A stretch of 32,000 nucleotides of DNA, taken from the NCBI RefSeq assembly GCF_030504625.1, contig NZ_JAUKWH010000005.1:38602-70601 (forward strand), written 5' to 3'. This stretch comes from Neisseria sp. MVDL19-042950. GTDB lineage: Bacteria; Pseudomonadota; Gammaproteobacteria; Burkholderiales; Neisseriaceae. Below the pieces are notes generated by a model, which had not been told where the DNA came from, did not search any database, and was given only the letters and a program-made list of their open reading frames with translations. The position numbers and the translations under genes are program-made. Below are positions 1 through 32,000 of the stretch, piece after piece; positions within the stretch are counted from its first letter, which is position 1, and each line of letters begins with the position of its first letter.

Positions 1-1117
1 AATCTTCGGTTATCCGATTGGCCACAATCACATCAGATGCACGTTTGAATTCGTCTAAATCATTGATGACAGGCGAACGGAAAAAGTGCTCTTCTTGCAA
101 TACCGGTTCATAAACGATTACTTCGATTCCTTTTGCTTTCAAGCGCTTCATAATGCCTTGAATCGAAGATGCACGGAAATTGTCCGAACCGGCTTTCATC
201 ACCAAACGGTAAATCCCTACGGTTTTAGGTTGCCGACGTAAGATATCCTCAGCAATAAAATCTTTCCGAGTGCTGTTGGCCGCAACAATGGCGTGAATCA
301 TGTTTTGAGGGACATCTTGATAGTTTGCCAGTAGTTGCTTGGTATCTTTGGGCAGACAGTAACCGCCGTATCCAAAGCTCGGGTTGTTGTAATGTTTGCC
401 GATACGGGAATCTAAACATACACCGTCAATGATTTGTTGCGTATCCAAACCGTGTACTGCCGCATAGGTATCCAATTCATTGAAGTAAGCAACACGCATT
501 GCCAAGTAAGTATTGGCAAATAATTTTATTGCTTCGGCTTCGGTATTATCGGTAAGCAGTATCGGTGTATCTGGCTTTAATGAAGCATCGCGTAATAACT
601 CGGCAAATTTTTGTGCCCGCTCGGAACGCTCGCCAACTACAATTCTGTTTGGATACAGGTTGTCGTATAAGGCTTTGCCTTCTCTTAAGAATTCGGGAGA
701 AAAGATAATATTTTCAGTATTGAGTTCTTGTTTTAAATGTTCGGTAAATCCAACCGGTACGGTAGATTTAATAATAATTACAGCATTAGGATTAATGGCA
801 ATGGCATCTCGGGCAACGGATTCGACAGAACTTGTATTGAAATAATTGCTTTCAGGATCATAATCCGTAGGCGTTGAAATAATTACATAATCCGCATCAC
901 GATAGGCAGCTTGCTTATCCGATGTAGCATGAAAATTTAAAGATTTGGTGGCAAAATAATCTTCAATCTCTGCATCAACAATAGGAGATTTATATTGATT
1001 TAATAATGCAACTTTTTCTTGATCAATATCGAGGGCAATAACTTCATTATGTTGTGCGAGTAAGACGGAATTGGATAAACCAACGTAGCCTGAGCCTACA
1101 ATAGTAAATTTTTTCAT
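1..1117 (-). CDS. ugd: UDP-glucose 6-dehydrogenase (3' end runs off the left window edge; about 372 codons visible)
   Basis: My own translation of the minus strand from ATG at 1117 gives [32 protein letters not shown] (Rossmann GxGxxG). Further on it gives [22 protein letters not shown], the catalytic-Cys motif of the UDP-Glc/GDP-Man dehydrogenase family. It is missing from the ORF track because it stays open to the window edge. The 513..845 + ORF is its antisense shadow. Confidence 0.9.
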
Positions 1118-1156
1118 TTCAGCGTTTCTATATAGTTATTAATTAAAAAAGAAATC

Positions 1157-3262
1157 TTATTGTTCGAGGGTTAACTTAAAAACATACTTTCTGCTAGCAT
1201 CATCCGTGTCTTCCGGCGCATACTCATAAGAAAGCTTGGCTTGGCGTTTTAAGGAGGCATTAACCACTTTAAAGTGATTTATTTTTTGTAACCCCAGTTT
1301 TTTTATGGAAGTGTTTTCCCCATGTAATACACGGTTATAGCAAATTTTATTGATATGCTTAAATTCACCTACTTCGCTTAATTTAAGGTAAATATCATAG
1401 TCAACTGCATTGGTAATCGTTTCATCAAAGCCTTCAGTTAAATACCATGCGCGGGCAGAAAACATTCTAAAGTGATGAACAATCATTGCGGTTGTTAATT
1501 TTTCACGTGAAAATTCAGGCCAGTTATACCCCTTGGCAATTAATGAACCGTCAGGATTCACGTTTCGATTAGTAGTGTATACACAAGCTAGTTTTCGATT
1601 TTTTAAGAATTCGCTCAAACACAGCTCTACTGCATCCGGCTCCAAGTAATCATCAGAATCCAGCTGGCCGATATAAAATCCACGAGCCATTTTGACGGCC
1701 GCATTGGAGGCAGAAGCAATTCCGCCATTTTTCTTTGTCATAATCCGCACGCGTGGATTATTTCCATAATGACGATGTAAAACTTCCAGAGTGTTATCGG
1801 TAGAGCCGTCATCGCATATGCATACTTCCAAATCGGTAATCGTTTGATTCAATGCACTATCTACACATCTCACGATATATGACGAGCAGTTGTAGGCAGG
1901 AATGTAAATAGACACCAAAGGCACTTTATGTATCGTATCCGACAATAGTGAAGTAGGTTTACGATAGAAATACGGAACTTTTTCTTTTACGATATTAATC
2001 GTAATTTTTTTTCCTTCGGAACGATCTGTTTCGTTTTCTTTTCCGGGTGGTTCTTGATGGTAGGCCATGCCGCCATCTAATGATTGAAAGAAACAACCTT
2101 TTTTAAATAGACGATAACCGAATTCATTATCCTCTCCTCCCCAGTGGGTAAATTCCTCATCAAACCATCCCGCGATGTCTAACCATTTCCGTGCGAATGC
2201 AACGTTTCCTCCGCTGAAATAACGGAAAGGAGAATCGCACAAGCGTAGATTATCGGTTTTAGCAAAGTGCTCTAAACGCCAGTCTATTGAAGCAACGGCT
2301 GTCTGTGTACTACCCACGAGATTGTTGGTTTTGGTTTCCGGCAGGTTGGTTATAAGTTGATCGTTTGCCAAGAAATCTTTAGCTGATAATCCGTGTGTAT
2401 CTACATATTTTCTAGGGCCGACTAATGCCACATTATCATTTTGAAGAAGGCGATGGAGATAAGATTGAACCCAATGTGGATTCGGAGCCATATCGCAATC
2501 AAGAATGGAAACATAATCATACTTTGCAGTACGCAAGCCTAAGTTACGGGTTGCGCATAATTGATACCCGTTATCCGGTTGGCGTACATATTTGATATCT
2601 AATATGTTTTCATATTTCCTTACGACATCGACAATTTGTTGTTGGCTTCCGTCATCCGCAACAATTACTTCAAAAGCATAGTTGGTTTTTTGATTAACCA
2701 AACAGGCTAAAGTAATATCTAGAATCCAGTCGCGATTGAATGTCGGGATAATAATAGACAAACCTATATTGCTATTTTTTATAGATGTTGAAGCAATATG
2801 GTTATATCCGCTTCTTTTCTCTAGCCAGAGATAGTCATTGGGACCTTCAGGTAATGGGGCTAACTGTAAATTTTTAGGCCAATTGCTTGGAATAGGATTA
2901 ACTTTTTTATATTCGGCATCTTCCGATTTTCTTTGAGTTAACTGTTTCCATGCTTTAACTGAATCAGCGCGTTCTGATTCAGATAACTCTAAAAGCCCTT
3001 GATTATTCAAAAGAATTTTTGTTGCGATATCCAGAGTATCTAGGGCGGGCAAAATGTTATTTTGAACTTCGTTGGATGCACATATTGCCTTAGCTTCTTG
3101 GGATAAAGGCGCTATTTTTTTTAGAGCTTCATTACATTTTTTTATATGTAAAGAAACTATTTTTTCACCATATATGTTAGAAGCTTGTTTGAATAATAAT
3201 AAAGCATCTTGGAAATTCTGATTGTTGTAGCAAGCAATAGCTTGACTTAATATTTTTTCCAT
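1157..3262 (-). CDS. Bifunctional dual-GT2 polysaccharide synthase, KfoC / Pasteurella class II hyaluronan-chondroitin synthase type (capsule polymerase)
   Basis: 701 aa with two GT-A modules. Module 1 has IIIPTFNR, VADDGSQQ, ILDCDMAP and WGGEDNEFGYR. Module 2 has VSIYIPAYNCSSYIVRCVDSALNQTITDLEVCICDDGSTDNT, GQLDSDDYLEPDA and KHINKICYNRVLHGENTSIKKL. These strings and the length match what I recall of E. coli K4 KfoC (686 aa) and the PmCS/PmHAS catalytic core. ugd lies immediately downstream. Confidence 0.85.
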   Translation of the reverse strand: MEKILSQAIACYNNQNFQDALLLFKQASNIYGEKIVSLHIKKCNEALKKIAPLSQEAKAICASNEVQNNILPALDTLDIATKILLNNQGLLELSESERADSVKAWKQLTQRKSEDAEYKKVNPIPSNWPKNLQLAPLPEGPNDYLWLEKRSGYNHIASTSIKNSNIGLSIIIPTFNRDWILDITLACLVNQKTNYAFEVIVADDGSQQQIVDVVRKYENILDIKYVRQPDNGYQLCATRNLGLRTAKYDYVSILDCDMAPNPHWVQSYLHRLLQNDNVALVGPRKYVDTHGLSAKDFLANDQLITNLPETKTNNLVGSTQTAVASIDWRLEHFAKTDNLRLCDSPFRYFSGGNVAFARKWLDIAGWFDEEFTHWGGEDNEFGYRLFKKGCFFQSLDGGMAYHQEPPGKENETDRSEGKKITINIVKEKVPYFYRKPTSLLSDTIHKVPLVSIYIPAYNCSSYIVRCVDSALNQTITDLEVCICDDGSTDNTLEVLHRHYGNNPRVRIMTKKNGGIASASNAAVKMARGFYIGQLDSDDYLEPDAVELCLSEFLKNRKLACVYTTNRNVNPDGSLIAKGYNWPEFSREKLTTAMIVHHFRMFSARAWYLTEGFDETITNAVDYDIYLKLSEVGEFKHINKICYNRVLHGENTSIKKLGLQKINHFKVVNASLKRQAKLSYEYAPEDTDDASRKYVFKLTLEQ

Positions 3263-3389
3263 TTGAAAAGCCCCGTAAATTCTTAACTTTTTGAATAGAT
3301 AATTTTTAATATTTCAGCTGATAAATTTAAGAAAACTATCCTCAGCATGTTTTGAATTAACTATAGTATTTAGTTTGATTGTTTCAATT

Positions 3390-4982
3390 TTATTGTACGT
3401 GCGCCATTTGCTTTTCTTTTTTAAACTTTCTTGCAGTGTTGGCCAATACAAAAGGCATAGCAATCCAACGAAGGGGGTTACGGATATAAGTCAGTAAATT
3501 TTGCCCAAGCTGATAAGACAAATGTTTATGAATTCTGTTTATATCCGCAGCATCATTGTAAAAGTGTACTGGCGGCAAATTTTGTTCACATGTTTGCTGT
3601 TCTTTATTCACTCGTTTGGCCGTTCGCAATAATTCGAAAGGCATTTTTATACATCCGCTGAAACTTTTACTTTGCTGAATCATTACTGCGCCCAATTGAT
3701 AAGGCAGTTGGGTGCGCACACGATCAGCGGCTCCGTAGTACACGGGGCGTGCTGCCAAACGTTGTTTTTCTAAATATATTTTTTCCAACTCTTCTTGAAC
3801 AAAGTGGAGCTGTTCCAATAAAAGAGTGTTTTCTTTTTCTATAGAGGATTGGGCATTTTTTAGTTGTTGTAAATTTTGCTTATCCGCTTCAGCTTGTTGA
3901 GTAAATAAATTGATTTTTGATGCTAAATCTGATTTTTCTTTTTCCAATTTCAATTTTTCTTGCAGATGTACGTCATGCTTCTGCTTGTACTCATCAGCTA
4001 TTTTTCTGGTTGCTTTTAATTGCTCTTCAACTTGGTTGTAATGCAAGTGAATGGTTTCGCATTCTTTTTTAGTTGATTGTAATTGTTTGGAAAGTAGCGA
4101 AATATTGTCTTTATCGGCCAAACTGTTTGTCATGAGAGAGGCTATCTCTTGATGTTGCAGCATCATTGTTTGCCATGCGCCCATCACTAATTGGCGGTTG
4201 TTTTTCTTACATAAATCAGATTTCAAAGGTAAATTGGAATTATCTTGTAGCTTCTTATATAGCTCTATTACATCGACATTTTCATGAATTAGCGCATCAG
4301 CAAGATAAGCCGCCAAATTTGTTTGGCTGTTGTTTTCTGTATGCACAGAAAGCTCAAAGTTTTTGTCTTTTGAGGGTTTTAAGAGCTGTGGCTGTTTATG
4401 CGATTTATTTTCTTGGGTTACCCACTGCGCTCCTATATGGTGAGAAATTTTCTTCAAATATTTTTTAATAGAAAGCTGAGCCTGTTGGCTATGTACCAGC
4501 AAGCAACGGTTTTTATTATGCAGATAAAAGTTTAATAAACTTTCATTATAGGTAAGCCACTCTTGTAATTTTTGAGCAGTAACGCTTTCTGTCAGCATTT
4601 GAGGCGCACGCGTCAAGACGCTATTCGGTTGGTCGTAAACCAGAATAAAGTGCATGGAACTATCCATATCGCGCCAATAATTTAAAAGGCTGTTCGCTTC
4701 AGGATCTGCCCATCCCCAAAATGGTTGATCAATATTTCCAAGAAATAAATCCATAGCCAGGCCGTACCAAGCCGCTTCAATATGAAGTTGTTGTTCTGTT
4801 TCATAACGGCGAGGTGTATATAAAGAAGGCCGAGCAGACCTTGCCAATAATGAATCGATTTCTAAGGGAGACATTCCATCTCTTTTGGATGGCAATGCAT
4901 GACCCATACCATGGTTGTATAGAAGTTGCTCTACAGCTTGATAGTTAGAATGTTGATGTCCGACGATGAGAATTTTAGCCAT
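3390..4982 (-). CDS. Capsule-region protein of unknown function: N-terminal globular domain, long central coiled coil, duplicated C-terminal motif
   Basis: 530-aa ORF, first gene of the synthesis operon, with AGGGGA upstream of the ATG. Residues ~290-410 are heptad-like and K/E/Q/L-rich (KQKHDVHLQEKLKLEKEKSDLASKINLFTQQAEADKQNLQQLKNAQSSIEKENTLLLEQLHFVQEELEKIYLEKQRL). The C-terminus carries two copies of Y..AAD..R....L.YQLG...(12-14)...MPF.L..TA+. I recognise no family with certainty. Confidence 0.8.
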   Translation of the reverse strand: MAKILIVGHQHSNYQAVEQLLYNHGMGHALPSKRDGMSPLEIDSLLARSARPSLYTPRRYETEQQLHIEAAWYGLAMDLFLGNIDQPFWGWADPEANSLLNYWRDMDSSMHFILVYDQPNSVLTRAPQMLTESVTAQKLQEWLTYNESLLNFYLHNKNRCLLVHSQQAQLSIKKYLKKISHHIGAQWVTQENKSHKQPQLLKPSKDKNFELSVHTENNSQTNLAAYLADALIHENVDVIELYKKLQDNSNLPLKSDLCKKNNRQLVMGAWQTMMLQHQEIASLMTNSLADKDNISLLSKQLQSTKKECETIHLHYNQVEEQLKATRKIADEYKQKHDVHLQEKLKLEKEKSDLASKINLFTQQAEADKQNLQQLKNAQSSIEKENTLLLEQLHFVQEELEKIYLEKQRLAARPVYYGAADRVRTQLPYQLGAVMIQQSKSFSGCIKMPFELLRTAKRVNKEQQTCEQNLPPVHFYNDAADINRIHKHLSYQLGQNLLTYIRNPLRWIAMPFVLANTARKFKKEKQMAHVQ

Positions 4983-5389
4983 AATGTCCCCTTTAAAAGA
5001 AATAATCCCTTGGGTTAGTATTAAATTAATTATGTAAATATTAGTAAGTAAATTTTTGTAACGATAATCTTTGTTTTTTGAAAATACCTTAACTTTAATA
5101 AGCTTAACGCAATTTCAATAGCTATTTGTCATATTTATTAACATATGACATTAACATAAATACATGTTTTTATAACGTTAATTTACTTTTCCTTGATAAA
5201 TTTTTTCGATATTATATTAAAAAAATCTTCGCAGGTATAGTGCCACTTGGTATTATTTTTGAAATAAGTATGAATTATGATTTTTTCATTTAAAAATATG
5301 TTTTTAAAAACATATTTAAGAGTGTTACTAAATGCGCCAGATGTTAGAATGCTTTCGTTTGTAACGCTGCATAATGAAAAAGGGAACAG
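4983..5389. promoter_or_regulatory. AT-rich divergent control region between the capsule synthesis operon (-) and ctrABCD (+)
   Basis: 407 bp without ORFs between divergent starts. It contains a perfect 24-bp palindrome, AAATATGTTTTTAAAAACATATTT, at 5294-5317. It also contains an 8-8-8 inverted repeat, TGTCATAT-N8-ATATGACA, at 5127-5150. I could not place -35/-10 boxes confidently. Confidence 0.5.
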
Positions 5390-6589
5390 GTGAATTTCTT
5401 TATGAATTTGATAAATAAAAATATTTTTCGATTTTGGATTTGGGGGATCGGGATGGCATTGTTTTTGCCGGGATGTGGTGTCGTGCCTACTTCCGGACCA
5501 AGTTACAGTCAGGCAACAGCTTTGGGAAATTTGAAAGATGCTGAAAATTTACCGGTTGTAGAAGTAATTGATATAACGGATTCTGTGTTGGGGCATCTGC
5601 ATCATTCTGCGGAAAGCTACTCGTTTGCTGAGTTTTCAGCTAATAGTAAAGGTTATAACGATTTGGTTGATGCCGGCGATGTGTTGGATATTGCAATATG
5701 GGAAGCCCCTCCTGCGTTGTTGTTCGGCGGGGCACTTACATCACTGGGTTCGGGGAATGCACAATTAACAAAACTACCCGAACAAATGGTGGCTAATAAC
5801 GGAAAGATTACCGTCCCGTTTCTCGGTGCTTTGTATGTAAAAGGCAAAACACCGGAGGCTATTCAAAATGACATTGTTAACCGCCTGAGGAAAATGGCAA
5901 ATCAGCCGCAAGTGATGGTGCGGTTGGTTAAAAACAATTCTGCAAACGTTGTGGTGGTAAGGGCCGGCAGTAGTATCCGTATGCCGCTAACAGCACAAGG
6001 AGAAAGGGTTTTGGATGCTGTGGCGGCCATCGGGGGAACCACGGATGACATACGGGATGTTTCAGTTCAATTGACTCGAGGGGGAGTAGTAAAAACTATT
6101 GCATTTGAAACACTTACCACTAAACCTGCTGAAAATGTTTTATTACGCACGGGAGATGTTGTAGCCCTTCATTCCAAACCACTCAGTTTTACCGCTTTGG
6201 GCGCTGTTGGAAAAGTACAACAATTCCGCTTTTCAGCCAAAGGGATGAATTTGGGAGAGGCGCTCGGTCAGATGGGGGGCTTGCTGGATCGAAGAGCCAA
6301 TCCTAAGGGTGTATTTATATTCCGCTATCAGCCTTTATCCAAACTGTCGCAACCCGAACAAGGTAAATGGCTGGCTAAAGGGTATACCATGGATGCAAAT
6401 GTACCCACCGTATATCGCATAGATTTGCTAGATGCTAAATCTTTATTTTGGATGCAAAAATTTGCCATGCAAGACAAAGACATCGTTTATGTGGCAAATG
6501 CCCCGCTGGTTGAACTGCAAAAATTCCTACAGTTTGTTTTTTCTCCTGTTGTCAGTGGTGCCAGCAGTATCAACAATATAGCTAATTAA
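5390..6589 (+). CDS. ctrA: Capsule polysaccharide export outer-membrane lipoprotein CtrA (KpsD/Wza-like)
   Basis: 399 aa with an N-terminal lipobox (ALFLPGC). Its position and length match meningococcal CtrA, and it is followed by ctrBCD. The start is ambiguous: GTG at 5390 (AAGGGA upstream) or ATG at 5402. Confidence 0.88.
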   Translation: MNFFMNLINKNIFRFWIWGIGMALFLPGCGVVPTSGPSYSQATALGNLKDAENLPVVEVIDITDSVLGHLHHSAESYSFAEFSANSKGYNDLVDAGDVLDIAIWEAPPALLFGGALTSLGSGNAQLTKLPEQMVANNGKITVPFLGALYVKGKTPEAIQNDIVNRLRKMANQPQVMVRLVKNNSANVVVVRAGSSIRMPLTAQGERVLDAVAAIGGTTDDIRDVSVQLTRGGVVKTIAFETLTTKPAENVLLRTGDVVALHSKPLSFTALGAVGKVQQFRFSAKGMNLGEALGQMGGLLDRRANPKGVFIFRYQPLSKLSQPEQGKWLAKGYTMDANVPTVYRIDLLDAKSLFWMQKFAMQDKDIVYVANAPLVELQKFLQFVFSPVVSGASSINNIAN

Positions 6590-6601
6590 TGGAGCATTGA
6601 A

Positions 6602-7750
6602 ATGTCAGAACAGAAAAATACAGAGGCAACAAATGCTCAAAAAAAGAAAAAGCGCAGCTTTTTTACAAAATGGGGGGCTTTATTCTGGGGTACGGTAATT
6701 ATTCCTACCGTATGTTCTACGGTGTATTTTTCAGTTTGGGCGGCCGACCAATATATATCCGAATCCAGTTTTGTTGTGCGTTCCGCCCGTAATCAATCGG
6801 CGTTAAGCGGAATAGGCGCACTATTGCAAAATGTCGGGTTTTCCCGTTCGCAGGATGATACCTATACTGTGCGGGAATATATGGAATCGCGCACGGCGTT
6901 GGAAGCGTTGGAAAAAACGATTCCCGTGCGCGAATACTATGAACAGAAAGGCGATGTTTTCAGCCGCTTTAACGGGTTCGGCTTTTTTGATTCAAACGAG
7001 GCTTTCTATCAATACTATAAAAATAAGGTCAATATTGCTTTCGATCCGGTGTCGGGTATTTCGGTGCTGAGAGTGGAATCGTTTGATGCCAAAGAATCGC
7101 AGCAGATTAACGCCGCCTTGTTGAATAGGGCGGAAGAGTTAATCAACAAATTAAATGCCCGTGCGCGCAAAGATACGATCGAGCAGGCCGAACACGGTGT
7201 CGAAGCGGCCGAAGAACGGGTAAAAAATGCGGCAGGAAAAATGGCTGAGTACCGTACTCAAAACGGCATTTTTGATTTGAAAGCACAGTCCGAAGCACAG
7301 ATGGAGCTGGTGTCGAAATTGCAAGACGAGTTGATTGTGATTCAAACCCAGTTGGATCAAGTGCGGGCGGTAACGCCGGAAAACCCGCAAATTGCAGGTT
7401 TGCTGGCCCGCGAAAAAAGCCTCCGCCGCGAGATCAAAGATCAAATGCAGAAAATTTCCGGCACTTCGAATAGTTCCATTGCTACGCAAGCTGCCAACTA
7501 TCAGCGGTTATTTCTGGAAAATGAGCTGGCCGAAAAACAATTGGCTACTGCTTTGGTGTCATTGGAAAACGCTAAGTCCGAAGCCGATCGCAAGCAGTTG
7601 TATTTGGAAGTGGTGTCCCATCCGAACAGGCCGGACATGGCTTTGGAGCCCAAGCGTATCTACAATATTGTGGCAACATTTATTATCGGTTTGATTTTAT
7701 ACGGTATTTTGAGTTTATTGATTGCCAGTGTGAGAGAGCATAAAAACTGA
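6602..7750 (+). CDS. ctrB: Capsule export inner-membrane protein CtrB (KpsE family, PCP-3)
   Basis: 382 aa with an N-terminal TM (GALFWGTVIIPTVCSTVYFSVWA), a coiled-coil periplasmic region and a C-terminal TM (IVATFIIGLILYGILSLLIA). GGAG precedes the ATG. The stop overlaps the ctrC start (TGATG). Confidence 0.9.
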   Translation: MSEQKNTEATNAQKKKKRSFFTKWGALFWGTVIIPTVCSTVYFSVWAADQYISESSFVVRSARNQSALSGIGALLQNVGFSRSQDDTYTVREYMESRTALEALEKTIPVREYYEQKGDVFSRFNGFGFFDSNEAFYQYYKNKVNIAFDPVSGISVLRVESFDAKESQQINAALLNRAEELINKLNARARKDTIEQAEHGVEAAEERVKNAAGKMAEYRTQNGIFDLKAQSEAQMELVSKLQDELIVIQTQLDQVRAVTPENPQIAGLLAREKSLRREIKDQMQKISGTSNSSIATQAANYQRLFLENELAEKQLATALVSLENAKSEADRKQLYLEVVSHPNRPDMALEPKRIYNIVATFIIGLILYGILSLLIASVREHKN

Positions 7751-8547
7751 TGAAAGCGTTGCACGAAACTACGTTTAAACAATCGCTGGCCATTCAAATG
7801 CGGGTAATCGGTGCACTGTTGATGCGTGAAATCATTACCCGTTACGGGCGCAATAACATCGGTTTCCTGTGGCTGTTTATGGAACCTTTATTGCTTACGT
7901 TGCTTATCGTATTGGTGTGGAAGTTTGTACGCGCAGATCAATTTTCGGCATTGGATATTGTTGCCTTTGTGCTTACAGGTTACCCCATGGCCATGATGTG
8001 GCGTAATGCTTCCAACCGTGCCATCGGAGCGATTGCCGCCAATGCCAGCTTGCTGTACCACAGAAATGTGCGCGTGCTGGATACGGTTGTAACACGCATA
8101 TTGTTGGAAGTGGCAGGGGCAACCGTTGCCCAAATCATGATTATGGCGGTGTTGATAGCGATACGTTGGATCGAAATGCCGGCTGATATTTTCTATATGC
8201 TGCTCGCTTGGTTGCTGATGGCCATGTTTGCTTTTGGGCTGGGGCTGATTATTTGTGCCGTTGCCTTCAAATTCGATTCGTTCGGCAAGTTGTGGGGAAC
8301 GTTGAGTTTCATCATGCTGCCTTTGTCGGGAGCATTCTTTTTTGTGTCGGTTATACCCCAACCGATGCAAAAATATATTTTGTGGATACCTATGGTGCAT
8401 GGTACCGAAATGTTCCGGCACGGGTATTTCGGTCATTCGGTTATCACTTATGAAAATCCGTGGTTTTTGATTTTGTGCAATATCGTGATGCTGTTGCTGG
8501 GTTTGGCCATGATCAGCAAGTTCAGTAAAGGAGTGGAGCCGCAATGA
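7750..8547 (+). CDS. ctrC: Capsule export ABC transporter permease CtrC (KpsM family)
   Basis: 265 aa, multi-TM ABC-2 type. [43 protein letters not shown]... closely matches my recollection of meningococcal CtrC. There is an ATGA overlap with ctrD. Confidence 0.92.
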
Positions 8548-9194
8548 TTTCAGTCGAACATGTATCTAAGCGGTATCGGACGCGCGAAGGCTGGAAAACA
8601 GTTTTAAGCGGTATCGATTTCAAACTCGAAAAAGGCGAAAAAATCGGTATTTTAGGCCGAAACGGGGCGGGTAAATCCACACTGATACGCTTGATCAGCG
8701 GTGTGGAACCGCCCACCGAAGGAGAGATTAAACGCACGATGAGTATTTCTTGGCCGTTGGCGTTCAGCGGGGCGTTTCAAGGCAGCCTTACCGGTATGGA
8801 TAATTTGCGTTTTATCTGTCGGATTTATAACGTAGATATGGATTACGTGAAGGCGTTTACCGAAGAGTTTTCCGAGCTGGGACAATATCTGTATGAGCCG
8901 GTAAAACGCTATTCTTCGGGCATGAAAGCGCGGCTGGCCTTTGCATTGTCGCTGGCGGTCGAGTTTGACTGCTATCTGATTGACGAAGTGATTGCGGTGG
9001 GCGACTCGCGTTTTTCCGAAAAATGCCGCTACGAACTGTTTGAAAGGCGTAAAGACCGCTCGATAATTTTGGTTTCCCACAACCATAGCGCAATGAAGCA
9101 ATATTGCGATAACGCGATGGTGTTGGAAGCGGGGAAGCTGTATAAGTTCGATAATATGGACGAAGCGTATCAATACTATAACGCCTGTCTGTAA
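8544..9194 (+). CDS. ctrD: Capsule export ABC transporter ATPase CtrD (KpsT family)
   Basis: 216 aa with Walker [10 protein letters not shown], signature [12 protein letters not shown] and Walker B CYLIDE. It is nearly colinear with meningococcal CtrD as I recall it. Confidence 0.95.
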
Positions 9195-9211
9195 GCCGCC
9201 GTATTTGTTTG

Positions 9212-9242
9212 GAGGCCGTCTGAAATCTTTTCAGACGGCCTC
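9212..9242 (+). terminator. Inverted DUS pair hairpin downstream of ctrD
   Basis: GAGGCCGTCTGAAA-tct-TTTCAGACGGCCTC forms a perfect 14-bp stem 18 nt after the ctrD stop. Confidence 0.65.
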
Positions 9243-9257
9243 AGTTATAATACCCGC

Positions 9258-11426
9258 ATGATCTATCACCACATCGCCCTCAATATTCCCATTTCAGACG
9301 GCCTCTTAACCTACGGCCACCCGACCGCCTTGCCCAAAGGCTGTCGGGTGGTGGTGCCGTTTCGCGGCAAACCCGTTGCCGGTGTGGTGTGGGCGGGCGG
9401 CGTAACGCCGGAGATTGACGCGGCGAAAATCCTGCCGGTTCAGACGGCCTTTACCGACGAACCGCTGTTTCCCGAAAGCTGGTGCAAGCTGCTGGAGTTC
9501 ACTTCGCGCTATTACCATTATCCGCTCGGGCAGGCCGTGTTTACCGCGCTGCCTTTGGGCTTGAAAGAGACCAAGCCCGTCGAAACACCGCAGCCGTCGC
9601 AGTTTTATGCTTTGAACGAAACAGGTAAAGCGCAAACCCCGCCGCCGGAGCGTTTCCACAAAAAACACGCCTTATGGCAGGCTTTGTTTTCAGACGGCCT
9701 CAGCATGGCGGCCTTGAAACACATCCACAACCAAGCACCGAAGCTGCTGCAAGAGTGGATGGAAAACGGCTGGATACGCACCACCCAAGCCGCCGCGCCC
9801 GTGTCGAGGCCGTCTGAACACCGATTAAACGCCGAGCAGCAAGCCGCCGCGCAAGCCGTTCAGACGGCCTCCGATACCTTCAAACCCTTCCTGCTCTACG
9901 GCATCACCGGCAGCGGCAAAACCGAAGTCTATTTCGACGTGATGGCCAAAGTGCTGGCGGCGGGCAGGCAAGTGCTGTTTCTGCTGCCCGAAATCAACCT
10001 CACACCGCAACTGCTCAAGCGCGTGGAAGCCCGTTTTGCCGACGTGCCGACCGCCGTGCTGCACAGCCAAACCGCGTCCGGCAAACGCACCCAAGACTAC
10101 CTGCGCGCCATGCTCGGGCAGGCCAAACTGATTATCGGCACGCGGCTGGCCGTGTTCACCCCGCTGCCCGATTTGGGCTTGGTGGTGGTGGACGAAGAGC
10201 ACGATACCTCGTTCAAACAAGACAACGAACTGCGCTACCAAGCCCGCGATTTGGCCGTTTGGCGCGCACGGCAAAGCAGTTGCCCCATCGTGCTCGGCAG
10301 CGCCACCCCCAGTTTGGAAAGCTGGCACAAAGCGCAAACCGGCGCGTACCAACTGCTCGAACTGACCGAGCGCGCCCATTCCGCCGCCCAACTGCCGCAA
10401 GTCGATATCTTAGACGTGCGCCGCCTGCCGCTCGACAACGGCTTCTCGCCGCAAGCCCTGAAACTGCTCAAAACCAACCACGAACAAGGCGGCATGTCGC
10501 TGGTGTATCTCAACCGCCGCGGTTTCGCGCCCGCCCTGTTTTGCGGGGACTGCGGCCACACCTTCGGCTGCCCCCGCTGTTCCGCCAAAATGGTGCTGCA
10601 CCAACGCGCCCGCCAACTGCGCTGCCACCATTGTGATTTCAGACGGCCCGTACCCTACAAATGCCCCGAATGCGGCAACCAAGACCTTACCGCCGTCGGC
10701 CACGGCACCCAACGCGTCGAAGAAACCCTGCGCAACTTCATCCCGCAAGCCAAAGTCGCCCGCGTCGACCGCGACAGCACCGCCCACAAAAACGACTGGG
10801 CCGATTTATACCAACGCATCGCCGCCAACGACATCGACATCCTCGTCGGCACCCAAATGCTCGCCAAAGGCCACGACTTCGCACGGCTGAACCTCGTGAT
10901 CGTATTAAACGCCGACGGCAGCCTGTACAGCGCCGACTTCCGCGCCCCCGAAAGACTGTTTGCCGAACTGATGCAGGTTTCCGGCCGGGCAGGGCGCGCC
11001 GAAGCAGCCGGCAAAGTGCTTATCCAAACCCAACTGCCAGAACACCCCGTATTCGCTGCCGTAAAAGCGCAAAACTACCGCATCTTCGCCGAAAACGAGC
11101 TGAACGAACGGCAAACATTCAATATGCCGCCCTTCGGTTTTCAGACGGCCATCCGCGCCGATGCCGTCAAAATCGACGAAGCCGTGCAGTTTCTTAACGA
11201 CATCCAAGCCGTTACCCAACCGCTGCTGCCCGAAACCGTATCCGCCTTCGGCCCCGTACCCATGCTGATGGCGCGGCTGGCCGAACGCGAACGCGCCCAA
11301 GTGTTTTTAGAATCCGCCTCCCGCAAAGACCTGCACCACGCCGTGAGCCTGTGGGTGCAAGTGTTGCAGCAGTACCGCGACGGCAAAGTAAGATGGTCGG
11401 TGGATATCGACCCGCAAGAGATGTGA
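9258..11426 (+). CDS. priA: Primosomal replication-restart helicase PriA (protein N')
   Basis: 722 aa with Walker A GITGSGKTEVY and DEEHD. It has the Cys-rich zinc module CGDCGHTFGCPRCSAKMVLHQRARQLRCHHCDFRRPVPYKCPECGN, and GTQMLAKGHDF. Confidence 0.95.
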   Translation: MIYHHIALNIPISDGLLTYGHPTALPKGCRVVVPFRGKPVAGVVWAGGVTPEIDAAKILPVQTAFTDEPLFPESWCKLLEFTSRYYHYPLGQAVFTALPLGLKETKPVETPQPSQFYALNETGKAQTPPPERFHKKHALWQALFSDGLSMAALKHIHNQAPKLLQEWMENGWIRTTQAAAPVSRPSEHRLNAEQQAAAQAVQTASDTFKPFLLYGITGSGKTEVYFDVMAKVLAAGRQVLFLLPEINLTPQLLKRVEARFADVPTAVLHSQTASGKRTQDYLRAMLGQAKLIIGTRLAVFTPLPDLGLVVVDEEHDTSFKQDNELRYQARDLAVWRARQSSCPIVLGSATPSLESWHKAQTGAYQLLELTERAHSAAQLPQVDILDVRRLPLDNGFSPQALKLLKTNHEQGGMSLVYLNRRGFAPALFCGDCGHTFGCPRCSAKMVLHQRARQLRCHHCDFRRPVPYKCPECGNQDLTAVGHGTQRVEETLRNFIPQAKVARVDRDSTAHKNDWADLYQRIAANDIDILVGTQMLAKGHDFARLNLVIVLNADGSLYSADFRAPERLFAELMQVSGRAGRAEAAGKVLIQTQLPEHPVFAAVKAQNYRIFAENELNERQTFNMPPFGFQTAIRADAVKIDEAVQFLNDIQAVTQPLLPETVSAFGPVPMLMARLAERERAQVFLESASRKDLHHAVSLWVQVLQQYRDGKVRWSVDIDPQEM

Positions 11427-11462
11427 AGAGGCCGTCTGAAAACTGTTTTTCAGACGGCCTCT
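11427..11462. terminator. Inverted DUS pair hairpin shared by convergent priA (+) and the repeat-protein gene (-)
   Basis: AGAGGCCGTCTGAAAA-ctgt-TTTTCAGACGGCCTCT forms a perfect 16-bp stem. It starts 1 nt after the priA stop and ends 15 nt before the stop of the convergent gene. Confidence 0.7.
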
Positions 11463-11476
11463 AAGGTTATGAATGG

Positions 11477-13070
11477 TTAGCTTTTAGAAGAAGATTCGGG
11501 AAAAGCCTCTTTAAACCATGCTTGGAATTCGGGGGTGTGGCGGATGTTGTCCAAACCGTCGTCTTGTTCAATATGTTCTTTGTTGGGGAAATGATTTGAA
11601 TGTTGTGCAAGACGTAATTGTTTGATTGCTTCGACTGTATTTCCTTCCAAGGCACACAGGCAGGCATGGTTATAGGCAAAGTTTTCTTGATGTTGAGGAT
11701 ATTTATTTAAGAATCCATCAATCAAATTGCGGGCTTGTTGCAATTTGATTTGTGCTTCGGCAGGTTGATTGTCTTTTAAAATATGAAGTTCATGTAGTAA
11801 AGCGCTTAACCAGTTATAAGCGGCCTCATGCATGTCGGGCTTGATAGTCAATGCTTGCCGGTATTTTTCTCCTGCGTCACGCCATTTTTCCAAGGCTGTC
11901 GCGGTATCGCCTTGTGTGGCCAAAACCTGCGCTTCGTCAGCTAAGGCCTTTCCCCAGTTATCGGCGACTTCGTGTATGTCAGGCTCAATAGCCAATGCTT
12001 GTTGGAATTTTACTCCTGCGTCAACGCCATTTTTCCAATGCCATTACGGTATCGCCCTGTATAGCCAAAGCCTGTGCTTCTTCAGCTAAAGCACTTCCCC
12101 AGTTATTGGCTGCTGGATAAAAGTCATTTTTAATTTGTAAAGCCAATTCGTATTTTTCTCCTGCGCTTTGCCATTTATCGAATGCTGCTGAAGTTTGATT
12201 TTGTGTGTATAAATTTCGTGCTTCCATATATAAGGCACGTCCCCAATTATAGGCAGCGATATATTTTCTAGGATTAGAGCGTAATGTTTCTTGGTGGTAT
12301 TGTTCGACTTTGGGGAGCCAATAATTCTGTTGTTTGCGATTACCTTTTTCGTATAAATAACAAGCGTGAAATCCTGCGTTGAAGTTGGCTTGTTCATCTC
12401 TACTATCTTGTAGAAGAACAGCTTGCCAAGCATAAAGAGCGTTTTCATTATCTTGATAATTTTGGCTTCTTTTCGCTTGATCTGAAAGCAAAATAGCTTG
12501 GGCGCGTAGTTGTTCGATAAGGGGAATTTCTTCATTTTTAGACAATTGTTTTGCTTTTTCAATGCTGCTTGTTTGTGCTTCCTGATTTTGTTCTTTGGGG
12601 TTCCATTGCTTCATTTCTGCAATGTCTTGAGTATATTTTTCAGCACTGTCGTAATGTTCTTTGATTTTTTCTACATATTCTTTAGCCTGTTCTAGGTCTT
12701 GTTCTAATTGACGTTTATCTTTTTTATAAAGTAAAAGTGGAATGGCAACGCCTATGGCTGCAATAACAATGCCTGCCACGGCAAAGACTATGGTAATAAA
12801 GGTCATCCACCAGTTGAGGTTTTGTTGCTGGTTATCCATAACCTGCATACGCAATGCTGAAATATTGTCTTGCAGCATTTCAGCTTGTGAGGCAATCAGA
12901 TTGTTTATTTTCGGTTGTTTATCCGTTGTGGTTTCCACTGTTTTTGTTATGGAGGAGTTGCTTGCCCCCGTTTGTTTCGGATCGGCTAATGTATCGGCAG
13001 TCGCGGAAAAGGCAAACGGCAAGCTGAGTATCAAAGCTGAAAGGAAGGATTGAAAAAAGCGGTTGTTCAT
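11477..13070 (-). pseudogene. Signal-peptide / TM / coiled-coil / TPR-like repeat protein, split by a 1-bp insertion (ORFs 12021..13070 and 11477..11995)
   Basis: The upstream ORF ends ...NNWGSALAEEAQALAIQGDTVMALEKWR*. The same 48-aa repeat unit continues in the next frame (DAGVKFQQALAIEPDIHEVADNWGKALADEAQVLATQGDTATALEKWRDAGEKY...). At DNA level, cctgcgtcAAcgccatttttcca at 12014-12036 compares with the paralogous repeat cctgcgtcAcgccatttttcca at 11871-11892. Removing one A at 12023/12024 gives one 530-aa ORF. Confidence 0.7.
11825..12257 (-). repeat. Three consecutive diverged 144-bp (48-aa) coding repeats inside the repeat-protein gene
   Basis: The units are AAYNWGRALYMEARNLYTQNQTSAAFDKWQSAGEKYELALQIKNDFYP, AANNWGSALAEEAQALAIQGDTVMALEKWR(D)AGVKFQQALAIEPDIHE and VADNWGKALADEAQVLATQGDTATALEKWRDAGEKYRQALTIKPDMHE. 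The frameshift lies inside the middle unit. Confidence 0.75.
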
Positions 13071-13326
13071 CGGCGTGTCCTAATCGATAGGGTGTTGATT
13101 ATAAAGAGGTAAACCGCAAATGGATACTTCCCGAATATCCGGAAAAAGGTAGTTGTTCGTAACCTTGAGATGCTACTTTAATATTCAACAGGTATTTTTA
13201 CATAAATTTATAAGTTGCTAATTTGGTTGATTATTTTGTTGTGTCATTTTTGACGGATACAACTGTTTTAAGCGGGTTTTGCTTGACTTTTAAGCATTGC
13301 CCGCTTTGTTATTTTGCGTTAGTTTG

Positions 13327-14290
13327 TCAGGGAGCCTGATAACGTTCCGACTGAAAAGTAGTTTTGTTTTTGTAAAGATTAAAGGCGATAACCGCCAGTT
13401 TTCGCATGATCGCCGTGATAATGACTTTTGACAGTTTCTTCTTTTGCTTAAGACGTTTTGTAAATTCGGGAAAGTATCCGCGAGCATAGGCGACCATAGC
13501 AGGCATGAATAATGCGGCACGCAAACGCCTATTCCCGAAGCGGGTTATCCTACTTTTGCCGTTTACACTGATTCCCGACTGCCTTTGATGCGGACTTAAT
13601 CCGGCAAAGGCGACAAATTGACCGGCGTTTTTAAATGTACCGGATAAGAGATGGTTGGTTAGAATGGCGGCGGTTAACTTGCCAATCGAAGGTATGGTTT
13701 GAAGGCCGTCTGAAACGTCTTTCAGTTCAGGATACTGCATGATTTTTTTCCATTTCAGCTCTCACCAAAGAAAGCTGTTTTTGGATATGGACGATGTTTT
13801 CACGATGAATTTGTTTGACAAATTCATCTTTGGCCGCCGAAAGCCTGTTCTTTTCTGCCGTCTGACTTTCAATAAGCTGTTCCTGTAATGCCAAAACACG
13901 CTTTAAGCGGTAATGGGCTTTTGATACGGGTTTCCTCAAGGGCAAATCTTTCGGCAAAGCAGTACTGCAATATTCGGCAATGAGTTTTGCATCTTGCTTA
14001 TCGGTTTTGGTTCGAGCAAAGCGGCTTTTGGCATAGTCGCTTATTTTCAGAGGATTAATGACGGATATTCTGTAATCTTTGCCCATGTAATCGGCAACAT
14101 CTTCAAAGTAGTTTCCGGTTGCTTCCATACAAATATGGATATCGGAACAATTGAAATTATCCAACCAGCCTTTCAGCTTTTCAAAGCCTTTTATGCCATT
14201 CTCGAATTTCGCTGTTTTAACAACACCGTCTATCAGCAATGCTGCATCAAAGGTTTTATGCGATATATCCAATCCCAAAGCGTTTCTCAT
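13327..14290 (-). pseudogene. IS110-family (Piv/pivNM-irg-like, DEDD) recombinase, interrupted by a +1 frameshift in an A7 tract
   Basis: The N-terminal ORF 13727..14290 reads MRNALGLDISHKTFDAAL...ICMEATGNYFEDVADY...TDKQDAKLIAEYC, the DEDD_Tnp_IS110 type. The C-terminal ORF 13327..13740 reads IPSIGKLTAAILTNHL...FAGLSPHQRQSGISVNGKSRITRFGNRRLRAALFMPA, the Transposase_20 type. The two overlap at GGAAAAAAATCATG (T7 on the + strand at 13743-13749). With A6, a single 320-aa ORF reads ...VRAEMEKIMQYPELKDVSDGLQTIPSIGK. Confidence 0.85.
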
Positions 14291-14713
14291 TATTACCCTT
14301 ACTATTCAGATTCATACTGACGTATGTTCTTTGATGCTACCCAATCTTTATAAACAAGAAATCCCCCGCTTCAATCTCAAGTACAAGCTATATCGCTTTG
14401 GCCGTTGTCGAAGTCGAGGGATACGGTTTGAATTACGTCTAATCCAAACCTTTAAGCCGTCTGTTTCCAAACGGCTTAAAACTTTGAATTAGCATTTTAT
14501 TGCTTTGAATTGTTGATTTTGCTTAAAAATTAAGCGATTTTTGGGGTTTTAGCGAGCTCGCGGGAGAACGCCGGAAGCAACAAAATTGCCGAAAAGCAAA
14601 CTGGCGGGAGGTCCCGCACCCCGAGACCATTTTTTTATTGCCGCCCCCTCTAAAAACATGCCGTGCTATCCGAACATACGCGAGGAGGGTTCGACAATAA
14701 AAAAATGGCCAAA

Positions 14714-14881
14714 TCAAAGATTAACAAAATACCAAATAACAACAGACAAAATAAAACCAATGCAAATACCAAGCAAAGGATAACCAAACCACTCTTTTAA
14801 AATATATTTAGTACCTTTTTTCCTATGAACATGAATAATTGCATAAAGAATAAGACCTGCAATAACAATCTCTAAAACCAT
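14714..14881 (-). CDS. Small two-TM hypothetical protein immediately after zot (below ORF-track size cutoff)
   Basis: My own translation gives MVLEIVIAGLILYAIIHVHRKKGTKYILKEWFGYPLLGICIGFILSVVIWYFVNL (55 aa). The ATG lies 8 nt after the zot stop. It has two hydrophobic helices separated by a basic loop. No family recognised. Confidence 0.4.
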   Translation of the reverse strand: MVLEIVIAGLILYAIIHVHRKKGTKYILKEWFGYPLLGICIGFILSVVIWYFVNL

Positions 14882-14888
14882 TCGGCAC

Positions 14889-16046
14889 CTACTGCATATT
14901 CACACGGGCTTCATTGTAGCCGTCATACATTAAATTAGACTTCGACGCACCACCCATCACTAATACTTGCTGCGACTCCACCGCTGGCGATACTACCGTT
15001 TGGGCAGGTGTTTCTACCGTTTGTCTATCCTTATAGGGATTATAAATACCGTTTTCGGCGTAATCAATACACTGGGATTTTTTTATGCCTTTTATCGGTG
15101 TGGCTTGGTCTGTATAACATGTGCATTTACCTTCGGTTTTGACACAGGCAACCGGAAACGGCATGGTCTTAATGCTTTTATTGTGGACGTTGTATATCGG
15201 CGCAGTCCACGGCTGGCCGTCTATAACCGGCTTGTAATCATCTTCGGCCAAATGGGGCTTACTCTCTGGCTTAGACTGAACAGGCACCGGCGGGTATTGC
15301 CCCGCTTGGCTTGCGTCATTTGTGGTAGGAGCCGCCACCAACGCACCCCCGGCGGGGCTTGCCGCTGGAGCGGCAACTTGAGCTTGTGAAGTGGATTCCT
15401 GTTTATCTACATAGCTGTTCCAACTACTGTATACATACCAAGCTGAAACTATAATAGTAAGCAATACAACGGGAACAATATAAACAACGCGGCTTAACTT
15501 GGTATTGATTTTGGTGTGTTCTTCAGCCGACCTATACACGCCGAATGCCTTTTTATCCAAGGTATACACGCTTTTTACGGCACTTTGAACACTGGTCTTA
15601 CTTGTCGGATCACCGCAGCTTTCCCATTCCAACATTCGTCTTACACCGAGATTGGTTTTGCTGATATGGCAGTGATGACCTATCAGGCTTCGGACATTAA
15701 TATCTATCAGTCTTGGATGTTGGGTTAACAAAAATATATCTATACCTTTGTGTCGGTGCGTTTCAAGCTCGGCAACGAAATCGGGCACTTTCGAACCGCT
15801 TGGCCGCGGTCTGAATACGCGCTGGCACTCATCTATAACAAGGATAGCCCCCGTAGGCGCCCATTTATGCCACGTCTGCATGGTTTCGCCTTCGGGCATG
15901 GGCAGGTTGGGAATAATATCGCCTCTTACTTCCGGTATTCCGTCTAAGTAAAGAGGGCGGTTTTTCAAATCTTTCCGATTCATCAAATCGGAAATCATTT
16001 TTAAGGTTTTTCCGCTACCCGGAACACCGGTAATCAAATAGAGCAT
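14889..16046 (-). CDS. Zot-like filamentous phage assembly ATPase (pI family)
   Basis: 385 aa starting MLYLITGVPGSGKTLKMI (Walker A), with VIDECQ (Walker B-like). It has a central TM (VVYIVPVVLLTIIVSAWYVYSSW) and a Pro/Ala-rich periplasmic tail, the typical Zot/pI architecture. Confidence 0.9.
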   Translation of the reverse strand: MLYLITGVPGSGKTLKMISDLMNRKDLKNRPLYLDGIPEVRGDIIPNLPMPEGETMQTWHKWAPTGAILVIDECQRVFRPRPSGSKVPDFVAELETHRHKGIDIFLLTQHPRLIDINVRSLIGHHCHISKTNLGVRRMLEWESCGDPTSKTSVQSAVKSVYTLDKKAFGVYRSAEEHTKINTKLSRVVYIVPVVLLTIIVSAWYVYSSWNSYVDKQESTSQAQVAAPAASPAGGALVAAPTTNDASQAGQYPPVPVQSKPESKPHLAEDDYKPVIDGQPWTAPIYNVHNKSIKTMPFPVACVKTEGKCTCYTDQATPIKGIKKSQCIDYAENGIYNPYKDRQTVETPAQTVVSPAVESQQVLVMGGASKSNLMYDGYNEARVNMQ

Positions 16047-16067
16047 TTGTGTTTTCCTTTTCCGTTA

Positions 16068-16346
16068 TTATTTGCGCTGAATACTGGCCGATAGCTTGGA
16101 CATGGCTTTAAGGGATGCGACAAAAGCAAAGGTGCCGAATATCCAATTGAGCACTACGCCAATTCCTACTATATAGGCTAAATTCAATGCATCGCTTGGG
16201 ATTCCGCCTATCTGTTCCTGCACTTTCGAAATGAAATAGCCTTGCAATTCATTAAGGCCGACATACGACACGAAAGACAACCCCAATGCGGCAATCACAC
16301 GACCGGCGACATTCATCAATACGCCTGTTATCAATGAACCCCACAT
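16068..16346 (-). CDS. Small integral membrane protein, pVI-like minor coat (DUF2523-like position)
   Basis: 92 aa with three hydrophobic segments. It lies between the pIII-like gene and zot, as in other inoviruses. Confidence 0.6.
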   Translation of the reverse strand: MWGSLITGVLMNVAGRVIAALGLSFVSYVGLNELQGYFISKVQEQIGGIPSDALNLAYIVGIGVVLNWIFGTFAFVASLKAMSKLSASIQRK

Positions 16347-16347
16347 A

Positions 16348-24267: not shown

Positions 24268-25022
24268 TAAGTCAGTTCCCAAAAAATCACTTTAACGGTC
24301 TGTATCGGGCGGTTGGGATTGGGCGACAGTCTGGCGAACCAGAAATAATATTCGCTGTCGTCGTCGCTTTCGTGGCCGCGGGCGTAGAGCATTTTGCTGC
24401 CGTCCCACAAGGTAAAGTGGCCGCTGGCGTTGCCCCAGCCTTCGACTTCAAACATCACGATGCCGGTTTTGCCTTTGATTTTCGCCAACACGTTTTGTTT
24501 GACGGAGGCAATTCTTTCTTGGAATGCGGCCGAATCGAAGTCGGCGTCGTCATCCGATTTCAAGCGCGGCGGGCAGTATTCGACGGTGCCTCTGCCGAAT
24601 TGTTTTTTGAGAAATTCGCCGAGTTCGCGCACTCTGAACCAGTGGTTTTTTTTGTCTTTGTCGCCGATAAACGCGCCGGCGCGGTTGGCGGGCAGGCGGA
24701 TGCCGCTGTGGTTCAGCGCGTAAGACATGCGTGCGGCGCAGGTGTTTTCCCAAACGGTCGGTTCGCGCTCTGCCAATTCCGCCCAGCGTTTGGAAATGAG
24801 CGGATAAAACTCGTGGCTGGGAATGGTTTTGTAGTGCTTAACCATATCCGCCCAAGCCGGTTTTTTGGGGCTGACGCGGGGGCGTGCGGTGCTGCCGGTT
24901 TGGGGTTTGGGTTTGGCGGGCTTGACCGGTTTGACGGGTTTGGCGGGTTTGGCGGGTTTGGCGGGTTTGGCGGGTTTGGCGGGTTTTGCCGATGTTGCTC
25001 TGGCCGGTGTCGTTTTTGCCAT
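24267..25022 (-). CDS. tae4: Tae4-family peptidoglycan amidase (T6SS amidase effector 4 fold) with N-terminal Lys/Pro repeat extension
   Basis: The C-terminal ~170 aa carries NTCAARMSYALNHSGIRLP (catalytic Cys; compare NACPIRMSYVLNATGFPI in Salmonella Tae4 as I recall it). It also carries GIVMFEVEGWGNASGHFTLWDGS (catalytic His; compare GIIVVKGHGWSNARGHVTLWNGS) and VIFWEL at the C-terminus. The N-terminus is MAKTTPARATSAKPAKPAKPAKPAKPAKPVKPVKPAKPKPQ with no signal peptide. A strong AAGGAG lies 7 nt before the ATG. Confidence 0.85.
   Translation of the reverse strand: MAKTTPARATSAKPAKPAKPAKPAKPAKPVKPVKPAKPKPQTGSTARPRVSPKKPAWADMVKHYKTIPSHEFYPLISKRWAELAEREPTVWENTCAARMSYALNHSGIRLPANRAGAFIGDKDKKNHWFRVRELGEFLKKQFGRGTVEYCPPRLKSDDDADFDSAAFQERIASVKQNVLAKIKGKTGIVMFEVEGWGNASGHFTLWDGSKMLYARGHESDDDSEYYFWFARLSPNPNRPIQTVKVIFWELT
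24906..24986 (-). repeat. In-frame 9-bp tandem repeat array (GGCGGGTTT on + strand) encoding (AKP)n/(VKP)n
   Basis: Five perfect units lie at 24942-24986. They are preceded by degenerate units gacgggttt, gaccggttt and ggcgggctt. Confidence 0.9.
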
Positions 25023-25054
25023 TTTCTTTCTCCTTTGTAGTCAGATAATGCGGC

Positions 25055-25088
25055 GGAGAGGAAGTCTGCCGTTTCAGACGGCCTCTCC
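25055..25088 (-). terminator. Imperfect DUS-containing hairpin between obg and tae4
   Basis: GGAGAGGaaGTCTG-ccgttt-CAGACggCCTCTCC has a 2x2 internal mismatch. It lies 72 nt past the obg stop and 33 nt before the tae4 ATG. Confidence 0.4.
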
Positions 25089-25159
25089 GGCTAGAAAAAT
25101 CGAAACCAAATCACATTGCAATCGTTGTTTTAAGGGATTTCAGACGGCCTTGTTGTGTT

Positions 25160-26344
<1,185 letters not shown>

Positions 26345-26405
26345 TCAACAGACAGGCTGTCTGAAAAAGTATTCAATGGGTTGATATTATAAAGGATGTG
26401 TCAAT

Positions 26406-26436
26406 AGGCCGTCTGAAAATCTGTTTCAGACGGCCT
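26406..26436 (-). terminator. Inverted DUS pair hairpin downstream of the SBP-permease gene
   Basis: AGGCCGTCTGAAA-atctg-TTTCAGACGGCCT forms a 13-bp stem 19 nt past the stop at 26455. Confidence 0.65.
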
Positions 26437-26454
26437 CTTCTGCAAGAAGCGAGA

Positions 26455-28305
26455 CTATTGCTTATGTTTTTCGCCGCAACCGTAAGCCTGCGTGATGCGG
26501 TCGATGATGATGGCCAGAATCACGATGGCGGCACCGGCTTCCACGCCTTGGCCGATGTTGAGCGTTTGCACCGCTTGCAGCACGTATTCGCCCAGCCCGC
26601 GCGCGCCGATCATGGAGGCCAGCACCACCATGCCGAGCGACATCATCACGGCTTGGTTCACGCCTGCCATGATGCTGGGCTTAGCTTGCGGCAGCAGCAC
26701 CCATTTCAGCAGCTGCCAGCGGTTGCTGCCGAACGCGATGGCGGCTTCAATCATCTGCGGGCTGACTTGGCGGATGCCGAGGGCGGTGAGGCGGATAAGC
26801 GGGGCGAGGGCGTACACCACGGTGGCGAACAGCGCCGGCACTTTGCCGATGCCGAACAGCATCAGCACGGGAATCAGATACACAAAGCTCGGCATGGTCT
26901 GCATCACGTCGAGCGCAGGCGAGAGCAGTTTGTAGAGGCGCGGGCGGTAGGCGGTAAAGATGCCGACGGGAATGCCGATGATCACGGTGAGCAATACCGA
27001 AGCGGCCAGCAGCGCGAGCGTCTGCATCAGTGCCGCCCACAGGCCGAACGAACCGATTACGTAGAAACCGCCGATGCACAAGGCGGCGAACCACCATTTG
27101 CGCGTGGCATGCCAGCCCACTGCGCCGGTGAGCAGCAACACCAACCACGCGGGCAGGGCTTGCAGCAGGCGCTCCAGCGGCAGCAGCAAACCGAGCATTA
27201 CATCGCTGGCTTTACGCAGCTTGTCGCCGTGGTTTTGCACGGTTTGCTTGAGCGAACGGTTGAGGCCGTCTGAAACCGACCAGACGCGGAAAATGCCGTT
27301 ATTGCTTGCGGATCGGATATCGAGCTTGGTTTTCAGACGGCCTGCCGCTTCTTCGGAAACCCATTGCCGCCACACTTCGGGGTGCTGCTGCAAAAACAGC
27401 TTGGCCTGTGCTTCGCCGCTGCGTTTGTTTTCCGACATTTCCAAGATGGCGCGGTTGAGCATATCCGGTTCGAATTGCAGCCGTTCGATCATGGCGGCCA
27501 GTTCGGGGTGGGCCGTCTGAAACGGGGTGGACACAGCGACGGCGAGTTTGGAAACGGGAAAACCCGATACGCAGCGGTTTTTGCTTTCAGGCTGCAACAG
27601 CGTTTCCCAGCAGGCGGCATCGTGGGCGGGGAAGTCCAGCGGCTCGAAGCGGTATTTCGCCATCAGGCCGGTGGGCTGCCAGTAATAAAACAAGATCGGT
27701 TTTTTCTGCTCGTAAGCGGAAGAAACCGCCGCATCCAAAGCCGCGCCGGTGCCGGGGCGGACGTTGTTGAAATGCGCGTTGAGGCCGGTGGTGTCGAGCA
27801 GGCGCGTGTTGAAGGTTTCACACGTCCAACCCGTAGGGCAGTTGAGGAAACGCGCTTTATGCGGCGACTCGGGGTCGGGGAACAAATCTTTGAAACGCGG
27901 CAGGTCGGCCACGCCTTTTAAATCGGGGTGCGCCTGCTTCACATAATCGGGCACATACCAGCCTTGTTTCGCCCCGCCTTTGAGCGTGTCGCCGATAACG
28001 GCGGCCTTTTTTTCTTCCACGGCTTTCTGCATCACCGGCGAGCGGCCGATCCATTGTTCGGCAATAATCTGAATATCGTCTTGCGCCAGCGCGGTTTCCA
28101 GCGCGGTGGTGGTGCCGGGCACGCTTTCGGTGGCGCAGCCGTAGCCGTCGCGCAAGATGGTATTTAAGACGGCAGTGGTGAATTGTCCGCTTTCCCAGTC
28201 GAGTGCGCCGAGTTTGATAGGTTTGTCGTCGGGCTGGCAGGCAACAGCAAAAGGGCTGGCGGCGAGTAAGACGGCGGATAAGAGGTGTTTGGACAAGGAC
28301 TTCAT
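26455..28305 (-). CDS. Fused glycine betaine/choline-type substrate-binding domain and ABC permease (OpuAC/ProX-like N-terminal half, ProW-like C-terminal half)
   Basis: 616 aa. The N-terminus has signal/lipobox-like LLAASPFAVAC, followed by an SBP-like half (IKLGALDWESGQFTTAVL, WYVPDY). The C-terminal half has multiple TMs and the EAA loop MIEAAIAFGSNRWQLLKWVLLPQAKPSIMAG. Confidence 0.85.
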   Translation of the reverse strand: MKSLSKHLLSAVLLAASPFAVACQPDDKPIKLGALDWESGQFTTAVLNTILRDGYGCATESVPGTTTALETALAQDDIQIIAEQWIGRSPVMQKAVEEKKAAVIGDTLKGGAKQGWYVPDYVKQAHPDLKGVADLPRFKDLFPDPESPHKARFLNCPTGWTCETFNTRLLDTTGLNAHFNNVRPGTGAALDAAVSSAYEQKKPILFYYWQPTGLMAKYRFEPLDFPAHDAACWETLLQPESKNRCVSGFPVSKLAVAVSTPFQTAHPELAAMIERLQFEPDMLNRAILEMSENKRSGEAQAKLFLQQHPEVWRQWVSEEAAGRLKTKLDIRSASNNGIFRVWSVSDGLNRSLKQTVQNHGDKLRKASDVMLGLLLPLERLLQALPAWLVLLLTGAVGWHATRKWWFAALCIGGFYVIGSFGLWAALMQTLALLAASVLLTVIIGIPVGIFTAYRPRLYKLLSPALDVMQTMPSFVYLIPVLMLFGIGKVPALFATVVYALAPLIRLTALGIRQVSPQMIEAAIAFGSNRWQLLKWVLLPQAKPSIMAGVNQAVMMSLGMVVLASMIGARGLGEYVLQAVQTLNIGQGVEAGAAIVILAIIIDRITQAYGCGEKHKQ

Positions 28306-28356
28306 CGGCTGAGATTCTTTATTATGTTTTTATGGGGCTGCTGAATCGGCTGAAAG

Positions 28357-28396
28357 TTCAGACGGCCTGCCGTGAAGAACAGGCAGGCCGTCTGAA
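28357..28396 (-). terminator. Inverted DUS pair hairpin downstream of prlC
   Basis: TTCAGACGGCCTGCC-N10-GGCAGGCCGTCTGAA forms a 15-bp stem 6 nt past the prlC stop. Confidence 0.7.
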
Positions 28397-28401
28397 AATC
28401 A

Positions 28402-30450
28402 TTACGCCGCTTCCACATCAAACCCGCTGTGGCGCAGCAACGCGTCGATTTCAGGTTCGCGGCCGCGGAAGGCTTTGAACGATTCCATCGCGCTGCGCGA
28501 ACCGCCCACGGCGAGGATTTCCATCCAGAAGCGTTTGCCGGTGGCTTTCACGTCGCCGCTTTCTTCAAAGGCGGCGTAAGCGTCGGCCGAGAGCACTTCC
28601 GCCCATGCGTAGCTGTAATAGCCTGCCGAATAGCCGCCGGCGAAGATGTGGCTGAAGCTCAGGGCGAAGCGGTTGTAGGCGGGCGGCTGGATAACGGCCA
28701 CTTCTTTGCGCACGTCGTCGAGCACCTGCGCCCAGTTTTTCAGACGGCCTTCGTCGTTTTCGCTGTAAATCAGCATGTCGAAGAGGGCGAATTCCATTTG
28801 GCGCACGAGGAACATGCCGCGCTGGAAGTTTTTCGCCGCCACCATTTTGTCGAACAACTCGCGCGGCAGGGCGGCACCGTTGTCTTCGTGCGACGACATT
28901 TCCGCCAGCACGTCGTATTCCCACGCAAAGTTTTCCATAAACTGGCTCGGCAGTTCGACTGCGTCCCATTCCACGCCGTTGATGCCGGAAACGCCCAATT
29001 CGTCGACTTGCGTGAGCAGGTGGTGCAGGCCGTGGCCGGTTTCGTGGTAGAGGGTGATGATTTCGTCGTGGCTGAGGCGCGATTCTTTGCCGTTCACGGG
29101 CGGGGTGAAGTTGCACACCAGATAAGCCACCGGCGTTTGGGTTTGGCCGATGCGGTTGCCGGAGATGAAACGGCGTCTGCCGCGGTAGTCGTTCATCCAA
29201 GCGCCGCCGCGTTTGCCTTCGCGGGCAAACAGGTCGAGATACACGCCGCCGATGATCGAGCCGCCTTTTTCCAGCTCGAAATAGCGCACGTCGGGGTGCC
29301 ACACGGGTACGGCTTTTTCAATGAAGTTCACGCCGTACAAACGGTTGACTTGGGCAAACAGGCCGGCCAGCACTTTGCCGACGGGGAAGTATTTTTTCAC
29401 TTCGGTTTCGCTGAAAGCGTATTTGGCTTGGCGCAATTTTTCGCTGGCGTAGGTCAAATCCCACGATTGCGGGTCGGCAATGCCCAAGGTTTCGCGCGCG
29501 AATGCCTGCACTTCGGCCAAGTCTTTTTCGGCGAACGGTTTGGCGCGGCGGGCCAAGTCGTGCAGAAAATCCAGCACTTGCTGCGGGGTTTCGGCCATTT
29601 TGGTGGCGAGCGAAAGTTCGGCGAAGTTGGCGAAGCCCAGCAGTTTGGCTTCCTGCAAGGCGATTTCCAAGCGGCGGCCGATGTTGGCGGTGTTGTCGAA
29701 CTTGCCTTCGTCGCTCAATTCACTGGCGCGGGTAACGTAGGCGCGGTAGATGTTTTCGCGCAATTCGCGGTTGTCGGCGTATTGCATCACGGCGATGTAG
29801 TGCGGCATTTGCAGACCGATTTTGTAGCCCTCCTTGCCTTCGGCTTGGGCTGCGGCGGCAAACATGGCCATCGCGTCTTCGGGCAGGCCGGAGAGTTGGC
29901 TATTGTCGTCGAAATAAAGCGCGAACGCATCGGTGGCATCGAGCACGTTTTGCGAGAACTGCGCGCCGAGCTGTGCGCCTTCGGTTTGCAGTGCGGCAAA
30001 CTCGGCCTGCTGTTCGGGCGGTAATTCGGCACCGCTTAATACGAAGTCGCGCAGGTCGTGGTTGAGTTTGGTTTGCTGGGCGGCATCGAGTTTGGCGAAT
30101 TCGGGCGAGTTTTTAATCGCTTTGAAGCGTTCGTACAGCTCGATGTCTTGGCCGATTTCGGTAAAGAATACGGTTACTTCGGGCATCAATTCGTTGTACA
30201 CGGCGCGTAATTCGGGCGTGTCGGCCACGGAATTCAAATGCGCCACCACGCCCCAAATACGGCCCACGCGCTCGGTGAGGTCGGTAAGTTTTTCAACGGT
30301 GTTTTCCCAAGTGATGTCGCTTTGGGCTTTAATGGCGGCGATTTCCGCGCGCGCTTCGGTCATGGCGGCTTCCATCGCGGGGCGGATGTCGGCGGTTTGG
30401 ATGCGGTCGAAACGGGGTTCGTCGGCGAGGTTCAGTAATACGTTGCTCAT
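28402..30450 (-). CDS. prlC: Oligopeptidase A (M3 family zinc metallopeptidase)
   Basis: 682 aa with LYHETGHGLHH (HExxH), a downstream E ligand region (GVEWDAVELPSQFMENF) and FSHIFAGGYSAGYYSY, typical of PrlC/Dcp. Confidence 0.95.
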   Translation of the reverse strand: MSNVLLNLADEPRFDRIQTADIRPAMEAAMTEARAEIAAIKAQSDITWENTVEKLTDLTERVGRIWGVVAHLNSVADTPELRAVYNELMPEVTVFFTEIGQDIELYERFKAIKNSPEFAKLDAAQQTKLNHDLRDFVLSGAELPPEQQAEFAALQTEGAQLGAQFSQNVLDATDAFALYFDDNSQLSGLPEDAMAMFAAAAQAEGKEGYKIGLQMPHYIAVMQYADNRELRENIYRAYVTRASELSDEGKFDNTANIGRRLEIALQEAKLLGFANFAELSLATKMAETPQQVLDFLHDLARRAKPFAEKDLAEVQAFARETLGIADPQSWDLTYASEKLRQAKYAFSETEVKKYFPVGKVLAGLFAQVNRLYGVNFIEKAVPVWHPDVRYFELEKGGSIIGGVYLDLFAREGKRGGAWMNDYRGRRRFISGNRIGQTQTPVAYLVCNFTPPVNGKESRLSHDEIITLYHETGHGLHHLLTQVDELGVSGINGVEWDAVELPSQFMENFAWEYDVLAEMSSHEDNGAALPRELFDKMVAAKNFQRGMFLVRQMEFALFDMLIYSENDEGRLKNWAQVLDDVRKEVAVIQPPAYNRFALSFSHIFAGGYSAGYYSYAWAEVLSADAYAAFEESGDVKATGKRFWMEILAVGGSRSAMESFKAFRGREPEIDALLRHSGFDVEAA

Positions 30451-30466
30451 GGTTTTCCTTTGGATG

Positions 30467-30504
30467 TTTTCAGACGGCCTGAATGGGGAGAGGCCGTCTG
30501 AAAA
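30467..30504. repeat. Inverted DUS pair hairpin in the divergent prlC / arsR-family intergenic region
   Basis: TTTTCAGACGGCCT-N10-AGGCCGTCTGAAAA forms a 14-bp stem starting 17 nt upstream of the prlC ATG. It is not downstream of any gene. Confidence 0.8.
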
Positions 30505-30769
30505 GAAACGGGTAAGATGGGAATCAAACGGGGTGTATATAGTGCCGGATGGGGTAAATTCAAAGTGTTTCTTTGATTGGCGATACGGTAAAAACGGCGG
30601 TTTCTGAATATAACAAAAATCATACGGGCAGGGTGGGCGGTTTCATTGTTATTGTCAAATCAAATGATTAAAACCGCAAATGCCTGCAAACCCGCTGCAT
30701 CGGTTTGCTTCGCTATCGTCTCCGAATGGTATAGAATAGCCCTATAACAAACCGCTACTAACTATAACT

Positions 30770-31066
30770 ATGGAAATATCATCCGATACCGTCCGCACGG
30801 CCATGCAGCTCAAGCTGATTGCCCATCCGCAGCGGCTGGCCATTGCGAAGCTGCTGCTGGAAAGCGAGCATAGCGCCGCAGAAATTGCCCAAGCAACGGG
30901 CATTCACGTTACCACCGTGTCCAACCATTTGAACAAAATGCGCAGCGGCGGCGCGGTTGATTTCACCCGCTACCACCGCGTGATGCAATACCGGCTCACT
31001 TCGCCGCTGATTGTCGCCGTGCTCCGTGCCGTGCAGGAAAACGGTGGCGGCAAAGAGGCCGTCTGA
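30770..31066 (+). CDS. ArsR/SmtB-family winged-helix transcriptional regulator
   Basis: 98 aa. LKLIAHPQRLAIAKLLLESEHSAAEIAQATGIHVTTVSNHLNKMRSGGAV is the canonical ArsR HTH. I noticed no obvious metal-binding Cys pair. Confidence 0.85.
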   Translation: MEISSDTVRTAMQLKLIAHPQRLAIAKLLLESEHSAAEIAQATGIHVTTVSNHLNKMRSGGAVDFTRYHRVMQYRLTSPLIVAVLRAVQENGGGKEAV

Positions 31067-31096
31067 AAAACGCTTTGGAAACAAACAAAACACATC

Positions 31097-31867
31097 ATGA
31101 AAATCGCTACTTGGAACGTAAATTCCCTCAATGTGCGCCTGCCGCAGGTGCAGGATTGGCTGCAACAGCACAGCCCCGACGTATTGGTTTTGCAGGAACT
31201 CAAGCTCGACCAAGACAAATACCCCGCCGCCGTTTTTCAAATGGGCGGCTGGCATACCGTGTGGAGCGGCCAAAAAACCTATAACGGTGTGGCCATCATC
31301 AGCAAAGAAGCCCCGCAAGACGTGCACACCGGCCTGCCCGCGCTGCCCGACGACCCGCAGCGGCGCGTGATTGCCGCCACCGTTAACGGCGTGCGCGTAA
31401 TCAACGTGTATTGCGTGAACGGCGAGGCACCCGACAGCCCGAAATTCCAATATAAAGAACAATGGTTCGCCGCGCTGACCGAATTTGTGTGCGATGAGAT
31501 GAACCGCCACGAAAAGCTGGTGTTGCTGGGCGATTTCAATATCGCTCCCGCCGATTTGGATTGTTACGACCCCGAAAAATGGCGTGAAAAAATCCATTGC
31601 ACCAGTATCGAGCGGTCTTGGTTCCAAAAACTGCTCGATTTAGGGCTGACCGACAGCCTGCGCCACCGCTATCCCGAAGAAGTGATGTACACATGGTGGG
31701 ATTACCGCGGCGCGATGTTCCAACGCAAACAGGGTCTGCGTATCGACCACTTGCTGATTACCCCCGCCTTGCGCGATGCCCTGCAAGACGTGCAGGTGGA
31801 TTTGGAAGCCCGCGCGCAAGAACGCCCCAGCGACCATGCGCCGGTGTGGGCGGAGTTTGCCGTTTAA
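31097..31867 (+). CDS. xthA: Exodeoxyribonuclease III (AP endonuclease)
   Basis: 256 aa with MKIATWNVNSLNVRL, LQELK, GDFNIAP and RPSDHAPVWAEF, the EEP-fold Xth motifs. Confidence 0.95.
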   Translation: MKIATWNVNSLNVRLPQVQDWLQQHSPDVLVLQELKLDQDKYPAAVFQMGGWHTVWSGQKTYNGVAIISKEAPQDVHTGLPALPDDPQRRVIAATVNGVRVINVYCVNGEAPDSPKFQYKEQWFAALTEFVCDEMNRHEKLVLLGDFNIAPADLDCYDPEKWREKIHCTSIERSWFQKLLDLGLTDSLRHRYPEEVMYTWWDYRGAMFQRKQGLRIDHLLITPALRDALQDVQVDLEARAQERPSDHAPVWAEFAV

Positions 31868-31896
31868 ACCGCATTAACCCGAATGCCCGATGGCAT

Positions 31897-31926
31897 GAGG
31901 CCGTCTGAAAACTTTCAGACGGTCTC
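31897..31926 (+). terminator. DUS / near-DUS inverted pair downstream of xthA
   Basis: GAGGCCGTCTGAAA-ac-TTTCAGACGGTCTC. One arm has a single mismatch (a G-U pair in RNA). It lies 30 nt past the xthA stop. Confidence 0.55.
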
Positions 31927-32000
31927 AACCCTTGTTTTTTACACTTAAACCATTTCTCAAATCATCTATCTTTTCATCACTCTTTTATTCAAGCTAAAAA

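Follow-up and report, generated by a model that had tools for sequence, protein, structure and literature searches.

A probable chondroitin-type capsule locus upstream of priA in a Neisseria strain

Positions 1-9194 of a 32,000-nucleotide stretch of DNA from Neisseria sp. MVDL19-042950 (the window) are best explained as belonging to an ABC-transporter-dependent (group 2-type) capsule locus, of which they comprise the export half and some of the synthesis half. With good confidence, the findings taken jointly describe a group 2-type locus for a predicted chondroitin polymer, inserted next to priA and likely derived from a Neisseriaceae donor. Chondroitin is also a sugar of animal tissue, and other bacteria are well known to disguise themselves with a coat of it. 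If this reading is true, a Neisseria strain has a host-mimicking chondroitin coat of a type known from other bacteria; a chondroitin-type capsule island seems to be unreported in the genus.

The first-pass annotation had described ctrABCD as diverging from an operon of a 530-residue gene, a 701-residue gene with two GT2 modules, and ugd. ORF coordinates and domain matches give the same layout, with ctrABCD on the plus strand and the synthesis operon on the minus strand (Table 1). The observations made in that annotation were confirmed in all checkable details, and its interpretation of the locus is supported.

Table 1. Features of the capsule block and its right flank (window coordinates)
Feature	Position	Strand	Remarks
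ugd	2-1117 (entry 1..1117)	-	UDP-glucose 6-dehydrogenase; hyaC/kfoF equivalent
701-aa bifunctional two-module GT2 polymerase, KfoC/PmCS family	1157-3262	-	two Glycos_transf_2 domains (Pfam)
530-aa HyaE/KfoB-family protein (DUF8374), first gene of synthesis operon	3390-4982	-	
Intergenic region between divergent operons	4983-5389		407 bp, 24% GC
ctrA, kpsD/hexD-type outer-membrane polysaccharide export lipoprotein	5390-6589	+	Pfam Poly_export, SLBB_2
ctrB, kpsE-type inner-membrane/periplasmic export protein	6602-7750	+	NCBIfam TIGR01010
ctrC, kpsM-type ABC-2 permease	7750-8547	+	Pfam ABC2_membrane
ctrD, kpsT-type ABC ATPase, final gene of block	8544-9194	+	Pfam ABC_tran
Right junction of island	9195-9239		18 bp unique to strain, then inverted AG-DUS pair
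priA, core gene flanking island, outside capsule system	9258-11426	+	NCBIfam primosomal protein N', E 5e-298

The insertion upstream of priA

Sequence comparison identifies the block as an insertion just upstream of priA in the source strain. PriA is 98% identical to that of Neisseria sp. Dent CA1/247 and 93% identical to that of a relative on an ENA contig; in both, a DAHP-synthase gene lies directly upstream of priA and the capsule genes are absent there. Homology to Dent CA1/247 (blastn) begins at window position 9213, and in a three-way alignment the sequences match from the DUS pair rightwards but show no identity to its left. This inverted AG-DUS pair (9215-9224 and 9230-9239) is conserved sequence upstream of priA in the relatives. 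The uninterrupted DAHP-synthase/priA arrangement in the two nearest relatives, together with homology from the DUS pair, thus indicates that the locus was inserted here. No integrase, tRNA or direct repeat is present at the visible (right) junction. Dent CA1/247 does not appear among the named matches listed, and a homologue elsewhere in its genome is thus probably absent.

Composition also sets the block apart, at 37-46% GC versus about 60% for priA. By gene, GC content is 0.38-0.40 for ugd, the kfoC-like gene and the 530-residue gene; 0.44-0.475 for ctrA-D; and 0.61 for priA. The synthesis half had been called AT-rich by eye, and computed GC3 values bear this out (0.33-0.35 for synthesis genes, 0.59-0.76 for core genes). 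The window has 32 copies of the DUS GCCGTCTGAA, but the block, as had been claimed, is free of it: none falls in 1-9214, even with one mismatch allowed. If DUS were as dense there as elsewhere in the window, about 12.9 copies would be expected (Poisson P about 2e-6; about 2e-4 with paired DUS taken as clusters). The earlier tally of about 31 copies in some 13 kb of core sequence also holds, since 31 of the 32 lie within 9215-11458 and 21277-31909. The remaining copy is at 13705; the stretch between 11458 and 21277, to which it belongs, includes a second accessory block.

Horizontal acquisition, argued previously from composition and DUS absence, is supported by both, and more strongly by the empty site in the two closest relatives. 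Alternatively, the locus could be ancestral in the lineage and lost from these relatives, its low GC being the norm for capsule regions rather than a sign of transfer. This is unlikely, although several observations suit it. Region A genes of other Neisseria have 27-46% GC (PMC6202450); in N. dumasiana and N. zoodegmatis, the corresponding segment of this locus is likewise low in GC and DUS-poor; and the Neisseriaceae synthases, which group as their own clade at 75-82% identity, lie within the range of core divergence (PriA is about 79-82% identical to that of other named species). However, ancestry with loss fits poorly with the unbroken DAHP synthase-priA junction in both closest relatives and the clean break at the conserved DUS pair. 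Moreover, N. dumasiana and N. zoodegmatis carry the locus elsewhere in the chromosome, Uruburuella testudinis has it at yet another site, and the N. zoodegmatis type strain has a different region A (PMC6202450). Empty sites in the closest relatives, varied sites and differing region A together fit insertion of a mobile, exchangeable cassette. Because low GC and DUS poverty are found in other Neisseria as well, they mark foreign-type DNA and leave the transfer undated. The donor was most likely another member of the Neisseriaceae.

Synthesis and export genes

In the proposed pathway, Ugd would convert UDP-glucose to UDP-GlcA, and the 701-residue polymerase would add hexosamine (module A1: DCD 255-257, WGGED 374-378) and GlcA (module A2: DSD 535-537) in alternation. 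The hexosamine from A1 would most likely be GalNAc, and the product an unsulfated chondroitin backbone. The HyaE-like protein would act as an accessory or organising factor rather than as a repeat-unit catalyst; the CtrD/CtrC ABC transporter, CtrB and CtrA would bring the polymer, anchored to lipid, to the surface. By analogy with N. dumasiana and N. zoodegmatis, the remaining locus just left of the window would contain genes for a KfoG/HyaB-like GT2 and a 4-epimerase that supplies UDP-GalNAc, along with kpsC/kpsS (ctrE/ctrF). The sequence itself establishes the gene identities, motifs, family membership, insertion junction and compositional contrast; from these we infer the sugar specificity, the polymer, its expression and the content of this left part of the locus.

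Ugd starts at codon 1117-1115, and 372 of its about 390 residues are visible, the carboxyl terminus being cut by the left window edge. It has the N, central and C domains of UDPG_MGDP_dh (Pfam), matches NCBIfam PRK15057 UDP-glucose 6-dehydrogenase (E 3e-189), and is 84-85% identical to Ugd of the N. dumasiana and N. zoodegmatis loci. CtrA, 65-66% identical to its counterparts in those species, has a lipobox-like LPGC within its amino terminus, and its translation may really begin at ATG 5402. CtrB scores 512.7 bits against TIGR01010 BexC_CtrB_KpsE (cutoff, 437.5). CtrC matches the KpsM NCBIfam model below cutoff and is 74-77% identical to its Neisseria relatives. CtrD is 92-93% identical to that of N. 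dumasiana and N. zoodegmatis, and 77-81% identical to Pasteurellaceae homologues.

The 530-residue protein has no Pfam match, and is related to Pasteurella multocida HyaE from end to end (31% identity, E 2e-88). The HyaE/DUF8374 family comprises 1406 cluster representatives; in 18 loci, a HyaE-like gene likewise precedes that of the synthase. One family member is 96% identical to the window protein, whereas those of the N. dumasiana, N. zoodegmatis and U. testudinis loci are only 42-53% identical. In the window protein, an amino-terminal domain (residues 1 to about 190) is followed by a coiled coil (about 290-410), and the carboxyl-terminal part has two GAAxRVxxxLxYxLG repeats. The AF2 model of the amino-terminal domain (pLDDT 89.7) finds its best PDB fold matches in tyrosylprotein sulfotransferases (E 2e-6), so a sulfotransferase fold is predicted. 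When the P. multocida system was reconstituted, the capsule was more diffuse without HyaE and was not formed without HyaB (PMC11041684).

Another improbable reading is that the block is unexpressed or an incomplete remnant (without kpsC/kpsS, without UDP-GalNAc supply, or phase-off) and that no capsule is made. The window does cover only part of the locus. In addition, the intergenic region, presumed from the gene arrangement to hold the divergent promoters, has one promoter-like site at 5228-5256 (plus strand), and promoter-like sites there are no more numerous than chance would give. Yet all seven block genes are intact, aligning full-length with their homologues (the carboxyl terminus of Ugd lies beyond the window edge), and N. 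dumasiana and N. zoodegmatis have complete loci. An identical 701-residue protein is on record in three assemblies; this, with the 96%-identical HyaE-like protein, suggests that the block is being maintained.

The polymerase and its predicted product

The 701-residue protein had been likened to KfoC and PmCS, and it matches the crystallised E. coli K4 chondroitin polymerase (PDB 2z86/2z87) over residues 76-695 with E 8e-286; identity to 2z86 is 65% over 618 residues. The motifs are exactly those that had been listed: DDGS (203-206), DCD (255-257) and WGGEDNEFGYR (374-384) in A1 (about 160-440); CDDGSTD (483-489) and DSDD (535-538) in A2 (about 441-690). The DGS, DXD and WGGED motifs are all conserved across 28 family members. 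By these sequence features the enzyme is a predicted chondroitin synthase, in which A1 would transfer hexosamine and A2 GlcA. Its closest homologues are from other Neisseriaceae (77-82% identity) rather than from Pasteurellaceae or E. coli (63-70%). Among species-representative genomes the closest match is that of Av. paragallinarum (70%), for which a characterised chondroitin synthase is cited in PMC8858990.

The first-pass annotation proposed a chondroitin- or hyaluronan-like capsule, and residues of the hexosamine domain narrow this towards chondroitin. PmCS and the P. multocida hya-locus synthase (HyaD) are 97.6% identical in A2 and 70.4% in A1. At 18 A1 columns, four chondroitin-type enzymes agree and HyaD differs; there, the window enzyme has the chondroitin-type residue 16 times, another residue twice, and the HyaD residue never. 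Its A1 segment GYQLCA.RNLGLRTAKYD.VSIL is chondroitin-type throughout, where HyaD has GFQASAARNMGLRLAKYDFIGLL. Across A1 it is 71-73% identical to PmCS and the M. bovis enzyme and 63% identical to HyaD. The hexosamine domain is thus, as judged from its residues, of the chondroitin rather than the hyaluronan type. Because HyaD is the family's single divergent lineage, sharing chondroitin-type residues is an argument from parsimony, not proof.

M. bovis strains with a bacterial chondroitin synthase homologue make unsulfated chondroitin, as determined by NMR (PMC12797221); the M. bovis sequences retrieved share 66% identity with the window enzyme as a whole and 73% with its A1 module. The locus epimerase of N. 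dumasiana and N. zoodegmatis has Cys where E. coli GalE has Tyr299. According to published work on GalE specificity, a small residue at this position is compatible with UDP-GlcNAc 4-epimerisation.

That the polymerase is instead a hyaluronan synthase (GlcNAc-GlcA) like PmHAS, which has the same family, architecture and motifs (64% identity overall, 78% in A2), is very unlikely, although the absence of a visible 4-epimerase gene among the genes of the window would suit it: one is present in the same locus of the nearest relatives carrying it, the A1 residues point the other way, and among cited members with a characterised product, chondroitin-type enzymes span several genera and hyaluronan synthesis only one P. 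multocida lineage.

Relation to known capsule systems

The predicted chondroitin locus resembles E. coli K4 in its synthase (KfoC, or K4CP, PDB 2Z86/2Z87: about 690-700 residues, two GT2 modules, all motifs) and in the linkage of kfoB-like, kfoC-like and kfoF(ugd)-like genes, as in K4 region 2 (kfoA-G). A K4-like Escherichia locus has the order kfoA-kfoB-kfoC-x-kfoF-kfoG. Unlike the K4 system, the export genes diverge from the synthesis operon; they are ctrABCD of the Neisseria/Pasteurellaceae type, 27-46% identical to kpsM/T of the Escherichia locus. In another departure from K4, neither IS2 nor a fructosylation candidate gene was seen within the window.

The P. multocida type F fcb (PmCS, chondroitin) and type A hya (PmHAS, hyaluronan) loci have export genes of the same type as the window. 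The gene order had been said to mirror hyaE-hyaD-hyaC, and the three genes indeed correspond one to one (31%, 64-67% and 65% identity). However, the P. multocida synthases have 965-972 residues, and the 701-residue enzyme is missing their carboxyl-terminal region, a hypothetical membrane-docking domain (PMC11673988). Arrangement differs as well: in P. multocida hyaE diverges from phyA (kpsS), with the hex genes after hyaB on the same strand (PMC2816674), whereas the window's synthesis operon diverges from ctrA. The M. bovis locus has a 686-residue synthase of KfoC length and the same order of HyaE-like, synthase, ugd and KfoG-like genes; unlike the window, its capsule genes form spaced subclusters, with no ctr genes within 10 kb of the synthase.

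In N. meningitidis cps and the loci of non-pathogenic Neisseria, as in the window, ctrABCD (region C) diverges from a low-GC region, the serogroup-specific region A of those loci; they were horizontally acquired (Clemence et al. 2018, PMC6202450). That survey lists no region A type with a glycosaminoglycan synthase or ugd, and "chondroitin", "hyaluron" and "glucuron" are absent from its text (PMC6202450). The site upstream of priA also differs from those of N. meningitidis cps and the non-pathogenic loci.

The same locus is found, at other sites, in N. dumasiana, one N. zoodegmatis strain (GCA_900454205) and U. testudinis. These hold the closest homologues of every gene in the same divergent layout (synthase 77-82%, Ugd 79-85% and CtrD 91-93% identity), in a chromosomal context different from the window's, with AsmA and NMO genes at one flank and an S49 peptidase at the other. 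In the two Neisseria loci, ctrDCBA diverges from a series of genes for DUF8374, the synthase, Ugd, a GT2, an epimerase, KpsC and KpsS; the U. testudinis locus has extra genes relative to the window. The module of HyaE-like, synthase, Ugd and KfoG-like genes is conserved more widely, in Pasteurellaceae, Moraxella, the K4-like Escherichia locus, Cupriavidus and Sphaerotilus.

Export genes and a glycosaminoglycan-type synthase

The block at the left of the window encodes homologues of the KpsM/KpsT-type ABC-2 exporter (ctrC and ctrD), KpsE (ctrB), and KpsD (ctrA), as identified by domain searches. Adjoining these genes, and divergent from ctrA, is a synthesis operon for a HyaE-like protein, a synthase, and Ugd. 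Export genes next to a serotype-specific synthesis region mark the block as a predicted ABC-transporter-dependent (group 2-type) capsule locus. KpsC and KpsS (CtrE and CtrF) are beta-Kdo transferases that make the lipid-linked primer. No homologue of either is encoded within the 32-kb window; in N. dumasiana, N. zoodegmatis, and Uruburuella testudinis, which carry the same locus, both genes lie downstream of ugd, a position past the window's left edge. A promoter and terminator scan of 1-9400 returned 14 promoter-like sites, against 24 in shuffled sequence, and none was called; Rfam and tRNA scans of the whole window gave no matches.

Features of the capsule block and its right flank (window coordinates)
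Feature	Position	Strand	Remarks
ugd	start 1117, runs off left window edge	minus	372 aa visible in translation
701-aa ORF (synthase)	1157-3262	minus	two Glycos_transf_2 domains
530-aa ORF (HyaE-like)	3390-4982	minus	first gene of synthesis operon
spacer between divergent operons			407 bp, GC 24%
ctrA	5390-6589	plus	Poly_export and SLBB domains
ctrB	6602-7750	plus	BexC_CtrB_KpsE (TIGR01010), exceeds curated cutoff
ctrC	7750-8547	plus	ABC-2 permease, ABC2_membrane
ctrD	8544-9194	plus	ABC ATPase, ABC_tran
priA	9258-11426	plus	next after ctrD
gene 3' of priA	11477-13070		two ORFs (172 and 349 aa)
gene in second accessory block	13727-14290	minus	
gene in second accessory block	14889-16046	minus	
gene in second accessory block	16348-18306	minus	
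gene in second accessory block	19437-20990	minus	

The Pfam domains of the 701-aa protein span residues of about 168-405 and 451-603. Its motifs are those listed in the first-pass annotation: DDGS (203-206), DCD (255-257), and WGGED (374-378, extending as WGGEDNEFGYR to 384), then DDGS (484-487, within CDDGSTD at 483-489) and DSD (535-537, within DSDD at 535-538). The DCD and the first DDGS are invariant in 28/28 aligned family members; each remaining motif is substituted in at least one of the 28, with core residues kept in nearly all. The role of the DXD motif in this class has been described (PMC11673988).

The protein is 65% identical (E 8e-286; residues 76-695 against chain positions 5-622) to the E. 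coli K4 chondroitin polymerase, K4CP (PDB 2z86/2z87), bearing out the KfoC likeness that the same annotation had proposed, and 67% identical to a protein named "chondroitin synthase CS [P. multocida]". It is thereby placed in the KfoC/PmCS/PmHAS class of bifunctional glycosaminoglycan (GAG) synthases, with GAG-making activity predicted. In contrast to this KfoC-length enzyme, the Pasteurella synthases (965-972 aa) carry an additional C-terminal region of roughly 265 residues, a hypothetical membrane-docking domain (PMC11673988).

In a set of 5.8 billion clustered proteins, an identical 701-aa sequence is recorded as "MULTISPECIES: glycosyltransferase [unclassified Neisseria]", WP_302066431.1, from three assemblies with the entries MDO1509874.1, MDO1516072.1, and MDO1563187.1. 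The nearest relatives are from N. dumasiana (82%), N. zoodegmatis (81%), and U. testudinis (77%), with unnamed metagenome homologues at 75-78%; a plateau at 62-70% includes Pasteurellaceae, Moraxella, Pseudomonas, Comamonas, and E. coli. One N. dumasiana database entry for the synthase is already named after the eukaryotic chondroitin glucuronyltransferase.

Chondroitin or hyaluronan

The enzymes of this family combine a hexosamine module, A1, with a glucuronic acid (GlcA) module, A2. A search of the protein database for the P. multocida hyaluronan synthase, PmHAS, with a fragment as query recovered only PmCS-type proteins (84%), and the reference used was a synthetic-metagenome contig carrying hyaE-hyaD-hyaC. 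Three features identify it as the P. multocida hya locus: the product of its first gene is identical in sequence to the protein called HyaE by NCBI and UniProt; its synthase falls in a P. multocida cluster of 492 members, 972-aa forms among them; and its third gene encodes a dehydrogenase. The published length of PmHAS is 972 aa.

The hya-locus synthase and PmCS are 97.6% identical in the GlcA module and 70.4% identical in the hexosamine module. Because the two enzymes diverge in A1 and not in A2, the difference in sugar choice lies in A1. The window A1 module is closer to those of PmCS (71%) and M. bovis (73%) than to that of the hya-locus enzyme (63%). Eighteen A1 columns are diagnostic: one residue is common to PmCS, FcbD, M. 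bovis, and an E. coli homologue, and another stands in the hya-locus enzyme. There the window enzyme has the shared, chondroitin-type residue at 16 columns, the hya-type residue at none, and a third residue at two. The segment GYQLCATRNLGLRTAKYDYVSIL (232-254) departs from the chondroitin-type consensus at only three positions; the hya-locus enzyme has GFQASAARNMGLRLAKYDFIGLL.

The precursor sugar can also be considered. An epimerase gene lies within the locus of N. dumasiana, N. zoodegmatis, and U. testudinis. At the position of E. coli GalE Tyr299, the epimerase has Cys in N. zoodegmatis and Ser in the K4-like KfoA; in published work on GalE specificity, a small residue here goes with UDP-GlcNAc activity. 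Among species representatives, the best match of the synthase (70%) is from Av. paragallinarum, whose characterised chondroitin synthase is cited in PMC8858990. M. bovis strains with a chondroitin-synthase homologue make unsulfated chondroitin, as determined by NMR (PMC12797221).

Together, these comparisons favour a capsule of chondroitin type over one of hyaluronan type, with the reservation that sharing the state common to the family is an argument from parsimony, not proof. The first-pass annotation had suggested that the polymer may be "chondroitin- or hyaluronan-like": the assignment to the GAG-synthase family stands, and the A1 residues shift the choice towards chondroitin.

Some P. multocida synthases join a PmCS-type hexosamine module to a C-terminal part that resembles the hya-locus enzyme and not other PmCS variants. 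Such a structure points to mosaic recombination of synthase genes from types A and F.

Known makers of chondroitin-type group 2 capsules are E. coli K4, P. multocida type F, Av. paragallinarum, and M. bovis. Like hyaluronan and heparosan capsules, those of chondroitin copy host sugars, and the cited literature treats all three as molecular camouflage, a mask for infection. For Neisseria, the searchable literature yielded no account of such a locus, and the searchable surveys list no GAG-type synthesis region for the genus; the terms chondroitin, hyaluronan, and glucuronic are absent from the text of a survey of capsule genes in non-pathogenic Neisseria (PMC6202450). All components belong to characterised families, and the mechanism itself is not new. 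With the GAG-type locus, which was also traced in Uruburuella, N. dumasiana, and a single strain of N. zoodegmatis, the genus gains a new capsule class. The locus also supplies a short, KfoC-length polymerase of the family used for non-animal chondroitin production.

The HyaE-like protein and a proposed assembly pathway

The 530-aa protein aligns end to end with genuine P. multocida HyaE (31% identity, E 2e-88), with a shorter coiled coil, so the gene order mirrors hyaE-hyaD-hyaC as had been proposed when this protein was still unnamed. A HyaE-like gene lies directly upstream of the synthase gene in 18 loci. This synteny extends over Pasteurellaceae, five Moraxella species, Cupriavidus, Sphaerotilus, and Neisseriaceae; in the K4-like Escherichia locus the gene occupies the kfoB position. 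Full-length homology and the position upstream of the synthase assign the protein, at the sequence level, to the HyaE/KfoB family, of which an exhaustive search retrieved 1406 cluster representatives. A Pfam search of the 530-aa protein found no match, even to E 5; the N. zoodegmatis and N. dumasiana homologues carry a precomputed match to Pfam DUF8374.

In the protein, a conserved N-terminal domain is followed by a coiled coil of variable sequence and two C-terminal repeats, each GAAxRVxxxLxYxLG followed by a hydrophobic stretch. A single-sequence AlphaFold model of the full protein (pLDDT 44.9) was informative for the coiled coil alone. AlphaFold2 modelling of residues 1-195 from a 22-sequence alignment was confident (pLDDT 89.7, pTM 0.86). 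In a fold search against the PDB, this model matched best the tyrosylprotein sulfotransferases 2 and 1 (TPST2 and TPST1; E 2e-6, TM 0.68), followed by other sulfotransferases and nucleotide kinases, and a sequence profile of the domain gave a marginal sulfotransferase match (E 0.02). A predicted sulfotransferase fold is an odd companion for GAG synthases, given that the products known from these are unsulfated; kfiB of E. coli K5 has already been termed a putative sulfotransferase (PMC13171606).

Were the N-domain to use PAPS or some other activated donor in catalysis, the family would modify the polymer or its primer, and a modified, or even sulfated, chondroitin-like capsule could result. 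This reading seems highly improbable. The family has GHPxSGY where sulfotransferases have PRSGTT, and an Asp aligns with the Arg that contacts the 3'-phosphate; the PAPS-binding residues thus appear not to be conserved. Since the polymers of the cited related systems are unsulfated, the N-domain is regarded as probably non-catalytic. A more modest alternative is a pseudo-enzyme that would recognise the GAG chain and organise assembly or export sites. In a P. multocida reconstitution, the capsule became more diffuse and showed fewer puncta without HyaE, and without HyaB no capsule formed (PMC11041684).

A pathway can be proposed in which Ugd would supply UDP-GlcA, and an epimerase would supply UDP-GalNAc. 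KpsS and KpsC homologues would make the lipid-linked Kdo primer, and a KfoG/HyaB-like GT2 would probably act at an early step. The genes for the epimerase, KpsS, KpsC, and the GT2 are placed outside the window on the model of the relatives' loci. The two-site polymerase would then add single sugars alternately at the non-reducing end, as described for the enzyme class (PMC11673988). The HyaE-like protein would organise assembly, and CtrD/CtrC, CtrB, and CtrA would export the polymer.

A probable exchangeable cassette next to priA

The window PriA shares 98% identity with the protein of Neisseria sp. Dent CA1/247, a complete genome, and 93% with the one on an ENA contig; other named Neisseria give about 79-82%. 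Immediately upstream of priA, both close relatives have a DAHP-synthase gene, and neither has a capsule gene within 10 kb. At the nucleotide level, the window matches Dent CA1/247 (91.5%) from 9213 onwards, so the right end of the block falls between the ctrD stop (9194) and 9212. In a three-way alignment the sequences are unrelated before an inverted pair of AG-type uptake sequences (9215-9239), and nearly identical from there into priA. Among the named hits listed for the synthase, none comes from elsewhere in Dent CA1/247. At the right border no direct repeats, tRNA, mobility gene, integrase, or IS was found; the repeat search gave DUS-containing repeats alone.

Composition also sets the block apart, with GC of 0.37-0.46 against 0.51 in the remaining window. 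Computed per gene, GC and GC3 are 0.38-0.40 and 0.33-0.35 for the synthesis genes (ugd, the synthase gene, and the 530-aa gene), and 0.44-0.475 and 0.40-0.58 for ctrA-D. The values are 0.61 and 0.74 for priA, and about 0.53-0.60 and 0.59-0.76 for core genes right of the island. The window contains 32 copies of the uptake sequence (DUS), counted as the 10-mer GCCGTCTGAA, where chance alone predicts 0.05. The stretch 1-9214 is devoid of them, also when one mismatch is allowed; the density of the remaining window predicts about 13 (P about 2e-6, or about 2e-4 with paired DUS counted once). The first-pass annotation had judged the synthesis half AT-rich by eye, and had put no DUS in 1-9211 and about 31 in about 13 kb of core sequence; all three estimates agree with these counts.

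An empty site in close relatives, a sharp homology boundary, and deviant composition together identify the island as a predicted horizontal acquisition, the origin suspected from the start on DUS and composition. A recent import from Pasteurellaceae or E. coli was rejected, because the nearest synthase homologues come from Neisseriaceae and make up a clade apart. In a neighbour-joining tree, this single clade lies beside the Pasteurellaceae/Moraxella group.

In N. dumasiana and N. zoodegmatis the locus is flanked by AsmA/NMO genes and an S49 peptidase gene, and U. testudinis has it at yet another chromosomal site. The N. zoodegmatis type strain is reported to have a different, serogroup I-like region A (PMC6202450); capsule type therefore varies within this species. 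The distribution is the pattern of an exchangeable cassette, and a clean case of one at differing chromosomal sites. In N. zoodegmatis and N. dumasiana alike, the ctrDCBA-ugd segment contains a single DUS, and the kpsC/epimerase part contains six. Low GC and DUS poverty thus belong to the cassette itself and say nothing of when it arrived.

Between N. zoodegmatis GCA_900454205 and N. dumasiana, the KfoG-like GT2, epimerase, and KpsC are 96-99% identical in amino acid sequence, and KpsS 85%. Together with the differing type strain, this points to a recent partial exchange of the cassette and to capsule switching inside one species. The U. testudinis locus (CP091508; 8216-9988, 12093-13241, 16057-17907) has extra genes: 590-aa and 382-aa ORFs without a Pfam match flank the synthase, and DAHP_synth_1-family and NTP_transferase genes are present. 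Its polymer may be decorated or unlike plain chondroitin.

AG precedes 28 of the 32 window DUS (AGGCCGTCTGAA), which is the AG-DUS dialect, as opposed to the AT-DUS of N. meningitidis and N. gonorrhoeae. The priA coding sequence holds seven DUS (9293-11149), an unusually high intragenic density; six of these are at matching positions in both empty-site relatives, and the seventh in one of them.

priA is sandwiched by two accessory regions. The second (13300-21000) has low GC (0.39-0.47) and one DUS, and its minus-strand genes encode a Rep_trans replication initiator (517 aa), a TspB-like protein (652 aa), a Zot-family assembly ATPase (385 aa), and a truncated IS110-family transposase (187 aa). 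The region resembles a filamentous prophage of Nf/MDA type. The gene between priA and this block is a single 597-aa ORF in Dent CA1/247; in the window it reads as two ORFs and contains TPR-like tandem repeat units of 144/145 bp, and the split may reflect repeat-number variation or a frameshift.

Follow-up and report, generated by a model that had tools for sequence, protein, structure and literature searches.

A KfiB/HyaE-family protein with a predicted sulfotransferase-fold head is a probable polymerase-exporter scaffold in a probable chondroitin-type capsule locus of Neisseria

The results of our analysis indicated that the 530-aa protein encoded beside the capsule polymerase gene in Neisseria sp. 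MVDL19-042950 was a new Neisseria member, and an ordinary one, of the known KfiB/HyaE family. By analogy with its characterized relatives, the protein probably serves as a coiled-coil scaffold between the polymerase and the KpsMT exporter and couples the two; most likely, it tethers the polymerase to the membrane export pump and adds no sulfate. The kfiB and hyaE genes have figured in the literature since the 1990s as genes that capsule formation requires or benefits from. The gene was found in the window, which is the whole 32,000-nucleotide stretch of DNA that we analyzed, and it was part of the following capsule locus:

1..1115, minus strand: UDP-glucose 6-dehydrogenase gene (KfiD/HyaC equivalent), with its 3' end truncated by the window edge
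1157..3262, minus strand: K4CP/KfoC chondroitin-polymerase-type bifunctional polymerase, 701 aa, the downstream partner gene
3390..4982, minus strand: KfiB/HyaE-family (DUF8374) gene, 530 aa plus stop, identified by ORF, translation and BLASTP
4983..5389, no strand: AT-rich divergent intergenic region that separates the serotype-specific operon from the export operon
5390..9194, plus strand: export operon kpsD-kpsE-kpsM-kpsT, identified by Pfam and NCBIfam matches
5390-6589, plus strand: kpsD, in the export operon
6602-7750, plus strand: kpsE, in the export operon
7750-8547, plus strand: kpsM, in the export operon
8544-9194, plus strand: kpsT, in the export operon

A first-pass annotation of this DNA had placed a 530-aa ORF at 3390-4982. 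We found the ORF on the minus strand, with all of the peptide strings quoted in that annotation present in its translation. The ATG was at 4982, the stop codon was at 3390-3392, and no other long ORF was present at 3390-4982. The purine-rich sequence AAAGGGGA was located 4 nt 5' of the ATG. The gene was flanked by kpsDEMT on one side and by the polymerase and ugd genes on the other, and the hyaE-equivalent position beside a GAG synthase that had been assigned to it was upheld by the polymerase matches and by homologs that carry the name 'protein HyaE'. Specifically, the 701-aa polymerase contained two GT2 domains and a Glyco_transf_7C domain (Pfam), matched the PDB entries 2z86/2z87 ('Chondroitin synthase') with an E value of 8e-286 in phmmer, and shared 62% identity with a KfoC-like glycosyltransferase of E. 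coli. The UDP-glucose 6-dehydrogenase gene showed about 69% DNA identity to E. coli ugd, and its product was 85% identical to the Ugd protein of Neisseria sp. Dent CA1/247. In the export operon, Pfam matches to Poly_export/SLBB, ABC2_membrane and ABC_tran were found, TIGR01010 (BexC/CtrB/KpsE) scored 512.7 bits against a cut-off of 437.5, and KpsM matched NF050053 with an E value of 1.4e-27. A promoter search of the intergenic region (4983..5389) returned only weak promoter-like matches, fewer than shuffled sequence gave. The system is an ABC-transporter-dependent, group 2-like KpsMT capsule system, and the capsule that it makes is probably chondroitin-type. Within this Neisseria genome, the locus formed an island of low GC content that lacked DNA uptake sequences; the host is a Neisseria of commensal type, which acquired this chondroitin-type capsule island horizontally.

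The protein had been described as uncharacterised. This description did not stand, as BLASTP with KfiB of E. coli K5 (taken from Nissle 1917, where the gene is located between kfiA and kfiC) showed 30% identity over residues 1-524 of 530 with an E value of 2e-65, and genetic and localisation data on KfiB have been published (PMC4366286). The protein is neither novel nor an orphan. Further matches of similar strength were obtained with E. coli WP_001033434.1, which is named 'sulfotransferase family protein' in RefSeq (31% identity, E 1e-82, BLASTP), and in tblastn searches with proteins of Bisgaard Taxon 45 (31% identity over residues 1-522, E 1e-81) and [Haemophilus] felis (30% identity, E 4e-80). 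The last two are named 'protein HyaE' at NCBI, and the link to HyaE rests on them. A 96%-identical protein was annotated with PF28160 (DUF8374), a domain that 120 of 120 relatives among the matches listed also carried, and a repeat HMM matched both copies in the window protein at about 1e-21. Alignments, the structural model and the HMM all revealed the family architecture, namely, a conserved head, a QLHxVQEELE coiled coil and a double C-terminal repeat. The family comprised more than 2000 clusters at 50% identity in several bacterial phyla.

The genes of this family were linked to capsule export genes. Of 82 related loci, 58 had KpsT within 10 kb, 57 had KpsE and 54 had KpsM, as a rule immediately upstream. 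The nearest named homolog, from Neisseria sp. Dent CA1/247 (54% identity), was partnered with a heparosan-type KfiC/KfiA pair, whereas the window protein was partnered with a K4CP-type polymerase. Across loci, the identity of the 530-aa protein tracked that of KpsM/T/E/D and not that of the glycosyltransferase, a pattern that could reflect host phylogeny only. In two Campylobacteraceae metagenome-assembled genomes, a whole KfiB-like protein and a double GT2 enzyme were fused in one ORF. A second coiled-coil protein, with a GxGxG N-domain, was encoded directly downstream in 47 of the 82 related loci; in Chlorobium, it also bore an FkbM-type methyltransferase domain. No such methyltransferase-like partner was encoded in the window or in the Pasteurellaceae, Moraxella and E. 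coli K5 loci.

To describe the anatomy of the protein, we used an AlphaFold2 model built from a 114-sequence alignment (mean pLDDT, 81.9) together with profile alignments. The following parts were distinguished:

4413..4982, minus strand: N-terminal domain (residues 1-190), sulfotransferase-like alpha/beta fold, probable pseudoenzyme
4941..4961, minus strand: P-loop-like GHQHSNY (residues 8-14), at the site of the sulfotransferase 5'-phosphosulfate loop
4701..4718, minus strand: invariant WGWADP motif (residues 89-94) that closes a core strand
4608..4652, minus strand: HFILVYDQPNSVLTR (residues 111-125), strand-turn-helix, equivalent of the sulfotransferase 3'-phosphate motif without its Arg
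4104..4412, minus strand: residues 191-293, a disordered loop (194-216) and then a helical subdomain with YxxLQ..ANLP and AW motifs
3756..4103, minus strand: coiled coil (residues 294-409), 116 aa, a single AlphaFold2 helix
3756..3839, minus strand: conserved coiled-coil end motif EKENTLLLEQLHFVQEELEKIYLEKQRL (residues 382-409)
3585..3749, minus strand: C-terminal repeat 1 (residues 412-466), DUF8374, repeat HMM E 8.5e-22
3405..3575, minus strand: C-terminal repeat 2 (residues 470-526), DUF8374, repeat HMM E 2.5e-21

The head was modeled with pLDDT values mostly above 90 across residues 1-180, as a parallel sheet that begins beta1-loop-alpha1. A sulfotransferase-like N-terminal domain had been suspected from the sequence, and Foldseek bore this out: the top 29 PDB matches of the model were sulfotransferases in 29 of 29 cases, and nucleotide kinases came next. 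The best match was TPST2 (3ap3; E 4.2e-5, target TM-score 0.49), followed by 4gox, 4gbm and 1nst (curacin/olefin-synthase and NDST1 sulfotransferase domains), and the sulfotransferase matches ranged from 4e-5 to 1e-3 in E value and from 0.42 to 0.49 in target TM-score. A head-domain profile, which collected 2164 clusters at an E value of 1e-3 or below, matched only TPST1 constructs among PDB sequences, with an E value of 0.07. The Sulfotransfer models of Pfam and NCBIfam did not match the window protein, KfiB or four other members, even at an E value of 10.

The residues that sulfotransferases use to hold the cofactor told a different story from the fold. The degenerate cofactor loop that had been pointed out in the window protein (HQHSNY, within GHQHSNY) proved to be degenerate in the family as well. 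The consensus was G-H-P-x-S-G-Y, with G8 and H9 invariant and S12 present in 113 of 114 sequences; most of the family had P and G at the positions where the window protein carried Q10 and N13. At position 11, the site of the catalytic Lys/Arg, the 114 members had Q (48), L (17), A (16), D (8), S (6) or H (5) as the six commonest residues, with His in the window protein, and neither Lys nor Arg was among these six, which covered 100 of the 114 members. In the second motif, W89, W91 and D93 were invariant, and D93-P94 paired with an Asp-Pro of TPST1 in the profile alignment. Lys158 of TPST2 directly precedes the Asp-Pro aligned to D93-P94; the A92 site, just before D93-P94, was Ala or Ser across the family. 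The third motif had been likened to the sulfotransferase 3'-phosphate motif, and one part of this likeness held. HFILVYDQP.. of the 530-aa protein aligned with the TPST1 strand KFLLMVRDGRASVHS, albeit with an E value of only 0.07 for the N-domain profile, and the family string 'afvlvYdeP' was placed opposite TPST1 'KFLLMVRDG'. The basic residue was the part that failed, as the Arg of 'MVRDG' fell opposite Y116/D117 of the family (Y116 in 111 and D117 in 100 of 114 sequences; P119 was invariant).

Judging by these alignments, the PAPS-binding basic residues are missing family-wide, and this makes sulfation by an active PAPS-dependent transferase, which had been raised as a potential novelty, unlikely. 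The head is probably a pseudoenzyme. An undiscovered enzymatic or ligand-binding activity of the head is possible because the domain, with about 20 invariant residues across the 114 sequences, is conserved far beyond the needs of a passive spacer. Behind the head, residues 194-216 had pLDDT values below 50 and helices spanned 218-288; Y242 was invariant in the 114 sequences, and L245, Q246, P252 and W270 did not vary in an alignment of 22 sequences and reached at least 90% conservation in the 114.

The coiled coil of about 120 residues proposed earlier was recovered as a helix of 116 residues (294-409) that contained no Pro or Gly. Its hydrophobicity power at period 3.5 was 90.5, compared to 10.6 +/- 10.1 in shuffled sequences, and was reached by 0 of 2000 shuffles. 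The best heptad register was constant in nearly all overlapping 28-residue windows from 279 to 404, with the exception of 321-348. Among family members, the region between head and tail was 73 to 438 aa long. The coiled coil ended in a motif with the consensus EENELLLxQLHQVQEELERYYLENQRL, in which E384, N385, L387-L389, Q391, L392, H393 and V395-E400 were at least 90% conserved. This motif occurred in one to four copies per family member and, in the fetched loci, was confined to homologs of the 530-aa protein.

The tail likewise matched its earlier description as duplicated and basic. Local alignment of repeat 1 with repeat 2 scored 78, compared to 19.3 +/- 3.6 for shuffled sequences (z = 16), and residues 412-530 had a net charge of +11 and contained no transmembrane segment. 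When modeled in isolation, the C-terminal domain reached a pLDDT of 92.8 and a pTM of 0.81; the model predicts a folded double-repeat domain and not a single amphipathic helix. A comparison of this model with PDB structures yielded no neighbour (best E, 4.7), and the module is predicted to have a novel fold. Repeat 1 aligned with positions 7-56 of NCBIfam NF058596 (E 9.4e-6), the profile of a Campylobacter O-methyl phosphoramidate transferase family whose N-terminus is DUF8374. The domain was also present in a Campylobacter coli GT2 fragment, and fragments of 54-98 aa that consisted of the repeats alone were annotated PF28160. The charge and the range of proteins that carry DUF8374 suggest that it may bind membranes.

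Functional data are available for relatives that are 30-31% identical to the window protein. A kfiB deletion mutant was acapsular and could be complemented (bioRxiv 10.64898/2026.07.28.741313), and the membrane localisation of KfiC was abolished without KfiB (Hodson 2000, as summarised in PMC4366286). According to the review PMC12834895, KfiB contacts KpsM and KpsT (Hu 2024). In a reconstituted P. multocida system, HyaE was dispensable for surface hyaluronan and export continued without it, but the capsule was more diffuse and had fewer puncta (PMC11041684). In E. coli BL21, heparosan was obtained from KfiA and KfiC alone with the aid of chaperones, as stated in a title cited in PMC12834895. 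By analogy, a capsule requirement, polymerase localisation, contacts with KpsM and KpsT and an effect on capsule distribution may carry over to the Neisseria protein.

A synthase-exporter scaffold was one of three options that the first-pass annotation had offered, and it was the best supported of them. From the domain anatomy we infer the following division of labor and oligomeric state. The long coiled coil would form an elongated oligomer, probably a parallel one, and DUF8374 would serve as a docking module. The head would be a sulfotransferase-fold module that has lost its PAPS-binding and catalytic residues and has kept a strongly conserved Trp/Asp/Asn-rich cleft. This cleft may bind the glycosyltransferase as its partner or, alternatively, the nascent Kdo-linked glycolipid or polymer. 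The polymerase would be recruited and stabilised beside the exporter, and synthesis and export would be coupled. Such a scaffold would be helpful and not universally essential, because heparosan was made by KfiA plus KfiC in BL21 and hyaluronan reached the surface without HyaE.

Alternatively, the protein would only fold or stabilise the glycosyltransferase, with no membrane docking or coupling to export. The term 'stabilisator' has been applied to KfiB, and a title cited in PMC12834895 has general chaperones taking its place for KfiC expression in BL21; fusions to GT2 enzymes in some genomes also fit. A chaperone would have no need for a coiled coil longer than 100 residues or for a conserved basic C-terminal domain that is common to unrelated capsule-modifying enzymes, and the kpsMTE linkage holds regardless of the polymerase. 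The contacts with KpsM and KpsT described in that review and the finding that HyaE loss mislocalises a capsule that is still present (PMC11041684) also speak against a chaperone, which we consider unlikely. An active chain terminator and molecular ruler of the WbdD type, using a donor other than PAPS, would have its head modify the non-reducing or lipid-linked end and its coiled-coil length set the chain length. The WbdD parallel had been drawn before, and it held for the overall layout of enzyme-fold head, coiled coil of 73-438 aa and basic C-terminal tail. The invariant head residues were at strand ends lining the sulfotransferase cofactor cleft, the pair formed with the downstream GxGxG coiled-coil protein (47/82 loci), which has the FkbM-type domain in Chlorobium, would resemble the two WbdD activities, and kfiB is highly polymorphic in E. 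coli (PMC13171606). The parallel broke down at the level of domains and exporter: Pfam found no kinase or methyltransferase domain, and the exporter is KpsMT and not Wzm/Wzt. Moreover, the P-loop had no conserved Lys/Arg, Gly13 was replaced in many lineages, including that of the window protein, and the methyltransferase-like partner was missing from the window, Pasteurellaceae, Moraxella and E. coli K5 loci. The K5, K4 and hyaluronan capsules are not known to carry a terminal cap. In addition, KpsMT presumably recognises the lipid anchor, and hyaluronan export persists without HyaE (PMC11041684), so that a WbdD-like terminator seems rather improbable to us. A broader proposal, that the KfiB/HyaE family is the missing chain-length or termination device of KpsMT capsules, with its strongly conserved Trp-rich cleft in charge of chemistry or of specific recognition at one polymer end, is doubtful. 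Under that proposal, coiled-coil length (73-438 aa) would set polymer size, and the adjacent methyltransferase-like coiled-coil protein would cooperate in about half of the loci.

The two remaining catalytic alternatives fared worse. A genuine PAPS-dependent sulfotransferase that acts on the capsule polymer or linker would explain the top Foldseek rank, the restriction of PDB sequence matches to TPST1 constructs and the RefSeq name of the E. coli homolog. It is contradicted by Q/L/A/D/S/H (His in the window protein) at the catalytic Lys/Arg site, by Asp117/Tyr116 opposite the 3'-phosphate Arg of TPST1, by Ala/Ser at A92 where TPST2 has Lys158, and by the failure of any Sulfotransfer Pfam model to match, with TPST1 similarity at E 0.07. 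Heparosan of K5, chondroitin of K4 and hyaluronan of P. multocida are established to lack sulfate, and KfiB/HyaE-family systems are not known to make any sulfated polymer. We regard this explanation as very improbable, even though a 2026 paper terms kfiB a 'putative sulfotransferase' (PMC13171606). That the protein is a transition (priming) transferase, placing the first sugar on the poly-Kdo linker, is scarcely credible. The gene adjoins that of the polymerase, lies in the serotype-specific region and has no enzymatic role assigned to it, and KfiB was listed as a candidate; however, recombinant KfiB was inactive on Kdo acceptors in vitro and showed no transition-transferase activity (PMC11666461). 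Neither Pfam nor Foldseek detected a glycosyltransferase or a TagF-like protein at the level of domain or fold, the polymers that close relatives serve begin with differing sugars, and the essential P. multocida component of unassigned role is HyaB, not HyaE (PMC11041684).

The coupling scaffold that we favor gives a three-part picture of KfiB/HyaE: a sulfotransferase-fold head free of cofactor residues, a variable spacer and a C-terminal module of predicted novel fold that is also fused straight to capsule enzymes in Campylobacter. This picture leads to testable hypotheses on the coupling of polymerisation and export, and it is relevant to engineered bacteria that produce heparosan, chondroitin or hyaluronan. 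For host mimicry, the presence of a chondroitin-type capsule island in a Neisseria of commensal type holds some interest, but the gene that we describe is unexceptional within its family.

Among known systems, KfiB of E. coli K5 (WP_001038329.1, 562 aa) is a full-length homolog with only 30% identity. It shares the GHPxS loop, WGWADP, a coiled coil with QLHxVQEqLE at its end and a pair of YxLG..(M/L)PF repeats; its gene likewise belongs to the serotype-specific part of a KpsMT capsule locus that includes Ugd. The partners differ, as KfiB works with the monofunctional KfiA and KfiC to make heparosan, whereas the window protein has one bifunctional K4CP-type polymerase. In the K5 locus, kpsMT (region 3) is upstream on the same strand with kfiA between; in the window, the export operon is divergent. 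The second E. coli homolog, WP_001033434.1 of strain ECONIH1 (584 aa, 31% full-length identity), is a probable KfoB equivalent: its gene is directly upstream of a glycosyltransferase 62% identical to the window polymerase, and both of its repeats fit the N-terminus of NF058596. The ECONIH1 locus additionally contains galE, a pyruvyl transferase and a second GT2 gene.

The Pasteurella-type HyaE homologs of Bisgaard Taxon 45 and [Haemophilus] felis (about 31% identity, residues 1-522) share the gene order of HyaE-like protein, two-domain GT2 synthase (63-68% identical to the window polymerase) and Ugd, beside kpsDEMT and kpsSC homologs. Pasteurellaceae proteins differ in a basic N-domain insertion of about 30 residues and in longer coiled coils (569-622 aa proteins). 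P. multocida HyaE, FcbE and DcbE are likened to the window protein by name only; the diffuse capsule of the HyaE deletion (PMC11041684) is consistent with a scaffold. Neisseria meningitidis CtrG (NMB0065), compared by size alone, differs, as ctrG is 957 bp and encodes about 318 aa.

PAPS sulfotransferases (TPST1/2, the curacin/olefin-synthase domains and NDST1) resemble the head in overall fold and in the order strand/P-loop/helix and strand/turn/helix, but there is no significant sequence similarity (best E, 0.07) and the family has no cofactor-binding basic residues. WbdD of the E. coli O9a O-antigen system also has a globular head, a long coiled coil and a basic C-terminus, membrane-proximal in WbdD and possibly so in the window protein, in an ABC-transporter-dependent glycan pathway, and the family of the window protein varies in coiled-coil length. 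Its head, in contrast, is a kinase plus methyltransferase, neither of which the window protein carries; the two have no sequence relationship, WbdD works with Wzm/Wzt in place of KpsMT with KpsE/D, and no terminal cap is known for the KpsMT-family capsules compared. The Campylobacter jejuni O-methyl phosphoramidate transferases (NF058596, CJJ81176_1420 family) share the DUF8374 double repeat. The profile matched at positions 7-56 in the window protein (E 9.4e-6) and at positions 7-123 in the E. coli homolog (E 1.4e-8), a match limited to the DUF8374 module and far below the 600-bit family cut-off. In Campylobacter, the module forms the N-terminus and leads straight into the enzyme, whereas in the window protein it is C-terminal and placed behind the coiled coil.

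The 530-aa protein was encoded by a single long open reading frame (ORF) on the minus strand at positions 3390 to 4982, with an ATG at 4982 and the purine-rich sequence AAAGGGGA a short distance 5' of the start codon. Every peptide string listed in the first-pass annotation was found in the translation of this ORF. The protein had no match in the copy of Pfam that we searched, which was older than PF28160 (DUF8374), or among PDB sequences. A search of a large protein collection identified 292 relatives, and PF28160 was present in all of the 120 relatives that were listed. When a profile of the repeat alignment was searched against a large protein database, 60 candidates were recovered. Most were short fragments, and one, which was annotated as 'kfiB protein, partial [Escherichia coli]', led to complete KfiB; specifically, the contig of the fragment was traced to the Nissle 1917 chromosome, where the complete sequence was located between kfiA and kfiC. 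E. coli genomes that were searched for kfiD via ugd similarity yielded only the housekeeping ugd.

The alignment with KfiB of Nissle 1917 spanned the entire window protein (30% identity, E = 2e-65). E. coli WP_001033434.1 was 31% identical (E = 1e-82); its RefSeq name is 'sulfotransferase family protein', and its gene is located directly upstream of a KfoC-like polymerase gene. NCBI uses the name 'protein HyaE' for the homologs from Bisgaard Taxon 45 and [Haemophilus] felis, which were about 31% identical. The homology to full-length KfiB, to WP_001033434.1, and to proteins named HyaE therefore placed the window protein in the KfiB/HyaE family, and we regard this assignment as nearly certain. 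The earlier suggestion that the protein was uncharacterised and possibly a novel transferase did not hold. The gene adds a new member to a family that is already known, and the remaining interest lies with the family and not with this gene. [quoted passage not shown]

The genes that flanked the window gene were as follows.

After the polymerase gene, cut by the window edge: UDP-glucose dehydrogenase gene
1157-3262, minus strand: polymerase, 701 aa, two GT2 domains, downstream of the window gene and on the same strand
Upstream of the window gene, divergent: kpsD, kpsE, kpsM, and kpsT, then priA

The polymerase matched the sequence of PDB 2z86, the crystal structure of chondroitin polymerase from E. 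coli K4, with an E value of 8e-286, and it shared 62% identity with a KfoC-like enzyme of E. coli. Its close kinship to the K4 enzyme makes a chondroitin-like capsule possible, and this Neisseria strain may produce one. Chondroitin, HyaE, and KfiB are all unmentioned in a 2018 survey of the capsule genes of non-pathogenic Neisseria (PMC6202450).

The capsule island (positions 1 to 9200) looked horizontally acquired and recently imported. Its GC content was 41%, compared to 51% for positions 9201 to 32000, and all 32 copies of the Neisseria DNA uptake sequence core GCCGTCTGAA in the window fell outside it; the first pair was located at 9215 and 9230, right after kpsT. The extended AG-DUS form AGGCCGTCTGAA accounted for 28 of the 32 copies, which identifies the host as a Neisseria with the AG-DUS dialect. 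The window scan also revealed no uptake sequence between 13705 and 21277. A Neisseria-type filamentous prophage was located on the minus strand at 13327 to 20990, and the following features were identified in this region.

13327-13740 and 13727-14290, minus strand: split IS110-family transposase
14889-16046, minus strand: Zot
16348-18306, minus strand: TspB-like protein
19437-20990, minus strand: Rep_trans initiator

Elsewhere in the window, an ORF between cysS and obg (24267 to 25022, minus strand) encoded a type VI secretion amidase effector domain (Tae4; E = 4.6e-25), and the window contained no secretion-system genes. A 349-aa ORF at 12021 to 13070 (minus strand) had no significant family match, and its weak hits resembled low-complexity or membrane-segment matches.

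To compare genomic contexts, we used 82 related loci. Genes for KpsT, KpsE, and KpsM were located within 10 kb of the homolog in 58, 57, and 54 loci, respectively, and were mostly directly upstream. In 47 of the 82 loci, a second coiled-coil protein was encoded directly downstream of the KfiB/HyaE homolog (e.g., L081 12055-14100 and L008 11795-13600). This protein had a conserved N-terminal domain (about 216 aa, GxGxG motif) that matched no Pfam family, and the Chlorobium version carried Methyltransf_21 as an additional domain at its C terminus. It probably corresponds to the 'putative methyltransferase with coiled-coil regions' described in E. coli group 3 clusters (PMC13171606). Neither the window nor the loci of Pasteurellaceae, Moraxella, and E. 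coli K5 encoded it. On one betaproteobacterial contig (JAGUXX010000101.1), two members of the family were separated by about 15 kb (loci L004 and L046).

The first-pass annotation had described a sulfotransferase-like head, a coiled coil, and a duplicated tail, and this structural reading was good; all three parts were borne out. For the head, an AlphaFold2 model from 114 homologs had a mean pLDDT of 81.9, with residues 1 to 180 mostly above 90, and the first 29 matches in a Foldseek search of the PDB were all sulfotransferases. The top match was TPST2 (3ap3; E = 4.2e-5, target TM-score of 0.49), which was followed by olefin-synthase and curacin sulfotransferase domains and NDST1, and then by nucleotide monophosphate kinases. 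At the sequence level, a whole-protein profile yielded only coiled-coil noise among PDB sequences, and a head-only profile yielded TPST1 constructs as the sole matches (E = 0.07).

The residues of the sulfotransferase signature were replaced in the head. The family loop consensus was G8-H9-P-x-S12-G-Y, and the loop of the window protein was GHQHSNY, with Q and N in place of the family-majority P and G. The x position is where PKSGTT-type sulfotransferases carry the catalytic Lys or Arg. In the 114 family members, the six commonest residues at this position were Q (48), L (17), A (16), D (8), S (6), and H (5); these residues cover 100 of the 114 sequences and include neither Lys nor Arg. Position 13 was G, N, H, Y, A, E, D, R, K, S, Q, or P across the fetched loci, a variability that fits poorly with a loop that grips phosphate. 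In the head-profile alignment (E = 0.07), the TPST1 strand KFLLMVRDG was aligned to the family string a-f-v-l-v-Y-d-e-P, which thus placed the 3'-phosphate Arg opposite Y116/D117. The same alignment (E = 0.07) paired D93-P94 with an Asp-Pro of TPST1; the residue before D93-P94 was Ala or Ser in the family, and in TPST2 the equivalent Asp-Pro is preceded by Lys158.

About 20 residues of the head were invariant, including G8, H9, W72, D78, N83, W89, W91, D93, W103, P119, and W142, and R159 was at least 90% conserved. The invariant residues that could be placed were at the ends of the core strands, the site of the cofactor cleft in sulfotransferases. Based on these sequence patterns, we read the head as a likely pseudoenzyme whose cleft is retained for binding of some partner; such a cleft, rich in Trp, Asp, and Asn, would suit a carbohydrate or protein. 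This highly conserved pseudo-sulfotransferase cleft is a feature of interest in the family, as are the C-terminal module and the methyltransferase-like neighbour encoded in 47 of the 82 loci. The canonical GHPxSG loop showed only a weak trend with the methyltransferase-like neighbour (odds ratio of 3.4, P = 0.04, without correction for phylogeny), and we base no conclusion on it.

The spacer (residues 294 to 409) was predicted to be a single helix and contained neither Pro nor Gly. At a period of 3.5, the hydrophobicity power of this segment was 90.5 compared to 10.6 ± 10.1 in shuffled sequences, a value that was reached by none of 2,000 shuffles, and the best heptad register was constant in nearly all overlapping windows. 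Across the family, the stretch from head to tail measured 73 to 438 aa and always ended in EENELLLxQLHQVQEELERYYLENQRL, which was present in one to four copies.

The two repeats of the tail (residues 412 to 466 and 470 to 526) aligned with a score of 78, compared to 19.3 ± 3.6 in shuffles (z = 16), and the family repeat HMM matched both copies at about 1e-21. The tail (residues 412 to 530) had a net charge of +11 and no transmembrane segment. When modelled alone, it formed a helix bundle (pLDDT of 92.8, pTM of 0.81) that had no structural neighbour in a Foldseek search of the PDB (best E = 4.7); the fold predicted for this module is novel. We also searched for the repeat and the coiled-coil motif in neighbouring proteins of the 82 loci and the window, and both were restricted to homologs of the window protein, except that one extra ORF in locus L041 carried the C-terminal repeat.

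In the NCBIfam profile of the Campylobacter O-methyl phosphoramidate transferases, this double repeat made up the first ~120 positions, and it was also carried by a GT2 fragment from Campylobacter coli. In metagenome-assembled genomes of two Campylobacteraceae (L023 3952-7977 and L022 10001-13675), a complete KfiB-like protein was fused in one ORF to a double-GT2 enzyme; the fused ORF was 1,342 aa in L023 and at least 1,225 aa in L022, where it ended at the contig end. A module that is either fused to an enzyme or placed on a coiled-coil stalk is what would be expected of a localisation or docking domain, and we infer that DUF8374 is such a domain. Eight homologs (in L049, L054, L067, L069, L074, L075, L078, and L079) kept the head and the coiled-coil motif and had no detected C-terminal DUF8374 repeat; they may be truncated, divergent, or cut by a contig end. 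In Actinobacillus ureae ATCC 25976 (L047 10001-11811), the HyaE-like gene was in two ORFs, with the head and coil extending to 11245 and the repeats at 11197 to 11811 in a separate frame, which indicates a frameshift or pseudogene.

We favour a mechanism in which the window protein would act as an elongated coiled-coil scaffold, and we consider this the most likely of the readings, with a fair amount of room left for others. The basic DUF8374 end would be seated at the inner membrane or on KpsMT, the head would bind the polymerase or the growing Kdo-linked chain, and synthesis would thereby be kept next to the exporter. A review that cites Hu et al. 2024 describes an interaction of KfiB with KpsM and KpsT (PMC12834895). 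In work from 2000 by Hodson, as summarised in PMC4366286, KfiC no longer localised to the membrane when KfiB was lost. Deletions of kfiB yielded no capsule (PMC4366286), and a clean kfiB deletion was complemented in a separate study (bioRxiv 10.64898/2026.07.28.741313). In a reconstituted P. multocida system without HyaE, hyaluronan was still displayed, and the display was more diffuse with fewer puncta (PMC11041684). A role purely as a chaperone of the polymerase is an unlikely alternative. We view a WbdD-like ruler or terminator, a role that the first-pass annotation had entertained, as quite unlikely.

Two further readings are weaker candidates. KfiB has already been termed 'the K5 putative sulfotransferase' (PMC13171606), and the head has the corresponding fold; given the replaced loop residues, a true sulfotransferase is very improbable. 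The least probable reading is a transition transferase, an activity that recombinant KfiB did not show on Kdo acceptors (PMC11666461).

Across ten loci, the identity of the window protein dropped in parallel with that of KpsT, KpsM, KpsE, and KpsD, as listed below for KpsT.

Identity of homologs to the window protein and to KpsT of the window
Neisseria sp. Dent CA1/247: window protein 54%, KpsT 91%
Uruburuella suis: window protein 44%, KpsT 87%
Pasteurellaceae: window protein 30-31%, KpsT 73-81%
E. coli: window protein 30-31%, KpsT 46%

For the polymerase, identity was 62 to 68% in comparisons with Pasteurellaceae, E. coli, and even Chlorobium. This pattern fits adaptation of the window protein to the export machinery, and host phylogeny combined with polymerase swapping would produce it equally well. 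Among named relatives, that of Neisseria sp. Dent CA1/247 (locus L080) was closest to the window protein; in this locus, the gene order at 10001 to 16862 was KfiB-like, KfiC-like, KfiA-like, Ugd, and a further GT2, then kpsC and kpsS. The KfiC-like and KfiA-like proteins were 43% and 58% identical to their K5 counterparts, respectively. Thus, the Dent CA1/247 locus carries a heparosan-type set, whereas the window carries a chondroitin-type polymerase.

What the first reader, a model, noticed from the sequence alone, without database searches (positions are those of the whole stretch)
14291..14713. 420-bp hairpin-dense non-coding segment directly upstream of the IS110 recombinase: candidate bridge/seek RNA or phage origin-packaging region
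Seen in the sequence:
- No credible ORF lies between the small post-zot ORF and the recombinase start.
- There is a perfect 10-bp stem, TTTAAGCCGT-N10-ACGGCTTAAA, at 14451-14480, whose arm is a degenerate DUS.
- There are palindromes GCGAGCTCGC (14552-14561) and GCGGGA-GG-TCCCGC (14604-14617), and a G/C-rich patch (14640-14690).

Established: IS110-family recombinases use an element-encoded structured non-coding RNA (bridge or seek RNA). It lies in the non-coding end flanking the recombinase gene, upstream in the IS110 subgroup, and its two loops base-pair with target and donor DNA. Filamentous phages also keep their origin and packaging hairpins in the main intergenic region.

Inference: if a bridge RNA is encoded here, it would specify the chromosomal attachment site of this phage family. 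As far as I know, that link has not been described for the Nf/MDA prophages.
Basis: inference. Interest (0 to 1): 0.62.

Follow-up and report, generated by a model that had tools for sequence, protein, structure and literature searches.

The report
Bridge RNA of a filamentous prophage
The stretch in front of this filamentous prophage's IS110-type recombinase gene encodes a guide ("bridge") RNA that spells out both the phage's joined ends and the host DNA-uptake-sequence site where it sits, so this phage family most likely picks its integration sites by RNA pairing.

Summary
The region has no supported ORF and folds far better than shuffles (z -7.6). It contains two different things.

**Window 14291-14450/81 (minus strand)** is an IS621-type bridge RNA.
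- Two stem-closed loops carry the guides:
  - LTG CAACGGCC and RTG CUUGAG match the empty site TTTCAGACGGC-CT-CAAGG, found intact in a sister genome.
  - LDG GGUAGCAUC and RDG AAUA(G)UAAG match the phage's right and left ends.
- The stems covary in 33 relatives.
- The right-target guide tracks each element's own flank (0 of 100,000 permutations do as well).
- The left-target guide usually follows the host's DUS dialect.
- A free circular relative joins the two ends through one CT, exactly as the donor guides read.

**Window 14500-14713** holds an 86-nt hairpin and a GC hairpin. These are probably the packaging signal and the operon terminator; this part is inference.

**Limits.**
- There is no Rfam match.
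- This copy's recombinase is frameshifted at an A7 run.

I found no paper linking bridge RNAs to Nf/MDA-type phages. This scan has reported the same mechanism in at least eight other genomes. I rate it a new variant of a known kind.

The parts
14625..14710 (-). 86-nt near-perfect hairpin starting 4 nt after the small post-zot ORF. Candidate packaging signal (or minus-strand origin) of the filamentous phage.
   Evidence: Folds. A long hairpin of different sequence sits at the same place in every relative examined and in the free circular Dulem virus 50. The function is inferred.
14604..14617 (-). GC hairpin GCGGGACCUCCCGC. Probable intrinsic terminator of the structural/assembly operon.
   Evidence: The terminator scan flags it. 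It is conserved as sequence, and in relatives it is followed by a clean T-run, GCGGGAACTCCCGC(C)TTTTTGA. In this window the T-run is degenerate.
14494..14499 (-). TAAAAT inside the conserved block GCAATAAAATGC. Candidate -10 box for the bridge RNA transcript.
   Evidence: A -10-like hexamer lies at -48/-50 in relatives that have H0, or at -11/-12 in those without it, relative to the first modelled hairpin. This holds in about half of the relatives. No -35 box was found and the consensus scan did not call it. Weak evidence.
14450..14481 (-). It carries a degenerate DUS: the 3' arm reads CAGACGGCUU where the target reads CAGACGGCCU.
   Evidence: An equivalent DUS-like hairpin is present in many relatives but not all. 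Its role is open: 5' hairpin of the RNA, insulator terminator or relic.
14425..14450 (-). H1, the 5' stem-loop of the bridge RNA (conserved loop GGAUUAG).
   Evidence: All 9 pairs show compensatory changes; 85-89% of cells are paired.
14410..14422 (-). P1 5' strand (AUCCCUCG-A-CUUC), the stem that closes the target-binding loop.
   Evidence: 13 pairs, all with compensatory changes; 96-99% of cells are paired.
14400..14407 (-). Left target guide (LTG) CAACGGCC.
   Evidence: ACGGCC equals the last 5 nt of the left target plus the first core base (TTTCAGACGGC-C) at this prophage's own junction and at the empty site in G002. 14 of 18 tabulated relatives match their own left flank over 5-8 nt.
14385..14398 (-). 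P2, the distal hairpin inside the target loop (AAGC-GAUAUA-GCUU).
   Evidence: Present in all relatives with compensatory changes and in the minimum-energy fold of the window RNA.
14376..14381 (-). Right target guide (RTG) CUUGAG.
   Evidence: It is the reverse complement of CT-CAAG, the core plus right flank at 13164-13169 and at the empty site. In relatives the guide changes together with the flank.
14361..14372 (-). P1 3' strand (GAAG-CGGGGGAU).
14333..14341 (-). Left donor guide (LDG) GGUAGCAUC.
   Evidence: GTAGCATC recurs once, at the prophage right end 13169-13176, followed by T. In 27 relatives the LDG word is found once, 1026-1143 nt downstream of the RNA.
14308..14330 (-). P4, the distal hairpin inside the donor loop (AGA-A-CAUAC-GUCA-GUAUG-AA-UCU).
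14298..14306 (-). Right donor guide (RDG) AAUA(G)UAAG. It overlaps the Shine-Dalgarno sequence of the recombinase.
   Evidence: With the G bulged out it is complementary to CT-TATAT, the core plus the first bases of the left end. The left end does not vary among relatives, so covariation cannot be tested, and conservation could also come from the ribosome-binding site.
13327..14290 (-). IS110-family DEDD recombinase, split into 187-aa and 137-aa ORFs by an A7 run at 13742-13748.
   Evidence: Pfam DEDD_Tnp_IS110 and Transposase_20. Frames shown. IS621 and ISCro4 are the only meaningful solved-structure matches.
13168..13189 (-). Right end of the prophage: -35-like TTGAAT (13183-13188), left donor GTAGCAT, core CT (13168-13169).
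   Evidence: Homology to four related prophages stops here. The empty-site comparison places the junction at the CT.
13158..13167 (-). Right target (chromosomal) CAAGGTTACG.
   Evidence: Contiguous with the left target in genome G002.
21266..21287 (-). Left junction: reverse-complement AG-DUS TTTCAGACGGC (21277-21287), core CT (21275-21276), phage left end TATATATTG (21266-21274, holding -10-like TATATT).
   Evidence: Joined to the right end, this gives TTGAAT-17 nt-TATATT. The same joint is seen intact in circular Dulem virus 50.

Best explanation
**What it is.** The 423-bp gap holds two functional modules of an 8.1-kb Nf-like filamentous prophage. The prophage spans window 13170-21274 on the minus strand and is flanked by a duplicated CT.

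**Module 1 (14500-14713).** An 86-nt hairpin lies directly after the assembly genes and is followed by a GC hairpin. The most likely roles are the packaging signal and the intrinsic terminator of the structural operon. Both are inferred.

**Module 2 (about 14291-14450, perhaps starting near 14485).** This is an IS621-type bridge RNA, transcribed in the same direction as the recombinase gene it abuts. It has:
- a 5' hairpin (H1);
- a target-binding loop closed by a 12-bp stem;
- a donor-binding loop.

**How it would work, by analogy with IS621.** These steps are inferred.
1. The recombinase binds the RNA.
2. [quoted passage not shown]
3. [quoted passage not shown]
4. [quoted passage not shown]
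5. [quoted passage not shown]
6. Strand exchange at the CT core inserts the circular replicative form.

**What the target is.** The left half of the target is the end of the host's DNA uptake sequence: TTCAGACGGCCT is the reverse complement of AG-DUS. The RNA therefore uses the genome's commonest repeat as a landing pad, and RTG narrows about 2,900 DUS to 46 further sites.

**Promoter and state of this copy.** In the circle the right end supplies a -35 box and the left end a -10 box. Integration would therefore break a promoter that faces the replication genes. This copy's recombinase is frameshifted, so this particular prophage is probably fixed in place unless the A-tract slips back.
For: **Shown by sequence comparison:**
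1. **Empty site.** Genome G002 has TTTCAGACGGCCT|CAAGGTTACG. Its two halves match window 22780-21275 and 13169-10800 at 94-96% identity and overlap by exactly CT.
2. **Guides match the site.** LTG ACGGCC, RTG CUUGAG, LDG GUAGCAUC and RDG match that site and the phage ends in the strand sense laid down for IS621 (for the rule).
3. **Structure covaries.**
   - 12 sequences: 87% of cells paired, 28 of 34 pairs with double changes, score 0.545 against 0.20 shuffled and at most 0.19 slid.
   - 33 distinct sequences: 90.8% paired, score 0.703 against 0.209 shuffled.
4. **RTG tracks its own flank.** The cognate match averages 5.2 nt beyond CT, against 1.26 nt for non-cognate pairs. Permuted pairings of 9 distinct lineages reached the cognate total in 0 of 100,000 trials.
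5. **LDG marks the right end.** In 28 of 36 loci the LDG word is found once, about 1.03-1.14 kb downstream. In 25 of these the next 5-7 nt equal the reverse complement of that element's RTG.
6. **LTG tracks the left flank.** It matches over 5-8 nt in 14 of 18 tabulated junctions. ACGGCC guides sit at AG-DUS, ACGACC guides usually at mucDUS, and AGAGACC sits at a non-DUS site.
7. **A free circular relative.** Dulem virus 50 carries the RNA (137 bits) and the joint AGTAGTAT-CT-TATATATT, exactly as its LDG and RDG read.
8. **The protein family.** The recombinase halves match only IS621 and ISCro4 among meaningful solved structures (E 1e-21 to 1e-24; an intact relative reaches 1e-51).
9. **Distribution.** The covariance model finds 55 full-length copies in 31 of 98 genomes of the genus.
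Against:
- **No RNA family match.** No Rfam family matches at the gathering score or at E <= 10. I could not tell whether Rfam 15 holds a bridge RNA model.
- **No convincing promoter.** No sigma-70 promoter is called upstream of the RNA. There is only a -10-like TAAAAT.
- **Short target pairing in this copy.** LTG covers 6 nt and RTG 6 nt including the core, less than the 8-9 and 4-7 nt described for IS621.
- **RDG is ambiguous.** It overlaps the Shine-Dalgarno sequence and its DNA partner never varies, so it is supported by complementarity alone.
- **Four of 18 left junctions fit poorly.** L143, L145, L147 and L153 do not match their LTG well.
- **Some loci lack the right-end word.** Three related loci with LDG ACACUAUA (L130, L131, L133) gave no right-end match within 1.5 kb, and the fourth (L127) gave only a 7-nt match whose flank does not fit its RTG.
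- **The recombinase here is frameshifted**.
- **Module 1 is untested.** Its packaging and terminator roles rest only on position and on the conservation of a hairpin.
Confidence: 0.85

Rival explanations
1. The whole gap is the phage's main intergenic region (plus- and minus-strand origins, packaging signal). It has no guide function, and the hairpins act on DNA.
For: Filamentous phages keep origin and packaging hairpins in their large intergenic region (established knowledge of Ff phages). The region also folds as DNA (z -3.3). A long hairpin is conserved in position in all relatives.
Against: This reading fits only 14500-14713. It does not explain why segments at 14400-14407 and 14376-14381 change from element to element in step with the chromosomal flanks. 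It also does not explain why 14333-14341 copies the right end. A hairpin-rich stretch next to the Rep gene (21190-21274) is another place where the plus-strand origin could lie.
Confidence: 0.05
2. The proximal 190 nt are only the 5' UTR and translational leader of the recombinase. Their matches to the ends and flanks are DNA-level relics: internal pseudo-ends or captured target copies left by past recombination.
For: The segment runs into the Shine-Dalgarno sequence and start codon. In N. gonorrhoeae DSM 9188 (L022), homology to this gene starts only about 20 nt upstream of the ATG. This shows that the gene can be separated from the RNA.
Against: Relics would not keep the IS621 strand rule in every element: left guides in the sense of the top strand, right guides antisense, each pair split by a covarying hairpin and closed by a covarying stem. 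They would also not be retargeted again and again to new flanks while the fold is kept.
Confidence: 0.04
3. It is an IS1111-type seekRNA arrangement, with the functional guide RNA lying downstream of the recombinase (13170-13326) and not upstream.
For: IS1111-group elements encode their RNA in the right end. There are 157 nt of non-coding sequence after the stop codon.
Against: All four guide segments lie upstream. The covariance model hits only upstream. In the sequences read, I see in the right end only a terminator-like hairpin, a -35 box and the donor half-site. By my reading, no long sub-terminal inverted repeats join TATATATTGCG... and ...AAAGTAGCAT.
Confidence: 0.02
4. It is a genuine bridge RNA gene, but this copy is a dead relic. 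The recombinase is frameshifted, so nothing here works any more.
For: An A7 run splits the gene; A6 would restore a 320-aa frame. There is a single copy in the genome. The copy in G094 (L006) is also truncated.
Against: The guides, stems and ends are all intact and still match the insertion site. A homopolymer could slip back or could be an assembly error. Reads could not be checked. This reading is compatible with the main explanation.
Confidence: 0.4

Closest known systems
IS621 bridge RNA and recombinase (Durrant et al. 2024, PMC11208160; structures 8WT6-8WT9)
   Same: - The RNA lies immediately upstream of a DEDD/Tnp recombinase, on the same strand.
- It has a 5' stem-loop followed by a target loop and then a donor loop.
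- The 5' loop sides have the sense of the left half-sites and include the core; the 3' loop sides are antisense to the right half-sites.
- The core is CT.
- RDG pairing is discontiguous.
- A promoter is formed across the RE-LE joint.
- The protein matches at E about 1e-51 for an intact relative.
   Different: - The mobile unit is an 8.1-kb filamentous phage, not a ~1.3-kb IS.
- The RNA gene lies about 6.8 kb from the left end it recognises, so it is not part of that end.
- The joint promoter faces the replication genes, so the RNA needs another promoter or read-through.
- The left guides carry A where the second core base T would be.
- The target is the host DUS.
ISCro4 bridge recombinase (PDB 9T56)
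   Same: It is the best solved-structure match (E 3.7e-52 over residues 5-319 of the intact relative L005).
   Different: The differences are the same as for IS621. No RNA comparison was possible with the tools available.
Nf1-Nf4 / MDA-phi filamentous prophages of Neisseria (Kawai 2005, Bille 2005 as cited in PMC7058167; PMC2212043)
   Same: - Same gene order: Rep, coat, TspB-like, DUF2523, Zot, IS110-type transposase at one end.
- Integration at a repeat containing a CT.
- A related RNA in a dRS3-rich genome carries guides that resemble dRS3, with mismatches, and its right flank is a dRS3 half.
   Different: - The host is an AG-DUS commensal Neisseria.
- The target is a DUS end, not dRS3; the window has no dRS3.
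- The papers I could search attribute site choice to the transposase and mention no guide RNA.
IS1111-group seekRNA / bridge RNA
   Same: Same recombinase superfamily and the same two-site RNA logic.
   Different: The RNA of IS1111 elements lies downstream, in a long right end with 7-17-bp sub-terminal inverted repeats. Here it lies upstream, and I saw no such repeats.
Ff (f1/M13) intergenic region: packaging-signal hairpin and terminator
   Same: A long imperfect hairpin lies directly after the morphogenesis genes, next to a terminator (from my own knowledge of Ff phages; hairpins).
   Different: There is no sequence similarity. The function was not tested here. The origin of replication probably lies elsewhere.

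Membership tests
IS110-group (IS621-type) bridge RNA | Encoded upstream of, and on the same strand as, a DEDD/IS110-family recombinase gene. | tested here: met
   The RNA core at 14291-14450 abuts the ATG at 14288-14290. Pfam DEDD_Tnp_IS110 and Transposase_20 match, as do the IS621 and ISCro4 structures.
IS110-group (IS621-type) bridge RNA | A conserved fold with two internal loops, each closed by a stem and holding a distal hairpin, supported by covariation. | tested here: met
   H1, P1, P2 and P4: 87-91% of cells paired, 28 of 34 and 32 of 33 pairs with compensatory changes, far above the shuffled and slid controls. A closing stem for the donor loop was not established.
IS110-group (IS621-type) bridge RNA | First loop: the 5' side equals the top strand of the left target plus core; the 3' side is complementary to core plus right target. 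| tested here: met
   LTG ACGGCC and RTG CUUGAG against the empty site ACGGC-CT-CAAG in G002. RTG covaries with the flank, and LTG matches in 14 of 18 junctions.
IS110-group (IS621-type) bridge RNA | Second loop: matches the joined element ends (the donor) in the same manner. | tested here: met
   LDG GUAGCAUC equals the right end and covaries with it in relatives: GTAGTATC, ATATCATC, ATACCATC, ACACTATC, CTTGGTATC. RDG is complementary to CT-TATAT with one bulge. The joint is seen intact in Dulem virus 50.
IS110-group (IS621-type) bridge RNA | A dinucleotide core duplicated at both junctions. | tested here: met
   CT lies at 21275-21276 and at 13168-13169. The empty site has a single CT.
IS110-group (IS621-type) bridge RNA | The RNA is encoded within the element's non-coding left end, adjacent to the donor half-site. 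| tested here: not met
   The left end lies at 21274 and the RNA at 14291-14450, with about 6.8 kb of phage genes between them.
IS110-group (IS621-type) bridge RNA | A match to a curated or published covariance model. | tested here: inconclusive
   Rfam 15 gives no match at the gathering score or at E <= 10. Whether that library contains a bridge RNA model is unknown to me, and the published models were not available.
IS110-group (IS621-type) bridge RNA | The RNA is expressed, binds the recombinase and is required for recombination. | not testable with these tools
No bench data.
Nf/MDA-type filamentous prophage (Inoviridae) | An inovirus gene module with an IS110-type recombinase at one end, integrated at a repeat with a CT core. 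| tested here: met
   Rep_trans, a coat-like protein, TspB, DUF2523, Zot and the recombinase are present. The 8,105-bp insert is flanked by CT. The target repeat is DUS, not dRS3.
Filamentous-phage packaging signal | A long imperfect hairpin in the non-coding region after the morphogenesis genes, required in cis for packaging. | tested here: inconclusive
   The hairpin is present here and, with other sequences, in all relatives and in a free virus genome. The cis requirement cannot be tested here.

The most novel reading that the evidence does not exclude
Nf-type filamentous phages across the Neisseriaceae, including the lineage found in dRS3-rich genomes, are RNA-guided integrators. They have uncoupled the bridge RNA from the element end.
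- They use the host's own DNA uptake sequence (or dRS3) as a genome-wide landing pad.
- The left guide follows the host's DUS dialect.
- The right guide is retargeted freely, choosing a subset of sites: 46 further sites among 2,899 DUS in this genome.

This would explain the 20-year-old observation of repeat-targeted Nf integration. I found it in no paper of the searchable library.
Probability: 0.75. Interest if true: 0.75.

Novelty: new variant of a known kind. Interest (0 to 1): 0.66.

Why it matters
- **Mechanism.** It supplies a concrete, testable mechanism for how Nf/MDA-type filamentous phages choose their chromosomal sites. This has been attributed to 'their own transposase' since 2005 without an explanation of specificity.
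- **Scope of bridge recombination.** It shows a bridge recombinase working as a phage integrase for an 8-kb cargo, with the RNA gene far from the donor site. This widens the natural scope of bridge recombination beyond small insertion sequences.
- **A link to competence.** It ties phage integration to the DNA uptake sequence, the signature repeat of Neisseriaceae competence. This suggests that the DUS dialect may constrain which hosts a phage lineage can lysogenise.
- **Annotation.** The guides allow attB sites and prophage ends to be predicted from sequence alone.

Tried and rejected
- **Rfam** at gathering and at E <= 10: only chance-level miRNA and CRISPR-repeat hits. A 15.7-bit 'neisseria_FSE' hit at 13705-13733 coincides with the DUS inside the recombinase gene.
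- **dRS3 as target:** no dRS3 in the window.
- **Empty site from rpmE neighbourhoods** of 20 species genomes: the flanks are not syntenic.
- **Exact-pattern scans for the joined flanks:** nothing in genome contigs or metagenome contigs. The empty site was then found by searching the right flank in the genus.
- **Sigma-70 promoter scan:** nothing upstream of the RNA.
- **PHROG and Pfam searches** of the mechanical ORFs in the gap: nothing.
- **A literature search with pivNM/irg/Nf1** was swamped by unrelated uses of those words.
- **A closing stem for the donor loop:** pairing of UUCUUGUU with AAUGAGAA across the start codon works in this window but not convincingly in relatives, so I do not claim it.
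- **MAFFT/RNAalifold** alone missed the two distal hairpins because of indels. I added them by hand and tested them with pair counts.
Full report
**Setting**

The window comes from a commensal-type Neisseria. It has 48% G+C and 32 copies of GCCGTCTGAA, nearly all in the AG-DUS form AGGCCGTCTGAA.

The minus strand carries an Nf-like inovirus module:
- Rep_trans (19437-20990);
- a coat-like ORF;
- a TspB-like protein (16348-18306);
- DUF2523 (16068-16346);
- Zot (14889-16046);
- a 55-aa ORF (14714-14881);
- the gap under study (14291-14713);
- an IS110-family recombinase, split into a DEDD_Tnp_IS110 ORF (13727-14290) and a Transposase_20 ORF (13327-13740).

The split lies at an A7 run. One A fewer would give a single 320-aa frame. 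The element is single-copy in its genome.

**Check of the observation**

- As minus-strand RNA the gap folds at -147 kcal/mol, against -108 +/- 5 for shuffles (z -7.56).
- Mechanical TTG-start ORFs of 40-65 aa overlap the gap. They have no Pfam or PHROG match.

**Where conservation lies**

At the DNA level, only the ~200 nt next to the recombinase start are conserved across the genus, at 72-82% identity. I collected relatives of the recombinase and aligned their upstream regions. This revealed a common architecture:
- a 5' hairpin H1;
- a 12-13-bp stem P1 enclosing a loop with an inner hairpin P2;
- a spacer;
- a second loop with an inner hairpin P4;
- the Shine-Dalgarno sequence and the ATG.

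**Prophage ends and the empty site**

- Alignment of four related prophages inserted at different places showed that homology starts at ...CT|TATATATTGCG and stops at ...AAAGTAGCAT|CT.
- Genome G002 carries the uninterrupted site ...GCCGCTTTTCAGACGGCCT|CAAGGTTACG... .
- Its left 1,500 nt match window 22780-21275 and the following 2,369 nt match window 13169-10800. The two matches overlap by exactly the dinucleotide CT.
- The insert is therefore 13170-21274 (8,105 bp) with a duplicated CT core.
- The left target half, TTCAGACGGCCT, is the reverse complement of AG-DUS.

**The guides**

Durrant et al. state the rule for IS621:
[quoted passage not shown] The window RNA obeys this rule in both loops.

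| Guide | Window coordinates | RNA sequence | DNA it matches |
|---|---|---|---|
| LTG | 14400-14407 | CAACGGCC | ACGGC-C (left target plus first core base) |
| RTG | 14376-14381 | CUUGAG | reverse complement of CT-CAAG |
| LDG | 14333-14341 | GGUAGCAUC | GTAGCAT-C at the right end |
| RDG | 14298-14306 | AAUA(G)UAAG | complement of CT-TATAT at the left end, one base bulged |

The bulge in RDG recalls the discontiguous RDG pairing reported for IS621. The minimum-energy fold of the window RNA alone reproduces H0, H1, P1, P2 and P4.

**Covariation of the fold**

| Alignment | Cells paired | Pairs with changes on both sides | Covariation score | Shuffled | Slid by 1-3 columns |
|---|---|---|---|---|---|
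| 12 sequences | 87.4% | 28 of 34 | 0.545 | 0.20 (0 of 500 shuffles reach it) | at most 0.19 |
| 33 distinct sequences, fitted to the covariance model | 90.8% | 32 of 33 | 0.703 | 0.209 | not listed here |

The second alignment is fitted to the model and so leans towards the structure. The first is not.

**Covariation of guides with DNA**

- **RTG, first 12 elements.** The flank after the right end matches the element's own RTG for 4-6 nt beyond CT (mean 5.2). Non-cognate pairs match for 1.26 nt. Permuted pairings of 9 distinct lineages reached the cognate total in 0 of 100,000 trials.
- **RTG and LDG, 36 model hits.** The LDG 7-9-mer occurs once, 1026-1143 nt downstream of the RNA, in 28 loci. 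In 25 of them the next 5-7 nt (counting the core T) are the reverse complement of that element's RTG. The guides are diverse: CUUGAG, GAAAAG, GCAAAG, GACGAG, CGUGAG, CACAAAG, CAGGAAAG.
- **LDG.** It changes together with the right end: GTAGCATC, GTAGTATC, ATATCATC, ATACCATC, ACACTATC, CTTGGTATC, GATATTATC.
- **LTG.** I tabulated 18 left junctions from the 20 elements examined, using complete genomes.
  - 14 match their LTG over 5-8 nt ending at the first core base.
  - ACGGCC guides sit at TTCAGACGGC|CT.
  - ACGACC guides sit at TTCAGACGAC|CT (the mucDUS dialect), apart from L145.
  - AGAGACC sits at a non-DUS site.
  - Four junctions fit poorly. Two of them differ only by the G/A that separates the two dialects.

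**The free form**

Dulem virus 50 is a circular 8,458-nt inovirus genome from lemur saliva. It was the only phage-database match.
- It has the same gene order.
- It carries the RNA (137 bits).
- It has the joint ...CTTGAAGCGTATAGTAGTAT-CT-TATATATTACG....
- The two ends are thus joined through one CT, exactly as its LDG (AGUAGUAUC) and RDG read.
- The joint forms TTGAAG-17 nt-TATATT.

The same -35-like box (TTGACA, TTGTCA or TTGAAT) sits 15 nt before the right end in most relatives where the end was located. In this window, right end plus left end would give TTGAAT-17 nt-TATATT. This is the joint-promoter arrangement described for IS110 elements. Here, however, it faces the replication genes and not the RNA.

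**Protein and distribution**

- IS621 and ISCro4 are the only meaningful solved-structure matches. The two halves score E 1e-21 to 1e-24, and an intact relative scores 1e-51 over its full length.
- The covariance model finds 55 full-length copies in 31 of 98 genomes of the genus, with up to six per genome.
- In a dRS3-rich genome (209 palindromic dRS3), a related RNA has LTG AAUCCCGC and RTG GACGCGUAG. Its element is followed by CT-GCGCGGAAAG, a dRS3 right half.
- These guides resemble the published Nf1 target ATTCCCRC-CT-RCGCGGRAAK, though with mismatches at the core and at the first right-target base.

**Target supply**

The host genome holds 2,899 AG-DUS. Forty-six further sites read ACGGCCTCAAG, the 11 nt specified by LTG, core and RTG. 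All 46 lie within DUS, against about 1 expected by chance.

**The distal half (14500-14713)**

- The 86-nt hairpin begins 4 nt after the last assembly-module ORF.
- Every relative has a long hairpin (19-30 bp stems) of unrelated sequence at the same position, and so does the free virus genome.
- It is followed by GCGGGAnnUCCCGC. This is conserved as sequence, and in relatives it carries a clean T-run.
- I read these as the packaging signal (or minus-strand origin) and the operon terminator. This is an inference from position and from knowledge of Ff phages. No tool here can test it.

**Open points**

- **Hairpin H0 (14450-14481).** Its 3' arm is DUS-like but reads TT where the target has the CT core. 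It could be a 5' hairpin of the RNA, an insulating terminator (the scan flags it) or a relic of an older insertion. Relatives without H0 have a -10-like hexamer 11-12 nt before H1. Those with H0, including this window, have TAAAAT about 48-50 nt before H1.
- **Missing evidence.** There are no expression data, no Rfam match and no clear promoter. The target pairing in this copy is short. RDG overlaps the ribosome-binding site.

**Literature and earlier scan notes**

- The papers I could search describe IS110 bridge RNAs (PMC11208160) and Nf integration by an IS110-type transposase at dRS3 (PMC7058167, PMC2212043, PMC11437467). None links the two.
- Earlier reports of this scan reached the same reading for related prophages in at least eight other genomes. 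I read them only after deriving the ends and guides here, and I list them as agreeing.

**Verdict**

The alternative reading fits the distal half.
- The RNA is an ordinary IS621-type bridge RNA in its fold and pairing logic.
- The setting is new in three ways: phage-sized cargo, an RNA gene about 6.8 kb from the end it recognises, and a DUS as landing pad.
- I class it as a new variant of a known kind.

Noticed in passing
window 13742-13748 (A7 run) within 13327-14290: The recombinase gene is split at GGAAAAAAATCATG; A6 would restore one 320-aa frame. The copy in G094 (L006) is also truncated, at 231 aa. This could be slippage, decay or an assembly error.
   Followed up: partly
window 13703-13714, minus strand: The only exact AG-DUS inside the prophage lies within the recombinase gene. 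On the phage strand it reads TTCAGACGGC-CT-TCAA: left target and core are present, but the right side does not match RTG (CAAG). It is a near self-target. A 15.7-bit Rfam 'neisseria_FSE' hit (gathering score 50) overlaps it and is probably due to the DUS.
   Followed up: partly
window 13183-13188 with 21267-21272: The right end carries TTGAAT and the left end TATATT. Joined through one CT they are 17 nt apart, forming a promoter that exists only in the circular form and points into the replication genes.
   Followed up: partly
L085 (G024:C35) 1490-1760: Three left-end starts (CTTATATATTGCG twice, TTTATATATTGCG once) lie within 240 bp. The first follows a mucDUS. These are nested or tandem partial phage copies.
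   Followed up: no
L083 (G030:C1:864000-878000) 4560-4760: Two prophages lie head to head. One left end abuts what looks like the truncated Rep gene of the other, as if one phage had integrated into the other. Both copies have identical right ends up to CT-TTTG and then diverge.
   Followed up: partly
L022 (N. gonorrhoeae DSM 9188 contig), about 20 nt upstream of the recombinase ATG: Homology to this recombinase locus starts only at ATATAAGGGTAATCCCATG. Upstream of that point is glycosyltransferase-like coding sequence. This is a recombinase copy cut off from its RNA exactly at the RDG, whose DNA contains CTTAT on the other strand.
   Followed up: no
L158 = PP511607.1 (Dulem virus 50, lemur saliva): A deposited circular inovirus genome is a full relative of these prophages and carries the bridge RNA (2088-2252). 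Its guides predict a DUS-plus-T-run target, which suggests a Neisseriaceae host in the lemur mouth.
   Followed up: partly
L127, L130, L131, L133 (G034, G069, G049, G052): A subgroup with LDG ACACUAUA-C. L130, L131 and L133 have no right-end match within 1.5 kb. L127 has only a 7-nt match whose flank does not fit its RTG. These elements may have a different core or may be rearranged.
   Followed up: no
window 11477-13070: The chromosomal gene next to the right junction (two ORFs of 172 and 349 aa, no Pfam match) is 96% identical in G002, where it directly follows the rpmE terminator and DUS. It is therefore host DNA, not phage cargo.
   Followed up: partly
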